Shown here: positions 1-64,000 of the stretch, one piece after another
Position numbering within the stretch: the first letter of the stretch is position 1
How the letters are laid out: every line of letters begins with the position of its first letter
Assembly: GCA_039621445.1 (NCBI GenBank)
Contig: CP154954.1
Location: forward strand, 7,141,425 to 7,205,424
Origin: Euglena gracilis
Taxonomy: Eukaryota
DNA: 64,000 nucleotides
Reading direction: 5' to 3'
The notes under the pieces: model-generated
Seen by the model: the letters and a program-made list of their open reading frames with translations, nothing else
What the model was told of the DNA's origin: nothing
The model's database searches: none
Translations under genes and position numbers: made by a program

Positions 1-2189
1 TGCCCCTCACCCCCCCTTCAAAACCCTGCTTGCAAGTCATGAGGGGCAGAGCAAATTCCGCCTCTCCGCATCACATCCACGTCCCAGCCATTGTGCGCTT
101 GTCTGTTGCTGGTGTTCATCGGGATCGCCACGTTCTTTGTCCAGCTTTTCAAGTGAGTCGTGCGAGTTAATGATTTGTTTGCCTCCCATTCTGTGCTTAA
201 GTGATCCGCCTCCCCCCTCTCTTGCTGGAGGCTGATGCCTGCCTCGCCTGCCACCCCTATTGTCTTTTTCCTGCCGAAAGTTTGGGCTGACCAACACACT
301 GCCTTGCTGACACCCATAGTTTTATTATGTGTGGATCGAACGGATGGTGTTGGAAGGAAGATCAGAAGGTTATTTTGATGGGCCACCGATCAGGCCAAAA
401 GGCCAGATTCCTAAGATCGTTCTTATGTTTCCCGCTATTTTCAGGGATGGTGGTTCCACCAGAAGCCCAACCACATTTTTTTACCTGGTTTTGCTCATTG
501 TTTCCAAGCTCTCTCATTCCTCATTCTGGGAGGATCTGAGAATTCAACGAACGTTCGATTGGTTTATGCAGTGTACAGCATTCTTGCAATAGAGTTTTCA
601 ATCGTTTCAGCTCCATCACAAACTGGGGGACCGCATAATCTCAAGTAATCCTCGATAGTCTGCTTTTGGGGGGTGGATACTAAAAGGAAAAGGCCCAGGA
701 AAGCGTCTGAGACAGTTGTTTTCTCATTTTTTGGATAATATTTAATGTTTTTTTTTGTGGAATTAGAAATTAAGGATTTCCGCTGGCCAAAATTGCGGGA
801 GGCGATCACGTAATCAGCGGACCCCCCCCAGTGGGTTGAGGGGGGTCCAGCTGGTCCATTTTTTCCAGTGTCTAGCAAAATGGCTGGTCACTGGAACCCC
901 CCCGGCGTCCTTAAGCAACAGCCTGCCAGTTTCTGGTGTAAGTCAGGGTCCTTGAAAACCACATTGTCTGCATTTTCCCATTCAGTACTCCTGGACAGCA
1001 AAGCCACCAATAGCCCAAGCTTTGCACCACTCAACAGCCCAGTTGTGGGTCGGTGAGTCTTTTGTTCCGAATCTTCAGGTCTTTAGATTCTTGGACCATG
1101 GCACATGCTCAACCGTTCTGGGATTTGAAAAAAGCATCTTTTTTTGTTACCTTGAAAGAACTTCCTATTCCACAGCACATTCTTCGAGTTTTTTTTTAAA
1201 ACCATCCTTTTTGATAATTGTGCAGTGTCCCAGTTTTTTTAATTAATAACATTAATTTAGCACACTGAACGAGCTCAACTGAACGTTGTTGCACAATTTT
1301 TTAAAGGAAATTCTTCAAAAACAATTTCGCCAATGCTTTCTTCCAACGTGCACTGAGCAACGAGGTTTTGAGGTTGTGACTGGGAACGCTCTGTGAGGTC
1401 TTTTTTTTATTTTTATTTTTGGCACATCTTCTTTGGGGTGTTCTTATTATTATTATTTTGTGGGCAGAATTTATGTGTCTGATCATCTTTTTTGCATTTC
1501 GGCATTCCTGGATTGCCAAAGAAATTTCTTTTGATGATGTGATTTTGGAGGGCTGGAATCAAGCCTGCGAGGTAGTGCAAAAAATTATCGTCTCCAGCCG
1601 CTGTTTCCCATGTGCCTGGCAACGAACGCCTGCAGGCGCCTCGAGTCACCGTCCGGCACAGCTGGTTGTGTGCTAGCTGTGTCCTCCTACGGCGGGGTCA
1701 TTCAGATTGTACACCAACCAGACTTCCAGTGGGGGGGGGTACAAAAAATCCGTTTTATTTTCCGTAGAATGATAGAATGGTCCCTCGGCTTATGATTTAA
1801 TTCGCTCAAAGAAAGTAAAACTCGAACAAAAAACAAAACCCACTTGTGTTTTGGATAATGTTTTAAGGTGATCAGTCTCCACGCACATCTGACTGTCTGG
1901 GGTCAAAGTTGATGGGTTTTGTAAACTCTCGTTTTAATGAAAGTTATCCTCATTTGAACGCATCGAATGCCGATAGAGGTCATCCTGAAAAATGTGGCCC
2001 CCACCAATGTTAGAATTTCGCCGGAGCGTCTTGAAATCCTTCCGAAGTCCAAAGCCAGGGGGTGAAAATTTGGTTTTTCTTGGCGTCTCTTGTCGTCGTG
2101 GGCAATCAGCCCGAATGTGGCCTTCGCAGGAAGCACATCAAGTGGTGAAGTATTATGACTTTTTCTAAACAGCCAAATATCTATCCTAC

Positions 2190-2622
2190 CTGCCCCCCCC
2201 CCCCGGGCAATTGACGCCCCCGGGCAATTGTCACCCCTGGTTGTGCCGGCCAATTTGTCACCCCTGGGACATTGTCACCCCCCTCTGTGCTGCCCAATTC
2301 GTCCCCCCCCCACACAGAAGATGTCTGTGAATTTTCTGGTCGCCGACATGACTCGATTGGTCTGCTATTTTGCTACAGCGTGCTGTGAACTTTCGCATAC
2401 CAAATGCTCACAACCATAGCTGCATTTTTGCTTGTTCAATTGCGTTTTTGATGGTGTTTTTGGTCATTTGGTTTTAATGTGGCTTACATGAGTGGGCAAT
2501 TGACGCCCCCAGGCAGTTGACGCCCCCCTCTGTGCCGGCCAAATTGTCACCCCGGGAAATTGTCAACCACCCCCACGTGCTGCCCGATTTGTCGCGCGAC
2601 AATTGCCCGGGGGGGGGGGGGC
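2190..2622. mobile_element. MITE-like element with C-run-GGGCAATTG terminal inverted repeats and internal GGGCAATTG(A/T)C repeats
   Basis: Left tgcccccccc..cgggcaattg, right caattgcccggggg..gggca; a collapsed copy lies at 13617-13752 and a reverse-strand relative at ~62255-62432. Confidence 0.6.
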
Positions 2623-4539
2623 ATGAAGTGAGCAAGATAGGATACATTAACCCACTCGTCATCACAGTTAAACCCACCTGTGTCTTTATGTTTTTAAAAA
2701 TAAATTTTTTTAACAATTTATAACAAAAACAAATAAACAAAATGATTTGGCGAGAGATCTGCTTGTATTGTCTTTTTGTGCTGGCCGAGTGTCACATCCC
2801 CCCCCCCTTTTGCCCCCCATAAAGTGAAATTGCCTCTCTCTGGTCAGAGGCTAAGAACCTCGGTCTTTGGATGAAGAATTGGTGAGGAAGTGTTTCTCTG
2901 AGCAGTTAAATTTTCGCAGCGGATGGTCCAGTGTGGTCTCGTGTGCTATGACGTCGCATGCAGTTTTTTTTTTTAAATGGCACAGTGTTTGTGGAAGAGC
3001 CCCGCCATCCCAGTTCGCACCACTGCCGAGTTCCAGTACTGGCTTCGGCCACGTACTATGATGGAGGCCAGCGCCCCCGTGTAGCCCTGGGCTGCACTCG
3101 CGCGAGCCGTCCTATATCGCCGGCTCTGGCGGTGGTGTGGCTGGCGGTGGGGTCGGGAGCAGCCTCCCCAAGCCCAGACCCACAGTCCAGCGTCTGTTGG
3201 TTTGTGCTGGCATCGCCCTGCGCGTCATAAACAGGTTCAGGTGGACCCAGACCTGAATTTCTTCAAATGTCGATGGACCGTCCCAAACCTGGCCAGGCTT
3301 AGGCTCTGAGGCTAGCCCTCGCCACGCAGCCAGGGAAAAGCCCGAGGCCAGCACACCCTGACTTGGCTGGGACTGCGGTGGTCGCAAGAGGACCGGGGAG
3401 GGTGAACAAAGTCAAACGATGGTTGGGAAGATATACCGCCCCCATGAGTTGCTGAGCATGGACAGAAAACTGGTGAAGCGGCAGGATAGAGACGCCCGGG
3501 AGTGCGCCAGCCTTGGCGAGCTGCCGCAACCTCAAGGATGTTTTGACATGGATCCCGGGCCTCTTGGTACCTCGTGCTAGAGGTTAAACACAGAGAAGGT
3601 GCAATGTTTTAATGTGGCACCATCCCCAAACTGAGGAAGCCGCCGGATGTGAGGCACCTGGGCCCACACAGTCGGGATACCTCCCAACCCGACTGGCATT
3701 TGGTGCTTGCGCTGGCATCAAATCAGAGTGATGGCGGCTGCTTAAACAAATTTGTCAGGGTAGCGAGCGGCCTGTTTGGAATGTGAGTCCAAAGTGAAAA
3801 TAATCGGGGGTTGTGTTTGGGATGCAGCAGCCACGGATGGAGAGGGGCACACCGTGCCAGTGGGTGGTGACCCCAGAAAGCATCCCACGTTTTTTTTTTA
3901 AAATGCAAAAGGGCAGCAGGAAAGGCCGAGTCTCGTCAGGTGTGGAGAAAGGTGTTGCTCGGTGCGCATCGCAAGGTTTAGAAAACAGCGAAACTGAATG
4001 GATAATGCAGAGTGGAGGACGAAAAATCCTGGAGTTAAAACGGGAGAGACCACTCAAATGCCTCCTCCATATTCTTGGTGTAGGGAGGTTTTATAGTTAT
4101 ATTGCATGTCTTTGGAATAAAGTCGTACTGATTCGTGTGCTATAAGTAAACAGCTGGTCAGTACCCGGGCGATATATGAGAAGTAGAATTTCTCGGGGAT
4201 GCCAACACTTTGGCCTCCTGCATTCCAATGTGTTTGTGGTTGGGAAGGGTTCATCGGATTATACACTACTCCTTGAAGTGAGGGCTGGTGTTCAAAACAA
4301 GATCAGTCATTGAGACACACACACACAGACACACACAAAAATCATAGGAAACAGAAGGGGGTGTCGTATTCTTGGCCACTGTTCTTGTGTTCAAAAGGAA
4401 AGGCGTTCCCCTCCCAGCTGATGGTGAAGCGGTACGACGTCGGGGTGGAACAATGTACACACAAAGACCCCCCCCCCCAACTCCCTCAAACTCCCATTAC
4501 CCGCGTGCGCGTACCCATTACTGCTGGGGAAGTGGGGCC

Positions 4540-4569
4540 CCTCTTTTCCCCGCCCCCAACGCTTCGCAG
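4540..4569 (+). promoter_or_regulatory. Putative spliced-leader trans-splice acceptor upstream of cytochrome b561
   Basis: Pyrimidine tract cctcttttccccgcccccaacgcttcgcAG ending 13 nt before ATG 4582; inference from euglenozoan biology. Confidence 0.45.
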
Positions 4570-4581
4570 GGGTTGTTAAGA

Positions 4582-7500
4582 ATGCAGTTTGCCGCACCGG
4601 CTCCGGAGGTTGGGCAGGCGGAGTATTTCACGCCGACGCCCGAGGTGTACGTGTACCCGGAAGAGCCACAACCTGAGGTGGGGAAGTGGCCCGAAGGTGT
4701 GCTCCACTCCTGTCCTTCTGTGTTTCACTCTTGTTTATATCAGTGTCCGGTGTATTGACTTTTTTTTTAATTTCACTTTCAGTTTATTTATGGGGTATGA
4801 TGCAGCGACACGATGGTGCAGGAGTGTTCCTGTTTTGAAAGGAATGAAATAGTTTTCAGAATTGTAGAATACCTTGTTCCACACGCCTTTGCATTTGGTT
4901 AGGCTAATTCTCTTCTTGTTGCATTTTTGCAGAAAACCTTTTACGACTCCACAGGGGGCCAGCCAGAAGTACCCCCAACCTCCCGCCCATGGCATTGGTG
5001 GCGGTGGGTACTGTGGACCAGACCAACGTTCGGAGCCAGTCACCAAAAAACATCGCGAGTAAATTGTTGCATGTGCTATTCTCAAAAGGAAATTGACATA
5101 TTTGCGTTTCTCTATATTATTGATAAGAAAACTCATAATCTATTTTCCCGATTACCAATATTTGGTGATTTCAAATGCATTAATACTCTATGTAATTTTC
5201 TCCTTCCCCATCTCCCATTATTTTGTGTTGTTTGTGAGATATTGTTTCAAAAATTTTGCCATTGGTATCCGCTTGATTTAGCGAGATATTATTGATTTCT
5301 CCCTCATTGCTGTTCCCATTTCCCTAATGTCCAGCACCACCCTCCCTAGTTATGCAGGGATTTTTTTTAACAGGTTGGACCCTGGGGGACGGGGCAGGGT
5401 GGGTGGTCTACCGGACAGCCCCCCCCCCCCCCGCCCGCCGAGGGGTTCCCTCCAAGTGCCTTGTGGGTCCCCCGCAAGGTAATGGCCTTTTTGACCTTTT
5501 TCGGGTGCAAAGCGCCAAAATTTTGTCTCCATATTTGACCAAATTTGACAAAAATGTTCCTCCCCGAGGTGGCTCCCTGAGTAGGGGCACCCTGAGTGAT
5601 TTCCAGTGTATCCTAACAATGGGCGGGGGGTTGCTTTGTCCTGCCCTGGGGTAGTTTTTGGTCCTAGACGCCCAACCAACGCTGGCCTGAGGCGGGCGCT
5701 GCCCCGCCTGCTGCTCGTGCCCTTCCTCGCCCTGTTCTTCCTGTGGGTGTTCAACGCCGAGGGGGGCGTCGGGCTCGACGCCTCCAGCCTCTTCGGCCTG
5801 CACGCCGTGCTGATGGTCGTCTTTGTGCTGCCCAGGCCCCCTACCGATGGCTCATGTTGCAACGCGAATGTGCAGCGAATGAGTCTCAAGTGCGACTGCG
5901 TTTTTTTGGAAAATCGTATTGGACAGCATGGTGAAGGGAAGGGGCACGTCACAAAAAGATCGAAAATTGTATCAAAGGTCAAATACTTTCAAGTTTTATG
6001 TGATTTTTTTGGGGTTACGTTAATCAGTTTCTAGCTGAGCCTCACAGACGAAGGATTCGAGAAGCCAAACCGGTCGATTATTATGGAAAAAATATGGGGA
6101 ATTTCAATAATTTTACAATTTTTTTCTATGGCAATTTTTTGTATCCCACCGACTTAAGGATCTTTGCAAGCACATTTTCATTGTGGTATCGTTCTTCAAC
6201 TTCTCTTTGTTCCCCAACATCTTTTTGGATGTTTGGTGGATGATTGGCTGGGGCCTTGTTCCGATCTGCATGCAGGAGGCCCTCCTCGTTTATTCCGTTC
6301 CGCTTTTCGGGCCTCTGCCGGTTCCCCGAGCTGCCTCCAAGTATGCCGCCCCCAACTCGACGTGGCTGTGATGTGGCAACGATGAATGGGAGGCTGGCCA
6401 GTATTGAGGTCGGGGTTGACACAGCCACTCAGAACGTCTTCCGCATTCAAGCTGCAGAAAGGTCGGTTGGAGTGGGACCAAGCTTCTGCGGTTCACTTCG
6501 CTGCGGTTAAATGCCCTTTTTTGATTTTTGGGTTTTTTATTTGGATCTGTCTTAAAATTCATTACAAGTCCCATTCTCAGCTCGACACGGAGGAACTTTT
6601 TTTTCGAGTCTGGGGACCCCCCAAGGGGGTCTAGCCAGTGGCTTCGTTGCAGTGATTCGCAAAATGGCTGGTCAGCGGCCCCTGGGGACCTGAAGCAGGA
6701 GGCTGAGCGGGACAGGCGTTTCTTCTACTGTGGAAATCTACCAAATCTCCAACAGCCTTTCCCTCAGTCTCTTTTCATTTCCTTTTTCGTCAGAAAACCC
6801 CCCGGGCAAGAGGCAGAGAGGCGGAATCATCTGTTTCTCTGCAAAAAGAAAAACACGGAATTTTGGCAAATTGATTGGAATGGCAAATTTACGACAATAG
6901 CATCCTAAAATATTAAAATGAAGTGTCAACAATCCACACGACTTAGAAATAATGTGAATGCCTGTTTTGATGTTTTATAATTTATTTTTTATTTTTTGTT
7001 TAGATTTTGCTTATTTTAGTTTGAAAAATATATGCCCCAAATATTATTTACCCCTGGCCAGAATTTCGCATTCCTAAATATGTACCCCCGGGGGGAGTTT
7101 TGGGGGGAGTTGAGGAAAATGTTTCAAATGGTTTCAACGAGGAAAATATTTCAACAAACAAAATGTTGGAGAATGAAAGGATTTGGCTGCATGCATCATT
7201 GATGGCTGGATGGCTGACCGGATGGATCGATGGTTGGGAGAAAGAGTATAGGGTTGGCAGGCGTAAACAGGAAGGCTGGGCAGTGGCCTCTGGCATTCGT
7301 TTTCCTCCAGGGCTGCCCGGTTCCACACGGTGCTCCTGTGCAGGGCCGTCCACGCCGTCTTCCACCTGGCCGGCCTGGGGTGCGCCATCGGGGGGCTGGT
7401 GGCCATCGTCTCCTACAAGCGCCAGAACGGCGACAACGTCTACCCGAACTACCCGGTGTACACCCCCCACTCCTGGGTGGCCATTGCCTTCCTCGCGTTG

Positions 7501-9705
7501 TGGACCATGGATTCATTCAACACCCGTGTGACCCCACCCCCCAGGGGGCAGGGCACACAGGATATCCTCCCCAAAAACCCCCGAAAACCCCATTTTTTCA
7601 CACCTTCCAAAGTTTCAACAGTTTCTCAAAATTTTGATTCTGAGAGGTTTTTGATTAAAAAACACGCCATTGAAAATCCAAAAATTTCCAAGAGAAAAAA
7701 TGTCAGTAAAATTTGATTGTGCCATAGTTTGGTTTCAATTTTTTGACCTGCATTTTTTTCACCACCTCCTAAGAACTACCAAGGTTTAAACCGGAAATTT
7801 TTTTGTGAAAAAATATGTGGTTTTCCATGAGAGAAATTTTATTTTGGGTTCATTTTTCAAAAAAATTTTCAAAAAATTTTCCTGTTGTCTTGGAATTGTG
7901 AAAATGCTGTGGTGGGTGGGTGGGGTCGACCCCCCCACCAGGTCTTTCTGTTCTGCCATTTCCAGGGGGTGGTTGGGTTTTCGAGAGTGGTTGGGTGAGT
8001 GGGTGGGACAATTGGGGGGGGGGACCTTTTCCTCGGACCCCAAACCACCCACCAAAACCTATCCTCCCACGACCCCTCCCCCGAAGGTGAGGGTCAACAA
8101 CCCACCCACCCTTTCAATCTAGTCAGAATCGGCCGAAAGCACTTAAATTTTTCAGGCATGGTGCTTGGCTGGTCCAAAATCTGTCACGAAGTGAATCTGT
8201 GTTGTAGATCCTCCAGCTGCTGGGAGCAATCCACTGCCACGCACGGTGGTGTCAAACGAGGGAGGTTCTGTTCAGTCGAATGCGCGTTTCCTTCAAGATG
8301 TTTGCATTTTTTTTAATTCACAGTTGTATTTTTAATGCTTTTGAGCTTCAACATTTGTCACCAAGGTTTCATGCATTTCCACCAGTGAGATCAATAGTTC
8401 TGCAGTAACTTTAGGTGGCATGCAAAACCACTTTTTGCGTAGTTTTTGCATCCGGTCCAGAGAGAAACTGCATGCATGACTTGATTCACAAACCTACCTA
8501 TCCGAAGTGATTTCACTCTGTTCTGGCCAAAAACCCATTATCAGGAAGTTCATCACCGCTGATCATGGTGCTGTTAGTGAAATTGCTGTGTAGCTTCCCA
8601 TAGCAGCTGCAGTGGCTTGTCGTTGAGGTGCTGTTGTTTTTGTTCTCGTCAAGGATGAGCAGATCAAGCAACGATGCAGGGTCACCACCCATCTCGTGAC
8701 GATTTGTTTGTTTGTCTGCGCACGTGCACCTATGCCGCCGAACTCTGAATTACATAAGCAATGAAATTGTTTGGTTTAATTGTTTTCTGTTTGATGTATT
8801 GTTAGTAAGGCACAAATTATTGAAGCCTCTTAATTGTTTGTGTCAGTTTAATATGTCAGTTTGGGGCAAAGAGGTCCCGGGGGGGGGGCAAATGGGAATC
8901 TGTGTCGGTGGGGTCTTCCGTCTATCTTTCGTGTGACCTTCTGACCCGCCCCAGATCCCAGGTTTCGCTGGGTTTTGTGACAACGACGTCGGATTCCAGC
9001 TCAGCCAGCTGGCCGGAGGTTTTAGGGAACGCTGCCAAAATGCTGACAAGTGAGATACATGTAAAATAGACCTCATCTCTCGAACAATTTTCCAATTCAG
9101 ATGGATCTGCTCACCTGAGCCAGATCCATCCAACCCCCCTGGCTGAAGTGCCAAAAATTTTTACAGGTGGCAGTCTGCCAGATTGGATCTCCAATCCGAC
9201 CACCACACTTTTTTTCCAGCCAACTCCTGTCACCCAGCTGCCGGAATTCCGCTGGGGGATTCCGCCATCTCCATTTCCTGTGTGGGAAAGCGTTCAGCAG
9301 AGAAATCACCCGGAATTTTTCAAATTTTGATCGGGATCGGCGGTGCGGGCGACGTTCCACCGCTTCTTCGGGAACGTGACCTACGGGGTCGGCCTCACCA
9401 CGTGTGCCTTAGGCTTCCAGGACATGCAGTCCAGCGACCTCTCGTGGCTGGCAACCAGAGATTGCTTTAATAATAATAATATTTGAGCCCCACGGACGCT
9501 TGTTCTAATAATTGGTTTTCTAAGAAAGTGCTCAATGTCCCAACCCCCTGCCGGATCCCCTGCGCTCTTGAATGGAAGTCTCTGCGTCCGATGCCCAACA
9601 TGACGGACGCAATGGCGTCTATGGCGGGCATGGACATGGCCATGCCCGACATGCCCACGGGCTACCAGTACAACTCCATCCTGGCCTGCTACTCCAGCGC
9701 CTGCA
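4582..9705 (+). CDS. Cytochrome b561 family (ascorbate-dependent transmembrane reductase), multi-exon; last TM exon not found
   Basis: Exons ~4582-4677, 4933-~5015, ~5689-5829, 6263-6340, 7344-7502, 8207-~8245, ~9335-9452, 9590-~9705. Spliced product has four heme-ligand His contexts (LFGLHAVLM, KAVHAVFH, YTPHSWVA, TFHRFFG), the QEALLVY motif, and TM helices. Confidence 0.88.
9453..9589 (+). other. Euglenid-type nonconventional intron
   Basis: Starts AACCAGAGATT (CAG at +4..+6), ends AGTCTCTGCGTCC (CTG at -8..-6, Y at -1). Ends are complementary, and removal keeps the frame (WL-A-MPNM). Confidence 0.85.
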
Positions 9706-12700
9706 GACCACGGTGGCTGGAATCATATATCATATGTGTGCACCCATTCTAAGGGAAAGTGTTCCCGCGAAATTGTTGTTTCACCAACATTTTGGATTAC
9801 CCCGACGTTTTTTGCAGCACCCGGAGGGAGATTCCTGGGAGGGGCGTATGGGACATCAACAGGCATTTTTATTAAAAAATGCCCGATAATGGCCTTTCAA
9901 AATCAAATTTTGGGCTCTACAGGTGGGGGTCCCAAAATCAATCCGAAAATGGCCGAAAATGAAAGAAATATGTTGCAATTTTGCAATTTTTTTTCGAGTC
10001 TTTATTTTGCTCAAAAGTTTCTTTGTGGTTGTCGTTCAAAATAAAAGGCCAAATTTTCGTGGATTCCGGTTGGAGTTGATATAATTTCAGACAAAAGAAG
10101 CTCATTTCCAAAACTTTGCCATATTGCAACAAAAATTTCTTTGACCTCTTTAATCCCTGAGCATTCGTTCCAAACGAATTTTTTTGGATGTGTTTGCTTT
10201 ATTTGTTGCTCACACCTGCATGAATGATCAAATGCATTGATGATATGAAAGGAGTATAAAATAATTTTACTTTCCCACCTTTCGGAAAAATTGGCCGAAA
10301 ATGGCTGAAAATGGCCGAAAATGGCCGAAAATGACAAAAATCTGGGTGTCGATTGTAGGAGCTTGGTTTTCAAAAAGAGAAGAACAAAGCTTTTGGAATT
10401 TCGCTACATAACGCTTTCCCCCGATTGTTAAATCCATCCAGAGGCCCACTGGGTGCAAGTATCTACCACACTCATGAAACTGACGCATTTGCGAAGAAAA
10501 GAAGTAGTTTGCTTCTCCCTGCCTAATTACTCGTATTAAATATTTCTCCAGGCATACTTTTTGTGCCGAGCTAGATGTTGTACTGGAAGGACTTTGGAAA
10601 CCAAAAGTTTGTCTGGCCCGTTGCACCTGGGGGTCCGAACAAGGAAGCTCCACAGCTCACCCCCCACGGGGGATCGCCCCCCCCCCCTAGTTTTGGAAGG
10701 GGGATCCCTCCCTCCCCCTTCTCTGCGTGGGCAAAAAAAATTCCGGGTGTGTATTTTAGGACTCTTTTGAGGCTCAACGTGAAATTTTGGCAAAATGACG
10801 AAAAATGACCGTATTGTAGGACCTAGTGGTACGACCCGGTCGGGTATTGTATGTTGGGGTGGTGTCCGACCCCCCCCCCGGGTCGGGGGTTTCAGGAACC
10901 TGGTCGTTGGACAGGGGGGGGGGGAATTCGGGGCAGGCGGGGAATTGCGTCAAAATCAAAATGCTGTTAGACAGGGAATTTAAGGGCTTCAATTTAATTT
11001 GGTTCTTTGACATTTCCTCTGATTCCCCGCCATTTTTGAGAAATTTCAGAAAAATTGATTTTTTTGACCTAAAAAAGCCGGCCTAAATTTTCGGCGACCG
11101 AAAACTGGAGGAGGTACGACGGGGGGTCCCCCCCCCCCTAGTTTTGGAAGGGGGGTCCCCCCCACTCCCCCCCCCCCTCAGAGATTCCCTTACAACCCTG
11201 CCCCTCCCCCCCCTTTAATACCCTGCTCGCAAGTCATGAGGGGCAGAGCAAATTCCGGCCTCTCCGCATCCGCATCCACGTCCCAGCCACTGTGTGCCTG
11301 TCTGTTGCTGGTGTTCATCGGGATCGCCACATTCTTTGTCCAGCTTTTCAAGTGAGTCGTGCGAGTTAATGATTTGTTTGCCTCCCATTCTGTGCTTAAG
11401 TGATCCGCGTCCCCTCTCTCTTGCTGGAGGCTGATGCCTGCCTCGCTTGCCACCCCTATTGTCTTTTCCCTGCTGAAAGTTTGGGCCGACCAACGCGCTG
11501 CCTTGCTGACACCCATAGTGTTATTATGTGTGGATCGAACGGATGGTGTTGGAAGGAAGATCGGAAGGTTATTTTCATGGGCCACCGATCAGGCCAAAAG
11601 GCCAGATTCCTAAGATCGTTCTTATGTTTCCCGCTATTTTCAGGGATGGTGTTTCCACCAGAAGCCCAACCACATTTTTAGCCTGGTTTTGCTCATTGTT
11701 TCCAAGCTCTCTGATTCCTCATTCTGGGAGGATCTGAGAATTTAACGAACGTTCGATGAGTTTATGCAGTGTACAGCATTCTTGCAATAGAGTTTTTGAT
11801 CGTTTCAGCTCCATCACAAATTGGGGGACAGGATAATCTCAAATAATCCTCGATAGTTTGCTTATTTGGGGGGAAAATAGTAAAAGAAAAGGCCGAGGAA
11901 AGCGTCCGACACAAGACAGTTGTTTTCTCATTTTTTGGATATATTATATTTTATGTTTTTTTTTGTGGAATTAGAAATTAAGGATTTCCGCTGGCCAAAA
12001 TTGCGGGAGACGATCACGTAATCAGCGGACCCCCCCCCAGTGGGGGTGAGGGGGGTCCAGCTGCTCCATTTTTTCCAGTGTCTAGCAAAATGGCTGGTCA
12101 CTGGAACCCCCCCCCCCCGGCGTCCTTAAGCAACAGCCTGCCAGTTTCTGGTGTAAGTCAGGGTCCTTGAAAACCACATTGTCTGCATTTTCCCATTCAG
12201 TACTCCTGGACAGCAAAGCCACCCTAGCCCAAGCTTTGCACCACTCAACAGCCCAGTTGTGGGTCGGTGAGTCTTTTGTTCCGAATCTTCAGGTCTTTAG
12301 ATTCTTGGACCATGGCACATGCTCAACCGTTCTGGGATTTGAAAAAATCTTATTTTTGTTGTTACCTTGAAAGAACTTCCTATTCCACAGCATATTCTTC
12401 GATTTTTTTCTAAAACCATCTTTTCTTATAATTTTGCAGTGTCCCAGTTTTTTTTTAATTAATAACATTAATTTAGCACACTGAACGTGCTCAACTGAAC
12501 GTTGTTGCACAATTTTTTTTAAAGGAAATTCTTCAAAAAACAATTTCCTCAATGCTTTCTTCCAACGTGCACTGAACAACAAGGTTTTGAGGTTGTCACT
12601 GGGAACGCTATGTGAGCTCTTTTTTTTATTTTTATTTTTTGGCAGGTCTTCTTTGGGGTGTTCTTATTATTATTATTATTTTGTGGGAAAATTTATGTGT

Positions 12701-13616
12701 CTGATATTTTTTTTGCATTTCGGCATTCCTGGATTGCCAAAGAAATTTCTTTTGATGATGTTATTTTGGAAGGCTGGAATCAAGCCTGCGAGGTAGTGTA
12801 AAAAATTATCGTCTCCAGCCGCTGTTTCCCATGTGCCTGGCAACGAACGCCTGCAGGCGCCTCGAGTCACCGTCCGGCACAGCTGGTTGTGTGCTAGCTG
12901 TGTCCTCCTACGGCGGGGTCATTCAGATTGTACACCAACCAGACTTCCAGTGGGGGGGGGTACAGAAAAATCCGTTTTATTTTCCGTAGAATGATAGAAT
13001 GGTCCCTCGGCTTATGATTTAATTCGCTCAAGGAAAGTAAAACTCGAATAAAAAACAAAACCCACTTGTGTTTTGGATAATATTTTAAGGTGATCAGTCT
13101 CCACGCACATCTGACTTCAAAAGGCGTTGAACTTCACTCGGGGGGTTGAAGGGGGTTGACATTCTTGACTTTCAAACGTAACGTCAAATCGCTTTCATAC
13201 CGTGGCCATAGTTTCTCCATCTCCATCAAAACTTCTTCAAAAGGCAACCCTTTGTCAATTGGCAAAATTTTGGGTTCGAGAGCTTGTAAAAGCCAATCCA
13301 ATTTTCGGTCGTTTCGCAAAATGTCTGGGGTCAAAGTTGATAGGGTTTCTAAACTCTCGTTAAAATGAAAGTTATCCTCATTTGAACGCAGCGAATGCCG
13401 ATAGAGGTCATCCCTGAAAAATATGGCCCCCACCAATGTTTCCACCAAGAATTTCGCCGGAGCGTCTTGAAATCCCTTCGAAGTTCAAAGCCAGGGGGTG
13501 AAAATTTGGTTTTTCTTGGCATCTCTTGTCTTCGTGGGCAATCAGGCATTCGCAGGAAGCACATCAAGTGGTGAAGGATTATGACTTTTCTAAACAGCCA
13601 ACTATCTATCCCACCT

Positions 13617-13752
13617 GCCCCCCCCCCCCCCGGGCAATTGACGCCCCCGGGCAATTGTCACCCCCCTCTGTGCCGGCCAAATTGTCACCCCGGGAAATTT
13701 TCACCGCCCGTGCTGCCCGATTTGTCACGCGACAATTGCCCGGGGGGGGGGC
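13617..13752. mobile_element. Internally deleted copy of the GGGCAATTG MITE-like element
   Basis: Same termini as 2190-2622 but ~300 bp shorter; the deletion falls between internal gggcaattgacgccccc direct repeats. Confidence 0.6.
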
Positions 13753-15977
13753 ACGAAGTGAGCAAGATAGGATACATTAACCCACCCGTCATCACAGTTA
13801 AACCCACCTGTGTCTTTATGTCTTTAAAACCAAATAATTTTTAACAATTTATAACAAAAACAAATCAACAAAATGATTTGGCGAGAGATCTGCTTGTGTT
13901 GTCTTTTTGTGCTGGCCGAGTGTCACATCCCCCCCATTTAGTCCCCCATAAAGTGAAATTGCCTCTCTCTCGTCAGAGGCTAAGAACCTCGGTCTTTGGA
14001 TGAAGAATTGGAGAGGAAGTGTTTCTCTGAGCAGTTAAATTTCCGCAGCGGATGGTCCAGTGTGGTCTCGTGTGCTATGACGTCGCATGCAGTTTTTTTT
14101 TAATCGCACAGTGTTTGTGGAAGAGCCCCGCCATCCCAGTTCGCACCACTGCCCAGTTCCAGTACTGGCTTCGGCCACGTACTATGATGGAGGCCAGCGC
14201 CCCCGTGTAGCCCTGGGCTGCACTCGCGCGAGCCGTCCTATATCGCCGGCTCTGGCGGTGGTGTGGCTGGCGGTGGGGTCGGGAGCAGCCTCCCCAAGCC
14301 CAGACCCACAGTCCAGCGTCTGTTGGTTTGTGCTAGCATCGCCCTGCGCGTCATAAACAGGCTCAGGTGGACCCAGACCTGAATTTCTTCAAATGTCGAT
14401 GGACCGTCCCAAACCTGGCCGGGCTTAGGCCAGCCCTCGCCACGCAGCCAGGGAAAAGCCCGAGGCCAGGACACCCGGACTTGGCTGGGACTGCGGTGGT
14501 CGCAAGAGGACCGGGGAGGGTGAAGAAGGTCAAACGATGGTTGGGAAGATATGCCGCTCGGGTGAGTTGCTGAGCATGGACGGAAAACTGGTGAGGCGGC
14601 AGGATAGAGACGCCCGGGAGTGCGCCAGCCTTGGCGAGCTGCCGCAACCTCAAGGATGTTTTGACATGGATCCTGGGCCTCTTGGTGCCTCGTGCTAGAG
14701 ATTAAACACACAGACGGACTGAAGGTGCAATGGTTTAATGTGGCACCATCCCCAAACCGAGGAAGCCGGATGTGAGGCACCTGGGCCCACACAGTCGGGA
14801 TACCTCAAACAATTTTGTCAGGGTGGCGAGCGGCCTGTTTGGAAGGTGAGTCCAAAGTGATAATAATCGGGGGTTGTTTTTGGGATGCAGCAGCCACGGA
14901 TGGAGAGGGGCACACCGTGCCAGTGCACGTTTTTTTTGAAATGCAAACGGGCAGCAGGAAAGGTCTCGAGTCTCGTCAGCTGTAGAGAAAGGTGTTGCTT
15001 GGTGCGCATCGCAAAGTGCAGAAAACTGCAAAACTGAATGGATAATTCAGAATGGAGGACGAAAAATCCTGGAGGAAAACGGAAGAGACCAGTCAAATGC
15101 CTCCTCCATATTCTTGGTTTAGGGAGGTTTTATAGTTAGATTGCACGCCTTTGTAATAAAGTCGTACTGATTCTTGGGCTATAAGTAAACAGCTGGTCAG
15201 TACCCGGGCGATATATGAGAAGTAGAATTTCTCGGGGATGCCAACACATTGGCCTCCTGCATTCCAATGTGTTTGAGGTGCCAGATGAGGGGCCTTTCCC
15301 TAAAGGTGTTTCAGGTCGAAACTGAGGAGTGAACCACAAAAAAAATAGAACAACCAACCTACACTGAAGCAGCTGTGCTTGGGAAGGGTTCATCGGATCA
15401 TACACTACTCCTTGAAGTGAAGGCTTTGGGTTCAAAACAAGATCAGTCATTGACACACACACACACACAAAACCATAGGAAACAGAAGGGGGTGTCGTAT
15501 CCTTGGCCCCTGTTCTTCTGTTCAAAAGGAAAGGCGTTCCCCTCCCAGCTGACGGTGAAGCGGTACGACGTCGGGGTGGAACAATGTACACACAAAGACC
15601 CCCCCCCAACTCCCTCAAACTTCCACATAAAACCACTAACCACATGCACAGACACACAAACTCTCACCGCATGATACGCAGCGATATGCTACTACCGGAG
15701 GAAACTCTTCCCGTAGGAAACTGCTGAATTCTGGGTCAAACCTGGGGGACTGAAAAAAATGACAGGGTACCGATTTGCCACAATCCCTTGGTTTTCTCCT
15801 TGCCGTGCCATACGCTGGAGGTCTGAATGGTGGCCGATTCCCCGATAGTTTCCAGTCATGACGCGATTTGACTTTCCCTGGCACCCATTTCCCACCCCGC
15901 GTGCGCGTACCCATCACTGCTGGGGAAGTGCGGCCCCTCTTTTCCCCGCCCCCAACGCTTCGCAGGGGTTGTTAAGA

Positions 15978-18900
15978 ATGCAGTTTGCCGCACCGGCTTC
16001 GGAGGTTGGGCAGGCGGAGTATTTCACACACCGACGCCCGAGGTGTACGTGTACCCGGAAGAGCCACAACCTGAGGTGGGGAAGTGGCCCGAAGGTGTGC
16101 TCCACTCCCGTCCTTCTGTGTTTCACTCTTGTTTATATCAGTGTCCGGTGTATTGACTTTTTTTTTCTAATTTCACTATCGGTTTATTTATGGGGTATAA
16201 TGCAGTGACACGATGGTGCAGGAGTGTTCCTGTTTTGAAAGGAATGAAATAGTTTTCAGAATTGTAGAATACCTTGTTCCACACGCCTTTGCATTTGGTT
16301 AGGCTAATTCTCTTCTTGTTGCATTTTTGCAGAAAACCTTTTACGACTCCACAGGGGGCCAGCCAGAAGTACCCCCAACCTCCCGACCATGGCATTGGTG
16401 GCGGTGGGTACTGTGGACCAGACCAACGTTCGGTGCCAGTCACCAAAAAACATCGCGAGTAAATTGTGTGGGTCCCCTGCAAAGTAATGGCCTTTTTGAC
16501 TTTTTTCGGTGCCAAAGCGCCAAATATTTGTCTCCATATTTGACCCAATTTGACAAAAATGTTCCTCCCCGAGGGGGGGCTCCCTGAGTTATTTCCAGTG
16601 TATCCCAACAATGGGCGGGGGGTTGCTTTGTCCTGCCCTGGGGTGGTTTTTGGTCTTGGACGCCCAACCAACGCTGGCCTGAGGCGGGCGCTGCCCCGCC
16701 TGCTGCTCGTGCCCTTCCTCGCCCTGTTCTTCATGTGGGTGTTCAACGCCGAGGGGGGCGTCGGGCTCGACGCCTCCAGCCTCTTCGGCCTGCACGCCGT
16801 GCTGATGGTCGTCTTTGTGCTGCCCAGGCCCCCTACCGATGGCTCATGTTGCAACGCGAATGTGCGGCGAATGGGTCTCAAGTGCGACTGCGTTTTTTTG
16901 GAAAATCGTATGGTGAAGGGAAGGGGCGCGTCACAGAACATCGAAAATTGTATCAAAGGTCAAATACTTTCCAAGTTTTATGTGATTTTTTTGGGTTACG
17001 TTAATCAGTTTCTAGCTGAGCCTCACAGACGAAGGATTCGAGAAGCCAAACCGGTCGATTATTATGGGAAAATATCGGGGAATTTCAATAATTTTACCAT
17101 TTTTGTCTATGGCAATTTTTTGTATGTCCTGCACTTTAGAGTTCACGCATAATTCTCCGAAGTGGTTGCCACCGACATAAGAATTTTCGCCAGCATACTT
17201 TTATTGTTGTATCGTTCCTGAACTTTTTTTTGGATGTTTGGTGGATGACTGGCTGGGGCCTTGTTCCGATCTGCATGCAGGAGGCCCTCCTCGTTTATTC
17301 CGTTCCGCTTTTCGGGCCTCTGCCGGTTCCCCGAGCTGCCTCCAAGTATGCCGCCCCCACCTCGACGTGGCTGTGCTGTGGCAACGCTGAATGGGAGGCT
17401 GGCCAGTATTGAGGTCGGGGTTGACACAGGCACTCGGAATGTCTTCCGCATTCAAGCTGCAGCAGGTCGGTTGGAGTGGGACCAAGCTTCTGCGGTTCAC
17501 ATCGCTGCGGTTAAATGCCCTTTTTTGACTTTTTTGGGGTGTTTTTTTTTTTGGAACAGGATCTGTCTGGAAATTCATTACAAGTCCCATTCTCAGCTGG
17601 ACACGGAGGAACTTTTTTTTCGAGTCTGGGGATGCTAAAATATTAAAATGAAGTGTCAACAATCCACACGACTTGGAAATAATGCGAATGCCTGTTTTGA
17701 TGTTATTATAATTTATTTTTTGTTTAGATTTTGCGTATTTTAGTTTGAAAAATATATGCCCCAAATATTAATTACTCCTGGCCATAATTTCGCATTCCTA
17801 AATGTGTACCCCTGGGAAAATTATTTTTGGGGGGAGTTGAGGAAAATGTTTCAAATGGTTTCAACGAGGAAAATATTTCAACAAAGAAAATGTTGGAGAA
17901 TGAAAGGATTTGGCTGCATGCATCATTGATGGCTGGATGGCTGACTGGTTGGATCGATGGTTGGGAGAAAGAGTATAGGGTTGGCAGGCGTAAACAGGAA
18001 GGCTGGGCAGTGGCCTCTGGCATTCGTTTTCCTCCAGGGCTGCCCGGATCCACTCGGTGCTCCCGCGCAGGGCCGTCCACGCCGTCTTCCACCTGGCCGG
18101 CCTGGGGTGCGCCATCGGGGGGCTGGTGGCCATCGTCTCCTACAAGCGCCAGAACGGCGACAACGTCTACCCGAACTACCCGGTGTACACCCCCCACTCC
18201 TGGGTGGCCATTGCCTTCCTCGCGTTGTGGACCATGGATTCATTCAACACCCGTGTGACCCCACCCCCCAGGGGGCAGGGCACACAGGATATCCTCCCAC
18301 CCACCCACCCTTTCGACCTAGTCAGAATCGGCCGAAAGCACTTAAAATTTTCAGGCATGGCGCTTGGCTGGTCCAAAATCTGTCACGAAGTGAATCTGTG
18401 TTGTAGATCCTCCAGCTGCTGGGAGCAATCCACTGCCACGCACGGTGGTGTCAAACGAGGGAGGTTCTGTTCAGTCGAATGCGCGTTTCCTTCAAGATGT
18501 TTGCATTTTTTTTAATTCACAGTTGTATTTTTAATGCTTTTGAGCTTCAACATTTGTCACCAAGGTTTCATGCATTTCCACCAGTGAGATCAATAGTTCT
18601 GCAGTAACTTTAGGTGGCATGCAAAACCACTTTTTGCGTAGTTTTTGCATCCGGTCCAGAGAGAAACTGCATGCATGACTTGATTCACAAACCTACCTAT
18701 CCGAAGTGATTTCACTCTGTTCTGGCCAAAAACCCATTATCAGGAAGTTCATCACCGCTGATCATGGTGCTGTTAGTGAAATTGCTGTGTAGCTTCCCAC
18801 AGCAGCTGCAGTGGCTTGTCGTTGAGGTGCTGTTGTTTTTGTTCTCGTCAAGGATGAGCAGGTCAAGCAACGATGCAGGGCCACCACCCATCTCGTGACG

Positions 18901-19794
18901 ATTCGTTTGTTTGTCTGCGCACGCGCACCTATGCCGCCGAACTCTGAATTACATAAGCAATGAAATGGTTTGGTTTAATTGTTTTCTGTTTGATGTATTG
19001 TTAGTAAGGCACAAATTATTGAAGCCTCTTAATTGTTTGTGTCAGTTTAATATGTCAGTTTGGGGCAAAGAGGTCCCGGGGGGGGGGGCAATGGGAATCT
19101 GTGTCGGTGGGGTCTTCCGTCTATCTTTCGTGTGACCTTCTGACCCGCCCCAGATCCCAGGTTTCGCTGGGTTTTGTGACAACGACGTCGGATTCCAGCT
19201 CAGCCAGCTGGCCGGAGGTTTTAGGGAACGCTGCCAAAATGCTGACAAGTGAGATACATGTAAAATAGACCTCATCTCTCGAACAATTTTCCAATTCAGA
19301 TGGATCTGCTCACCTGAGCCAGATCCATCCAACCCCCCTGGCTGAAGTGCCAAAATTTTTTACAGGTGGAAGTCTGCCAGATTGGATCTCCAATCCGACC
19401 AACACACTTTTTTTCCAGCCAACTCCTGTCACCCAGCTGCCGGAATTCCGCTGGGGGATTCCGCCATCTCCATTTCCTGTGTGGGAAAGCGTTCAGCAGA
19501 GAAATCACCCGGAATTTTTCAAATTTTGATCGGGATCGGCGGTGCGGGCGACGTTCCACCGCTTCTTCGGGAACGTGACCTATGGGGTCGGCCTCGCCAC
19601 GTGTGCCTTAGGCTTCCAGGACATGCAGTCCAGCGACCTCTCGTGGCTGGCAACCAGAGATTGCTTTAATAATGTTTGAGCCCCACGGACGTTTCTTCTA
19701 ATAATTGGTTTTCTAAGAAAGTGCTCAATGTCCCAACCCCCTGCCGGATCCCCTGCGCTCTTGAATGGAAGTCTCTGCGTCCGATGCCCAACAT
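15978..19794 (+). pseudogene. Cytochrome b561 duplicate, frameshifted and 3'-truncated
   Basis: Exon 1 has tttcacacaccgacg vs tttcacgccgacg in copy 1 (+2 nt, near 16025). Sequence diverges about 12 nt into the Met-rich exon at 19794. Confidence 0.8.
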
Positions 19795-19891
19795 TTGACA
19801 TGGCTTGTCCATAACCCCCATGTCAACACTGTTTTTCTCATGCTCAGAATGCTTTATGGTTCATAGCATATGACACCCATATGACGCCCAT

Positions 19892-20008
<117 letters not shown>

Positions 20009-20058
20009 CGTCAACAGCATTTTCCCAGTCCTCTGGAGTGTGGCGTCTCAATTCTCAG

Positions 20059-22615
20059 GCGAGGAGGAGCCTGCCCATCGAAGTCGCAGGGGACTATTAT
20101 GGGTTACCGCATCCGCTGCGCTGGCCCCAGCCAGTGGTGCTGAGCCCCACCGACCTCGCCGCCCATTTCCGCGGCAAGGCCTTCATCGCCCTCAGACACG
20201 CCCCTGCCACCTGCCACGGGGGTCCGGACCGATCCAGGGGGGGGGGGGTGCCCCAAGATCCACCCAAAAGGTAAAAATATTCTTTCTGGCGCCGAATTTT
20301 TTTTGCATTTATGACAAATTTTTCCCAAACAGTGCCCAAAATGGCATTTTTGGCCGTTCTGGGGGTTCAAAAAATTTCGGCCCGGAGTTTTGCGCTGAGC
20401 CAAAAATCAGGCTTTAGGTATGAGGGGGAGTGTCCCCTCCCTGTTGGACCGGAGGGGGTAGGAGGTCCAGACCCTCCCTGCTTTTATATTGAACCCATAC
20501 CCCTTCCCCCGCCCTTGAGAGTACCCCCCACATGGGCGGGCCGCCCCCTCCCCCGGTCTTAAAAGAAACCCCGGTGCTTGCTGCGGACAGGCACATGGCA
20601 GTTGTCAAAAGAAGCCTGTTCAACCGTTTTGAAAGTTTGTTTTCAGTTTCAATTCAAAAATCCAAGTGTTCTTGTCGTGGTGAGTGGTGTGCATGCCAGG
20701 CCATTTTTCTTTAAAACCCCATGGGGGAAGGTGTAGGTTGCCTGTTTAAGAACCACCACCCAGGGGTCCGTTTTCTTGGTGCTTGTCGACCAGGCCAATT
20801 ATCTCTTGAAAATGGCCATGTTCAGGCCCCGTGCTCTAACATTACTCACCCCAAAACCCCACCCTCCTCCCCGCAAGAGGAGGGATCGAAAATGCCCTCC
20901 TCCATGGGGGGGGCCAACCTTCCCAGGTGCCCCATAGAACCAGGTTTTGTGTAGTGCTGAGCTGTCTGATGGTGCCATGGTGCAGCAGATGCTTGAGGCT
21001 TGTGGCAGCCACGGCTGCCCGCCGGGCCTAGTAGGCAACCTGGCAGCACGACGGCGGCCCGTCGTCCGGGAGGCCCAAAAAGGTGTTTTTGGCCAAAAAA
21101 AATTTCGATTTTTTTCGACATTTTTTACACAGAAATTTTTTCGCCCTTTTTGACCCAGAAATGACCCAAAATACATCCGTTTTGGGCCGAAAACGGGGAG
21201 CCTGGGGTCGAAAAACGCTCATTTTCGGCTCGAAAACAGTTTTTCTGGGTCCGGGAGGCCCACAAATTTGGTTTTGGGCCACCCCCTCTTTTTTTCCCCA
21301 CCTTTTTTGACCCGGAAATGGACAAAACGGGCTGCCCCTGGCGGCTTATGCAAGGCAGTAGAGGGTCAAGGGGGCTTTTTTTTTTTTACATCGCCAGTGA
21401 TTTCTTTTGATTAGCCACCGTTTTGGAGATATTTTGAAATTTTCGCTGTTTTGACCCCAAAATGGCCGAAAACAGCTCAGTCAAAAACAGGCCAAAATAG
21501 TACAGACTTGGAGCGAAACAGGCTTCCTTGGGCTAGCCATGGAGTTACGGAAATATTGATTTTTTTGGCCCTGAAATTGCCGAAAACGGCTGAGTTGGAA
21601 GCCTGCCACGCTGCTTTGGGGCATAAATCGGCCATGCTTTTGGGCTTGGCGGAGAGTTATGAGGAAATCAGAATACCATTACAGTAGGGGAACTAAATAG
21701 TGGGACAGTCCACCGGAACTAAATAGTGGGACACTCAAAAAAACGAAGTTCCCCCCGAAACTCACTCGAGCTGCACAAGGTATATTTAGCTGCAAGGATT
21801 ATGGTGTCTATCGTTCTTGCATCAATAATTACGGGCTTTTGCCATTCAAATGATGGTAATGAGCTGGAGGAAGGCTTCAATAACGTGCGGGCCCTCCATG
21901 CGAGTCCAGGACAGCCACAATGCGGCTAGGCATGGATTCATACAAAACCCCAATTTGCTGAGGTGCAACATCTGCGAAAGCGCGCGGGAGTGCGGACCAC
22001 AGTTCGTTTCGGTTGGAGAAAATGCAGCCTTCCAGCTTTGCGGTCACCAACGGCCATATAATTGGCACGACCCCAGAGCACACAGACCCCCCACCACACC
22101 TGGGACCCCCCACCAAGAGGACCATCTGAATAACAAACTGGGGTTGATGAGCATTGGCCCTGGAATCGGACCGTCAGGGGTGTGCAGCCGCGCAGGGGTC
22201 GCCGCCGATGCCGCTGTGGGGCGAGCAGCGGGGCATCGGTGGCAGTGCACACGTCCGCTTTGTGACGGCGCTCGCCCGAGTGGCGGAGCAGTACAGCCCG
22301 GCCAATGTGCTGCTGATCTCCCACGGGGACGCTGTGGCCGCCTGCGTCGGTGTGACGCCAACCCCACATGCTGAATGAATGTAGGGGGTCGAGGTATTTG
22401 GGTGGGGGAAGTTCCAACCACCGTTGTCGACTTTCAACCCACTCCTTCGGGTGGGGCGGGGTTGGTCTGTGGATCCCCAGGAAAAAAACACAAAAAATAT
22501 TGCTCCCTGTTTCACAGCATATATATATACATATATATGTATGCATATATATATGTATATATATATATATGTATATATGTATATATATATATATATATAT
22601 GTGTGTGTATATATA

Positions 22616-22648
<33 letters not shown>

Positions 22649-24282
22649 TGGCATTGTTTTATAAATGTTTCCAAAAGAAACATGATGTGGTTCTAACGAC
22701 CCCAAAAATTCCACCGCTTCTCAATGGATATTCCTTTTCAGGGCTCCCCCTCAACAAAAAAAATTGGCTAGCCCTCAAGCCGTAGAAACCTTCCAGGAAT
22801 TCGTCGTGGAACAACTTGGGCAGCACAGGGGAGGGGGGACTCCCGGGGCTGACAAGCTGGACAGCACGGAAGGGGGTGATAATTGTCCACCTGTTTCCAG
22901 AAGGGGTTCAGAAATCCTTCGGGTGCCCCAGCAGTCCTCCCAAGGTGTCGATTTTTTTTTGCATCCGGCCCTTCGCCCCAAATAATGTACGCACGTTTCC
23001 ACCCAAGAATTATCATCCGACGATATATTTTAAGCCCATTTTGAGGGGTTAGAACAATTCATTTATTGGCCACGCATCAGGGGAGGGCGGTGACAACTGT
23101 CTTGGGGTCGGCACACTTTCCGCTGGTTGCCACCGTTGGGTTCGGATTCGTGTAGGCCTGAGCCCAATTGGAGTGTGAGTTGACCAGACGTTTCATGAGG
23201 TTTACTCCTAAAAAAAGGGGTTATTTGCTTTGGCTCCGGAATCCAATTGGGAATTGTTGGATTTTGGATATTTAAGATGGTTCCCTTGTGAAAAATTGGA
23301 ATATTTATTGTATTTGCTGCTGGACAGAAAATGGAAAAATTCATTATAAGACTGTTCAATTGTTCTAAAATTATCGAAGGAATTATCTACTTTCCTCAAA
23401 TGCGTGCAACTCCTCGTCCGCAAGCTCCAGAACTGAGTAAGTTTTGTTCCATATTTTGTCCACACTCCATAGTAGTGAAATTTTAAGAAGAATTGTCTAT
23501 TTAAATGGCTGTGTAGCCTCTGGGGCAATATGCGATCAGCTGAATTTGAGAATTGTTCAGTATTTTTGAGCAATTTGAAATTCTTGATTGGTCTTGTTTT
23601 GATTCCCCCCCCCCCCGCCTGCTCCAGGCAATCTACTGCCTCCGGGGGCGATGGTGTACCGCACAGACTACTGCTGCTGCGCCCATTTCGTCCGTGGCAA
23701 GGTGGAAGGCTGGCCTTTCCTTGCTCGATCGGGAGGGGGGCTGAATGGTTACCCAGCAAGGCCTCTGGGTTGTACCCACCTTCCCACAATGTTTCTTCTT
23801 TGCGACTGTGGAAATTTGTTTTTTGTGTCATTTAGGGTGTTTGTTACAAAATGTCACAATTGAATTTCATTTCTCAAAAAATATCAACCCTAAACCAAAA
23901 TTTGGAAACAGAGTCAACTGCGTAAATGCAAAATGGTCCGTCTCGATGGAGGATCCTCCAGTCCAGAGTCAAATCATTTCTTTGTTCTGGATGCCAATGT
24001 TGGTTTTCCCTCAAATTTCCGCCGTCCCCCGATATCCCCCTTACCCTTCAACCCCCAGCTCAGCACACAGTGCACACAGCGCTTGGTTGACAAACGCCTG
24101 TGCCATCGAAACGTGCCCTAAAGACTGACGCGTTTTTGTTTTGCGGGAAAGGCAGGACCGCGGCGTGCTGATGACACCCCATCCTTCGGGAGGGCTCGGC
24201 GCAACAGTCGCGAAGCAAAGGCGTGGTGGTGTGGGAGCTGCGGACGGAGCCCGGGGCGGGCATCGAGTGGATTGCCGACTGA
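20059..24282 (+). CDS. Histidine phosphatase / phosphoglycerate-mutase-like protein, 5'-incomplete
   Basis: Exons 20059-20193, 22190-22349, 23628-23701, 24208-24282 splice in frame: ARRSLPIEV...KAFIAL / [12 protein letters not shown]...[31 protein letters not shown] / [25 protein letters not shown] / [24 protein letters not shown]. The C-terminal SHG motif is present; the N-terminal RHG exon was not found. Confidence 0.75.
20194..22189 (+). other. ~2 kb nonconventional intron
   Basis: 5' AGACACGCCCCTG pairs with 3' CAGGGGTGTGCAGCC (CAC at +4..6 / GTG at -8..-6); phase-0 in-frame join. Confidence 0.75.
21682..22062 (-). mobile_element. Tc1/mariner (IS630-Tc1) transposon remnant: transposase C-terminus plus one terminus
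   Basis: Minus-strand [60 protein letters not shown] matches the Tc1 C-terminal pattern (SMPxR...GGxTxY). The end reads TA|CAGT with an internal direct repeat ggaactaaatagtgggaca x2. Confidence 0.8.
22519..22648. repeat. Compound (TA)n/(TG)n microsatellite
   Basis: Directly visible. Confidence 0.97.
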
Positions 24283-24599
24283 CAGACCCCGGGTGGCCCC
24301 GCTGTGGCTCTATCCCCCCACCTCTACTCTCATTACCCACTGACCCTGCCCTTTGGGCATTGCCCAGCGCTCTGCTGAGCTCGCGGCCGTTTCAGGGGCC
24401 GACCCTTCCGTGTTTCTCTTTCTGTCACCACTGCAGCTCGTTGCTACCCCCGTTGTCTGTCAGGGAAAGCTTTGTGACTTTATGCTTTGAGTTCTTTGCA
24501 ATTGCTTGATAATTTTCTATTGAACAGAAAAGAAAAAAAAACAAGAAGAATCAAAGAAGAACAAGAAGAAGAAGAAACAAAATAATGATAGCAATCAAA

Positions 24600-27500
24600 A
24601 TGGGTAAATTCAAATTTCACCAACGTGGTTTTCTTCATGATGCCTCGGCAGTCGGGGGAAAATAATTTGGCTTGACGTTGGCAGGGAACCTAGCTATAAC
24701 CCCCCAAATAAGACACCTGGTCATGCTCCTTGGGTCGGCTGCTGAAAGATTCAAGGGTCTTTTTTTTTGGAAAAAAATGTAATATTTTGTTGAAATTTTC
24801 GTCAGAAAAACATCCTCCTATGTGTGAGAGGGTCCTAAAACAAGTCAAAATGGTTTTTTTGCTGGTTTTGGGGGGTGTTGTCTCCAGATTTTGCTATTTT
24901 CTTCCAGCCAGCCTGCTACACCCTCCAGGATTTTTAACAAATCTCCTGCCAGGAGGGGAAAATACGCACTGTTGACATTTTACAACTCGCAAACTACACA
25001 GAAAAACAACACTGTTCGCTGTCGTTTTTGCACCTGCCAAATAATACCAATATTTGAATGTTTTAAACGGTGACGACTGCCCTCTTCTCAGATCAAGCCC
25101 TCTCCCCAAAATGATTGTTTGTGCTTTGCACAGATGATCCCTGGATGACTGCTGAGACGGTGTGTTAAATTGTTTGCTAATCTGAACTCTTTTTAAGGAA
25201 GCTATGGATGAGCTTGTATTTTCAACTCTTTGTTGCAGTCAGGTTTTGGAGTGGGTTGCATTAGAGCACCCCTCCAACGCCGAAAGTGCCCCTGACTGTT
25301 CTGCCAATGCCAAATGCCATGAAAATAAAATGCCTGGGTCGGGCCCAAAACAAATTGGGGACCCATTATGGGCAGCACGCTAGAGTGCAAGGGACCCCCT
25401 CGCCCCTGGTCACAGAGTCTGTATTGTCCAAAATGCCATTCCAACCAGTATTGCCTTCTGGTTTGGTGATTTTTCGATTGTGCAAAAATGTGTTTGTTGC
25501 ACAACAGCATTGGTGTCGTCATCTGGCCCCCGCAGGATAAAGAAGCCAGCCAGAAGGAAGAGGAAAAGAAGAAGGAATGCAGCCAGAGAGAGGAAGATAA
25601 GAAAAAAGAAGCAAGCCACAAGGAGGAGGAGAAGAAAAAGGATGCCAAGAAGGATGAAAAGAAGGCAGGGAAGAGCAGGACGCTTTCATATGATGAGCGA
25701 TCAGAGAAGGTGCCACATGCTGGTTAGCATAAAGTGCCCTGTGCAGTCGGGGGTAAACTCCTGACTTTTGAATCTTGACACTGGGCGCTGTGATGGTTGA
25801 ACAGGGATTTGGTTGTACCAAAGGCATAGGGGACTTATTTGTATCAATGAAAACCCCTTTTATAATCCCCTGGTGGTTATAGGATGCTGTTTGGTGGTCG
25901 GCCCAGATGGGGGGGGTTGTACGTGGAGGCTTAGTGTGTAACTGGATGGGGTACGAAAGTGCCCCTTATTCGGTTAATTCATGGGGTGTTTTTGCCAAAA
26001 CCTCAGAAACTGGCATGCCCACCACAGCGGTTCGTTTTTTTACGGCACACTGTGTGATTTTCTGGCACATTTTTGCCTCTTAGTCTTTCATCATTTTTCC
26101 CTATTGGGGGGAGGGAGGGTTATCGGTCATGATTTGGGAGTTTGGACCCAGGGAGGGGGTTAAAAGGAGAAGCGGGTGGTCGGGTTTATTCCTGCCTGGA
26201 AAAGTGTTTTCTTTAGGCTGAGTTCATAATTGGTTGAATTTTTTCCCAGGCTAAGTTTTGTGACTGACGGATCGGTTTCACTGATACCCACCCCGCCATT
26301 TACCCCTATTATGCGGTGCAGGAAATGCAGCTTCAGCGGCTGTTTGAGCTCCCTGTCCCAGAACCACTGGTGGAGGATTTCGCATGCGCATACCAGAAGA
26401 GCTTCCTGCGGCAGGGGCGCATGTACGTGCTGCGGGTGTGTTGACCCCGAGTGAGTGTGCTGTGGTCACAGTGGGGGCAAAATTAGCGGTGTTTGAATTG
26501 AGTCCGAATTTTCTGATTCCTTGCAAAGCAACCTCTGTAAAATCGAAGTCTCAGACAGTCTGAATCCCAGATTGGAGTCAACTCCTGTTCAAGGGCTCGC
26601 ATTTATAATTGATTATTAGAAATTAATCAGTATTGTCATAAGGTACAGACCAGCCTTTTTTTTTTAGCGGTAACCCTCGTCCATTCAGCACCCTGGTTGA
26701 AAAGATGAAAGTCAAGAAGTTATTAAAGCACAGAAATGTTTGTGACGGTGATCTCTACCCCTTCCCAAAAAGCTGTCACCCCGATGAGGCCATCACCAAC
26801 CATTTTAGCACGTGCGGTTAGTCCACAAACCTGCTTGGTAGATTGTCACTTGTCACGTGACATTTTCCGGGGGGGATTCGAGAATGTCTTCTATCTATCT
26901 TTATGGTTTCAAATGCAATACATATTTCAATTTCAATAAAAAGCGTTGTCTTATAAAAAAAAAAGCTTCCGGCCCATTCACTGATTTGAAGTTGTACTAA
27001 ATTTGGAGTATTTGACCACATTTTTCATTGTCTTTCACAATTGGGCTTGTTGTTTGCCCATTTTGAAGTGAAACCTGGCTCCATCAAAATGAAGAAACAT
27101 TTTGATGGCAGCATTTAAAAAAAATCCGCCCTAAGGAAATATTTTTCCGTTCTGTCTGTCGTTCGGTGGTATGGTCTCCTGTCTCCTGCCTCTGCCTGCA
27201 TCTGTGATCAATCGGGAACACCTGTCTTCAGTCAATATTGTGTCATTTGCCTCACGTCAGTGCCACCTCGCGTTCTACTCCATGTTGGGGCCGCGGCTCC
27301 TGCTGGGCTATCCGGCCATCCAAGCAATCCGGGAGGCAAAAACTCTGGACCTGTTCAACAATGCCATCACCGTCACCACCGTCGATGGGCAAACACATTT
27401 CTTCACCTCTTTCCTCACCCGCGACAAGGTGTGTTTGCGTCTCACAAATGGTTGGTGTACATTCCTGGTTTGGAAGAACGCTGGACCGGCTGAGTTTTAA

Positions 27501-30500
27501 GGCAGTGCCGACTCCACCCCGGGGGTGCCTGGCAAGGCGCCGAAGGTGCCGGGAGCCCAGAAAAGGCCATTTTTGGACACTTTTTGGCACCCCCCGGGGG
27601 GGGGGGTGCCTACTTGCCCAGGCATTCCAAAGCACTGACCCAGCCTGACCCTGGAGCATTGCTGGTTAACCCTGCCAATCCCTGTTGCGCAACGGTCTTT
27701 TTATTGGATATGGCTGAATGGCAGTATGTGTTTGGCACGGCCTCGGAAATCCTAAACATCTGGCAGCAACACATTGGGCTCCGATCGCAGGCGCTCGCCA
27801 TGCTCAGCGAGGCGCACCGTGAACACCAGCGGGCCAACGCCCCCGACCCGCCACTGGCCGCCGAGCTGTCCACCACGGCGGGGTTGTCGGACGCCGGGGC
27901 TGAGTCCGATGCGGGGTCCATGCGGGTGCGGTCCAGTGGCAGCTCCAGCGACAATGAGGGGGTGTGCCCCTTGCCGTTTTGGGCTGGTGCTCGCTGGGGT
28001 TTGTGCACGTTCCTTTTGTTCATGGGGGCACCCTAATTTGCTCCAAAATCTGTGTCAGCATTTGTTAGCACTCAAGCATTATGTTGGGAAAGCACCCCCT
28101 GTTTCAACATAATCACCAATGGTGGACGTTATGGACGGGCTGGGGAGTAAGTTTTTGACCACATTTTCATGACAAATAATTGATCCAGTAACCCCATGTC
28201 CTGAAAACTGGCTGGGATTTTGCTAACATACTGCTCTTTGTTGCTTGCAGTCTTCGCAAGAGGTGGCTGAGGAGCAACGTGCAGAAAATGGGTTTGCCAT
28301 TTTGTACCGCGGATGCCAGCATAAATGAATGAGAAAGTTAAAGTTTTTTGTTACATTTGCCATTAATTGCAACTTTGTGTATTTTTCCATTAATCTTCTT
28401 TTCAATTTCAGATGCTTATTATGTACTATGCATTTGTCGTGGTTTTGTCTTCCTCCATTTTTCATGAGAACCAGCCATTTGCGGCTGCTCCAGGTCGACA
28501 AGGGTGACAAGGACCGATAGGGTCGATTTATTTTTTTGGGGCCTCATGTGGTAGGTTTCCATTTTGGACCGACGTTGGCGACCAGGCTGGCTGTGCATGT
28601 TGTCAGTCGATCATGTGTTTTGCCTGTCCGAGGGTTTAAAATGGTTGAAATTGGGGAAATGGTCTAAAGTTGCCCAAAAACGTTGCCAAAATGATGTACA
28701 CTGACCAAAATTGTCCAGAATTGGACCCCCACAACAAGAAACTATGCCCTGCGTCGCCCTTCCCCTGGGACAACAGCCCTTGGTAATTTCTTTTTGGGGT
28801 TCCAAGGTTTCTGAATGTATTTTCCACCCTCCTAAAAGCCACTTGGGCAGCGGGAGGGTTGGCAGCAGCGCCAAACTGCAGCAGAAGTTTGGCAAGGCCT
28901 CTCCCTGGCATTTTCCAGTGAGATGTCGAAATATTTGTGTGGTGGTTTTACACCGAGCCGGCTGCAAATGGCGACACCCCCTCAACAGGCTCTCACTTTC
29001 ATTATTCAATCCCCCCCCACCACAACTCGCCGGGTTATATGCCTGGGGCCAACCAGGGCCGATTGCGGCCGACCAAAGCTGACCAGAGCACCAGAATGGG
29101 GAGTGGCCGTGGGTGCCTCATAACAGAGGTAACGTGACCCCCCCTTTTTGCCCCCCCCCCCAATCCGCTCGAGGCCAACCAGCCAATAGGGGGGTCATGC
29201 GTACCCACTCCAAATTGTCCCCACCCCCTGAATTGGCAAGAAGGGGGTCCAGGCTGTCCGAAGGGCGGCCAAATAGGGGTGAGGGGTTCACGTGAAATAT
29301 TCTTAGGTTATCATTCCATGATTCACGGCAGCCTCCCACCGCTTCAGCCTGGAAGCAAAGGGCAAGGCAAGCAAGCATCAGCGGCGGTTCAAAGCGACCC
29401 CGCCGTCTTCCATCAGTCGCACGCCTGCGATCCAAGTGTGCCGTGTCCCCCGCGGCAGCAGCGTCTCACCTCACTCAAGTTTGGGTTTTGTTTTTGTGTC
29501 TTTGGGGGGGGGTCCCAAAATCGGCCCAAGAATTTTGGTGGGGTCCCAAAAGTCAAAATTTTGGGTCTCCATTGACGAGGAGAGAAAACCACGGGAAACA
29601 ATGGTCGACCACATGAAGAACACTGGCTTTTGCCATGAGTTCTGTTCCGAAGGTCATCATTCACGGCGTGTCGAAGGGCAGCTCATCAATCAAAGCTTGC
29701 TGGGTGACGCATTCACCTTTGTCTGAAATTTCTCGAAAATGGTGGGGAATCAAAGGAAACGTCCGGAGACCTAGATTTGAAGCCTTGAAATGCCCAATCT
29801 ACAAGTATTTTGATTTCCCCGCAACTCCCCGCCGGGCCCGAGTTACGGCCATTTTTCGGTCGATTTTGGCCATTTTGTACAGTTTTGACCTGTTTTGATT
29901 TAGCCATTTTCGGTCATTTTTGGTAAAAAAAAAAAGTCGAAAAAAAATTGCCCGAAACGATGTTTTATGGTCTCCCGGACCCAGAAAACCTGTTTTTGAG
30001 CCGAAAATGAGCGTTTTTCGACCCCCCCCCCGGCGACCCCCACAACGCCAGCGCCCAAATCAAAAAAAAAAAAGGTCGGTGTGCGAAAATGCGCAAATCG
30101 ACCCAAAAAAACCTTAAGAGCGAGCCGCCTAAGCAAAGTCATGGAGTGGTTGCGAAATTCGTGGCCTTTCAATGTGGTCACAAGGGACATGGTTGACAAC
30201 CCCCTCAGCAATGGCTTCTTGGGACAACACACATTTGTACATTTGCCTTTTCTATGATGAGGGCAAATCTGGTATTGAACTCCTGACCACAGCTTTGTAA
30301 AATTTCTTGCAAGAAGCCATAAAAAAAGGGCTGTGTTGGTGAGAAAAACTTTTTTCCAAACAGGGGGTCCCAAAAAGACAAATTTTTGGGGTTTTGGGGG
30401 GTACCCAGAAAACAAAATTTGCCTCATTTAAACTCCCCAAAGACGTGGGTCTGTTTTTGGGTCCATTGCTGAAAAAATTAACGGTTTGTGCATTTTTGCC

Positions 30501-33500
30501 AAAACATTTATATTGAAAAAGCTTTCCCGTGAGACGGTCAAAAAATAGGGCCAGGGCAATTATGGCAACAAGCACGAATTTTCTCAAAAATGTGATTGTG
30601 AACAAATGTAAAATTGGGAAAAAAATAATTAAAAAGTAATTTGGGTTTTTTTTTCTCAATATCCCGAGAAGGTGTCTTATTTTGGCGGTCATGTGTTGCA
30701 GGGATTACGCTGAAACAGGCACTCTCTTTCATATTTGAGATTTAAGTTAACACAAATGAAACTGTTGTCAAACTGGCATGTGCAAACCTTAATGGCGTGC
30801 CATAGCGTGTCGGCTGTTTTCTATTCCCTCTTATTACAATGAGTTTCTAAATCCCATCGCTTTCCATGATATCCCATTGCTTTGATTTTCTTATTGATCG
30901 TCGAGGAAATTGTTTATACTCCATTTTGATGTGAACAGGATGAAAAATTGCTAAAGATAAATTTGTTTTCTTTTCCATTTTCCAGAACAGGAATGGAATT
31001 TGATGTAGCAACTCCAACCTCATCTCTAATTTTTTAACCTCTCTCTCAGTTTTTGTGAAAGGCCTTGGATGTTGTGTCCTCCGCTTGCCCCATTGCTACA
31101 GCCAAACCCTTCAATTACTTCGATCGAAGAGGCGGTGAACAGTGTTGGAGAGGCTGGCTTCTGCGCATGGACCCGCGTTGAAGAATTGTTTTTGGTTCTT
31201 AGAAGGAGGAAAATGATTTCATATCCACACATCTATACACCACCGACCACCAAACAAAAAATCAGAACCATTTCAAATCGGGTTAGTGGGCGGGGTCTTA
31301 TCTTCTTGTGCGGGTGCACGTGGCTGCCCGGTGGCAGACATCTTGAAGAAGCCGATGAAAATGAATGTCTCGTTCCCTAAAGGTATCGCAGAGTGTGCCT
31401 CCCATGCGTTTTTGACATTGTTGTCATATGGAATAGACATGTCTCAGATTGGATTGATTTTTGTGTGAAGCCACCTGTGTCCGATTATTCGCGGTATTCA
31501 ACATCAACATAGATTTGTTTGCATCGATAGATGATTCATGAATGGGGGGATGGGATGCAAACATTTGCATGTACCATAAAATCCCAGTATATTGTGCACG
31601 ATGTCCGGATGTTGTTTGTATTTCCTATTTGGGATGTTTGGTGTTTTTTTGCTTTTGTTTGAGAGTCACACACCGTCTCACTGTGCAGGGGTCCGGCTGG
31701 AGGATGTCTTCGCCGCTCTATTCGACTCCAGCTCTGCCTTTTTCACAAACAAGCATCTCCACCCTGGACCTCCTGGAATACAGTGCCTTTTTCTGCATCC
31801 ACGGAAAAAAGGAACATTGTACGTGCTTTTTAATGCCTCACTTTTGTCTGCTGCTTGTTTGTTTTTAATTTAACGGCAGAACGTTTGAATTTTTTGGATC
31901 CCCCTGAGGAAAATGTCTGGTGACAAAGAATCTGGGTGAATGCACTGGACGGATGGCAACTCAATACAGTCCAGGACCAAAACCTCGGCGGTGCTTGTGG
32001 TCGGCGTACCACCAGCGGCAGGGTGACAAGGTAGTTGAGGTGCAGGAATGGGCAGAACGATCGCTCCCGGAAGGGCAGGGGGCATGGGCTGGCAGCCGGC
32101 AGGTGAGCCATTGTGTTTGTGTGCAGCTCACACCACTATTTGTGGTAATTCCTCACCTGATACAAATGCACATCTAAAAATCGGAATTTGGTGGAATCGG
32201 ATTTTAATCGGAATTTATTTTTTTGGATGCATTTGTGGAGACCTCCAAGAAGCCAATAAATTCAGAGGAATCGTATTTCCGAATGTTTTTGGTGTAAATC
32301 TCAGATGCAAAGTCTTATTTTTATTATTATTCAGTCTTATCATTATTGTTTTTTTTTTTCTTCACAAACAAACAAAAATCATTTTGTTGTCATCTGTACA
32401 ACAAATTTTCAGTAATTTCGTCTTTCCGAAGGTTTAATTTTTTCTCAAGAACTGCGGGGTTGTTTCCTATTTGCAACACCCTCAGGGAGACTCAGCCCCA
32501 GGGAGTCTGGGGCTGAGCCGCCTCCCCCCCATCCGCAGGGGGGCGCACACACACGTTGAATCCCCCCTGGGGGGTGTCTAGGTGTGTACCAGGCGGTCTG
32601 GGTCCAGAAATAATAAAGAAAATGGCCAGAAAGATGAGAAATTGATTTCTTGAGGTGTTTTTCATTGACATCAACGAAATCCAACCCAACACTCATAATA
32701 TTTAATAATAATAAAAAGGGTTTTGGTACAGGCTTTTTTCTTTTCCCTGGTAGTATTTCTTACGAACGCCCCACAAGCAGGTCCCCTGAAAAAAATCATG
32801 TTCCTCCGCCAGACTTCTTTTTAAGGAAGTGCAACCCCTGGGGGGGGTGGGGGCTATGGGCAGGCAGGGCCCCCAGGGGGGATTTTGGGGTGGGTAGTGC
32901 TATGGTCACCCCGGCGCCGAAGACCAAAAATGCCGTTTTCCAGGGAAAATTGGCTTGGCACAGGGGTCTAAAACCGACCCCCAGGAGGTGTGCCTGCTAT
33001 GGGAAGGCACCCCTCCCCCCGCAATTAGCGACAAGGGGCAATCAGGGGGATTTCTTAAGCCGGAGGGTACCCTATCCCCGGGGGGGGGGGGGCAGCCAGC
33101 CAGCCAGCTCAAATCCAGCCAGCAGCCCAAATTCGGGCTGGGAGCCCCCCCCCGGGGTCGAGTGAAATAAAGTCGGGTCCAGTCCGGCCGGAGGCCGAGC
33201 CGGCGGGCCAGCCGGCCGCAGGCTGGCCAGCCAACTGGGCTGCCCAGGTCACCTATCCCTGCATTTTTTCCCCTCACCACAGCTTCCTCCATCACAGCCC
33301 CCCAGCCTTGATCTAGCTCCATCCACCAAAATGTCGAAAATGGCCAAAAATTTTTTTTAGAAATTTAGAAATTTAGAAATTTTTGTTTTTCACCAACCCA
33401 GCCCAGTCCAGCCCCCTCCAGACACCGTCCCCCCCCTCCCCCCTCCCTCCCACCCCCCGGGGGGGTCCAGCCAGCCAGCTCAAATCCAGCCAGCAGCCTT

Positions 33501-35223
33501 TTTGCCAGCCAGAGGCTGGACCCTCCCCCCCGGGGGGGGGTCCTTAAGAAACCCCCTGGGGGCAATGCTGGATATTTGTTTGGGCAGCCCAAGGACCTCA
33601 TTTGAGTGGCCACCCAGTGTAACACAACCCAAAAGGTACACATAGTATGCATATCACACGGGCAGATGCGCATTCCAAACCATTTCGCATTCCTATATTT
33701 TTTCCGCAGGCCGTCTTTTCCACAGAGGTCTCCATGCCGAAGCGGACGTGGGTGTCCGCGTACGAGCACCATGCGTTTTACTACCTGCAGCTGCCAGAGA
33801 CCAAGACCCTTGTGGTGCAGAGTGCCACCCGCACCCCCGAGGTTGCCTTGGGACCCTGTCGGGGGAACATGTAACCCCCCCAAAATACAAAGTGGAGGAC
33901 TACCATATCACTTGAACAGTGTTTTCATTTCCCCCCGCCAGGTTATTTTGGCATTACTTTCAGTGCTGTTGAGGATTTTTTGCCATAATAAAACAGGGGC
34001 GCCAGGTTATTAGAACCATCTTTTGTGTTGCCCCCCCCCCGTCAACCTAAATTAAGTTTTTCAATTTGCATGACTTTTTTTGTCTTCCCCTCATATTTTC
34101 ATTTTTCTTCCTTCGTTATTGATAGAACTGGAATGGAGTATGCAATTCATTCTGCCCATTTTTTCAAATGGTTCACAAGGAGAGGGGGCAGGCACGTTTT
34201 TTGTGTTATTTTTGTTTTGGTGAAAGCCGGTGTTTGCTTTTTTGTGGTCAGTCTTTGCTTTTTTCCCCGAGTTTCTCCTGCGAAATGATTGGAGAAAATC
34301 TGCATTTTAGACCAGGTTTTTCCCTCTGGGCCAAACTTTTCTCCAACTTTTTTGCTTTTCTCTTCATTTTTTTTGATAATTTCCTTTTTTTGGAATCAGC
34401 ATATTCCCAAAATCATTGGTTTTTCTCCAAACCCCCTCCAAGAGCAATGTGAACACTCCTGATATCAGTTTTCCGATATGTTCGCAACTCTTCTGTCATT
34501 TTTGAATTATGCTTCAATATCCCCTGCGAACAGTTGGTACCAGTGTCTGTCATTTCGCTTCCACAGTGTCCCATCCTGTGAAGGCGAATTAAAAGAAAGC
34601 CTCCGACGTTTTTTCCGCTTCATTGGGACGATCCAGGTTTTGATATGCAGGTTTCGAACAGGTTTGATATAAGGACAGATTTAGAGGTTTCTGCCAGACT
34701 CCTCCCCCTTTGCCGAAGTGGGGTCCGGACCATCCCCACCTGCAATTACATTGTCACACTCGCTTGCTGTTTCTCCCCCCAATTTTCAACGTTTCTGTTT
34801 CGCCCACCCAATGGTTACAAGTCCCACAACACAAAGAAAAAAAAGAAAAAAAAGGAAGACAGACGACCGAAGTTGAAGGTGATACCTGGTCTGGTGTCCC
34901 GCAGGGGAAGATGCGGGTTAAAAACTCGTATGGTTTGACCAAGGCATCAGCACCGAAGTCGCTGGAAAAAAGGGATAGATACTTCCAAAGGAAGGCATAA
35001 GAGGAACTGATTGTAGTGTCGACATTAATGATGCTTTTTTTCAGTGTGATTTTCTTTTCGGTTGGGTTATGGCGGGTTGACATCCTGTCTTTAGGTCATG
35101 TATGGCGACTGCTTCCGTGCGGAGACGTTGTTGTGCTGGCGGGAGGTGCTGGAGGGGGAGGTGGTGCTGGACATCTATTGCGGCCTCCACTTTGTGAAGA
35201 GCACCATGATGCGCCGTATCATT

Positions 35224-35256
<33 letters not shown>

Positions 35257-38200
35257 ATGTGTGCACGCAGTTATTGGTTGTTGTCATGATGTTGATTTTG
35301 ACGTTGTTGTGTGTTTGGGTGTATATAAGCCACATTTCTAAAAGGGCAACTGGGTAGAGCACATGTGCTGTATGTATTTCTTCATTTTGAGCTCAACATC
35401 GTTATATTGACAACGCTATGGTTTATTAAAGCTGTATGCACCTTCTTTTTTCGGGGGGGTAGTACCCTTGTACCACTCCTTGGAAAATGACACGCAGATC
35501 ATCCAGAAATACAGCTCATAAGCTATATTATGGTTCTAGGTATCACACAAACCCACCCACCACCCACCCACCCACCCACCCACCCACCCACCCACCCACC
35601 CACCCACCCACCCACCACACACATGCTGTAAATTAAGTTATAAAAAAAATAAGAAAGAATGGGATATGTTGATGGTTTTTCCCCCTGAATAATGAAACGT
35701 CTCTAGTGTGGTTCGTTCATCCAGAAACATGCTTTGTCTGCGCGTTGTTGCATGTTCATGCCACCTGCAACAGGAGGATTTCATAACTCTCTGCTGCCTT
35801 TACCAAGCATTTCATCGGCTAGCCAGGTACCCCCCCCTCCCTTTGTCCAACGACCATTTACCTGCAACCTATGACCAGGAGGGGTGGTCGTACGCCCCCA
35901 TCACCTGCAACCTGTGACCGGGGGGTGGTCATCATAAAGGGGGCAAAGGCTCACGCTCGTCGAAAAGCGGGAAAAAAATCATAAAGGAGGTAAGCCCAAA
36001 CACAGCGGCTGCTCCTGAGGGGGTGTCATGAACGACAGCGCCAGAGCCAGATTCCAAAAAGGTGGTGTTGTTTGCAAAAAGCAACACGTGGAATTTGGAG
36101 TTTGGCGCACGTTTTCAACGGGAACCTTTACCTCACAAAGGATCTGATCGATGGGATTTTATCCCGAAAATTGTTGTATCACCGGCAGAAAGGCTTCTAT
36201 ACCGTGCCCGCGGAATAGTGCCTGCCCTGCACCCCTTCGGTGTAGCATTTGCACAGCAGCCTTCTGACGTTGCTGGGGGGCGGAACATAGCAGAAAAAAT
36301 CCTGTAGCGGGGGAGGTGGGAAATCTACCGCTGGGTAAAACCGTCAATTTTTTTTTGAAACCTGCAACCTTTGACCAGGGGGGGGTGGTCGTACGCCCCC
36401 CATTACCTGCAACCTGTGACCGGGGGGTGGTCATTATAAAGGGGTGGTCGTTGGACAAAGGGGAGGGGGGGTAGTGAGGCACTCCCAAGAATTCAGTGTG
36501 TTGCATTGTTGAGACCCAGGCACGGGTCTCCTCCGCTTTCCCGCTCCCCCTGGTCAGAGTCCAAAGCACTGGCGGAGCTGGCACGCAGCTACGACCTGTG
36601 GCTGGAAGTGGCGCTGGGGATGGTGACGGACGCCCTCGCGTGCCGCCGGCCCGCCAGCCCCGCAGTCGGCTCGCCTGGCCCCGATGGCTGGGTGAAGCGC
36701 CGGGAGGTGTGGCTTGCCCCTTGGGTGTCCAGCTGGGGGTCACAGTGATGCATACCCTACTACCCTCACAAAATGGTGCCTGTGCCCCCCAAACAGGCAC
36801 GGTGTCATTTTGAAGGATGGGATATTTATTTGTATGTGGTGCCTTTAAAAGCATGGAATATTTTTTTCTGATGTCTTTCGTTGGCTGCCCCACCCCGGTG
36901 ACTCGCCTGTTTAGAGGCAAAGTGAACAGATTCAAATCTCGATTGTCTGTGTATATGTATATACATATGCATACACATATGTATATGTGTATGTATGTGT
37001 GTGTATACATATATATGGGGGGGGTTGGAGGCCGAAAAATTTGATTGGGAAAAAATTGGCGTACAGAAATCCTGCCAAATTTTTCCGGCCCTTTTTTGAA
37101 AATCCTGCCATTTTTTTCTGGGCCGTTACGAAGGTTTGTGCCTCCTCGTGCCCCGGTTGCTTTGAAGCGACCTTTTTTCCAGTCATCTTGCAAAAAAAGT
37201 TTTCAGGTTTGGCACCAATTTTTTCGGTTTCGGTTTCCAATTTTGTCGGTTCTAATTTTTTCTAGCTTCAATCCCCCCCCCGGTATGCGGGTGTGTCTGT
37301 GGGGTCTTAGGCTGCGCATCTTGCACGTAAGCTTTTTTTTGGTCAATAAGCATATTTTTGTCATATGTCGAAGAAGTTGATTTTGGCGATGCATTTACAA
37401 GAACTTTGAGCATAAGGGAGAACGCCTTTGATGAAACCCGACCGAATCCCCCTTTTTTTTGGCCCCGTCAGTCCCGAATCTTTGGCCAATTTTGGTTGTT
37501 GTTTTTTTGCGTGGTTGGCATGGCCCCCCCCCCTGGCGTGACCTCTCCAAAGTGAGAAGATTGTATTTGTGGCACGTGAAATTCCGCTCCTGTTGTGACC
37601 AAGTTCAACATTTCCACATCGGGACTTGAAACTTCAGAAAGGAAGAAAAGAGGTGCCTCCAGAACGCAACCTGGTCACACAGGAAATTGGGTGTGTAAGT
37701 TTTCTGTCTACCTCGTATTGTTATTAAAATTGATTGTTCGAGAATTCTGTGGTTGATGACCACCGGTGGTTGGTGGTCACCGGTGGTTGATGACGGGGAT
37801 ACAGAACACAGGAGGATTACCACAAGTTACCAGTTGATTTCAGTGGCAAATTGTCCATCAATGCCCCACTGATGTTTCAGGCTCTGTGGCACCCAAAGAC
37901 ATACATAACGTACATAACATGACCACAGAAACGTAAATGATGTCGGTAAACGATGTCACATTAGTGCACACCGACCGCTTTAAAAAAAAAACAAGCAAGT
38001 GCCTCCTATGTCAGCGTGTTTCGAGCTGGAAAAATGAATGTGATAAAATTTTGGTATTCCCTCCTTTGTGTTCTTATGGTGCTGGACCCCCTTTTTTGAG
38101 TATTGCTGGGATTTATTTTTGTGATTGGTGTGCGCAAATGCGCACATTAACCATTGAAGTGGCTGTTTAGGGAAATTGGGCACACCGACCAAAATTTATT

Positions 38201-41200
38201 TGAATTTTGAAGCCTTAATATCAGAGATTTCTGAAACAACAGAAGAATGGAAATGGAGAGCAGCGTGTGGAACAGAAGATTGGAAACGGTGAACAGCGTG
38301 TGGAGTTGTCGGGCTCAAGGTGGTGGTGTTGGAAGATATTTCTGAGGTCGAAAAAAGCGTGTCTGTGCATCAGTCAGCTGACACGTCAATTTTCAGCCAA
38401 TGTATGTGCGTCATTTTCGGACTGAATGCTGGGGGTGAAGATCAATTTTAAACGCAGTTTTCCAGGAGAAACCCTGGAAATGCAGCTATTAATTTTTATT
38501 TATTATTTGACGTTTAAGGGGTCATAAATGGTTTTTAACAATGCTTGATTGCCGATGCCTAAATTCGGGTTTAAAATTTCTACAAAATATCTCGCATATA
38601 TGGAGATTTAAACGGCAGCAATGCCCGCACCCCCCCCCCAGTTGCTATGGGCAAGCGGGGGGGGGGTAGGGCACTTTTGACCCGGGGGGGTCAGTAACAC
38701 ACACCCACCCCTCCCCCCCTCTGGCGCCGAAGGCGCCAGGCCCCCAAATTGGTCATTTTCAAGGGAAAATTGGCTTGACCGGCAGGCGACAGGATCCAAA
38801 AACGAGGGGGTGTGCCTGCTGTGGACAGGCTCCCCATACCACGGAACCCCCATGTTGGTAAAAACAAGCCTGGCGCAAGCCAACCAGACAGATGTTTGCA
38901 CAACCCAACCACTTATACAATTTTGCAAACACACTAATTTCAGCTGACACGTACAGCCCAGTTGCGCAAGTGGTCGGTGTGTGCAAATGCACACCAATCA
39001 TTTGCGCAAATGCACACACCGACCACAATTTTTTTGCAAAGACAGGGTTCAAAGCATCGTTTCAGGGTTGGTCACATCTCACCAAACCGTTCCAGCAACA
39101 TCTCATTAATGAGGCAGCCAGCGGAAGATTCTAAAGACACGTGCTGGGTGTTATTTACGCTGTCTGCTGTGATAAACCCCCCAAATCACCCCCCCCCCCC
39201 GAGGTATTATTTTTTCGCCCGAAGTCCCGGCCAGGGGGGTTATTATTTGGGGGGGGGTAATAGCACCCCAAAATTTTCGAAATTTTTCGAAGTCCCAAGG
39301 ACCCAAAATAGCACCCAAAGCCCTCCTTTGGGGTCATTTTTTTGTACTTTCTCATGAAATTCAGCATTTTTGGAGGTCAGATGATCCAGAAAATTCGATT
39401 TTTTTGTAATTTTTTGTCAGAAGTTGTTATTTTTACGTTTTTTTAGGGCAAAATCCGGGTCGTCGGCTTGAGATTGGGGGGTGTCGCCGAAGTTGGACCC
39501 CGAGGGAGGGGTATTATTTGTGTTTATCATTTGCTCTGAGACACCCTAACCGCCAACCGTATTTTCTTCCATCTTCGCGTCTTGGGGAACCACATCACAT
39601 CTTGCTCACATTTTTGTGTTTTTTTTTGGGAGCCAGTTTCCGTCATTTTCATTTTCTTTTGCGCAAATGCACACATCACCAGAAAAAAAATCCTGAAGTG
39701 CGAGATGTGCCGCACAGGTTAGTCCGAATTTTTTTTCTCCGGGCTCATTTGGAATTAATGTGTGTAAATTCTATGTTGTGATCATTCATATCCATAAGAA
39801 GATGTTCGCATTTTCTACAATGTTCAATTAATCGCGTTTTGGCAGAAGAATTTTCCATTTTCATCAAAATTTGTCATTTAATAATGAGAAGGGGGTGGCA
39901 AGTGCAGGGGAAATTTGAGTGCAGAAAAAAGGCAGTTATTTAAGCAGGTTGTTGATTGCTTTGCGATCAATTACCTACAGGTTGAAGTTGCTGTCCGTAC
40001 AAAAATTTTGAGAGTCGAGCCCCCGCAGATCAATGCTTTTAGCCTTGCCCTGGGCATTAATTCAGTTTGTGTCATTGCCAACAGCATTGAAGCATTCCAT
40101 TGCATTCTGCGAGGCCACGCCCTGCGCTTTTCAGAAGAAGGGCTTGTCCGGCCGCAAGGCCCAGCCAGGCTGTTGTCGGACCAAACAGAATGAATGATAA
40201 TGCTGAGAGTTGGAGCACCCCACAGTTCGCGGTCGCTTGTTGTTTGGGGTTGCAGGCGTAGTCAGGACAGGGTTAGGGTTAGGGTCAGGACAGAGGCCCA
40301 CAACCTGTCATGCACCATTCTTGAAAGAAGGTTGACCGGGCCATCCTGCACAGTCGCAGATTTACCGAGGAAGCACCCATGTGCCTCCCCAGAGAACTCG
40401 TTCAACACCAAAAGTGCAGGCAGGCTGTGTGGACTTTTTTGTTTTATTTTTGCATTTGCGACGTGCCACAGCCTGCCGTCGGCCCAGCCCAGTGGCCTCA
40501 CCGCGGAGCGGCCGCCCCAGCCTCGCGGCAGGGGAGGCGGCCACGGCTGCGGGGACAGAGGCCGCAGCTCCACTGGCGGTTCCCACAGGTGCCGCTTCAA
40601 CACACATCGGGTCTGCATTACATCTGAGTGAAGGGCGCATGATGGCCGTATTCAAAAGTACGCTTGAGGTTGTGTCCCAAGTTGGTTGGAGGGTTGAATC
40701 AGGTTGCGGGATATCTGCTGGATGGCTGACGGCTGAGGTGCTGGCTTTTTTTTTCCGCAGAGGGGCCTCACTGCATGCTGCTGCTCGTGGCGGTGAGCTT
40801 GGCGCTGCAGTGGGGGCTCCTGCAGTATGTCCAAGCCGAAGGCACCGTGGCAGAGCACCTCCTCAGCCAGGCACGACCGAGTCCCCACCCCATTCCCCAG
40901 TGTGCTTCGCTGAAATACCCTTGTGAAGCCCACCCCCAAGGGTTATGGTTTGGACTTTCCCCGGAGTGAATGCCTGCCATCAACACCACAGAACAGCGGC
41001 GCCGCGTCCTACAGAATGAGACCAAGGGCTAGGCAGACCGTTGATTTGTTTTTGGCTCACCCCCTGGAGGGGGGTCGGCAAGGAGTTGCCAAAAGTTCCC
41101 CACGTGACATTGACACCACAAGAATAACTTTTACAGAAATGGTCCAAAGCCATCATTATTTTCGATATTTGGGTGGACTGTCTGGACTTCTTGTGAGGCC

Positions 41201-44200
41201 TCTTGTCATTCAGTAATGGTATTCCCCCGACCTTTTTTCTGACCGAACGCAGCTTTTGTCCCCCCCAGTTTGGCTTCCCAGTTCGCTGTCGGACGCGTAC
41301 CAACAAATGCCGGCTTCCAACCCCCGCCGGGTGTCCCTCCCTTGCGGGGACCGCTGGGCTGCGGGCGGAGCTCCGCCAGCGCCACGCGTGGACCGCCCAG
41401 GCGGCCGCAGCGCTGGGGCCCGACCCGGCGGCCGCGGAGGGGGCGGGGCCGCTGGACGTCGCCGCCCTGCAGCGGGCCGTGCGGGCCGCAATCACCCGGG
41501 GCCCCTGCCCCCTCGGCTGCCCCTCGGCCCCCGCGCAAACTGCCCCCTCCCTCCCAGAGGCGGGTTCTAATGGGAAGCGGACTCTGAGGAACATACAAAA
41601 CACCATTTTTTCGCTGGACTTTCGGGAGGGAGCAGTGCCTGCCTGGGGTTTATTTAGTAGCCCGCTCCACACTTCTCGCCTGCTCAAAGCTGCTTCTCCA
41701 AATTGAAGCATTTCTCATTTTCTTGTGAAGTGTGGACCCATTTGATGTCAACCATGAAGCGCCGACAGGCTTTGGTGGGGGGTACCACTGGGGTGAAAGG
41801 CTCCCCAGTCAATTTGTGGGCCACCCCAATTCCCCCCAATATCTCCCGCTCCTTGTCCAAGACCAGGAACTAAGAGGAAGTCTTATTTCTAACGCAGGAG
41901 GATGTGGAATGGAATGGAAAGGAAACGCAAACGGATGGCAAATGCATTTTTTTCTGTAACAATTTTGTACTGCATTGACAACTTTTCGTGGCCAAATCAT
42001 CCAAACGTAAGGGGAATTTATCTTGTGTCATTGCTTGGGTGGCAGGATCGATTTTATCTTGTCCCAGGCTTCCGTCACAACAGAAAGAAACAAAGTTCCA
42101 CGAATGTGACGTTGCCGTTGGTGTGCGTTCACTTGTCTTCCAGGCATACCTTTCTTTTCACTGTTTTTTTGCACCATTCTTCTGTTTATTTAATATTTCA
42201 TCTTTTGCATTTTTGTTCATTGTTTATTTATTTTCCCATTTTGTTTTTTACACCTTCTTTAATTTGGAAATCTGAGTTGACTAGTATTGCCCAGTGCATA
42301 AATATATTGTTAGCATCCTGTTTTTCCCAGTGCATAAATATATTGTTAGCCTCCTGCAAAAGTATGAGTTTGCAGGGGCCTGGGTTCTTTTTAAGCCAGA
42401 GAACCACCCCGGGGAGGGAGGGGTGGGTGCAGGGGTTTTTTTTTTTAGTCTTGGACCCCCGTGGGGGGGAGTAGGGGTGGGTGGGTCCACACAGAGGGGG
42501 GTGGGATACACTTCTCAGCGCCAAAGGCGCCGAAAATTTTTGAAAAGGGTGCTATTTTTAGCATTTTCCGCAGTTTTTTTTTGGCCATTTCGGGTGAAAG
42601 TGGGTTGGGTCCCCTGGGACCCCCCCCCCCCAGGGGTGGGTGGGTGGGGGGACCCCCCCCCCCGGTCTTAAAAAATACCCTGGGTGCGTGGGAAGCCTAG
42701 CACCCCTGGGGGGGGGTCCCAGGCTGGAGGGGTTTCGGCGCGAAGCGCCAAAATTTTTAGGGAAATGCCCTCAGACGGCCCGATTTGGGGGGGGGTCCCC
42801 CCTGGGTTCGGCACCCAGGCTGGGTGGTTGGAGGGTTTTGGAACCGCCCCTCCCCCTGGAGTCTTAAAAAAGAACCCTGGAAGGGACCCGACTACAACGT
42901 CCTGGCGCCCTGCGAAGGACGAGCCCCGCCAGCCGCGATCCCCAGCCATTCCACACAGACCCTGCCCCTCTCCGTTCGATCAAATCGCCCCTTGCGGGCT
43001 TCTTGCATGTGTGTGTGTGTGGGTGTGGGTGTGTGGGTGTGGGTGTGTGCGTGTGTGCGCATGCATGTGTCTGCATTATCATATGGTCCAATTTTGAGTT
43101 CGTTTGAAGTCATCAAAATGTCATAAATTTATAGAATCGCCAGCCTCCGGCCCTCTGACGGCCGATGTCCCATTTCGTTTGTTGTGTTTTGTTTTCTTGC
43201 GCATTTGCGGAATGGAACGCGAGTTTTTTTTTTTTGTGGTTTTTGCGCACTGGCCCTCTGTCTTCACCGTTTTATGGTGGTAAAACCCAGCGGGAAGGGC
43301 CACGTTTTGGTATTGATTGACAACATCAATGGTTTTGCAAAATGGGAGTCCTGGTATGGACACCAGGCGGTGATGATGTTGGCTTACAGCCCCGCAGAAG
43401 TTTTTGAGTTTGTTTGCGAAAGGAGTGTATGTGTTTTTTTCAGGTTGCAACGCATTGTCAAAGAACTCTGAAAACTCTCGAGGATTTTCACCAGTTACCA
43501 TTTGGGCTCGGTAGCAGGTCCATAACCTCTCAGGCCTTTGCGTCCGTAACCTCTGCACAAGTCGCCAAGCTGTATGGTAGCACGCCCTCCCGTCTTCAAT
43601 TTCTGAAGGCAGCTCGCCGGGGCCACACTCGCTGTTGAAAACAACCCCTGGGCTTTAAACCGTCTTTGTAATGATGTTTGCAGCGCACTGGACTTATGTT
43701 GTGGCACCGGTCATGCTCCTGGAGACAAGAATGGTGTCAAAAATAATTGCTAAAATTTTTTGGGGCCGTACAAATCTTTATGCTCAACAAACATACAAAT
43801 TTTTATGCTCCGGATTGTATTCACTCCAGCTCCATATGAATCCAGGAGAGGAATTCAAGAACAAGAAAGGTAAACAGTGGAAACACAGTGTCGAGTTCTC
43901 TGTACAGCATATCCAAGATTCAAATAGAATGACTGTGGCGGTTCAACATACACCCCTCTGAGCGCAGATAGTTTATAAGTCAGTTGATATTTGTCTCAGC
44001 AAGTTCTTGGTCAACCAGTTTCTTGTTCCCCGGAGGTCTTCGTTGCAAGAACATGCTTTTCTATGGCGGTTTTGAAAGGAACAAGAGGTTTGCGTATCCA
44101 CATTGTACCACCCGTCACCCTCTCACCAAGGCCAAGTGAGAAAGCATCCAAAGAGCCATGGCCAGATGGGAAGGAAAGATTTTGAAGAAGAAAAACAGGC

Positions 44201-44760
44201 AAAAAGTAACAAATCAAAAATGCTTGGGTTTTTTTTATTTTAATTTTCCGGGTACGTTATCTTTGTCGTTATCTCTTAGGGTAAAATATTTGGGAGGATC
44301 AAAAATTTTGAATGATTTGGATGTATTATTTCTTACTTGAGATCAAGTATGATTGAGATCTATTGATTTCCTTCAATTTCCCCATGGATGTAATTCTGGC
44401 CAACTCAGCCCGTTTTGCGAAATGGTTCCCCCCCCAAATAGGTGCCTCGTTACTGGAACCATCTTTTTTTGGCTCACCCCCCCCCACCGGGGTATTTGGG
44501 GGCAAGGGCCTGCCAGGGTAATTGGGGGTTTGAATGCCGGCAACCCATCTCGCGGTCTGCATCGTTTTACACGAAGGGCCCGGCCTGGCCTCTCCCCCTC
44601 CCCCACCGCCGACGCATTGCTGCTCCTTGCCCGCCAGCAACAGCAGCTCACCACCGCATTGCTCCTCGTGGCGGCCGGGGGCGTCGCCACGCTGTGGACC
44701 CTCCTCCTGGTGGGCGTGGGCTACGCCGTGCACCGCTACTACAGCCAGCCTGCCACGTGA
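24600..44760 (+). CDS. GRAM-domain + VASt (StART-like) membrane-contact lipid/sterol transfer protein (GRAMD1/Aster/Lam-like), multi-exon
   Basis: Exons include 25134-25159, 25536-25709 (K/E-rich), 26322-26435 (RLFELP..LVEDFACAYQKSFLRQGRMYVLR), 27261-27428 (CHLAFYS..LFNNAITV..HFFTSFLTRDK = GRAM), ~27730-27960, ~31339-31382, 31689-31746, 32003-32102, 33710-33841, 35096-35224 (VMYGDCFRAE..FVKSTMMRRII = VASt), 36558-~36690, ~40470-40590, 40761-~40870 (TM), ~41355-41495, ~44610-44760 (TM, stop). Start (24600 or 25145) is uncertain. Confidence 0.85.
31747..32002 (+). other. Nonconventional intron in GRAM-VASt gene
   Basis: 5' AAACAAGCA, 3' TGCTTGTGGTC (CAA/TTG pair at +4..6/-8..-6); in-frame join FF-T-AYHQRQG. 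Confidence 0.8.
35551..35614. repeat. (CCCA)n microsatellite
   Basis: Directly visible; shorter (CCCA/TGGG)n runs recur in dispersed repeats (e.g. 45670-45700, 47685-47712, 63210-63236). Confidence 0.95.
35828..36473. mobile_element. MITE-like element with ~28-bp imperfect TIRs, TA-flanked
   Basis: TAcccccccctccctttgtccaacgacca ... tggtcgttggacaaaggggagggggggTA; internal ~80-bp direct repeat (35860-35940 vs 36361-36440); related end at ~10900. Confidence 0.6.
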
Positions 44761-45859
44761 CCAGGACACAGACCGGTCACACAGTCAAACATGGTCGGTC
44801 TCCCTCCCTTCTGTTCTGTTCTGCTCCTTCCTGCCTGAGCTATCAGCTTTTTTGGCAGCATGAGAGACACCGCGTCGCACTCCATAAAGTGCCACCTCTC
44901 AATTCAATGGCTAGAACGGTTATGTCTCTCCCCTTCCTCTGCGACGTCTGCCGTTCACACTTTTGTACATCCTTTGTCCAACGATGATTCAACGATGATG
45001 CCACCCCCTTCAACGCACATCTGAGAATTTGCTGCCTAGAACTCCATCACACTGGATGAGAGCCGATGAAACTTTGTCAATTCTTGGTCAAGAAATTATT
45101 TATCCCTCAAGTCCTCCCGTGGGAATGTCATCTGGTCATACAATCATTTAATCGCTGGCCGACCCCCCCCCCCATAGGGTGACTGGTTTTTTCAGATGGC
45201 TGACTGTTTCTTTGGCCCGGACCCCCCCCTCCGCTAAAGTGACCTGCCGCCGAAGGATTCGGAAAATGTGATCAAATTTCCCTTGGATTCCAAAGTGGCT
45301 GACCCCCTGAGTGTTGAGGCTGACTGGTTTTCCAGAAGAAAGTGAGCGACTTCTTTTTGGAATGGTGGAAGTGCCCCCCCCCCCCGGTGGTCTGGTCGTT
45401 TGTCAGAGTTTACCTTGGATCTCAAAGGATGTTTCCAACTTGCAAACCTGTGAAGATGTCAGCGTCCTAAGTGCTCAGTGGACTGAAACTGAAACTGAGG
45501 CGAAAGCTGCCAAATGTTCATATGCAAGCCTCCTCCCTCCTTTGGGGGTGGGGTGAAGTGGATTAGGGCGTTTTTTTCTTTTTGGTGCAAAGCGCCAGAA
45601 TTTTTGAAACATTGAAACTGACACCCAAGAAGTGCTTCCACTCCCTCCGGGGTCGTAGGTGGTACCCCTGGGTGGGTGGGTGGGTGGGTGGGTGGGTGGG
45701 GGACTCCCTCTCCCCCTCCCCAAGTCGAAGAAGAAACACCTCGTCGCAGAAAAAGAAAAGAGTTGAAAATGGGACCGAGTTCAAAGTACAAGTACAAGTA
45801 CAAGTAAACATGCCACCTGACCACACGTTAAACATATCACGGCCCATTCCCCACCACGT

Positions 45860-45884
45860 CGTCCACGCTCGCCTCCTCGCACAG
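45860..45884 (+). promoter_or_regulatory. Putative trans-splice acceptor upstream of MGST3-like gene
   Basis: C/T-rich tract ending cacAG about 30 nt before ATG 45915. Confidence 0.4.
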
Positions 45885-45914
45885 TGCGTCCATCTCCCCT
45901 CCAACACACCCGAA

Positions 45915-48900
45915 ATGGCTGTCTCCATTCCGGACGAGTATGGGTACGTGGTGCTGGTGATCGGCCTCTCCTGGTTCCTCAACCTGTACCTGATGACCCT
46001 CGTGATGAACGCCCGCAAGAAGTACAATGTGCCATACCCGGCGCTGTATGCCGCCCATGGGTTCTCCCTAAACACCATCTTCCTCACAACCATCTTTCTG
46101 CACGATAGCTTACAGCTTTTCAGTTCTGTTGCACATGTGTGAGGTGGGACCCTGTGGGACCGTTTGGGCATATTAAATACATGGCTCATGTGATGTGAAG
46201 GTGTGGAATGGGGTGATTTGTTTCCAGACTGTTTCGAGGCCACCTTAATTTTTCAATTTTGGTCGTCCATCTCATGGTAAACGCCCCGATTCGCTCTGAA
46301 CTGCTCACGTGGCTCAACAGTCACGTGGTAAGGGCCCCACACCCTTTGGCACAGGGCAAGTGAACCAATGTTCAAGGTGTTTTTGGGCACCAATAAGTAG
46401 CATTGGAGGCATTTGGCCAGTAGGAAGGGTGGCACGCCAAACCTGGTGTGCCACCAAACGAAGATATGGAGGTGGGAAACGTGGATTCGAATATGGAGAC
46501 GGACTGGTTCCGTTCCATGTTAACACAACCAAAAAAATCAGATGCCAGTTAAGAAAAGTTCTGCAACAAAAGTCTATTTTTACCCATTCACTCAAAATAT
46601 CCAACCTCTCCCCCCCCTGTGCGCAGAGGGCCTCCCCATTACCATCATTTTGCCTGGTCGGAGAGTGACGAAAATGTTGGGAGGGTTTGGAAAGCAGTCA
46701 CTGGACTCATTTTCCTGGGGCACCTGGGCTTTCAGATTCATTGGGGGCCCTGCCAAGGTGGGACGGGCCCATGCCGGGACAGGGAGCACAAGGAGCATGA
46801 GAAGTTCAACTCCGTCCAGCGCGCTCACCAAGGCCAGGGCCGGCTGGGGAATGACTCACTGTGGCAGACACCCTCCCCCTACCGAAGCGTCATCCCTCTC
46901 ACCGGCGTCTGGAACCAGCCCCACTGCCAATTCCTGCCCCCACCCCCCCCCCCTATTGATGGGCCAGCTGGGACTCCCAGATCACAGCAACCAACCAACC
47001 TTGTCAACCTTGATTTGTGGTGCTCTTCGCATAATTTCAAATTTGAATGAAATCTTGTCTCATCCCCATGGCTTAACTGGCCTTGGTCGGGGTCATAAAT
47101 TGCACACATTTCCGCCCCTCTAGCTGCTCGGCCACCCCTTCCTGTCCAAGCTGCCCTGGACGCAATACGCTGGAGTCATGGGGGCCCGTCCAGATCCTAA
47201 TGTTGGTAGACGGGCTGCTGTTCCCCGAGGGGGCCGCCGAGTGTGGGCACTGGTCTGGGGCATCATCAGGGGGTTTAAATTTGGGCAGCGGGAATGGGTG
47301 TTACTGATTCACGGTCTATTTTGGGGGTTAACGCCAAATTGCTAACTCTTTAACTGTAATTCCTGACAATTGTATATTAGGTACTGGAAAGCTGGCATTC
47401 ACCAACCACACCATTCAGATATTTATTTGTTCCAAAAACCAATGGGTTGTGAAAGTCAGTGAAATGTTAATCGAGATCGGATTTGCCATATTTGTCTTGA
47501 GCTGGGAAAAATATATATAAGTGTAGTGATAGCCAGGAGTTGTTTCCTTCCATCTCCGTGGGAATTGTGTGTTGTCGCCAGCATAGATTCACTTAATGGC
47601 TCCCCGGGGGTGGGAGCATTTTCCTGGCCAAAATTCACCCACCCACTTTTTCGAAACCCCACACACCCACGACCCCCCTGGGCCCACCACCCACCCACCC
47701 ACCCACCCACCCACTCCAGCCAAAATCGACCGAAAACGCCAAAAAAAATTTCCGGCTTGGCCTTCGACCAGGCAAAAATTGGATCCGTGGTGCACCCCAC
47801 CCCGACCGTGACAAATTGGCTTGTGCTGGGAAGCCTGACAATTTCCCAGGCTTTTCCAATGATTATTGGGCTTTGACAGCCGGGGAGGGGGGGCTGGCAA
47901 TCTGTTCACGTATGAGCACAGGTGGGAAAAAGACAAATCCAAGGAGGGCAATTCTCAAATCTACACTCATTTTGTGATGTAAAGACCGTAGAAACGCATG
48001 GGGATGCACAGCAACAGCAGTGCTTGACAGCCCGCAATGGAGATGCTTCCGCACCGCGTGCACCGCGTGGCGCACCGCGTGCACTGCGTGAGAAGATCAT
48101 TTCCAAATGTAAAAATTTCACAAATTTCCACCAGTACCCCATCTGCAGTTGATTTCCGTTCTCTTTTTCGCCTGTTTTCCTGCCAACCAGCAACTTTTGG
48201 CCTGTTTGGCCATTTTGGACCACGTTTGGCCACTTTGGGCTGAATTTGGCAATTTAGACCACTTTTGTCTGTTTGCATTCATTTTTGCTTCATTTATGCC
48301 AATTCTTTGTTTTTTTGCACATTTGTAGCCATTTTAGACCATTTCTGACTGCTTTTACCCATTTTTTGCCACTTTTTTTGGCCTTTTTTGGCCATTTTGT
48401 GGTCACTAGCACAGACTCGGTGACCATGGGTGCAGGTTTGCTGAGATGTGGAGGCAAAACCAGGTGATTTGGGCCAAAAACACCCAAAAATGACCAAATT
48501 CGCTCAAAAAGCTTTTTTATTACAATTTTGTAATCGATAGGCACTTTTGCGGGTGTTTTTCTCTCATTCAGTCATTTTAGGTTGTACCTGATTCTTGTCA
48601 CGCAGTGCACGCGGTGCGAAACACGCGGTGCGGAAGCATCCCCAATGAAATTTCTCTGAGATGCTGAAACACCCGAAAGTTACCACGGACCTTTAAGGTC
48701 CAAAAAAGTATGAAAATACTGATTTTTGTTGGGTTTTGAGACCCAGAAATAAAGAAATAATAATAATAACATCGGTTTATTTTAATTCACCCATGGCCCA
48801 AAGTGCTGAAGAAGCTTTTTTTTGTTTTTCGGAAGCCAAAAAGTGAAGTTTTTTTTGATACTGAGTCGGCCCAGAAAATAAAGGCCCTCCAAATTTGCGA

Positions 48901-49993
48901 CCCTCCTGGACAGTCTTCTTGTTAACTCAGAAGACCCCCCCAGGGGGGAGGCAGGGTTGGTGGGTTCAGTTTGGGGGACGCACCCCCCCCCCGGCCCAGG
49001 GGTAGGTCCCGAACCAGAGGCCAGAATAGGTTTCAAAGCGATGCACCAAAATTTTGGCAATTGTCTTTAGACGTCCCGACTTTGGGGGATGCTCCCCAGG
49101 GTCCCACGCCGGGCTGGGGGTGGAGGGACCCCTCCCCCCTGGGTTCTGAAAAGAAGCCCATTCCTGGAGTTTCCAGCGACTGACACAAAATAGCACCCGG
49201 GGGTGTAATGCAAAAAAAAATTTCACGGCTTAAATTGCACCAAGGCCAAGCCTTTTCTTGCCCTCCGCAGGAGATTAATGATTTGATGACCACATTTTTT
49301 GGATTTATTTGATGGTTTTGCGATTCATGAGAATTGTCCCGAAGGCACTTGAAAAGCTTTTGACGACACAGCCAAGTCAATGAATGAGTTCGTTTTCTCT
49401 GAGAGGTTGAAGTGGAAGTATGTGCAGGTTCAAAAAATGTCTGGAAGCATTTTTCGGAGTTCAAAGTTAAATGCCAACTGGGAAAGTTGGAGTAAGGCGT
49501 TATTGCACTCTGGGGGTCGGCTTTTGGGGTGGGCAGTGCTATGACATCAAGGTGCTGGGTCCCCTAAATGGCCATTTCTGTGGGGAATGCACTTGTTTTG
49601 TGTTGTTACTGGGACCCAAAATGGATTCACGCCTGCAGGCACCCATACCTCCGCAGAACTGCGGGCTCCTTGGGATACGGCATGCGTGGTGTATCGGAAC
49701 AGAACAATTTGCACCGGAGACCCAGACCTATCGCCTCCGCATTTCGAAGAGCCCTCTCTTCCTCAGCCGGGAGCCCATCCAGGCCCCTGCCCCCTTCCGC
49801 CCGGCAGCCCTGCCCCAAGGCCGCCGCGGCGCTGGGCCTCGTGTGGGTGGCGGCGCGCTTCCTGTACGGCTGGGGCTACGCCAGCGGCGGGCCGCAGGGG
49901 CGACGGGCGGGGGCTTACCTCTCCGCCCTGGGCTCGTTTCCGCTCATGTTCCTCGCCCTCTACGTCGGAGCCGCCCTGGCGAAGCTTGTGTGA
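45915..49993 (+). CDS. MGST3: MAPEG family microsomal glutathione S-transferase 3-like, 143 aa, 4 exons
   Basis: Exons 45915-46052, 46778-46831, 47164-47226, 49817-49993 give MAVSIPDEYGYVV..ARKKYNVPYPALYA/DREHKEHEKFNSVQRAHQ/NTLESWGP..GLLFP/KAAAALGLVWVAARFLYGWGYASGGPQGRRAG..KLV*, containing the MAPEG FNxxQRAHQNxxE signature. All three introns are non-GT-AG. Confidence 0.93.
46832..47163 (+). other. Nonconventional intron in MGST3-like gene
   Basis: GGCCAGGGC...GCCCTGGACGC: R at +1, CAG +4..6, CTG -8..-6, Y at -1; restores QRAHQ|NTLE. Confidence 0.9.
48039..48643. mobile_element. MITE with ~60-bp TIRs and 3-bp AAT TSD (PIF/Harbinger-like termini)
   Basis: aat|GGAGATGCTTCCGCACCGCGTG... and ...CACGCGGTGCGGAAGCATCCCC|aat; lies within MGST3 intron 3. 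Confidence 0.75.
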
Positions 49994-50210
49994 AGGCTGA
50001 GCACAGGAATTTTTTTCCCACCGTTGGATATTGCAGCGTCCAATTTCATCTATGGGGTCAAGGCTTGTGGCGGTGAATGCAACCTGGGGTAGTTGAATCA
50101 AGCAACGTCTGAAATTTTCAGGCCCCGCAAAGGGGGAGGCTTAAATTGCATCCTTACAACAACCTCAAAAATATTTCGAGATAGTGCCATCCGCCATATC
50201 ACTGTAGTTA

Positions 50211-50426
50211 AACCCCCCCCCCTAATAGCAGCACGGGTGCGCTTATAGTGGACCGCCGCCTCCGGCGGCGGGGGGTGCACTTCTATTTGGACCCTATCTG
50301 CCCGATTTTGGTTGATTTTCTTTAGAAATCCCATCAAAATGGGGGGGGTGCGCTTGTAGCGGGGGGTGCGCTTTTATTTGGACCCTGCGCTTGTAGCGGC
50401 CCCGTGCTTCTATTAGGGGGGGGGTT
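50211..50426. mobile_element. Short MITE-like element with ~26-bp TIRs
   Basis: aaccc..cctaatagcagcacggg vs cccgtgcttctattaggg..ggtt; internal gtgcgctt repeats. Confidence 0.55.
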
Positions 50427-50759
50427 AGTGCCATACACCATACATTTATGCTAAGTGCTATATGCCATATGGCTGTGGTTGTATTTTTGGCATTTTGCAT
50501 AAGGCATTTGTGTGTCAGAAGACTTGCACAGCAAAGGGGAGTTCACAGGGCACACTATATTCAAGGTATTTGCTGTGTATTTTTCACATTTCACATTCAT
50601 GCACGAGGATCTTAAACAAGATCCTCCGACCGTAACCCTCCTGGGACAACCCCAAATATGAACTCCGCCTGTGAAAACAATTCAAAAATGTAGAGCCCCT
50701 TGTTTACCAAATTTAAATGCCAGACAGAAATAGATTTTGAAAAGTATCATTGTCTGGAG

Positions 50760-51049
50760 CATAGATTCATTTAACAGCTGTGTGAGCCCTCCCCCGAGGG
50801 GGTTTTCGAGAGTGGATGGGTGGGTCGGGCCCCGGGACTACCCCGTGGGGTGCACCATGGGTCACCATGGGTTGGTTGCCCGACCAAAAGGCTGGGCCAG
50901 TAAATGTTTTTTAGCGTTTTTGGCTGTATTTGGCTGGATTTGAGTGGATGGGTGGTTGACCCTCTTGGGGGAGGGGGGGGATTGTGGGTGGGTGGGTTTG
51001 GGCCCAGGAAAAAGTACCCCCACCCAGGGAGTCACTGAGTGAATTTATG
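50760..51049. mobile_element. MITE-like element, CATAGATTCA family
   Basis: catagattcattta ... tgagtgaatttatg imperfect TIR; related copies at ~47582-47810 and ~63140-63360. Confidence 0.5.
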
Positions 51050-51368
51050 GTCTGAGGCGAAGGCAAAAGGCAACCTTTTCTGACAAAATAAATTGTTCAG
51101 CTTGAGCCTGTGCCATCCAGGGGGGCATGCAGTTCATCCAAGGGGAAGGGCCCTATAGTTCCACCCAGAAAGAATTCGGAAAGTTGGGGTTATTTCAGGG
51201 GAATAGGGTTAGAGTTAAGGCCAGTCTTCCGGCAATATCTCACTTTTTTGAAAATTTTGAAATGGGGTGGAGTTTGGTGGAACCGCTTTCGGTCAAAGTT
51301 AGGCTGAATTTGGGCCTAATTTCTCCCTTATGAATTATAATAATAATATGAAATTTGGGGGGGTTATT

Positions 51369-51391
51369 CTTAGGCGGCGCGAATTGCCCAA
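51369..51391 (+). repeat. Left terminal inverted repeat (23 bp)
   Basis: CTTAGGCGGCGCGAATTGCCCAA preceded by TTATT. Confidence 0.95.
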
Positions 51392-52728
51392 ATTTTTTGG
51401 CATTTTTTAGGCGTTATGGGTGTGCGGGTTCCCGTGTAAGCCACCCCCCTGAGACGTGACCGAAATTTCTGACACTTGATGCAACCCAGAAATTGTGTGC
51501 GGGTTTCCGTCTGTTTCCACTGTTTTGACATGTGACCCATTTTGGAAATTAATGGTCAAAAAGGGGTGGTTTTGTGAAATACCCCCCCAGCAACCTGGCC
51601 GAAAATGTGAAAACGGAGAAGGGGTCGGAGAACACCTGGCCGTCGGAGCCCCGGCCGTGTCACGACGGAGCCGGACCCCACCTCCGGGAGGGGGGTGACA
51701 TGGGGTGACCTGTGACGGAGAGGCACCCGCGTAAGCAACCCGTGCGTTTTTGGAGGACTCGCGAGTGCCGACGACCAGTGACGGGAGGGGGAAACGAACA
51801 CCACTGCGGAACGGATGTCCTAATTTTTGACAGATGAGGTGTTGGGCGGGAAACCGCACAGAATAGGTGAACCATGTGAGAGGGGGCTAACAGTACGAGA
51901 GGGGGCTGAGAGACAAAGGCTGGTTAAAAGCGAATTTGTGCGGTTATCCGTGCAAAAAACTTACGGGAAACTCCTGGGGACGTTTGGCTGGGAACTGAAC
52001 CTGACATCCAATGGGTCACGTCACCCAAGGCAGCCGTCCTCCCATGCCCCCCTCACCGCCCGCCTGCCAGAAACTGCGATAGCATACGAAGCGCAACGAC
52101 AGAAAGAAGGGAGAGAGGGGGAGGGTGTGTGTGTGCGGATAACCGTGCAGCTTGGTCCTGGTCCTGGAGGGGTCCTTGGTCCTGGGGGGAAGAGAGAGAG
52201 ACGAAGTCTCTGTGGGCGGTCCAGACGGAAAAGAGAGACAAACGGAGGGGACGAACGGACAGCCGAATGGGTGGTCCAGGTCCAGGGCACACGGGGCGTG
52301 ATCTCAGGGAGGGGTATGTGTCAGAGAGGGATTCACACTCCATACAAAGGGTTGGTGGGACACCGGCCACGGAATGGGAGACCAGAATGTGTGCCCTGGC
52401 CCTCACACGGCGGTGGGGGCGTCCGGTGGGTCCCAGGTGAGAGGGGTGATGGAGTGGTCCCAGGGGGTTGAGGTCCCGTCGAAAGGTGAAAGGCATTTGG
52501 GCAGTCCCGGGGACAGTGGGTGTGGGGAGGGTGTGTGACACAAAAAAAAAAAAAGGTGACGGGCGGTCCCAGGTTCAGAAGCATCGGGCGGTCCACACAG
52601 GAGGGGCAGACAGAGCTGCTCAGCCGGCCGCCCACGGCCGTCCACTCGGTGGCGCTGTCGAGGATGGGGATGGCGGCGCAGCCGCCCCGCCGCCCGCCCG
52701 GCCCGCCCCCGCCGGCCCGCGCTGCTGC

Positions 52729-55700
52729 TCACACGTTGAGCAGCTCCTCCAGCGCCCCGGCCGGCGTGGGCTTCTTCTTCGGCCGACCCTCCCCCCTTGG
52801 ACTGGATATGTGTGAGAGGTGGATTACAGGAAGGAGGGGTGTGCGCGTGCAACGAGTCAGTAAGCTGTGTGCGGTTTCCCGTGCAATTTGCAAGCAGAAT
52901 AGCAATGATGAAGAGAGGGTATCAGATCACAAGAGTTTGCAAGTCAGTGTGAATGCAAAACCACCTGATCCCCCAAGGAAAAATAAAACAGCGTGGTAGA
53001 TTGTGTGCGGGTTTCCGTGCAACACACACATCATTCTGTACGTGTGCGGTGCGTGCGGTTTCCCGTGTGCAAAGCCCACCACACGTGGCTGCAAACTCAC
53101 GTGGCTGAAAGAGCAGAGAATGGGAGGACGCAAACAGCTGGTTCTGAAGGGGGGACAGTGTCGGGGGCACTCGCGGCACGATCTCCTCAATCTCGTCCTC
53201 CGGGTCACCGGCGGCGGTCTCAGTCGGCGGCGGGGTGCGGGCCGTGCGCCTGCGGCCCGTCACCGGGGTCTCCGGCGCCGACGGCTCCTGCGCCGCTGCT
53301 GGCGGTGCGGCCGCGCCCTTCCGCAGCCCGGAGGGGGTGGAGGCCCCCTTGCGGCCCGCCGCCGCCGCGCCGCCGCTGGCCGACGGCTGCTTGGCCGGCG
53401 TCACCGGGGCCTCAGCCTCCTTCGCGGCAGGGGCCCTCTCCTTTCCCTTCTCCTTCCCCTTCGCGGCAGGGGCCTTCTCCTTCTCCTTCTCCTTCCCCTT
53501 GGCGGGGGTCTCCTTCTTGCCCCGCCCCTTGGTTGACGGCGGGGGCGAGGGCTCCCGGCCCTTCTTCTCCGGCTCCTTCTTCTTTGGCCGGGGGGGCATG
53601 TCCTCCTCTTCCTTCTCCCCCTTCTCCTCCTCCTCCTCCAGCCCGCCCCGGCCGGAGACGTCCAGCGGCTCGTGGTGGGCGATGCGGTGGTGGACGTTGA
53701 TGGCCGCAGGGGCCACCACCCGGGTGGGATGGAAAATGGGGAAACCAGTCATAGCAGAAGCCAAGCACACCTCCCCACGGGAATCCGCACGCGTGCAATG
53801 TGTGCGGGAAACCGCGTACACGTTGTCCACCACGTTCTGATGCTGCAATAATGACCCATGCGCACAGAGTTGATAAGGGCAAACGTCCCCCCCCCCTCGT
53901 CTGGCCTGGACCGGGGTGGTGCCCTGATCCCACAGGATGGCCGGCTTCCCGTCGGCCATTTTGATCTCGCGCTGCAGCTGGTCCACCCGCAGCTGCATCG
54001 CCTCGTCCGCCTCCTCCAGGAGGTCGGGGTCCCCCCAGATCACGCCGATGGGGACCTGCAGCCGGGTGGCGAGGTCCGCCGGGAGGGCGGCGTGGCGGGT
54101 GACCGCCAGCACCCAGTCGTGGGCCTCCACGTGCAGCCGCGCCAGCAGCCACCACGCCACCTCCACCGGCAGGGTGGGCGGCCCCTCCCCCGCAGAGCTG
54201 TGTCTCAGTTTCAGGCGGGAGGGATGGGGAGTGCGGGGCGAAAAGAGAATTCACAAAAAGGAATTCACACTGTGGGACTGAATGTCATTCTTTCATCAGA
54301 AGAAATGGAATAACCCTACACGAGAAGTGCACGGAAAACCGTCTGAATTGTACCTGGACTGACATTCATTTTGATGAACAGAATGGTACCAATATCTATA
54401 AACTGACCAATGGTGTCACTGTGATTTTGTTTTTTGTTTGTTCGGTGTGAACAAAGCCCTGACCCTGTCCCACGAGGGTGATCTGCCGCGGCACCTGCGG
54501 GGGAAGATGAAGGTCTTTTTTGGTCGACACCTGTGGACCACCGGTAGTGGAACAGTGATTTTCTGAGTCACAGCATGGGCCTTAAGAAACATTCGTGTGC
54601 ACGGACAGTATCCCGTGTGCACGGATGTGTATCAGTCCTGAAACTCGTGGGATTCCCGTGCACTCCACAAAGTTGTGCGGATTCCCGTGTATCCCAAAAA
54701 AAGAGAACAGTCTGTTGGTTGAAAAAAAAAACGAAAAGGAGGATGTACACACCCGAAAGTCCGTCCTGCTGCTGAAGAGGGCGGTCACGGTGGTGACATT
54801 GAAGAGGTAGGTGCGGTCCACGTTGGACTTCACCGGCCGGTGCAGTGTGACGTCCACACGACGCATCTCGTCGGGGACGTCCATGCCCTTCTGCAGCGTC
54901 TGCTGCAGGGCCCCGATGGCGAACGCCCGCCCCGTGGCCACGAACGGGACCCCGCGGCTCCACAGTCTCAGGAGCTCAGGATGGACGTCGGCGTCGCTCA
55001 GCCTGTCCGGGACCTCCACCACCACCGCGTCGACGTTCAGCTCCATGATCTCCCGCGGCATCGCCGCGGTGGGGTGGAGGGGGACCACGTGCGCCAGGCG
55101 GGACGGCTCGGGACTCTCCCCACGCTCCGCCGCTTCCGCCCTTCTTCGCCCCCGGGTGGACCGGCTACCCGCCCACGCTCCCCCTCCCCAGACGTGGGCT
55201 GACTGGGGGACCCCTCCGCCTCCTCCCGGCTGCTGCCGGCCGCCGCTGTGGCCGCCCCGCGCCGACCGCCGCCACCGCTGAGGTCCAGGGTGCAGAAGCG
55301 CCCCCCCGTACCGCACCGTGGGCTCGGCGAGCGGCTGCGCCAGCCGCGCCCGCAGGGGGGCGTAGCGCTCAGTCCCCCACAGGGGGGAGCGGAGGACCGC
55401 CTCCCGCGGTGGCCGTCCTCAGGACAACCCCGAACCTCAGACATTACAGGAGAATCATGAGCCAGTACACAAAAACGAAACAGTTGGACTCCGTAACATT
55501 CTAATGTGACTTGAGATATTTCAGGCGGGTTCCCGTGTAAAACAACCATGTGCAACTAACCAAAGGGAAAGGGAAAAAGTGCACACACACGTCCTGGGTA
55601 GTCCTGCGCACGGGTGCTGGGCCGACCAGCGCCAGTTGGTACCGGTGAGCGGCACCTTGATGTCCGCGCTGACCATGCTCTGCTCCAGGCTGGGCACCAT

Positions 55701-57829
55701 GGACAGGGTACCTGAGCACGAGAACGGTGACATCAGCAAAGAGTCCCAATACTACACACACTTCCATGTGCAAGAGTCTTTGCACGGAAACCCGCCTGAA
55801 AATGACAACCTTGAGATTTGCACGGAAACCCGCCCGAAAATGACAACCTTGAGAAAACGTGTGGACACAGAGTGCGGAAGACAGCGCAGAGTAGACATAC
55901 GGCGGGTCGGGTGGACGTGGTGAAGGTCCGGGTGCATCAGCAGCCACGTCCACGTGCGGCGGCGGATCAGGGACCCCACCACCGCCTTGACAGCGGAGTG
56001 CCATTCCTCCCCCATCACATTCCACCCCAGCGTGCGTTGTGTAGTGTGCGGTTTACCGCGTACTACATCTGTATCCACTCAAACAGTAAAACTGGTTCAA
56101 CTGTCCACGTAGGATCATACTTTCCTTGTGTGCGTGCGTGTGTGTGTCTGTGTGTGTGTGTGCAGGCGGAGTTCCAACAGACACAGTGAAATGGATATCC
56201 GACCCAGCCGCACCGTCGTCGCCTTCGCCGCCTCGTCCAGCATGTCCCTCGTCAGGGCGACGTAGTCCTGCGGGTCGTACAGCTGCTCGATCGCCTTGAA
56301 CGCGTACGGGGACAGTGCCGCCGCCACCCCCGTCGTGGGGCGCGCCTCCAGCGCCCGCACCGCCTCCACCACCGGGCGCCCGCTGTGCAGCAGCCACTCC
56401 GCCAGCGGCTGCATCGACTTCACCCAGTTGTCCTGCACAGAGGAGGTGAGGCAGAGTGAAGCGGGGGGGGGGCCTTAAGAGGGGGGGGGGAGTGAGCGAT
56501 GTGTATGTGATAGCTGGCTCTGCTCCCGATGCGTGTGCGGTCTGGAATCTCAAAGGACAGCGTGCGCGCACTCTCCTTCTGAAAAGAAAAAAAAAGATAG
56601 GAAGCAGGCCGTCTCAGCGGGAATCCGTGCATTGCATCAAATAGAAAAACGGCGCCCACGGAAATCCGCGCACACACCATCTTGCCGTGGGACGCCTCCG
56701 TGCACCCCGTCTTCACGTACACCCGCTTCAGCAGCTCCGTCCGGTTCACCGTCAGGCGGGCGGCGGTCCCCGCCTCGCCGTCCGGCACCGCCCCCGGCCG
56801 CTCCCGCTCCACCTCCCGCTCCAGCCACTCCACCCGCTGGCTGAGGGACATCTCCCTCACCGTCCCGTCCCGGGCTTGCATGCTCCCCGCCACGCGCTGC
56901 CTCTCCTCGAGGCTGGCTGACCCCAGCACCGTGTGGCAGTTGAACCACTCGGTCCACTGCGGCGCCGGCCGCGCGTCGGCCACCGCCGCGTCCGCCACCT
57001 GGGTGGCCGCCAGGAAGCAGTGCTGCTCGCTCAGGATGACGAACTTCCCCGTCGCTGTGACAACAGGGAAGACAGCAGTGCAATTGAGATTTGTCCAGGT
57101 GCACGGATTCCCGCCTGGATCCACACAATCCCCCCCCCTTCTCCCCCCCCCCAAAAAAAACCAGTACAAACGGGGTACATTTCATTATTCAGTCGTTTGG
57201 AAAGCATCCGCCTTTTACAACATCCATGAATACAGACAGACTGGCCTACGTGCTGATAGGCACAGACACGCAAACGAAAAACACACACCCTGCTCCGGCC
57301 ACACCACGAAGCTCAGGGCCCCCACCAGCGGGTTCTCCGTGAACGCCTTGACGAGGGAGTCGACGTGGGCCTTTTCGACCCGCCGCACCTGCCCTCGCGT
57401 GAGGGTCTCGTCCAGCACCAGCACGTCGAGGCGCGGAGGCTGTCTGGCTCTCCAGGGTTTCAGCTGAAAGTTCTGAACAGACAGCAGCACAGGATGTCTG
57501 ATCCACGCGTATGCCAAACACAACTCTCAGCGGTTTGCACGGAAACCCGCACAGCTCTAGAAACCAAAGGAGGTGAATGACACTGAAATGAACGGAGTGA
57601 GTGTCGTCCAAAAAAGGAGTGACTTCTCCTGCACTTTCCAAAACAACCCAGGAATGAGGAACCATCAAACACGCTTGCACGCTTGAACGGTAAAACAGGA
57701 CTGCTTCCACAGACGGCAACCATACAAGTCAGCTCCAGACCCCCTCCGGACACGGGCCAGCGGGGTCGGGGTCTTCGACACCAGCTCCGTCGCCGAGCGG
57801 GTGGGCGCCGTGGGCTTCCGGGCTGCCAT
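52729..57829 (-). CDS. Transposon accessory protein: ParB/Srx-like N-terminal domain + degenerate N6/N4 DNA-methyltransferase-like segment + K/E/P/A-rich tail (possibly decaying)
   Basis: About 11 exons, most with GT-AG boundaries: 57829-~57741 (MAARKPT), ~57464-57290 (TRGQVRRVEKAHVDSLVKAFTENP..FVVWP), 57055-~56678 (GKFVILSEQHCFLAA), 56432-~56203, ~56025-55918, ~55735-55592, ~55420-54752, ~54535-54465, ~54195-53906 (PTLPVEVAWWLLARLHVEAHDWVLAV..LATRLQVPIGVIWGDPDLLEEA), ~53720-53172, ~52800-52729. Confidence 0.6.
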
Positions 57830-58076
57830 CAGAGGTCTAAAAAAACGAGACAGCATGAAAACACCCAAAATGAAGGAAATTCAGATCAGAAACAGTCCTC
57901 ACGGAAACACTTTTGTTAGTATAAATAAGCAGAAAATCTGGGACAGTGAGTTTGATCAAAAAATAATTGTCAGTAAAGGAAACACAACAGTGACCACTCA
58001 CCAACAGCCTCCGTAGAGCACCCCCTTTTGCCTGGGTGGAGAATGCTTTTGCACGGAAACCCGCCCGGCACCCCCG

Positions 58077-59960
58077 TCATGTTCTGAAATGATCTCTCAC
58101 CCTCGCTCTGAAGGCCTCCAGCTGACTCCCTGATGTACAGGAAGGTTCATAACCACGTACAAAGACCAGGGTCCGGCAGGGGCACACCGCCGCTGGGGAC
58201 AGACTGAGGTCCTCATCCGAGGAGGAGGACCCGGACGAGGTCGGGCGGCTGCTCAGCAGCTCCCCCAGACTGCCGAGGCCGTCCGAGGCCGCCGGGGAGA
58301 CGTACCCCTCGGACAGCGTGCCCGGCGGCTCGTACAGCGACTCCGCTGTACTGGGCGGCTCGTACAGGCTCTCCGCCTCGGGCAGCTCCAGCGCCGGCCA
58401 TCCCGGTTGAACCGGCGGCTGCACCACCGCCATGGCCGTGGAGGAACTGGGCTCCTCCGGGGTGAACCGCACGCGGCTTTCCGCCGGGGACTCCTCGGCA
58501 GCCCTCATCACCCCCGGAGGTGCAGGTTCCGCTGCTGCGCGGGTTTCCGCACGGGCCGCCGCCTCTGCGCGGGTTTCCGCCTGCCCGCCGGTCGCCGCTT
58601 CGACGTCCCCCGGGGGCGTGGGGCTGCGGCGCCGCCGCTGCCGCTGGTGGAGGAAGTTGTCCATCGCCCGCTGGCGACGGGCGAACTCCTGGGGGTCCAC
58701 CGGCCCGACGTTCTCCCGCATCCAGACCAGGATGTCGGGGGTCAGCGCCCGGCCGCTCACCAGCGTCAGGAGGGAGGTCCGCATCAGGGCCTCCAGCGCC
58801 CGGACGTCCACGATCTCCGGCAGGATGGGCGGGGACCCCCACCGGGGGAACTCCACCTCGGAGGCGTCCACCCAGGCGACCCGCGTGGCGTCCACCCGGC
58901 GGGGGAAGGGGCGGCCCTCGGGGTGGTCCGCCAGCTGGCGCACCCGACGGGCCATCTCGGCGACCAGCCCCAGCCGCAGGGAACCCCGGCTGGCGTGCGG
59001 CGCCCCCGACGGCGGCGGCAGGCCGAGGAACAGCTGCAGGGTGCCCCGGAAGTCCGTGACGTACGGCGACCGACGGCAGGCACCCGACAGGCGCGACAGC
59101 ATCGCCTCGCCGGCCTCCTCCACGAAGACGCACCCGGGCAGGCGGGACATCCACGGCTGCCAGGTCAGCAGGGCCAGGGAGATGGTCCGCAGGGCCAGGT
59201 GCACTGCCGCACCTTGAAGCCGAGGTGGAGGAGGGCCGGCAGGAAGAAGGTGAGGAGGCGGTGCAGCCCCAGGAGCAGCTGCGGGCCGTACGCGTCGGCC
59301 GCAGTGGGGGCGGAGACGTGCACGCGCTGGCTCTCCTCCCGGAGACGATCCTCCAGGTAGCGTCAGAGTGACAAATGGGCTTCCGAAGTGTCTTCACCCA
59401 CCAGAAGAAGAGAGAGGCTGACGAGATACAAGTCGGCCTGTGTGACCTATCACCAGAGTCCTTTACGCGGGTTTCCGCACAAAGCGGACAGACTGTGCCG
59501 GACAGATGGGAGAGATCTGACACCGACTGACACACGAGATGACTGTGCGGATAACCGCACAAACATTGGCCTGAAGTACCAGAGGAAACCTGGAAGCAGC
59601 CAGCCTGGTCAGGAGCAGTGGTCACCCTGGCTGTGGCAGCACGTCGGCCCGGGTCAACAGGAGGCTGGCGAACAGCTTCTCCATGTACAGCACCTTCCGG
59701 TGCGACCGCAGGGACGTCGTCAGCTGCCGGCTGCCCCCGGCGCCAACCGGCACCTCCAGGTGGGCCAGCACCGGGAAGAACGCCCGGTACACCACCGTCA
59801 CCGTGTGCTTGTAGGCATGCCAGATGCCGTACAGCAGGGGGACGTTGGCGAGGTGCTCCCCCATCCGGAAGCGCAGCGCCGGGGCCGAGTAGAGGAGGCG
59901 GAGGATGCGGTAGTGGATGTTCTCATCCACGAGGAGGGGCAGCTGGCGGCCCGACCGCCC
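58077..59960 (-). pseudogene. DDE-type transposase-like gene, frameshifted; N-terminus unresolved
   Basis: QLPLLVDENIHYRILRLLY..PLLYGIWHAYKH (59960-59633), LEDRLREE..LHRLLTFFLPALLHLGFKVRQCTW (59358-~59195), then a frame change to LRTISLALLTWQPWMSRLPGCVFVEEAGEAMLSRL... and a low-complexity tail. Lies inside the TIR/TSD-bounded element. Confidence 0.6.
59359..59632 (-). other. Nonconventional intron inside the transposase-like gene
   Basis: Minus strand AGCCAGGGTGAC...GTCACTCTGACGCT: A at +1, CAG +4..6, CTG -8..-6, T at -1; in-frame join DVLP-H-LEDRL. Confidence 0.85.
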
Positions 59961-61871
59961 CTGTCAGCTTCCGCTTCGTTTAGTTTAGCCTCCCCCACAC
60001 CAACCACAGAAGAGAAGAAAAGAAACCACACAAAACGCTCACGCGCCGTGTACATACACGGCGCGAGAGCGGATATCCGTGCACGCACTCGTCCACAGGG
60101 AAAAAGTAGGCAAGTGACCGCACCGGCCGGGGAACCAGTGGCGTTGCCCGCTGGGGTGGGCGGTCCCAGGGAGCTCGGCCACAAGAGGCCGTTACAGCCA
60201 CTTGCCCAACATCTCTCTCTAGAGATCGCACTTGGACTGTATAACTTTCGCGAAAGCACTGTTGGTGGTCACGCCGGCGGTTACACCAAATGAAGGCCTC
60301 GCGATCCAGATCGATCCTGGACAAAAGCATAGGGGAGGAGGGGCGGACATTCGTGCAGTGCAATGAGCCTTACGCCTTACGCACTGGTCCGTTCTTGTAC
60401 GCGGAAACCCGCACACATCGTCGCCGTTGACGTGTAACCACACCACACAGCCTCTGTCACCCTCACCAGACCTCAACGCGCACAACCGAGGAAACCGTTG
60501 CCCTACGCATTCCGATCGCGAGGAAAACCGGTCCCCTACGCAGTTGTGTACCACCAAACGTCCAAAACGTGAAACACAAACACCCAGGTTCAATTTTCCT
60601 AACCAGTCGGTCGGGGGAGTCCGGGACGGGCGTCGTCGCCCCGGCTGCGTTGGTCCGCAAACGCCGCAACCGCACCCCCGTTGGGGAGGTCTGGGCAACC
60701 TGCCCCGGCGGTGCGGAGAGGTCAAAGGACCACCCAGGCTCCTCACTGTCTTTTTATCCACGCAGGTGGTACATTCGGAATGTGTTGCACGAATTCCCGC
60801 ACAAGACATCCCGTTGGCTTTTCAATATCACACAGACCGTTGTGCATCTGTTTGGTAACCCATACCCCTCTGCCCCCACTAATAACAACAACACTGCGTC
60901 GCGTTTCGCGACCAGTCATCACCGCAGTCGCGGAGAGACGCACCGTAACGTCATTTACGTGCCGTTTCGTTCCGTTCAGGCCGGGGAGTTACACAGGCAG
61001 GCTCGCCGGGGACAGGACCGCCCCCTCTTTCAGGGGGATGGGGCAGCCAACTGTTGGCCCACCACCACACCCGGCGGACACACACACACACACACACCAG
61101 ATCCCCCCGTCACCGGCCACGGCTGGGCCACCGTCCCGGTGACGGCCAGGGCACGAGATGTGTCGGGGTGTGGTGCGACAGACGGACGCTGCCCCCCGGG
61201 TCCACCCCGGCCTCCCCACCATTTTTTTATCTACACCTTAAGTTAATGCATCTGTCCTCTTACGTATTCCGGCCCACACACCCATCACAACGTTTTGCTG
61301 TGTTATGCGGATTCCCGCCTAACACCAAATGCCTTCGTCCTGTCCTTCGGAGGTTACGCGGGTTACCGCCTGGACGTCATAAATACAACTGCGCTCTCTT
61401 TACGCGGTAATCCGCCCAAACCACACATCACGGTTTTCCTTCACATTGCACCAGCCACACAACACCCCCCTGTATAACACATCGTTGTGGGGAGGCCATG
61501 CGGACTCATGGCCCGCTCGAGGTGGGCCTGCAGGACCAGGCAGCGCTCCAGCACCTGCCGCGCCGTGTCCCCCTTCTCCTGTTGTTCACCTCACCTCACA
61601 CACTGTGTGGAAACAGACGTACCACCAATATACACCCACGTATCACACACGTTACAATACAGTACTTTTCTGGTACCTATAACAGGGGTGTCAATACACC
61701 TGTTTTTACGTACCTCTGCGTCATGTAGTGTACGGTGTGCGGAATACCGCACAGAACTACTTTCATAAAATTTGGGCCCAAAGCCGCCACACACCCTGTT
61801 TAACTCAAAATTTCGTGCCCTTTTAGGTGTTTTTAAAACATCCAAAAAACGTCAAAAAACGCAAAAATGGC

Positions 61872-61894
61872 TTGGGCAATTCGCGCCGCCTAAG
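61872..61894 (-). repeat. Right terminal inverted repeat (23 bp)
   Basis: TTGGGCAATTCGCGCCGCCTAAG followed by TTATT. Confidence 0.95.
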
Positions 61895-62254
61895 TTATTG
61901 TTGATTGCTGCCCCTCAATTGTTTGCCGTGTCAAGCTGAAACTTGCCTTTGTCCCACAATATCAAACCATGGTTTCAGCCCTCCCAGGAAGTTCTCACAC
62001 TCTCCGGGGAGTAGCCCCTTCTCCATGCCGCCCAGTTGCGACTTTTTTTTTTCATTTTTACACGTGCGGCAGTTGGGTGGGAGGTATTTCAAGAGTCCCT
62101 TTTTTAAGTTTCTTTTTTCTTTTTTTCTTTTGAACACACCGCAGGGAATCAGTCTGGTCTGATACGTTCTATTTGTTTTCAGTTTGGTATGAACGTTCTC
62201 AGATACTGAAAGCCTTCAAATGCAATTCCAGTGCCATCTTGCACTAAACTCATT

Positions 62255-62432
62255 TGGCTGTCGTGTCGGCGAGAAGAAAGTTCACAAACATCTTCTGTGG
62301 GGGGGTGACAAATTGGGCAGCACGGAGGGGGGTGACAATTTCCCGGGGTGACAAATTGGCCGGCACAGCTAGGGGTGGCAATTGCCCGGGGGCGTCAATT
62401 GCCCGGGGGCGTCAATTGCCCGGGGGGGGGGG
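62255..62432 (-). mobile_element. Partial reverse-strand copy of the GGGCAATTG MITE-like family
   Basis: Reverse complement resembles 2190-2350 (cacagaagatgt..gccgaca; gggcaattgacgcccccgggcaattg). Confidence 0.6.
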
Positions 62433-64000
62433 TACTGAATGTTCTCAGATATTGAAAGCCTCCCCAGGATCCCCCTGGGTTGATAGATTGAGTGCTTAGA
62501 CCGCCTCCTCCCAGGGTTGGACTCAAAAATTCTTGGTACGGCCCGCCACACAAGTGATCAGGCTGACCGTTGGCAGTCTATTTGTGTTTGCGGTGAAGAT
62601 GGTTCGTCTCTGTTTTCGCCTCTACGCTTGCGTCTGGGTCCTGCGATGCGATCTGAAACGCAGCCGGCCCATACAGCGTTAAAATCAACTGATTGGGATT
62701 CCTTGCTGGCCAGACCGGTCAATCTGGAAGGCAGGTCCTGATTTGAGGAGAACCCCCAGGGGAGGGTTTCGTTCAAGTCAAGGTGTCCATGGTTTGGGGT
62801 CACGGTGTGTCCCTCTTTTGCTTGATCAGAGAGAGAGTCAGGACTCCCCCATCCGTAGGGGTTCCGGACCAGGGGGGTCCCTTCTTTCTCCCCCCCCTTT
62901 TTTTTTGACAACCGCCCCTTGAACGCCGCCCTAAGCAGCCAACAGCGGTCCAGGGGTTGAACTCGAAAGACAAGATGTCGAAAAATATATCTTTTGACGT
63001 CTGGGTGGATGGGCGATGGTCCAAGGATGCCAGATGTGACTTCTTCCCCGAAGTTGACCCATTTTTGTTGAAATTTATATGACCCTTTTTTCGGTGAACT
63101 TTCCCTTGAATGTGCTCAGAGTTGTTTTTTTTTTATACTCCCTGGGGTTGGGTGTGGCATGTGTCAGTCCAGCTCGGCTGAAGGCCTTTGGTATGATTCT
63201 GGGTGGTTTTGGGTGGGTGGGTGGGTGGGTGGGTGGGGGTAGACCCCCCAGAGGGTTTTGGGTGGGTGGGTTTTTGAAGAAAAAAAGTTGGGTGGTGGGT
63301 TTTTGTGGCCCAGGAAAAGGGCCAAAAACCCTTTTTGGCCCGAGGTCATTAAATGAATCTCTCATCTTAACCTCAAAATACTCCTACTGCGGTCCGTAAT
63401 GGATGGGGTTAGGGTTATTGCCACAATTACAGTCTTTATTTATTGTGACAGAACTGCAAATTTTGAGGAAACACGTTGTTTTATATCAATTTTGCAGATT
63501 TTCAAATTTGTGTGTTTCTTATGCCTTCATTTTGAAATCTAAAAATGTCTTTTCCCCCATATAACATTTTCTGAATGAACAGTGAGTTGAAGTGTAACAA
63601 AATAGCAGGATCAAAGTTTCATTTTAACGGTCGGAGTGATTCATTTTTCGCCATGCACGAACAAACACAGCTTCCATAATTTGTCTCCTTTCTCCCAGGA
63701 TCCGTATCCCCCTCAATGTCCGTCTCCATCCCAAAAGATTTCGGCTATGTGTTGCTGGTGATCGGATTGTCATGGTTCCTGGGGATGCCACTGCTTGAGT
63801 CTGTTTAGAAAAAACCCTCCTAGCCCTTCTTTTTGTGCAAACAAGAAAAGGTTCGATATAAAGATGTCCATCCTTGACCAAGGTGTCCAGACCACCCCCA
63901 CTCGCCTGTCACTGTCTTGTCAGGGTTTCTTTTTTTTTTAACTCAGAAGACCCCCCCACCCAGCGGGGGTAGGTGGGTCCAGAACCGGACCCCATAGAGG

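What the first reader, a model, noticed from the sequence alone, without database searches (positions are those of the whole stretch)
51424..61750. Palindrome RCGG-N4-CCGY occurs in every predicted intron of the ParB-like gene and throughout the element
Seen: all 10 predicted introns carry at least one copy (52871/53007/53055; 53777/53804; 54331; 54677; 55525; 55784/55822; 56048; 56617/56658; 57103; 57539). Further copies lie in both subterminal regions, the intergenic gap (58053) and the transposase introns (59467, 59547, 60069). The spacer is always 4 nt and mostly A/T-rich. Chance expectation for this pattern is about 1 per 16 kb at uniform composition, against ~31 in 10.5 kb. Both GCGG..CCGT and ACGG..CCGC variants occur on the same strand, which favours a double-stranded DNA site for a dimer over an RNA hairpin. 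Each copy holds two CpGs.
Basis: seen in the sequence. Interest (0 to 1): 0.85.

Follow-up and report, generated by a model that had tools for sequence, protein, structure and literature searches.

The report
Palindrome array inside a DNA transposon
A 10.5-kb cut-and-paste transposon carries about thirty copies of an 18-base palindrome in its introns, gene spacer and end regions, and these are most likely landing sites for one of the element's own DNA-binding proteins.

Summary
RCGG-N4-CCGY occurs 41 times in the window, 37 of them inside one TIR-bounded element (51369-61894). Shuffles of the element itself give 1.9. With an A/T-rich spacer the count is 29 against 0.10 expected, and 0 in 53.5 kb of host DNA. 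Only a 4-base spacer is enriched.

The real unit is an 18-mer, T-R-Y-R-CGG-(W-rich N4)-CCG-Y-R-Y-A. Of 31 copies, 29 lie in non-coding gaps, and every one of the ten gaps of gene 1 holds at least one (p about 0.008 under random placement).

Gene 2 belongs to a Pfam-less family whose model matches P-element and Hermes transposases (Z 10.2 and 9.8). This copy lacks the first 295 residues or so.

Gene 1 has a marginal but repeated ParB/Srx-type "GQHR" signal, and that box is mutated in this copy.

Best reading (0.45): the motif is a family-specific array of double-stranded DNA sites for an element-encoded protein, most likely the ParB-like accessory protein. It would work like VANC on VANDAL21, or like the ParB-like PAG3 proposed for red-algal transposons. 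No binding was shown, and no RNA or sister-copy evidence could be obtained. I rate it a new variant of a known kind.

The parts
51364..51368 (.). left target-site duplication TTATT
   Evidence: read; same 5 bases at 61895-61899
51369..51415 (+). left terminal inverted repeat (23 perfect bases, 47 nt at 77%)
   Evidence: (I1)
61848..61894 (-). right terminal inverted repeat
   Evidence: (I1)
61895..61899 (.). right target-site duplication TTATT
   Evidence: read
51421..51438 (.). motif copy, class F (GCGG..CCGT), left subterminal, 5 bases inside the TIR
51496..51513 (.). motif copy F, left subterminal
51843..51860 (.). motif copy S1 (GCGG..CCGC), left subterminal
51937..51954 (.). motif copy F, left subterminal
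52132..52149 (.). motif copy F, left subterminal
52868..52885 (.). motif copy F, gene 1 gap 10
53004..53021 (.). motif copy F, gap 10
53052..53069 (.). motif copy F, gap 10
53774..53791 (.). motif copy R (ACGG..CCGC), gap 9
53801..53818 (.). motif copy S1, gap 9
54328..54345 (.). motif copy S2 (ACGG..CCGT), gap 8
54674..54691 (.). motif copy F, gap 7 (degenerate relatives at about 54600-54665)
55522..55539 (.). motif copy F with TIR-tip-like half CAGGCGG, gap 6
55781..55798 (.). motif copy R, gap 5, first unit of a 38-bp tandem duplication
   Evidence: (D1)
55819..55836 (.). motif copy R, gap 5, second unit of the 38-bp duplication
   Evidence: (D1)
56045..56062 (.). motif copy S1, gap 4 (in the intron under the homologue-supported model)
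56614..56631 (.). motif copy F, intron 3
56655..56672 (.). motif copy R, intron 3, starting 5 bases after the donor
57100..57117 (.). motif copy R, intron 2
57536..57553 (.). motif copy R, gap 1
58050..58067 (.). motif copy R, spacer between gene 2 stop and gene 1 start
58536..58553 (.). motif copy S1 inside the variable C-terminal coding region of gene 2 (30-bp tandem duplication)
   Evidence: (D12)
58566..58583 (.). motif copy S1 inside gene 2 coding region, second unit of the 30-bp duplication
   Evidence: (D12)
59464..59481 (.). motif copy S1, gene 2 intron
59544..59561 (.). motif copy S1 (perfect palindrome), gene 2 intron
60066..60083 (.). motif copy F, non-coding stretch that replaces the 5' half of gene 2
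60398..60415 (.). motif copy S1, same stretch
60786..60803 (.). one-mismatch copy (CGA for CGG)
61304..61321 (.). motif copy S1 whose right half CCGCCTA equals the right TIR tip
61355..61372 (.). motif copy S1, right subterminal
61401..61418 (.). motif copy S1, right subterminal
61736..61753 (.). motif copy S1 (perfect palindrome), right subterminal
52729..57830 (-). gene 1, accessory gene with ParB/Srx-type N-terminal domain; about 11 exons, boundaries approximate; the copy is degenerate
57289..57497 (-). gene 1 exon 2 (GQVRRVEKAHVDSLV..., start of the ParB-like domain)
56678..57054 (-). gene 1 exon 3; family box SGQHR reads SEQHC here
56214..56432 (-). gene 1 exon 4
55901..56006 (-). gene 1 exon 5
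58080..59210 (-). gene 2 last exon (family residues about 493-760)
59180..59362 (-). gene 2 segment in another frame (family residues about 401-460); joint with a deletion at about 59190
59640..59963 (-). gene 2 exon with LLVDENIHYR and GIWHAYKH (family residues about 295-398)
61516..61575 (-). displaced fragment of gene 2 (family residues about 465-482)

Best explanation
The motif is a family-specific 18-bp inverted repeat, T-R-Y-R-CGG, then four mostly A/T bases, then CCG-Y-R-Y-A. It is kept at about 5 copies per kb in all non-coding DNA of a 10.5-kb TIR transposon, with at least one copy in each intron, in the gene spacer and in both subterminal regions. I read it as an array of double-stranded DNA sites for a sequence-specific protein that the transposon family itself encodes. 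The most likely protein is the accessory product of gene 1, which has a ParB/Srx-type N-terminal domain. Bound at sites spread over the whole element, such a protein could mark, coat or modify its own element and no other DNA, for example to counter silencing at its CpG-bearing sites. This is the logic shown for VANC on VANDAL21 and proposed for ParB-like PAG3 in red-algal transposons. This copy has lost a working transposase and has a mutated ParB box, so it could only be acted on in trans. What is shown: the motif, its statistics, its restriction to the element and to non-coding DNA, the TIR and TSD, the transposase fold of the gene 2 family, and the weak ParB/Srx signal in the gene 1 family. 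What is inferred: that a protein binds the motif, which protein binds it, and what binding does.
For: Enrichment and specificity: 29 A/T-spacer copies against 0.10 expected in element shuffles, 0 in 53,474 host bases, and only N4 enriched. Placement: 29 of 31 copies are in non-coding gaps, 4.95 per kb against 0.43 per kb in coding DNA. All 10 gene 1 gaps are occupied (p 0.008), and all 12 short gaps (p 0.003), if 29 copies are placed at random in the 5,853 non-coding bases. Constraint: both inner CpGs are intact in 31 copies, with one candidate decayed copy. The outer YR pair is TG in 20, CA in 16 and CG in 9 of 58 half-sites. The shared unit is only 18-23 bp, so it is not a larger repeat. Sequence is conserved rather than covarying, and no strand folds better overall. 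Two local tandem duplications (38 bp and 30 bp) each added a copy, the route by which VANC targets grow (PMC5735166, passages read). Gene 1 family: 77 homologues with consensus YYILSGQHRxxAA. hhalign of the family profile to a DUF6551/GmrSD_N protein gives 94%, E 1.2e-7. PHROG 'ParB-like partition protein' E is 9e-4 and 1.4e-3 for 2 of 7 homologues scanned. Pfam ParB_N E is 0.042 for 1 of 71 and DUF1015 E is 0.034 for 4 of 71. Precedents: VANC21 binds a 9-bp motif concentrated in introns, intergenic and terminal non-coding parts of its own transposon and rare elsewhere (PMC5735166). PAG3 has a ParB-like N-terminus with inverted-repeat arrays beside it (bioRxiv 10.1101/2025.02.11.637652, section 8 read). 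A ParB-like plus methyltransferase accessory gene sits in a brown-algal Sola1 element (PMC12477816, passage read).
Against: No binding data exist, and no DNA-binding domain was identified in gene 1. Foldseek and VIA searches with the gene 1 model found no ParB fold, and no Pfam or NCBIfam model reaches threshold. The ParB/Srx relatives that score best (DUF6551, GmrSD_N) are, as I recall, not classical parS binders. The copies are mostly singletons, not tandem arrays as in VANDAL21 and Plavaka. Variant classes are segregated along the element in a roughly mirrored way (F against R across the midpoint, Fisher p 0.047; post hoc cut p 0.013). Six copies have a half resembling the TIR tip. Both points fit a transposase or end-related role better. 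The commonest form, TGTGCGG..CCGTGCA, is not a perfect palindrome, which is not what a strictly symmetric dimer predicts. Peptides that the motif would encode are not enriched in intron read-through tails of 76 gene 1 and 25 gene 2 homologues. That test has low power and assumes other families use the same motif. Only one, defective copy could be examined.
Confidence: 0.45

Rival explanations
1. The sites are transposase-binding sites. The N-terminal helical region of the gene 2 family protein recognises the half-site, which also occurs at the TIR tip. The many internal copies help to load or synapse transposase, as an extended version of the subterminal repeats of hAT, P and CACTA elements.
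For: Five copies lie within 780 bp of the left end and four within 590 bp of the right end. The TIR tip CTTAGGCGG holds a half-site-like AGGCGG, and 6 of 31 copies have a half CCGCCT or AGGCGG, one of them (61304) identical to the tip over 7 bases. The orientation classes are mirrored along the element. The gene 2 family has the fold of P-element and Hermes transposases (Z 10.2 and 9.8, about 285 residues aligned, unrelated rows at Z 4 or lower), and both bind subterminal sites (recalled).
Against: Known subterminal arrays stop within a few hundred bases of the ends (recalled). Here 20 or so copies lie deeper, with one or more in each intron. No DNA-binding domain was identified at the N-terminus. 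The AGGCGG match at the tip is a 6-mer in a GC-rich TIR and could be chance.
Confidence: 0.2
2. The sites bind a host factor. A host dimeric factor that reads CGG triplets, or the host methylation machinery, uses the sites, so that they act as enhancers or as targets or shields for CpG methylation.
For: Inverted CGG..CCG with a fixed spacer is the grammar of some dimeric zinc-cluster factors (recalled). Each copy holds 2-4 CpGs, and the inner ones are kept. CpG observed/expected is 0.64 in the host against 0.86 in the element.
Against: There are 0 A/T-spacer copies in 53.5 kb of host DNA, so no host use of the site is visible here. The host lineage is unknown to me, and no zinc-cluster pattern occurs in real reading frames of the element.
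Confidence: 0.1
3. The motif is a by-product without function. It spread by local duplication, gene conversion or insertion of a tiny mobile unit (introner-like), and survives only where coding constraint is absent.
For: Two tandem duplications carry copies. The copies avoid constrained coding sequence.
Against: The shared unit is only 18-23 bp, without TIRs, TSDs or longer similarity between introns. The introns flanking exon 3 are at conserved positions in homologues of 30-50% identity, so they are older than this family. The inner CpGs are intact in 31 copies against one decayed candidate, while the outer pair varies freely. Occupancy of all gaps is more even than random.
Confidence: 0.1
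4. The motif acts as an RNA or single-strand hairpin. The 7-bp stem and 4-base loop would work in the pre-mRNA (splicing, export, small-RNA evasion) or in a single-stranded DNA intermediate.
For: All copies could lie in minus-strand transcripts (introns, UTR-like ends). Some copies give stems of -8 to -11 kcal/mol. On the strand that reads inward from the nearer end, G-T wobbles keep the stem paired.
Against: In sense RNA only 5 of 31 copies pair fully, against 11 of 31 in antisense. Mean MFE does not differ between strands. Arm sequence is conserved, not covarying. No Rfam family matches (one hit, E 0.5, unrelated position).
Confidence: 0.05

Closest known systems
VANC21 target motif YAGTATTAY in VANDAL21 (Arabidopsis Mutator-like element); Hosaka et al. 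2017, PMC5735166, passages read
   Same: A short, family-specific motif is concentrated in introns, intergenic and terminal non-coding parts of one transposon and is rare elsewhere. It is bound by an accessory protein of that transposon. Copies are gained by tandem duplication.
   Different: That motif is 9 bp, not palindromic, arrayed in one orientation and mostly in tandem repeats. VANC is unrelated to ParB. Binding and hypomethylation are shown there by experiment and only inferred here.
PAG3 (ParB-like N-terminus plus 2OG oxygenase) with adjacent inverted-repeat arrays in red-algal Plavaka transposons; bioRxiv 10.1101/2025.02.11.637652, section 8 read
   Same: A ParB-like accessory gene and inverted-repeat units sit in the same giant DNA transposon. 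The authors also propose that the protein binds its own element.
   Different: There the repeats form tandem arrays next to the gene; here they are single sites dispersed through every intron. No 2OG oxygenase or other second domain was detectable here. The transposase here gives no Plavaka Pfam hit.
ParB-like plus N4C/N6A methyltransferase accessory gene of Sola1-1_Ec32 (Ectocarpus); PMC12477816, passage read
   Same: A ParB-like accessory protein in a large eukaryotic DNA transposon, proposed to bind and modify its own element.
   Different: No methyltransferase domain was found here. No target motif is described in the passage I read.
Bacterial ParB-parS, KorB-OB and Noc-NBS systems (recalled, not tested)
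   Same: A palindromic site of 13-16 bp occurs in several dispersed copies on one replicon and is read by a ParB-family dimer.
   Different: The sequence is unrelated. No HTH was shown here, the nearest relatives are in the DGQHR (DUF6551/GmrSD_N) branch, and the setting is a eukaryotic nuclear transposon.
Subterminal transposase-binding repeats of Ac/Ds (AAACGG), En/Spm (12-bp TnpA motif) and Hermes (recalled)
   Same: Short CpG-bearing repeats occur in both subterminal regions of a TIR element whose transposase has the hAT/P-type fold.
   Different: Those arrays are confined to the ends. Here two thirds of the copies are internal, with one or more per intron.

Membership tests
TIR cut-and-paste DNA transposon with DDE transposase of the P / hAT / Transib structural class | Terminal inverted repeats flanked by a target-site duplication | tested here: met
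   The 47-nt arms are 77% complementary, the outer 23 are perfect, and TTATT flanks both sides.
TIR cut-and-paste DNA transposon with DDE transposase of the P / hAT / Transib structural class | RNase H-like catalytic core with an all-helical insertion domain | tested here: met
   The AF2 model of homologue P0002 has pLDDT 78.9 and pTM 0.71. VIA gives Z 10.2 to the P-element transposase (288 aligned, rmsd 5.5), 9.8 to Hermes, 8.0 to ISCth4, 7.5 to Transib and 6.8 to RAG1. The first unrelated row has Z 4.0. Foldseek E is only 1e-2.
TIR cut-and-paste DNA transposon with DDE transposase of the P / hAT / Transib structural class | Conserved acidic triad | tested here: inconclusive
   D181 (WMDNW), D327 (LVDEN) and E530/E531 (FVEE) are invariant in 4 of 4 full-length homologues. 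That these are the catalytic residues is inferred from their order and spacing; I did not check it in the model coordinates.
TIR cut-and-paste DNA transposon with DDE transposase of the P / hAT / Transib structural class | An intact transposase gene in this copy (autonomy) | tested here: not met
   tblastn finds only family residues about 295-760. The first D is absent, and residues 465-482 are displaced to 61516-61575.
hAT, P, Transib, Plavaka or KDZ superfamily by sequence | Match to the superfamily's Pfam or PDB sequence profile | tested here: not met
   There are no Pfam hits at E up to 0.1 for 4 of 4 full-length homologues. No transposase appears in an hmmsearch of PDB sequences with the 25-sequence profile.
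ParB/Srx superfamily (gene 1 N-terminal domain) | N-terminal domain with the strand-GxxR-helix box | tested here: inconclusive
   The family consensus is YYILSGQHRxxAA. hhalign to a DUF6551 (E 1.2e-32) / GmrSD_N (5e-4) protein gives 94% over 54 columns. PHROG ParB-like E is about 1e-3 in 2 of 7 homologues. Pfam ParB_N E is 0.042 in 1 of 71. There is no fold match, but the model is poor at the N-terminus because it includes intron read-through. The window copy reads SEQHC.
ParB-parS partition or coating system | HTH DNA-binding domain and dimerisation domain after the N-terminal domain | tested here: inconclusive
   Helices follow the box in the model, but no HTH family was matched.
ParB-parS partition or coating system | Palindromic site bound by the ParB protein | not testable with these tools
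   A palindromic 18-mer exists in 31 copies; binding needs an experiment.
VANC-type self-targeting accessory system | Motif concentrated in the non-coding parts of its own element and rare elsewhere | tested here: met
   29 of 31 copies are non-coding, with 0 in 53,474 flanking bases. The rest of the genome could not be searched.
VANC-type self-targeting accessory system | Accessory protein binds the motif and lowers DNA methylation | not testable with these tools
   No binding or methylation data were available.
VANC-type self-targeting accessory system | Motifs arrayed as same-orientation tandem repeats | tested here: not met
   Only two two-unit duplications occur (38 bp and 30 bp); the rest are singletons in mixed orientation.
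PAG3-type accessory gene (ParB-like plus 2OG oxygenase) | 2OG-dependent oxygenase domain | tested here: inconclusive
   There are no Pfam hits on the window's gene 1 exon ORFs at E up to 1, and the Atlas gives no lead for exon 7. The copy is degenerate, and no full-length homologue was available.
Introner / MITE-derived introns | Introns share a long common sequence with their own termini | tested here: not met
   The shared unit is 18-23 bp only. The intron positions around exon 3 are conserved in distant homologues.

The most novel reading that the evidence does not exclude
A widespread, so far unclassified family of eukaryotic cut-and-paste transposons carries a parS-like system. A ParB/Srx-type accessory protein would nucleate on an 18-bp CpG-bearing palindrome, which selection keeps at one or more copies per intron and in every other non-coding gap. 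From these evenly spread sites it would cover the whole element and shield or rewrite its chromatin. This would be a prokaryote-style 'site plus spreading protein' module working as transposon self-recognition in a eukaryotic nucleus.
Probability: 0.15. Interest if true: 0.8.

Novelty: new variant of a known kind. Interest (0 to 1): 0.55.

Why it matters
Very few transposons are known to recognise and modify their own DNA. VANDAL/VANC is the only case shown by experiment, according to the 2025 red-algal preprint. ParB-like accessory genes in algal transposons are a recent proposal without defined target sites. This element offers a sharply defined candidate site, 18 bp long, with 31 copies and none in the flanking host DNA. 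It sits next to a ParB/Srx-type gene and a transposase family that Pfam does not cover but that has homologues in many public data sets. That makes the idea directly testable by gel shift, DAP-seq, and methylation calls at the inner against the flanking CpGs. The even placement, with at least one site in each intron, is also an unusual constraint on intron sequence.

Tried and rejected
- **RNA evidence for the introns.** The look-up of sequencing runs listed 14 DNA-type holders (share 0.42-0.47) and five small possible RNA runs. So I have no splice, depth or variant data.
- **Whole genome.** None is held, so genome-wide motif counts and sister copies were out of reach.
- **Related loci.** The transposase profile found nothing in metagenome or viral contigs. 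The gene 1 profile found one AT-rich contig, L001, with a prokaryote-type DUF6551 gene and no motif. It served only as a bridge for hhalign. The TIR 23-mer has no match in viral contigs.
- **Motif-encoded peptides** in read-through tails of homologues are not enriched: frame c gives 0 observed against 1.0 expected in 76 gene 1 homologues, and 4 against 1.4 in 25 gene 2 homologues. This is low power and inconclusive.
- **Methyltransferase idea for gene 1.** I noticed DPPY-like and GTT-like strings, but Pfam gives no support and the Atlas score is 0.80 with no family. Dropped.
- **DUF3723 (Starship accessory gene).** This was the Atlas lead for P0049 (0.96, 183 of 256 features). hmmscan did not reproduce it in any of 71 members, and no paper links DUF3723 with ParB (0 papers). 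I keep it as a lead only.
- **Fold of the gene 1 N-terminus.** Foldseek found nothing at E up to 0.9. VIA-wide gave a best Z of 5.1, on a helical hairpin only.
- **Profiles against PDB sequences** found nothing relevant. NCBIfam found nothing.
- **Zinc-finger patterns** (Zn2Cys6, C2H2, BED, THAP) in six frames matched only in non-coding frames.
- **Rfam:** one unrelated sub-threshold hit.
- **Literature.** Searches for an intron-by-intron transposon motif turned up no description of this arrangement. Supplements of the cited papers were not seen and may hold the algal repeat sequences.
- **Gene model.** A complete GT-AG model for gene 1 failed on reading phase at three or more junctions.

Full report
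**Observation.** The pattern RCGG-N4-CCGY occurs 41 times in the window, against a mean of 3.3 in window shuffles. That stretch is a discrete, GC-rich insert (60-69% GC against about 49% around it). It is bounded by 47-nt inverted repeats at 51369-51415 and 61848-61894, whose outer 23 bases are perfect, and TTATT flanks both sides. So it is a 10,526-bp TIR element with a 5-bp target-site duplication.

Using the element's own composition as background, 1000 dinucleotide-preserving shuffles give 1.90 +/- 1.35 matches (max 7) against 37 observed. With an A/T-rich spacer they give 0.10 +/- 0.32 (max 2) against 29. The 53,474 flanking bases hold 4 matches, none with an A/T-rich spacer. Among spacer lengths 0-12, only 4 is enriched: 37 against 1-8.

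**Anatomy of the motif.** The conserved unit is 18 bases, T-R-Y-R-C-G-G, four spacer bases, then C-C-G-Y-R-Y-A. The element has 13 perfect and 5 one-mismatch copies, and there are none elsewhere in the window. In 58 half-sites the commonest forms are TGTGCGG (16), TGCACGG (12) and TACGCGG (6). A second class ends in GGCGG (9). The spacer is WWWW, GWWW, WWWC or GWWC in 31 of 37 matches. The other six lack the flanks and sit in GC-rich exons.

The outer YR pair is TG in 20, CA in 16 and CG in 9 half-sites. This is the spectrum CpG decay would give. The inner CpGs, by contrast, are intact in 31 copies, with a single candidate decayed copy. So the CGG...CCG core is the constrained part. Similarity between copies does not extend beyond 18-23 bp, apart from a 38-bp and a 30-bp local tandem duplication that each carry two copies.

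**Placement.** Both genes read on the minus strand. I defined exons as the GC-rich open blocks. On that basis 29 of 31 copies lie in the 5,853 non-coding bases, which is 4.95 per kb against 0.43 per kb in coding DNA. Each of the ten gaps of gene 1, the spacer between the genes and the one clear intron of gene 2 holds at least one copy. If 29 copies are dropped at random into the non-coding bases, all ten gaps are filled in 0.8% of trials and all twelve in 0.3%. The gap bounds are approximate and were set after seeing the data.

Introns 2, 3 and 4 are supported by homologue alignments. Their positions around exon 3 recur in homologues of 30-50% identity, whose ORFs run into the intron with the same 'M-V-C' read-through. 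Two good copies lie in the variable, low-complexity C-terminal coding region of gene 2, where they encode a repeated AETRA peptide.

**Orientation.** They are regionally segregated. GCGG..CCGT (F, 11 copies) dominates 51421-55539. ACGG..CCGC (R, 7 copies) dominates 55781-58067. GCGG..CCGC (S1, 12 copies) dominates 58536-61753. Fisher's test of F against R across the geometric midpoint gives p 0.047, and p 0.013 at a post hoc cut.

As a result the strand that reads inward from the nearer end can form G-T wobbles. Over all copies, however, neither strand folds better (mean -5.5 against -5.4 kcal/mol, p 0.78). In sense RNA only 5 of 31 copies pair fully, against 11 of 31 in antisense. Six copies have a half (CCGCCT or AGGCGG) resembling the TIR tip CTTAGGCGG. 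No Rfam family matches.

**The genes.** Gene 2: the last exon found four homologues, and a profile found 25. Full-length proteins are 750-811 residues, with no Pfam domain. An AlphaFold model of P0002 from a 25-sequence alignment has pLDDT 78.9 and pTM 0.71. VIA-align gives Z 10.2 to the P-element transposase (288 residues, rmsd 5.5), 9.8 to Hermes, 8.0 to ISCth4, 7.5 to Transib and 6.8 to RAG1. Unrelated rows score 4.0 or lower. Foldseek E-values are weak at 1e-2, and the profile finds no solved transposase by sequence.

D181, D327 and E530/531 are invariant in the four full-length proteins. The window copy holds only residues of about 295-760. The first aspartate is gone, the reading frame breaks near 59190, and residues 465-482 sit out of order at 61516-61575. 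The copy is therefore non-autonomous.

Gene 1: exon 3 has 77 homologues by phmmer, mostly exon-sized ORFs, with consensus YYILSGQHRxxAA. No Pfam or NCBIfam model reaches threshold. Several weak results nevertheless point the same way:
- hhalign of the family profile to a metagenomic DUF6551 (E 1.2e-32) / GmrSD_N (5e-4) protein gives 94% over the box.
- PHROG 'ParB-like partition protein' has E of about 1e-3 for 2 of 7 homologues scanned.
- Pfam ParB_N has E 0.042 in 1 of 71 members, and DUF1015 E 0.034 in 4 of 71.

As I recall, these families belong to the ParB/Srx superfamily. Fold searches found nothing, but the model's N-terminus is poor because the sequence includes intron read-through. 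The protein atlas put P0049 next to a DUF3723 cluster (0.96), which hmmscan did not confirm. In the window the box reads SEQHC, so this copy is degenerate here too. No second domain was detected in the later exons.

**Interpretation.** The features that need explaining are these:
- a short, sequence-conserved, near-palindromic site with a fixed 4-base A/T spacer;
- restriction to one element;
- a density of about 5 per kb in all its non-coding DNA;
- placement more even than random;
- the CGG/CCG core kept while neighbouring positions drift.

These are the properties of an array of protein-binding sites on double-stranded DNA. The closest experimentally shown case is VANC21. It binds a 9-bp motif concentrated in introns, intergenic and terminal non-coding regions of its own transposon, VANDAL21, and rare elsewhere. 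Its targets grow by tandem duplication (PMC5735166, passages read).

The closest structural parallel is in red algae. There the accessory protein PAG3 has a ParB-like N-terminus, inverted-repeat arrays lie beside the gene, and the authors propose self-binding and self-modification (bioRxiv 10.1101/2025.02.11.637652, section 8 read). A brown-algal Sola1 element carries a ParB-like plus methyltransferase gene (PMC12477816, passage read).

I therefore rank 'sites for the element's ParB/Srx-like accessory protein, used for self-recognition' first, at 0.45. 'Transposase-binding sites' comes second, at 0.2. It is favoured by the subterminal clusters, the mirrored orientation classes and the TIR-tip-like halves, but it does not explain the one-per-intron spread. 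A host factor (0.1), a functionless by-product (0.1) and an RNA or single-strand hairpin (0.05) follow.

**Limits.** One defective copy was examined. There was no genome, no RNA, no methylation data and no sister-copy or cross-species DNA. The test on homologues' read-through peptides was negative but weak. Which protein binds, and to what effect, is inference.

**Verdict.** The feature is real and highly non-random. It is a new variant of a recently recognised kind, a transposon that carries both a ParB-like accessory gene and its likely target repeats. It is unusual for the dispersed, intron-by-intron placement and for an unclassified P/hAT-like transposase family.

Noticed in passing
window 49369-63869: Strand composition is mirrored across the element. 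TG exceeds CA and G exceeds C on the + strand at the left end (51369-52869). CA exceeds TG (skew -0.1 to -0.4) and C exceeds G from about 55.4 kb to the right end. Both genes are on one strand, so transcription alone does not explain the flip. Copying inward from both ends during gap repair is one speculative cause.
   Followed up: partly
window 59180-59210 and 61516-61575: The gene 2 copy is rearranged. About 35 codons are missing at a frame break near 59190, and a 20-codon piece of that missing part lies 2.3 kb upstream near the right end. The 1.5 kb between 59964 and 61515 has no trace of the N-terminal 295 codons but holds six motif copies.
   Followed up: partly
window 57034-57048 (gene 1 exon 3): The family's SGQHR box reads SEQHC here. 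The R-to-C change is of the CpG-decay type. Together with the phase problems, this suggests gene 1 is a pseudogene in this copy.
   Followed up: partly
window 2205, 2494, 13632, 62388, 62405: A host repeat GGGGGCGTCAATTGCCC differs by 3 of 17 bases from the core of the element's TIR (7 matches including the two TIRs, against 0.28 expected). Two tandem copies lie 500 bp right of the element, within a block of GTGACAAATTGG-like repeats at 62300-62430. It may be another TIR family.
   Followed up: no
window 5350-5988 and 16138-16959: Two stretches give nearly identical long translations on the minus strand (KKTQSHLR...LGYTGN), so this is a dispersed host repeat. The host part of the window has many (CA)n and (TA/TATG)n microsatellites and no long clean ORFs.
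   Followed up: no
window 58250-58380; proteins P0001-P0004: The transposase family ends in a conserved acidic tail motif, ESLYEPPGS..SEGYVSP, invariant in 4 of 4 full-length members. It is duplicated in the window copy (30-bp repeat at 58324/58354). It looks like a short linear interaction motif.
   Followed up: no
proteins P0026-P0102: Most gene 1 homologues in the public protein sets are exon-sized ORFs that start and stop at the same two intron positions as in the window. The intron-exon structure of this transposon gene is therefore old and widely conserved. One hit, P0028, is a 4988-residue mucin matched on a W..W repeat and is spurious.
   Followed up: partly
window 53419-53496: A 39-bp tandem duplication in the lysine/glutamate-rich linker of gene 1 (KGKEKEKEKAPAA repeats). 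It shows that local duplication is active in this element outside the motif as well.
   Followed up: no
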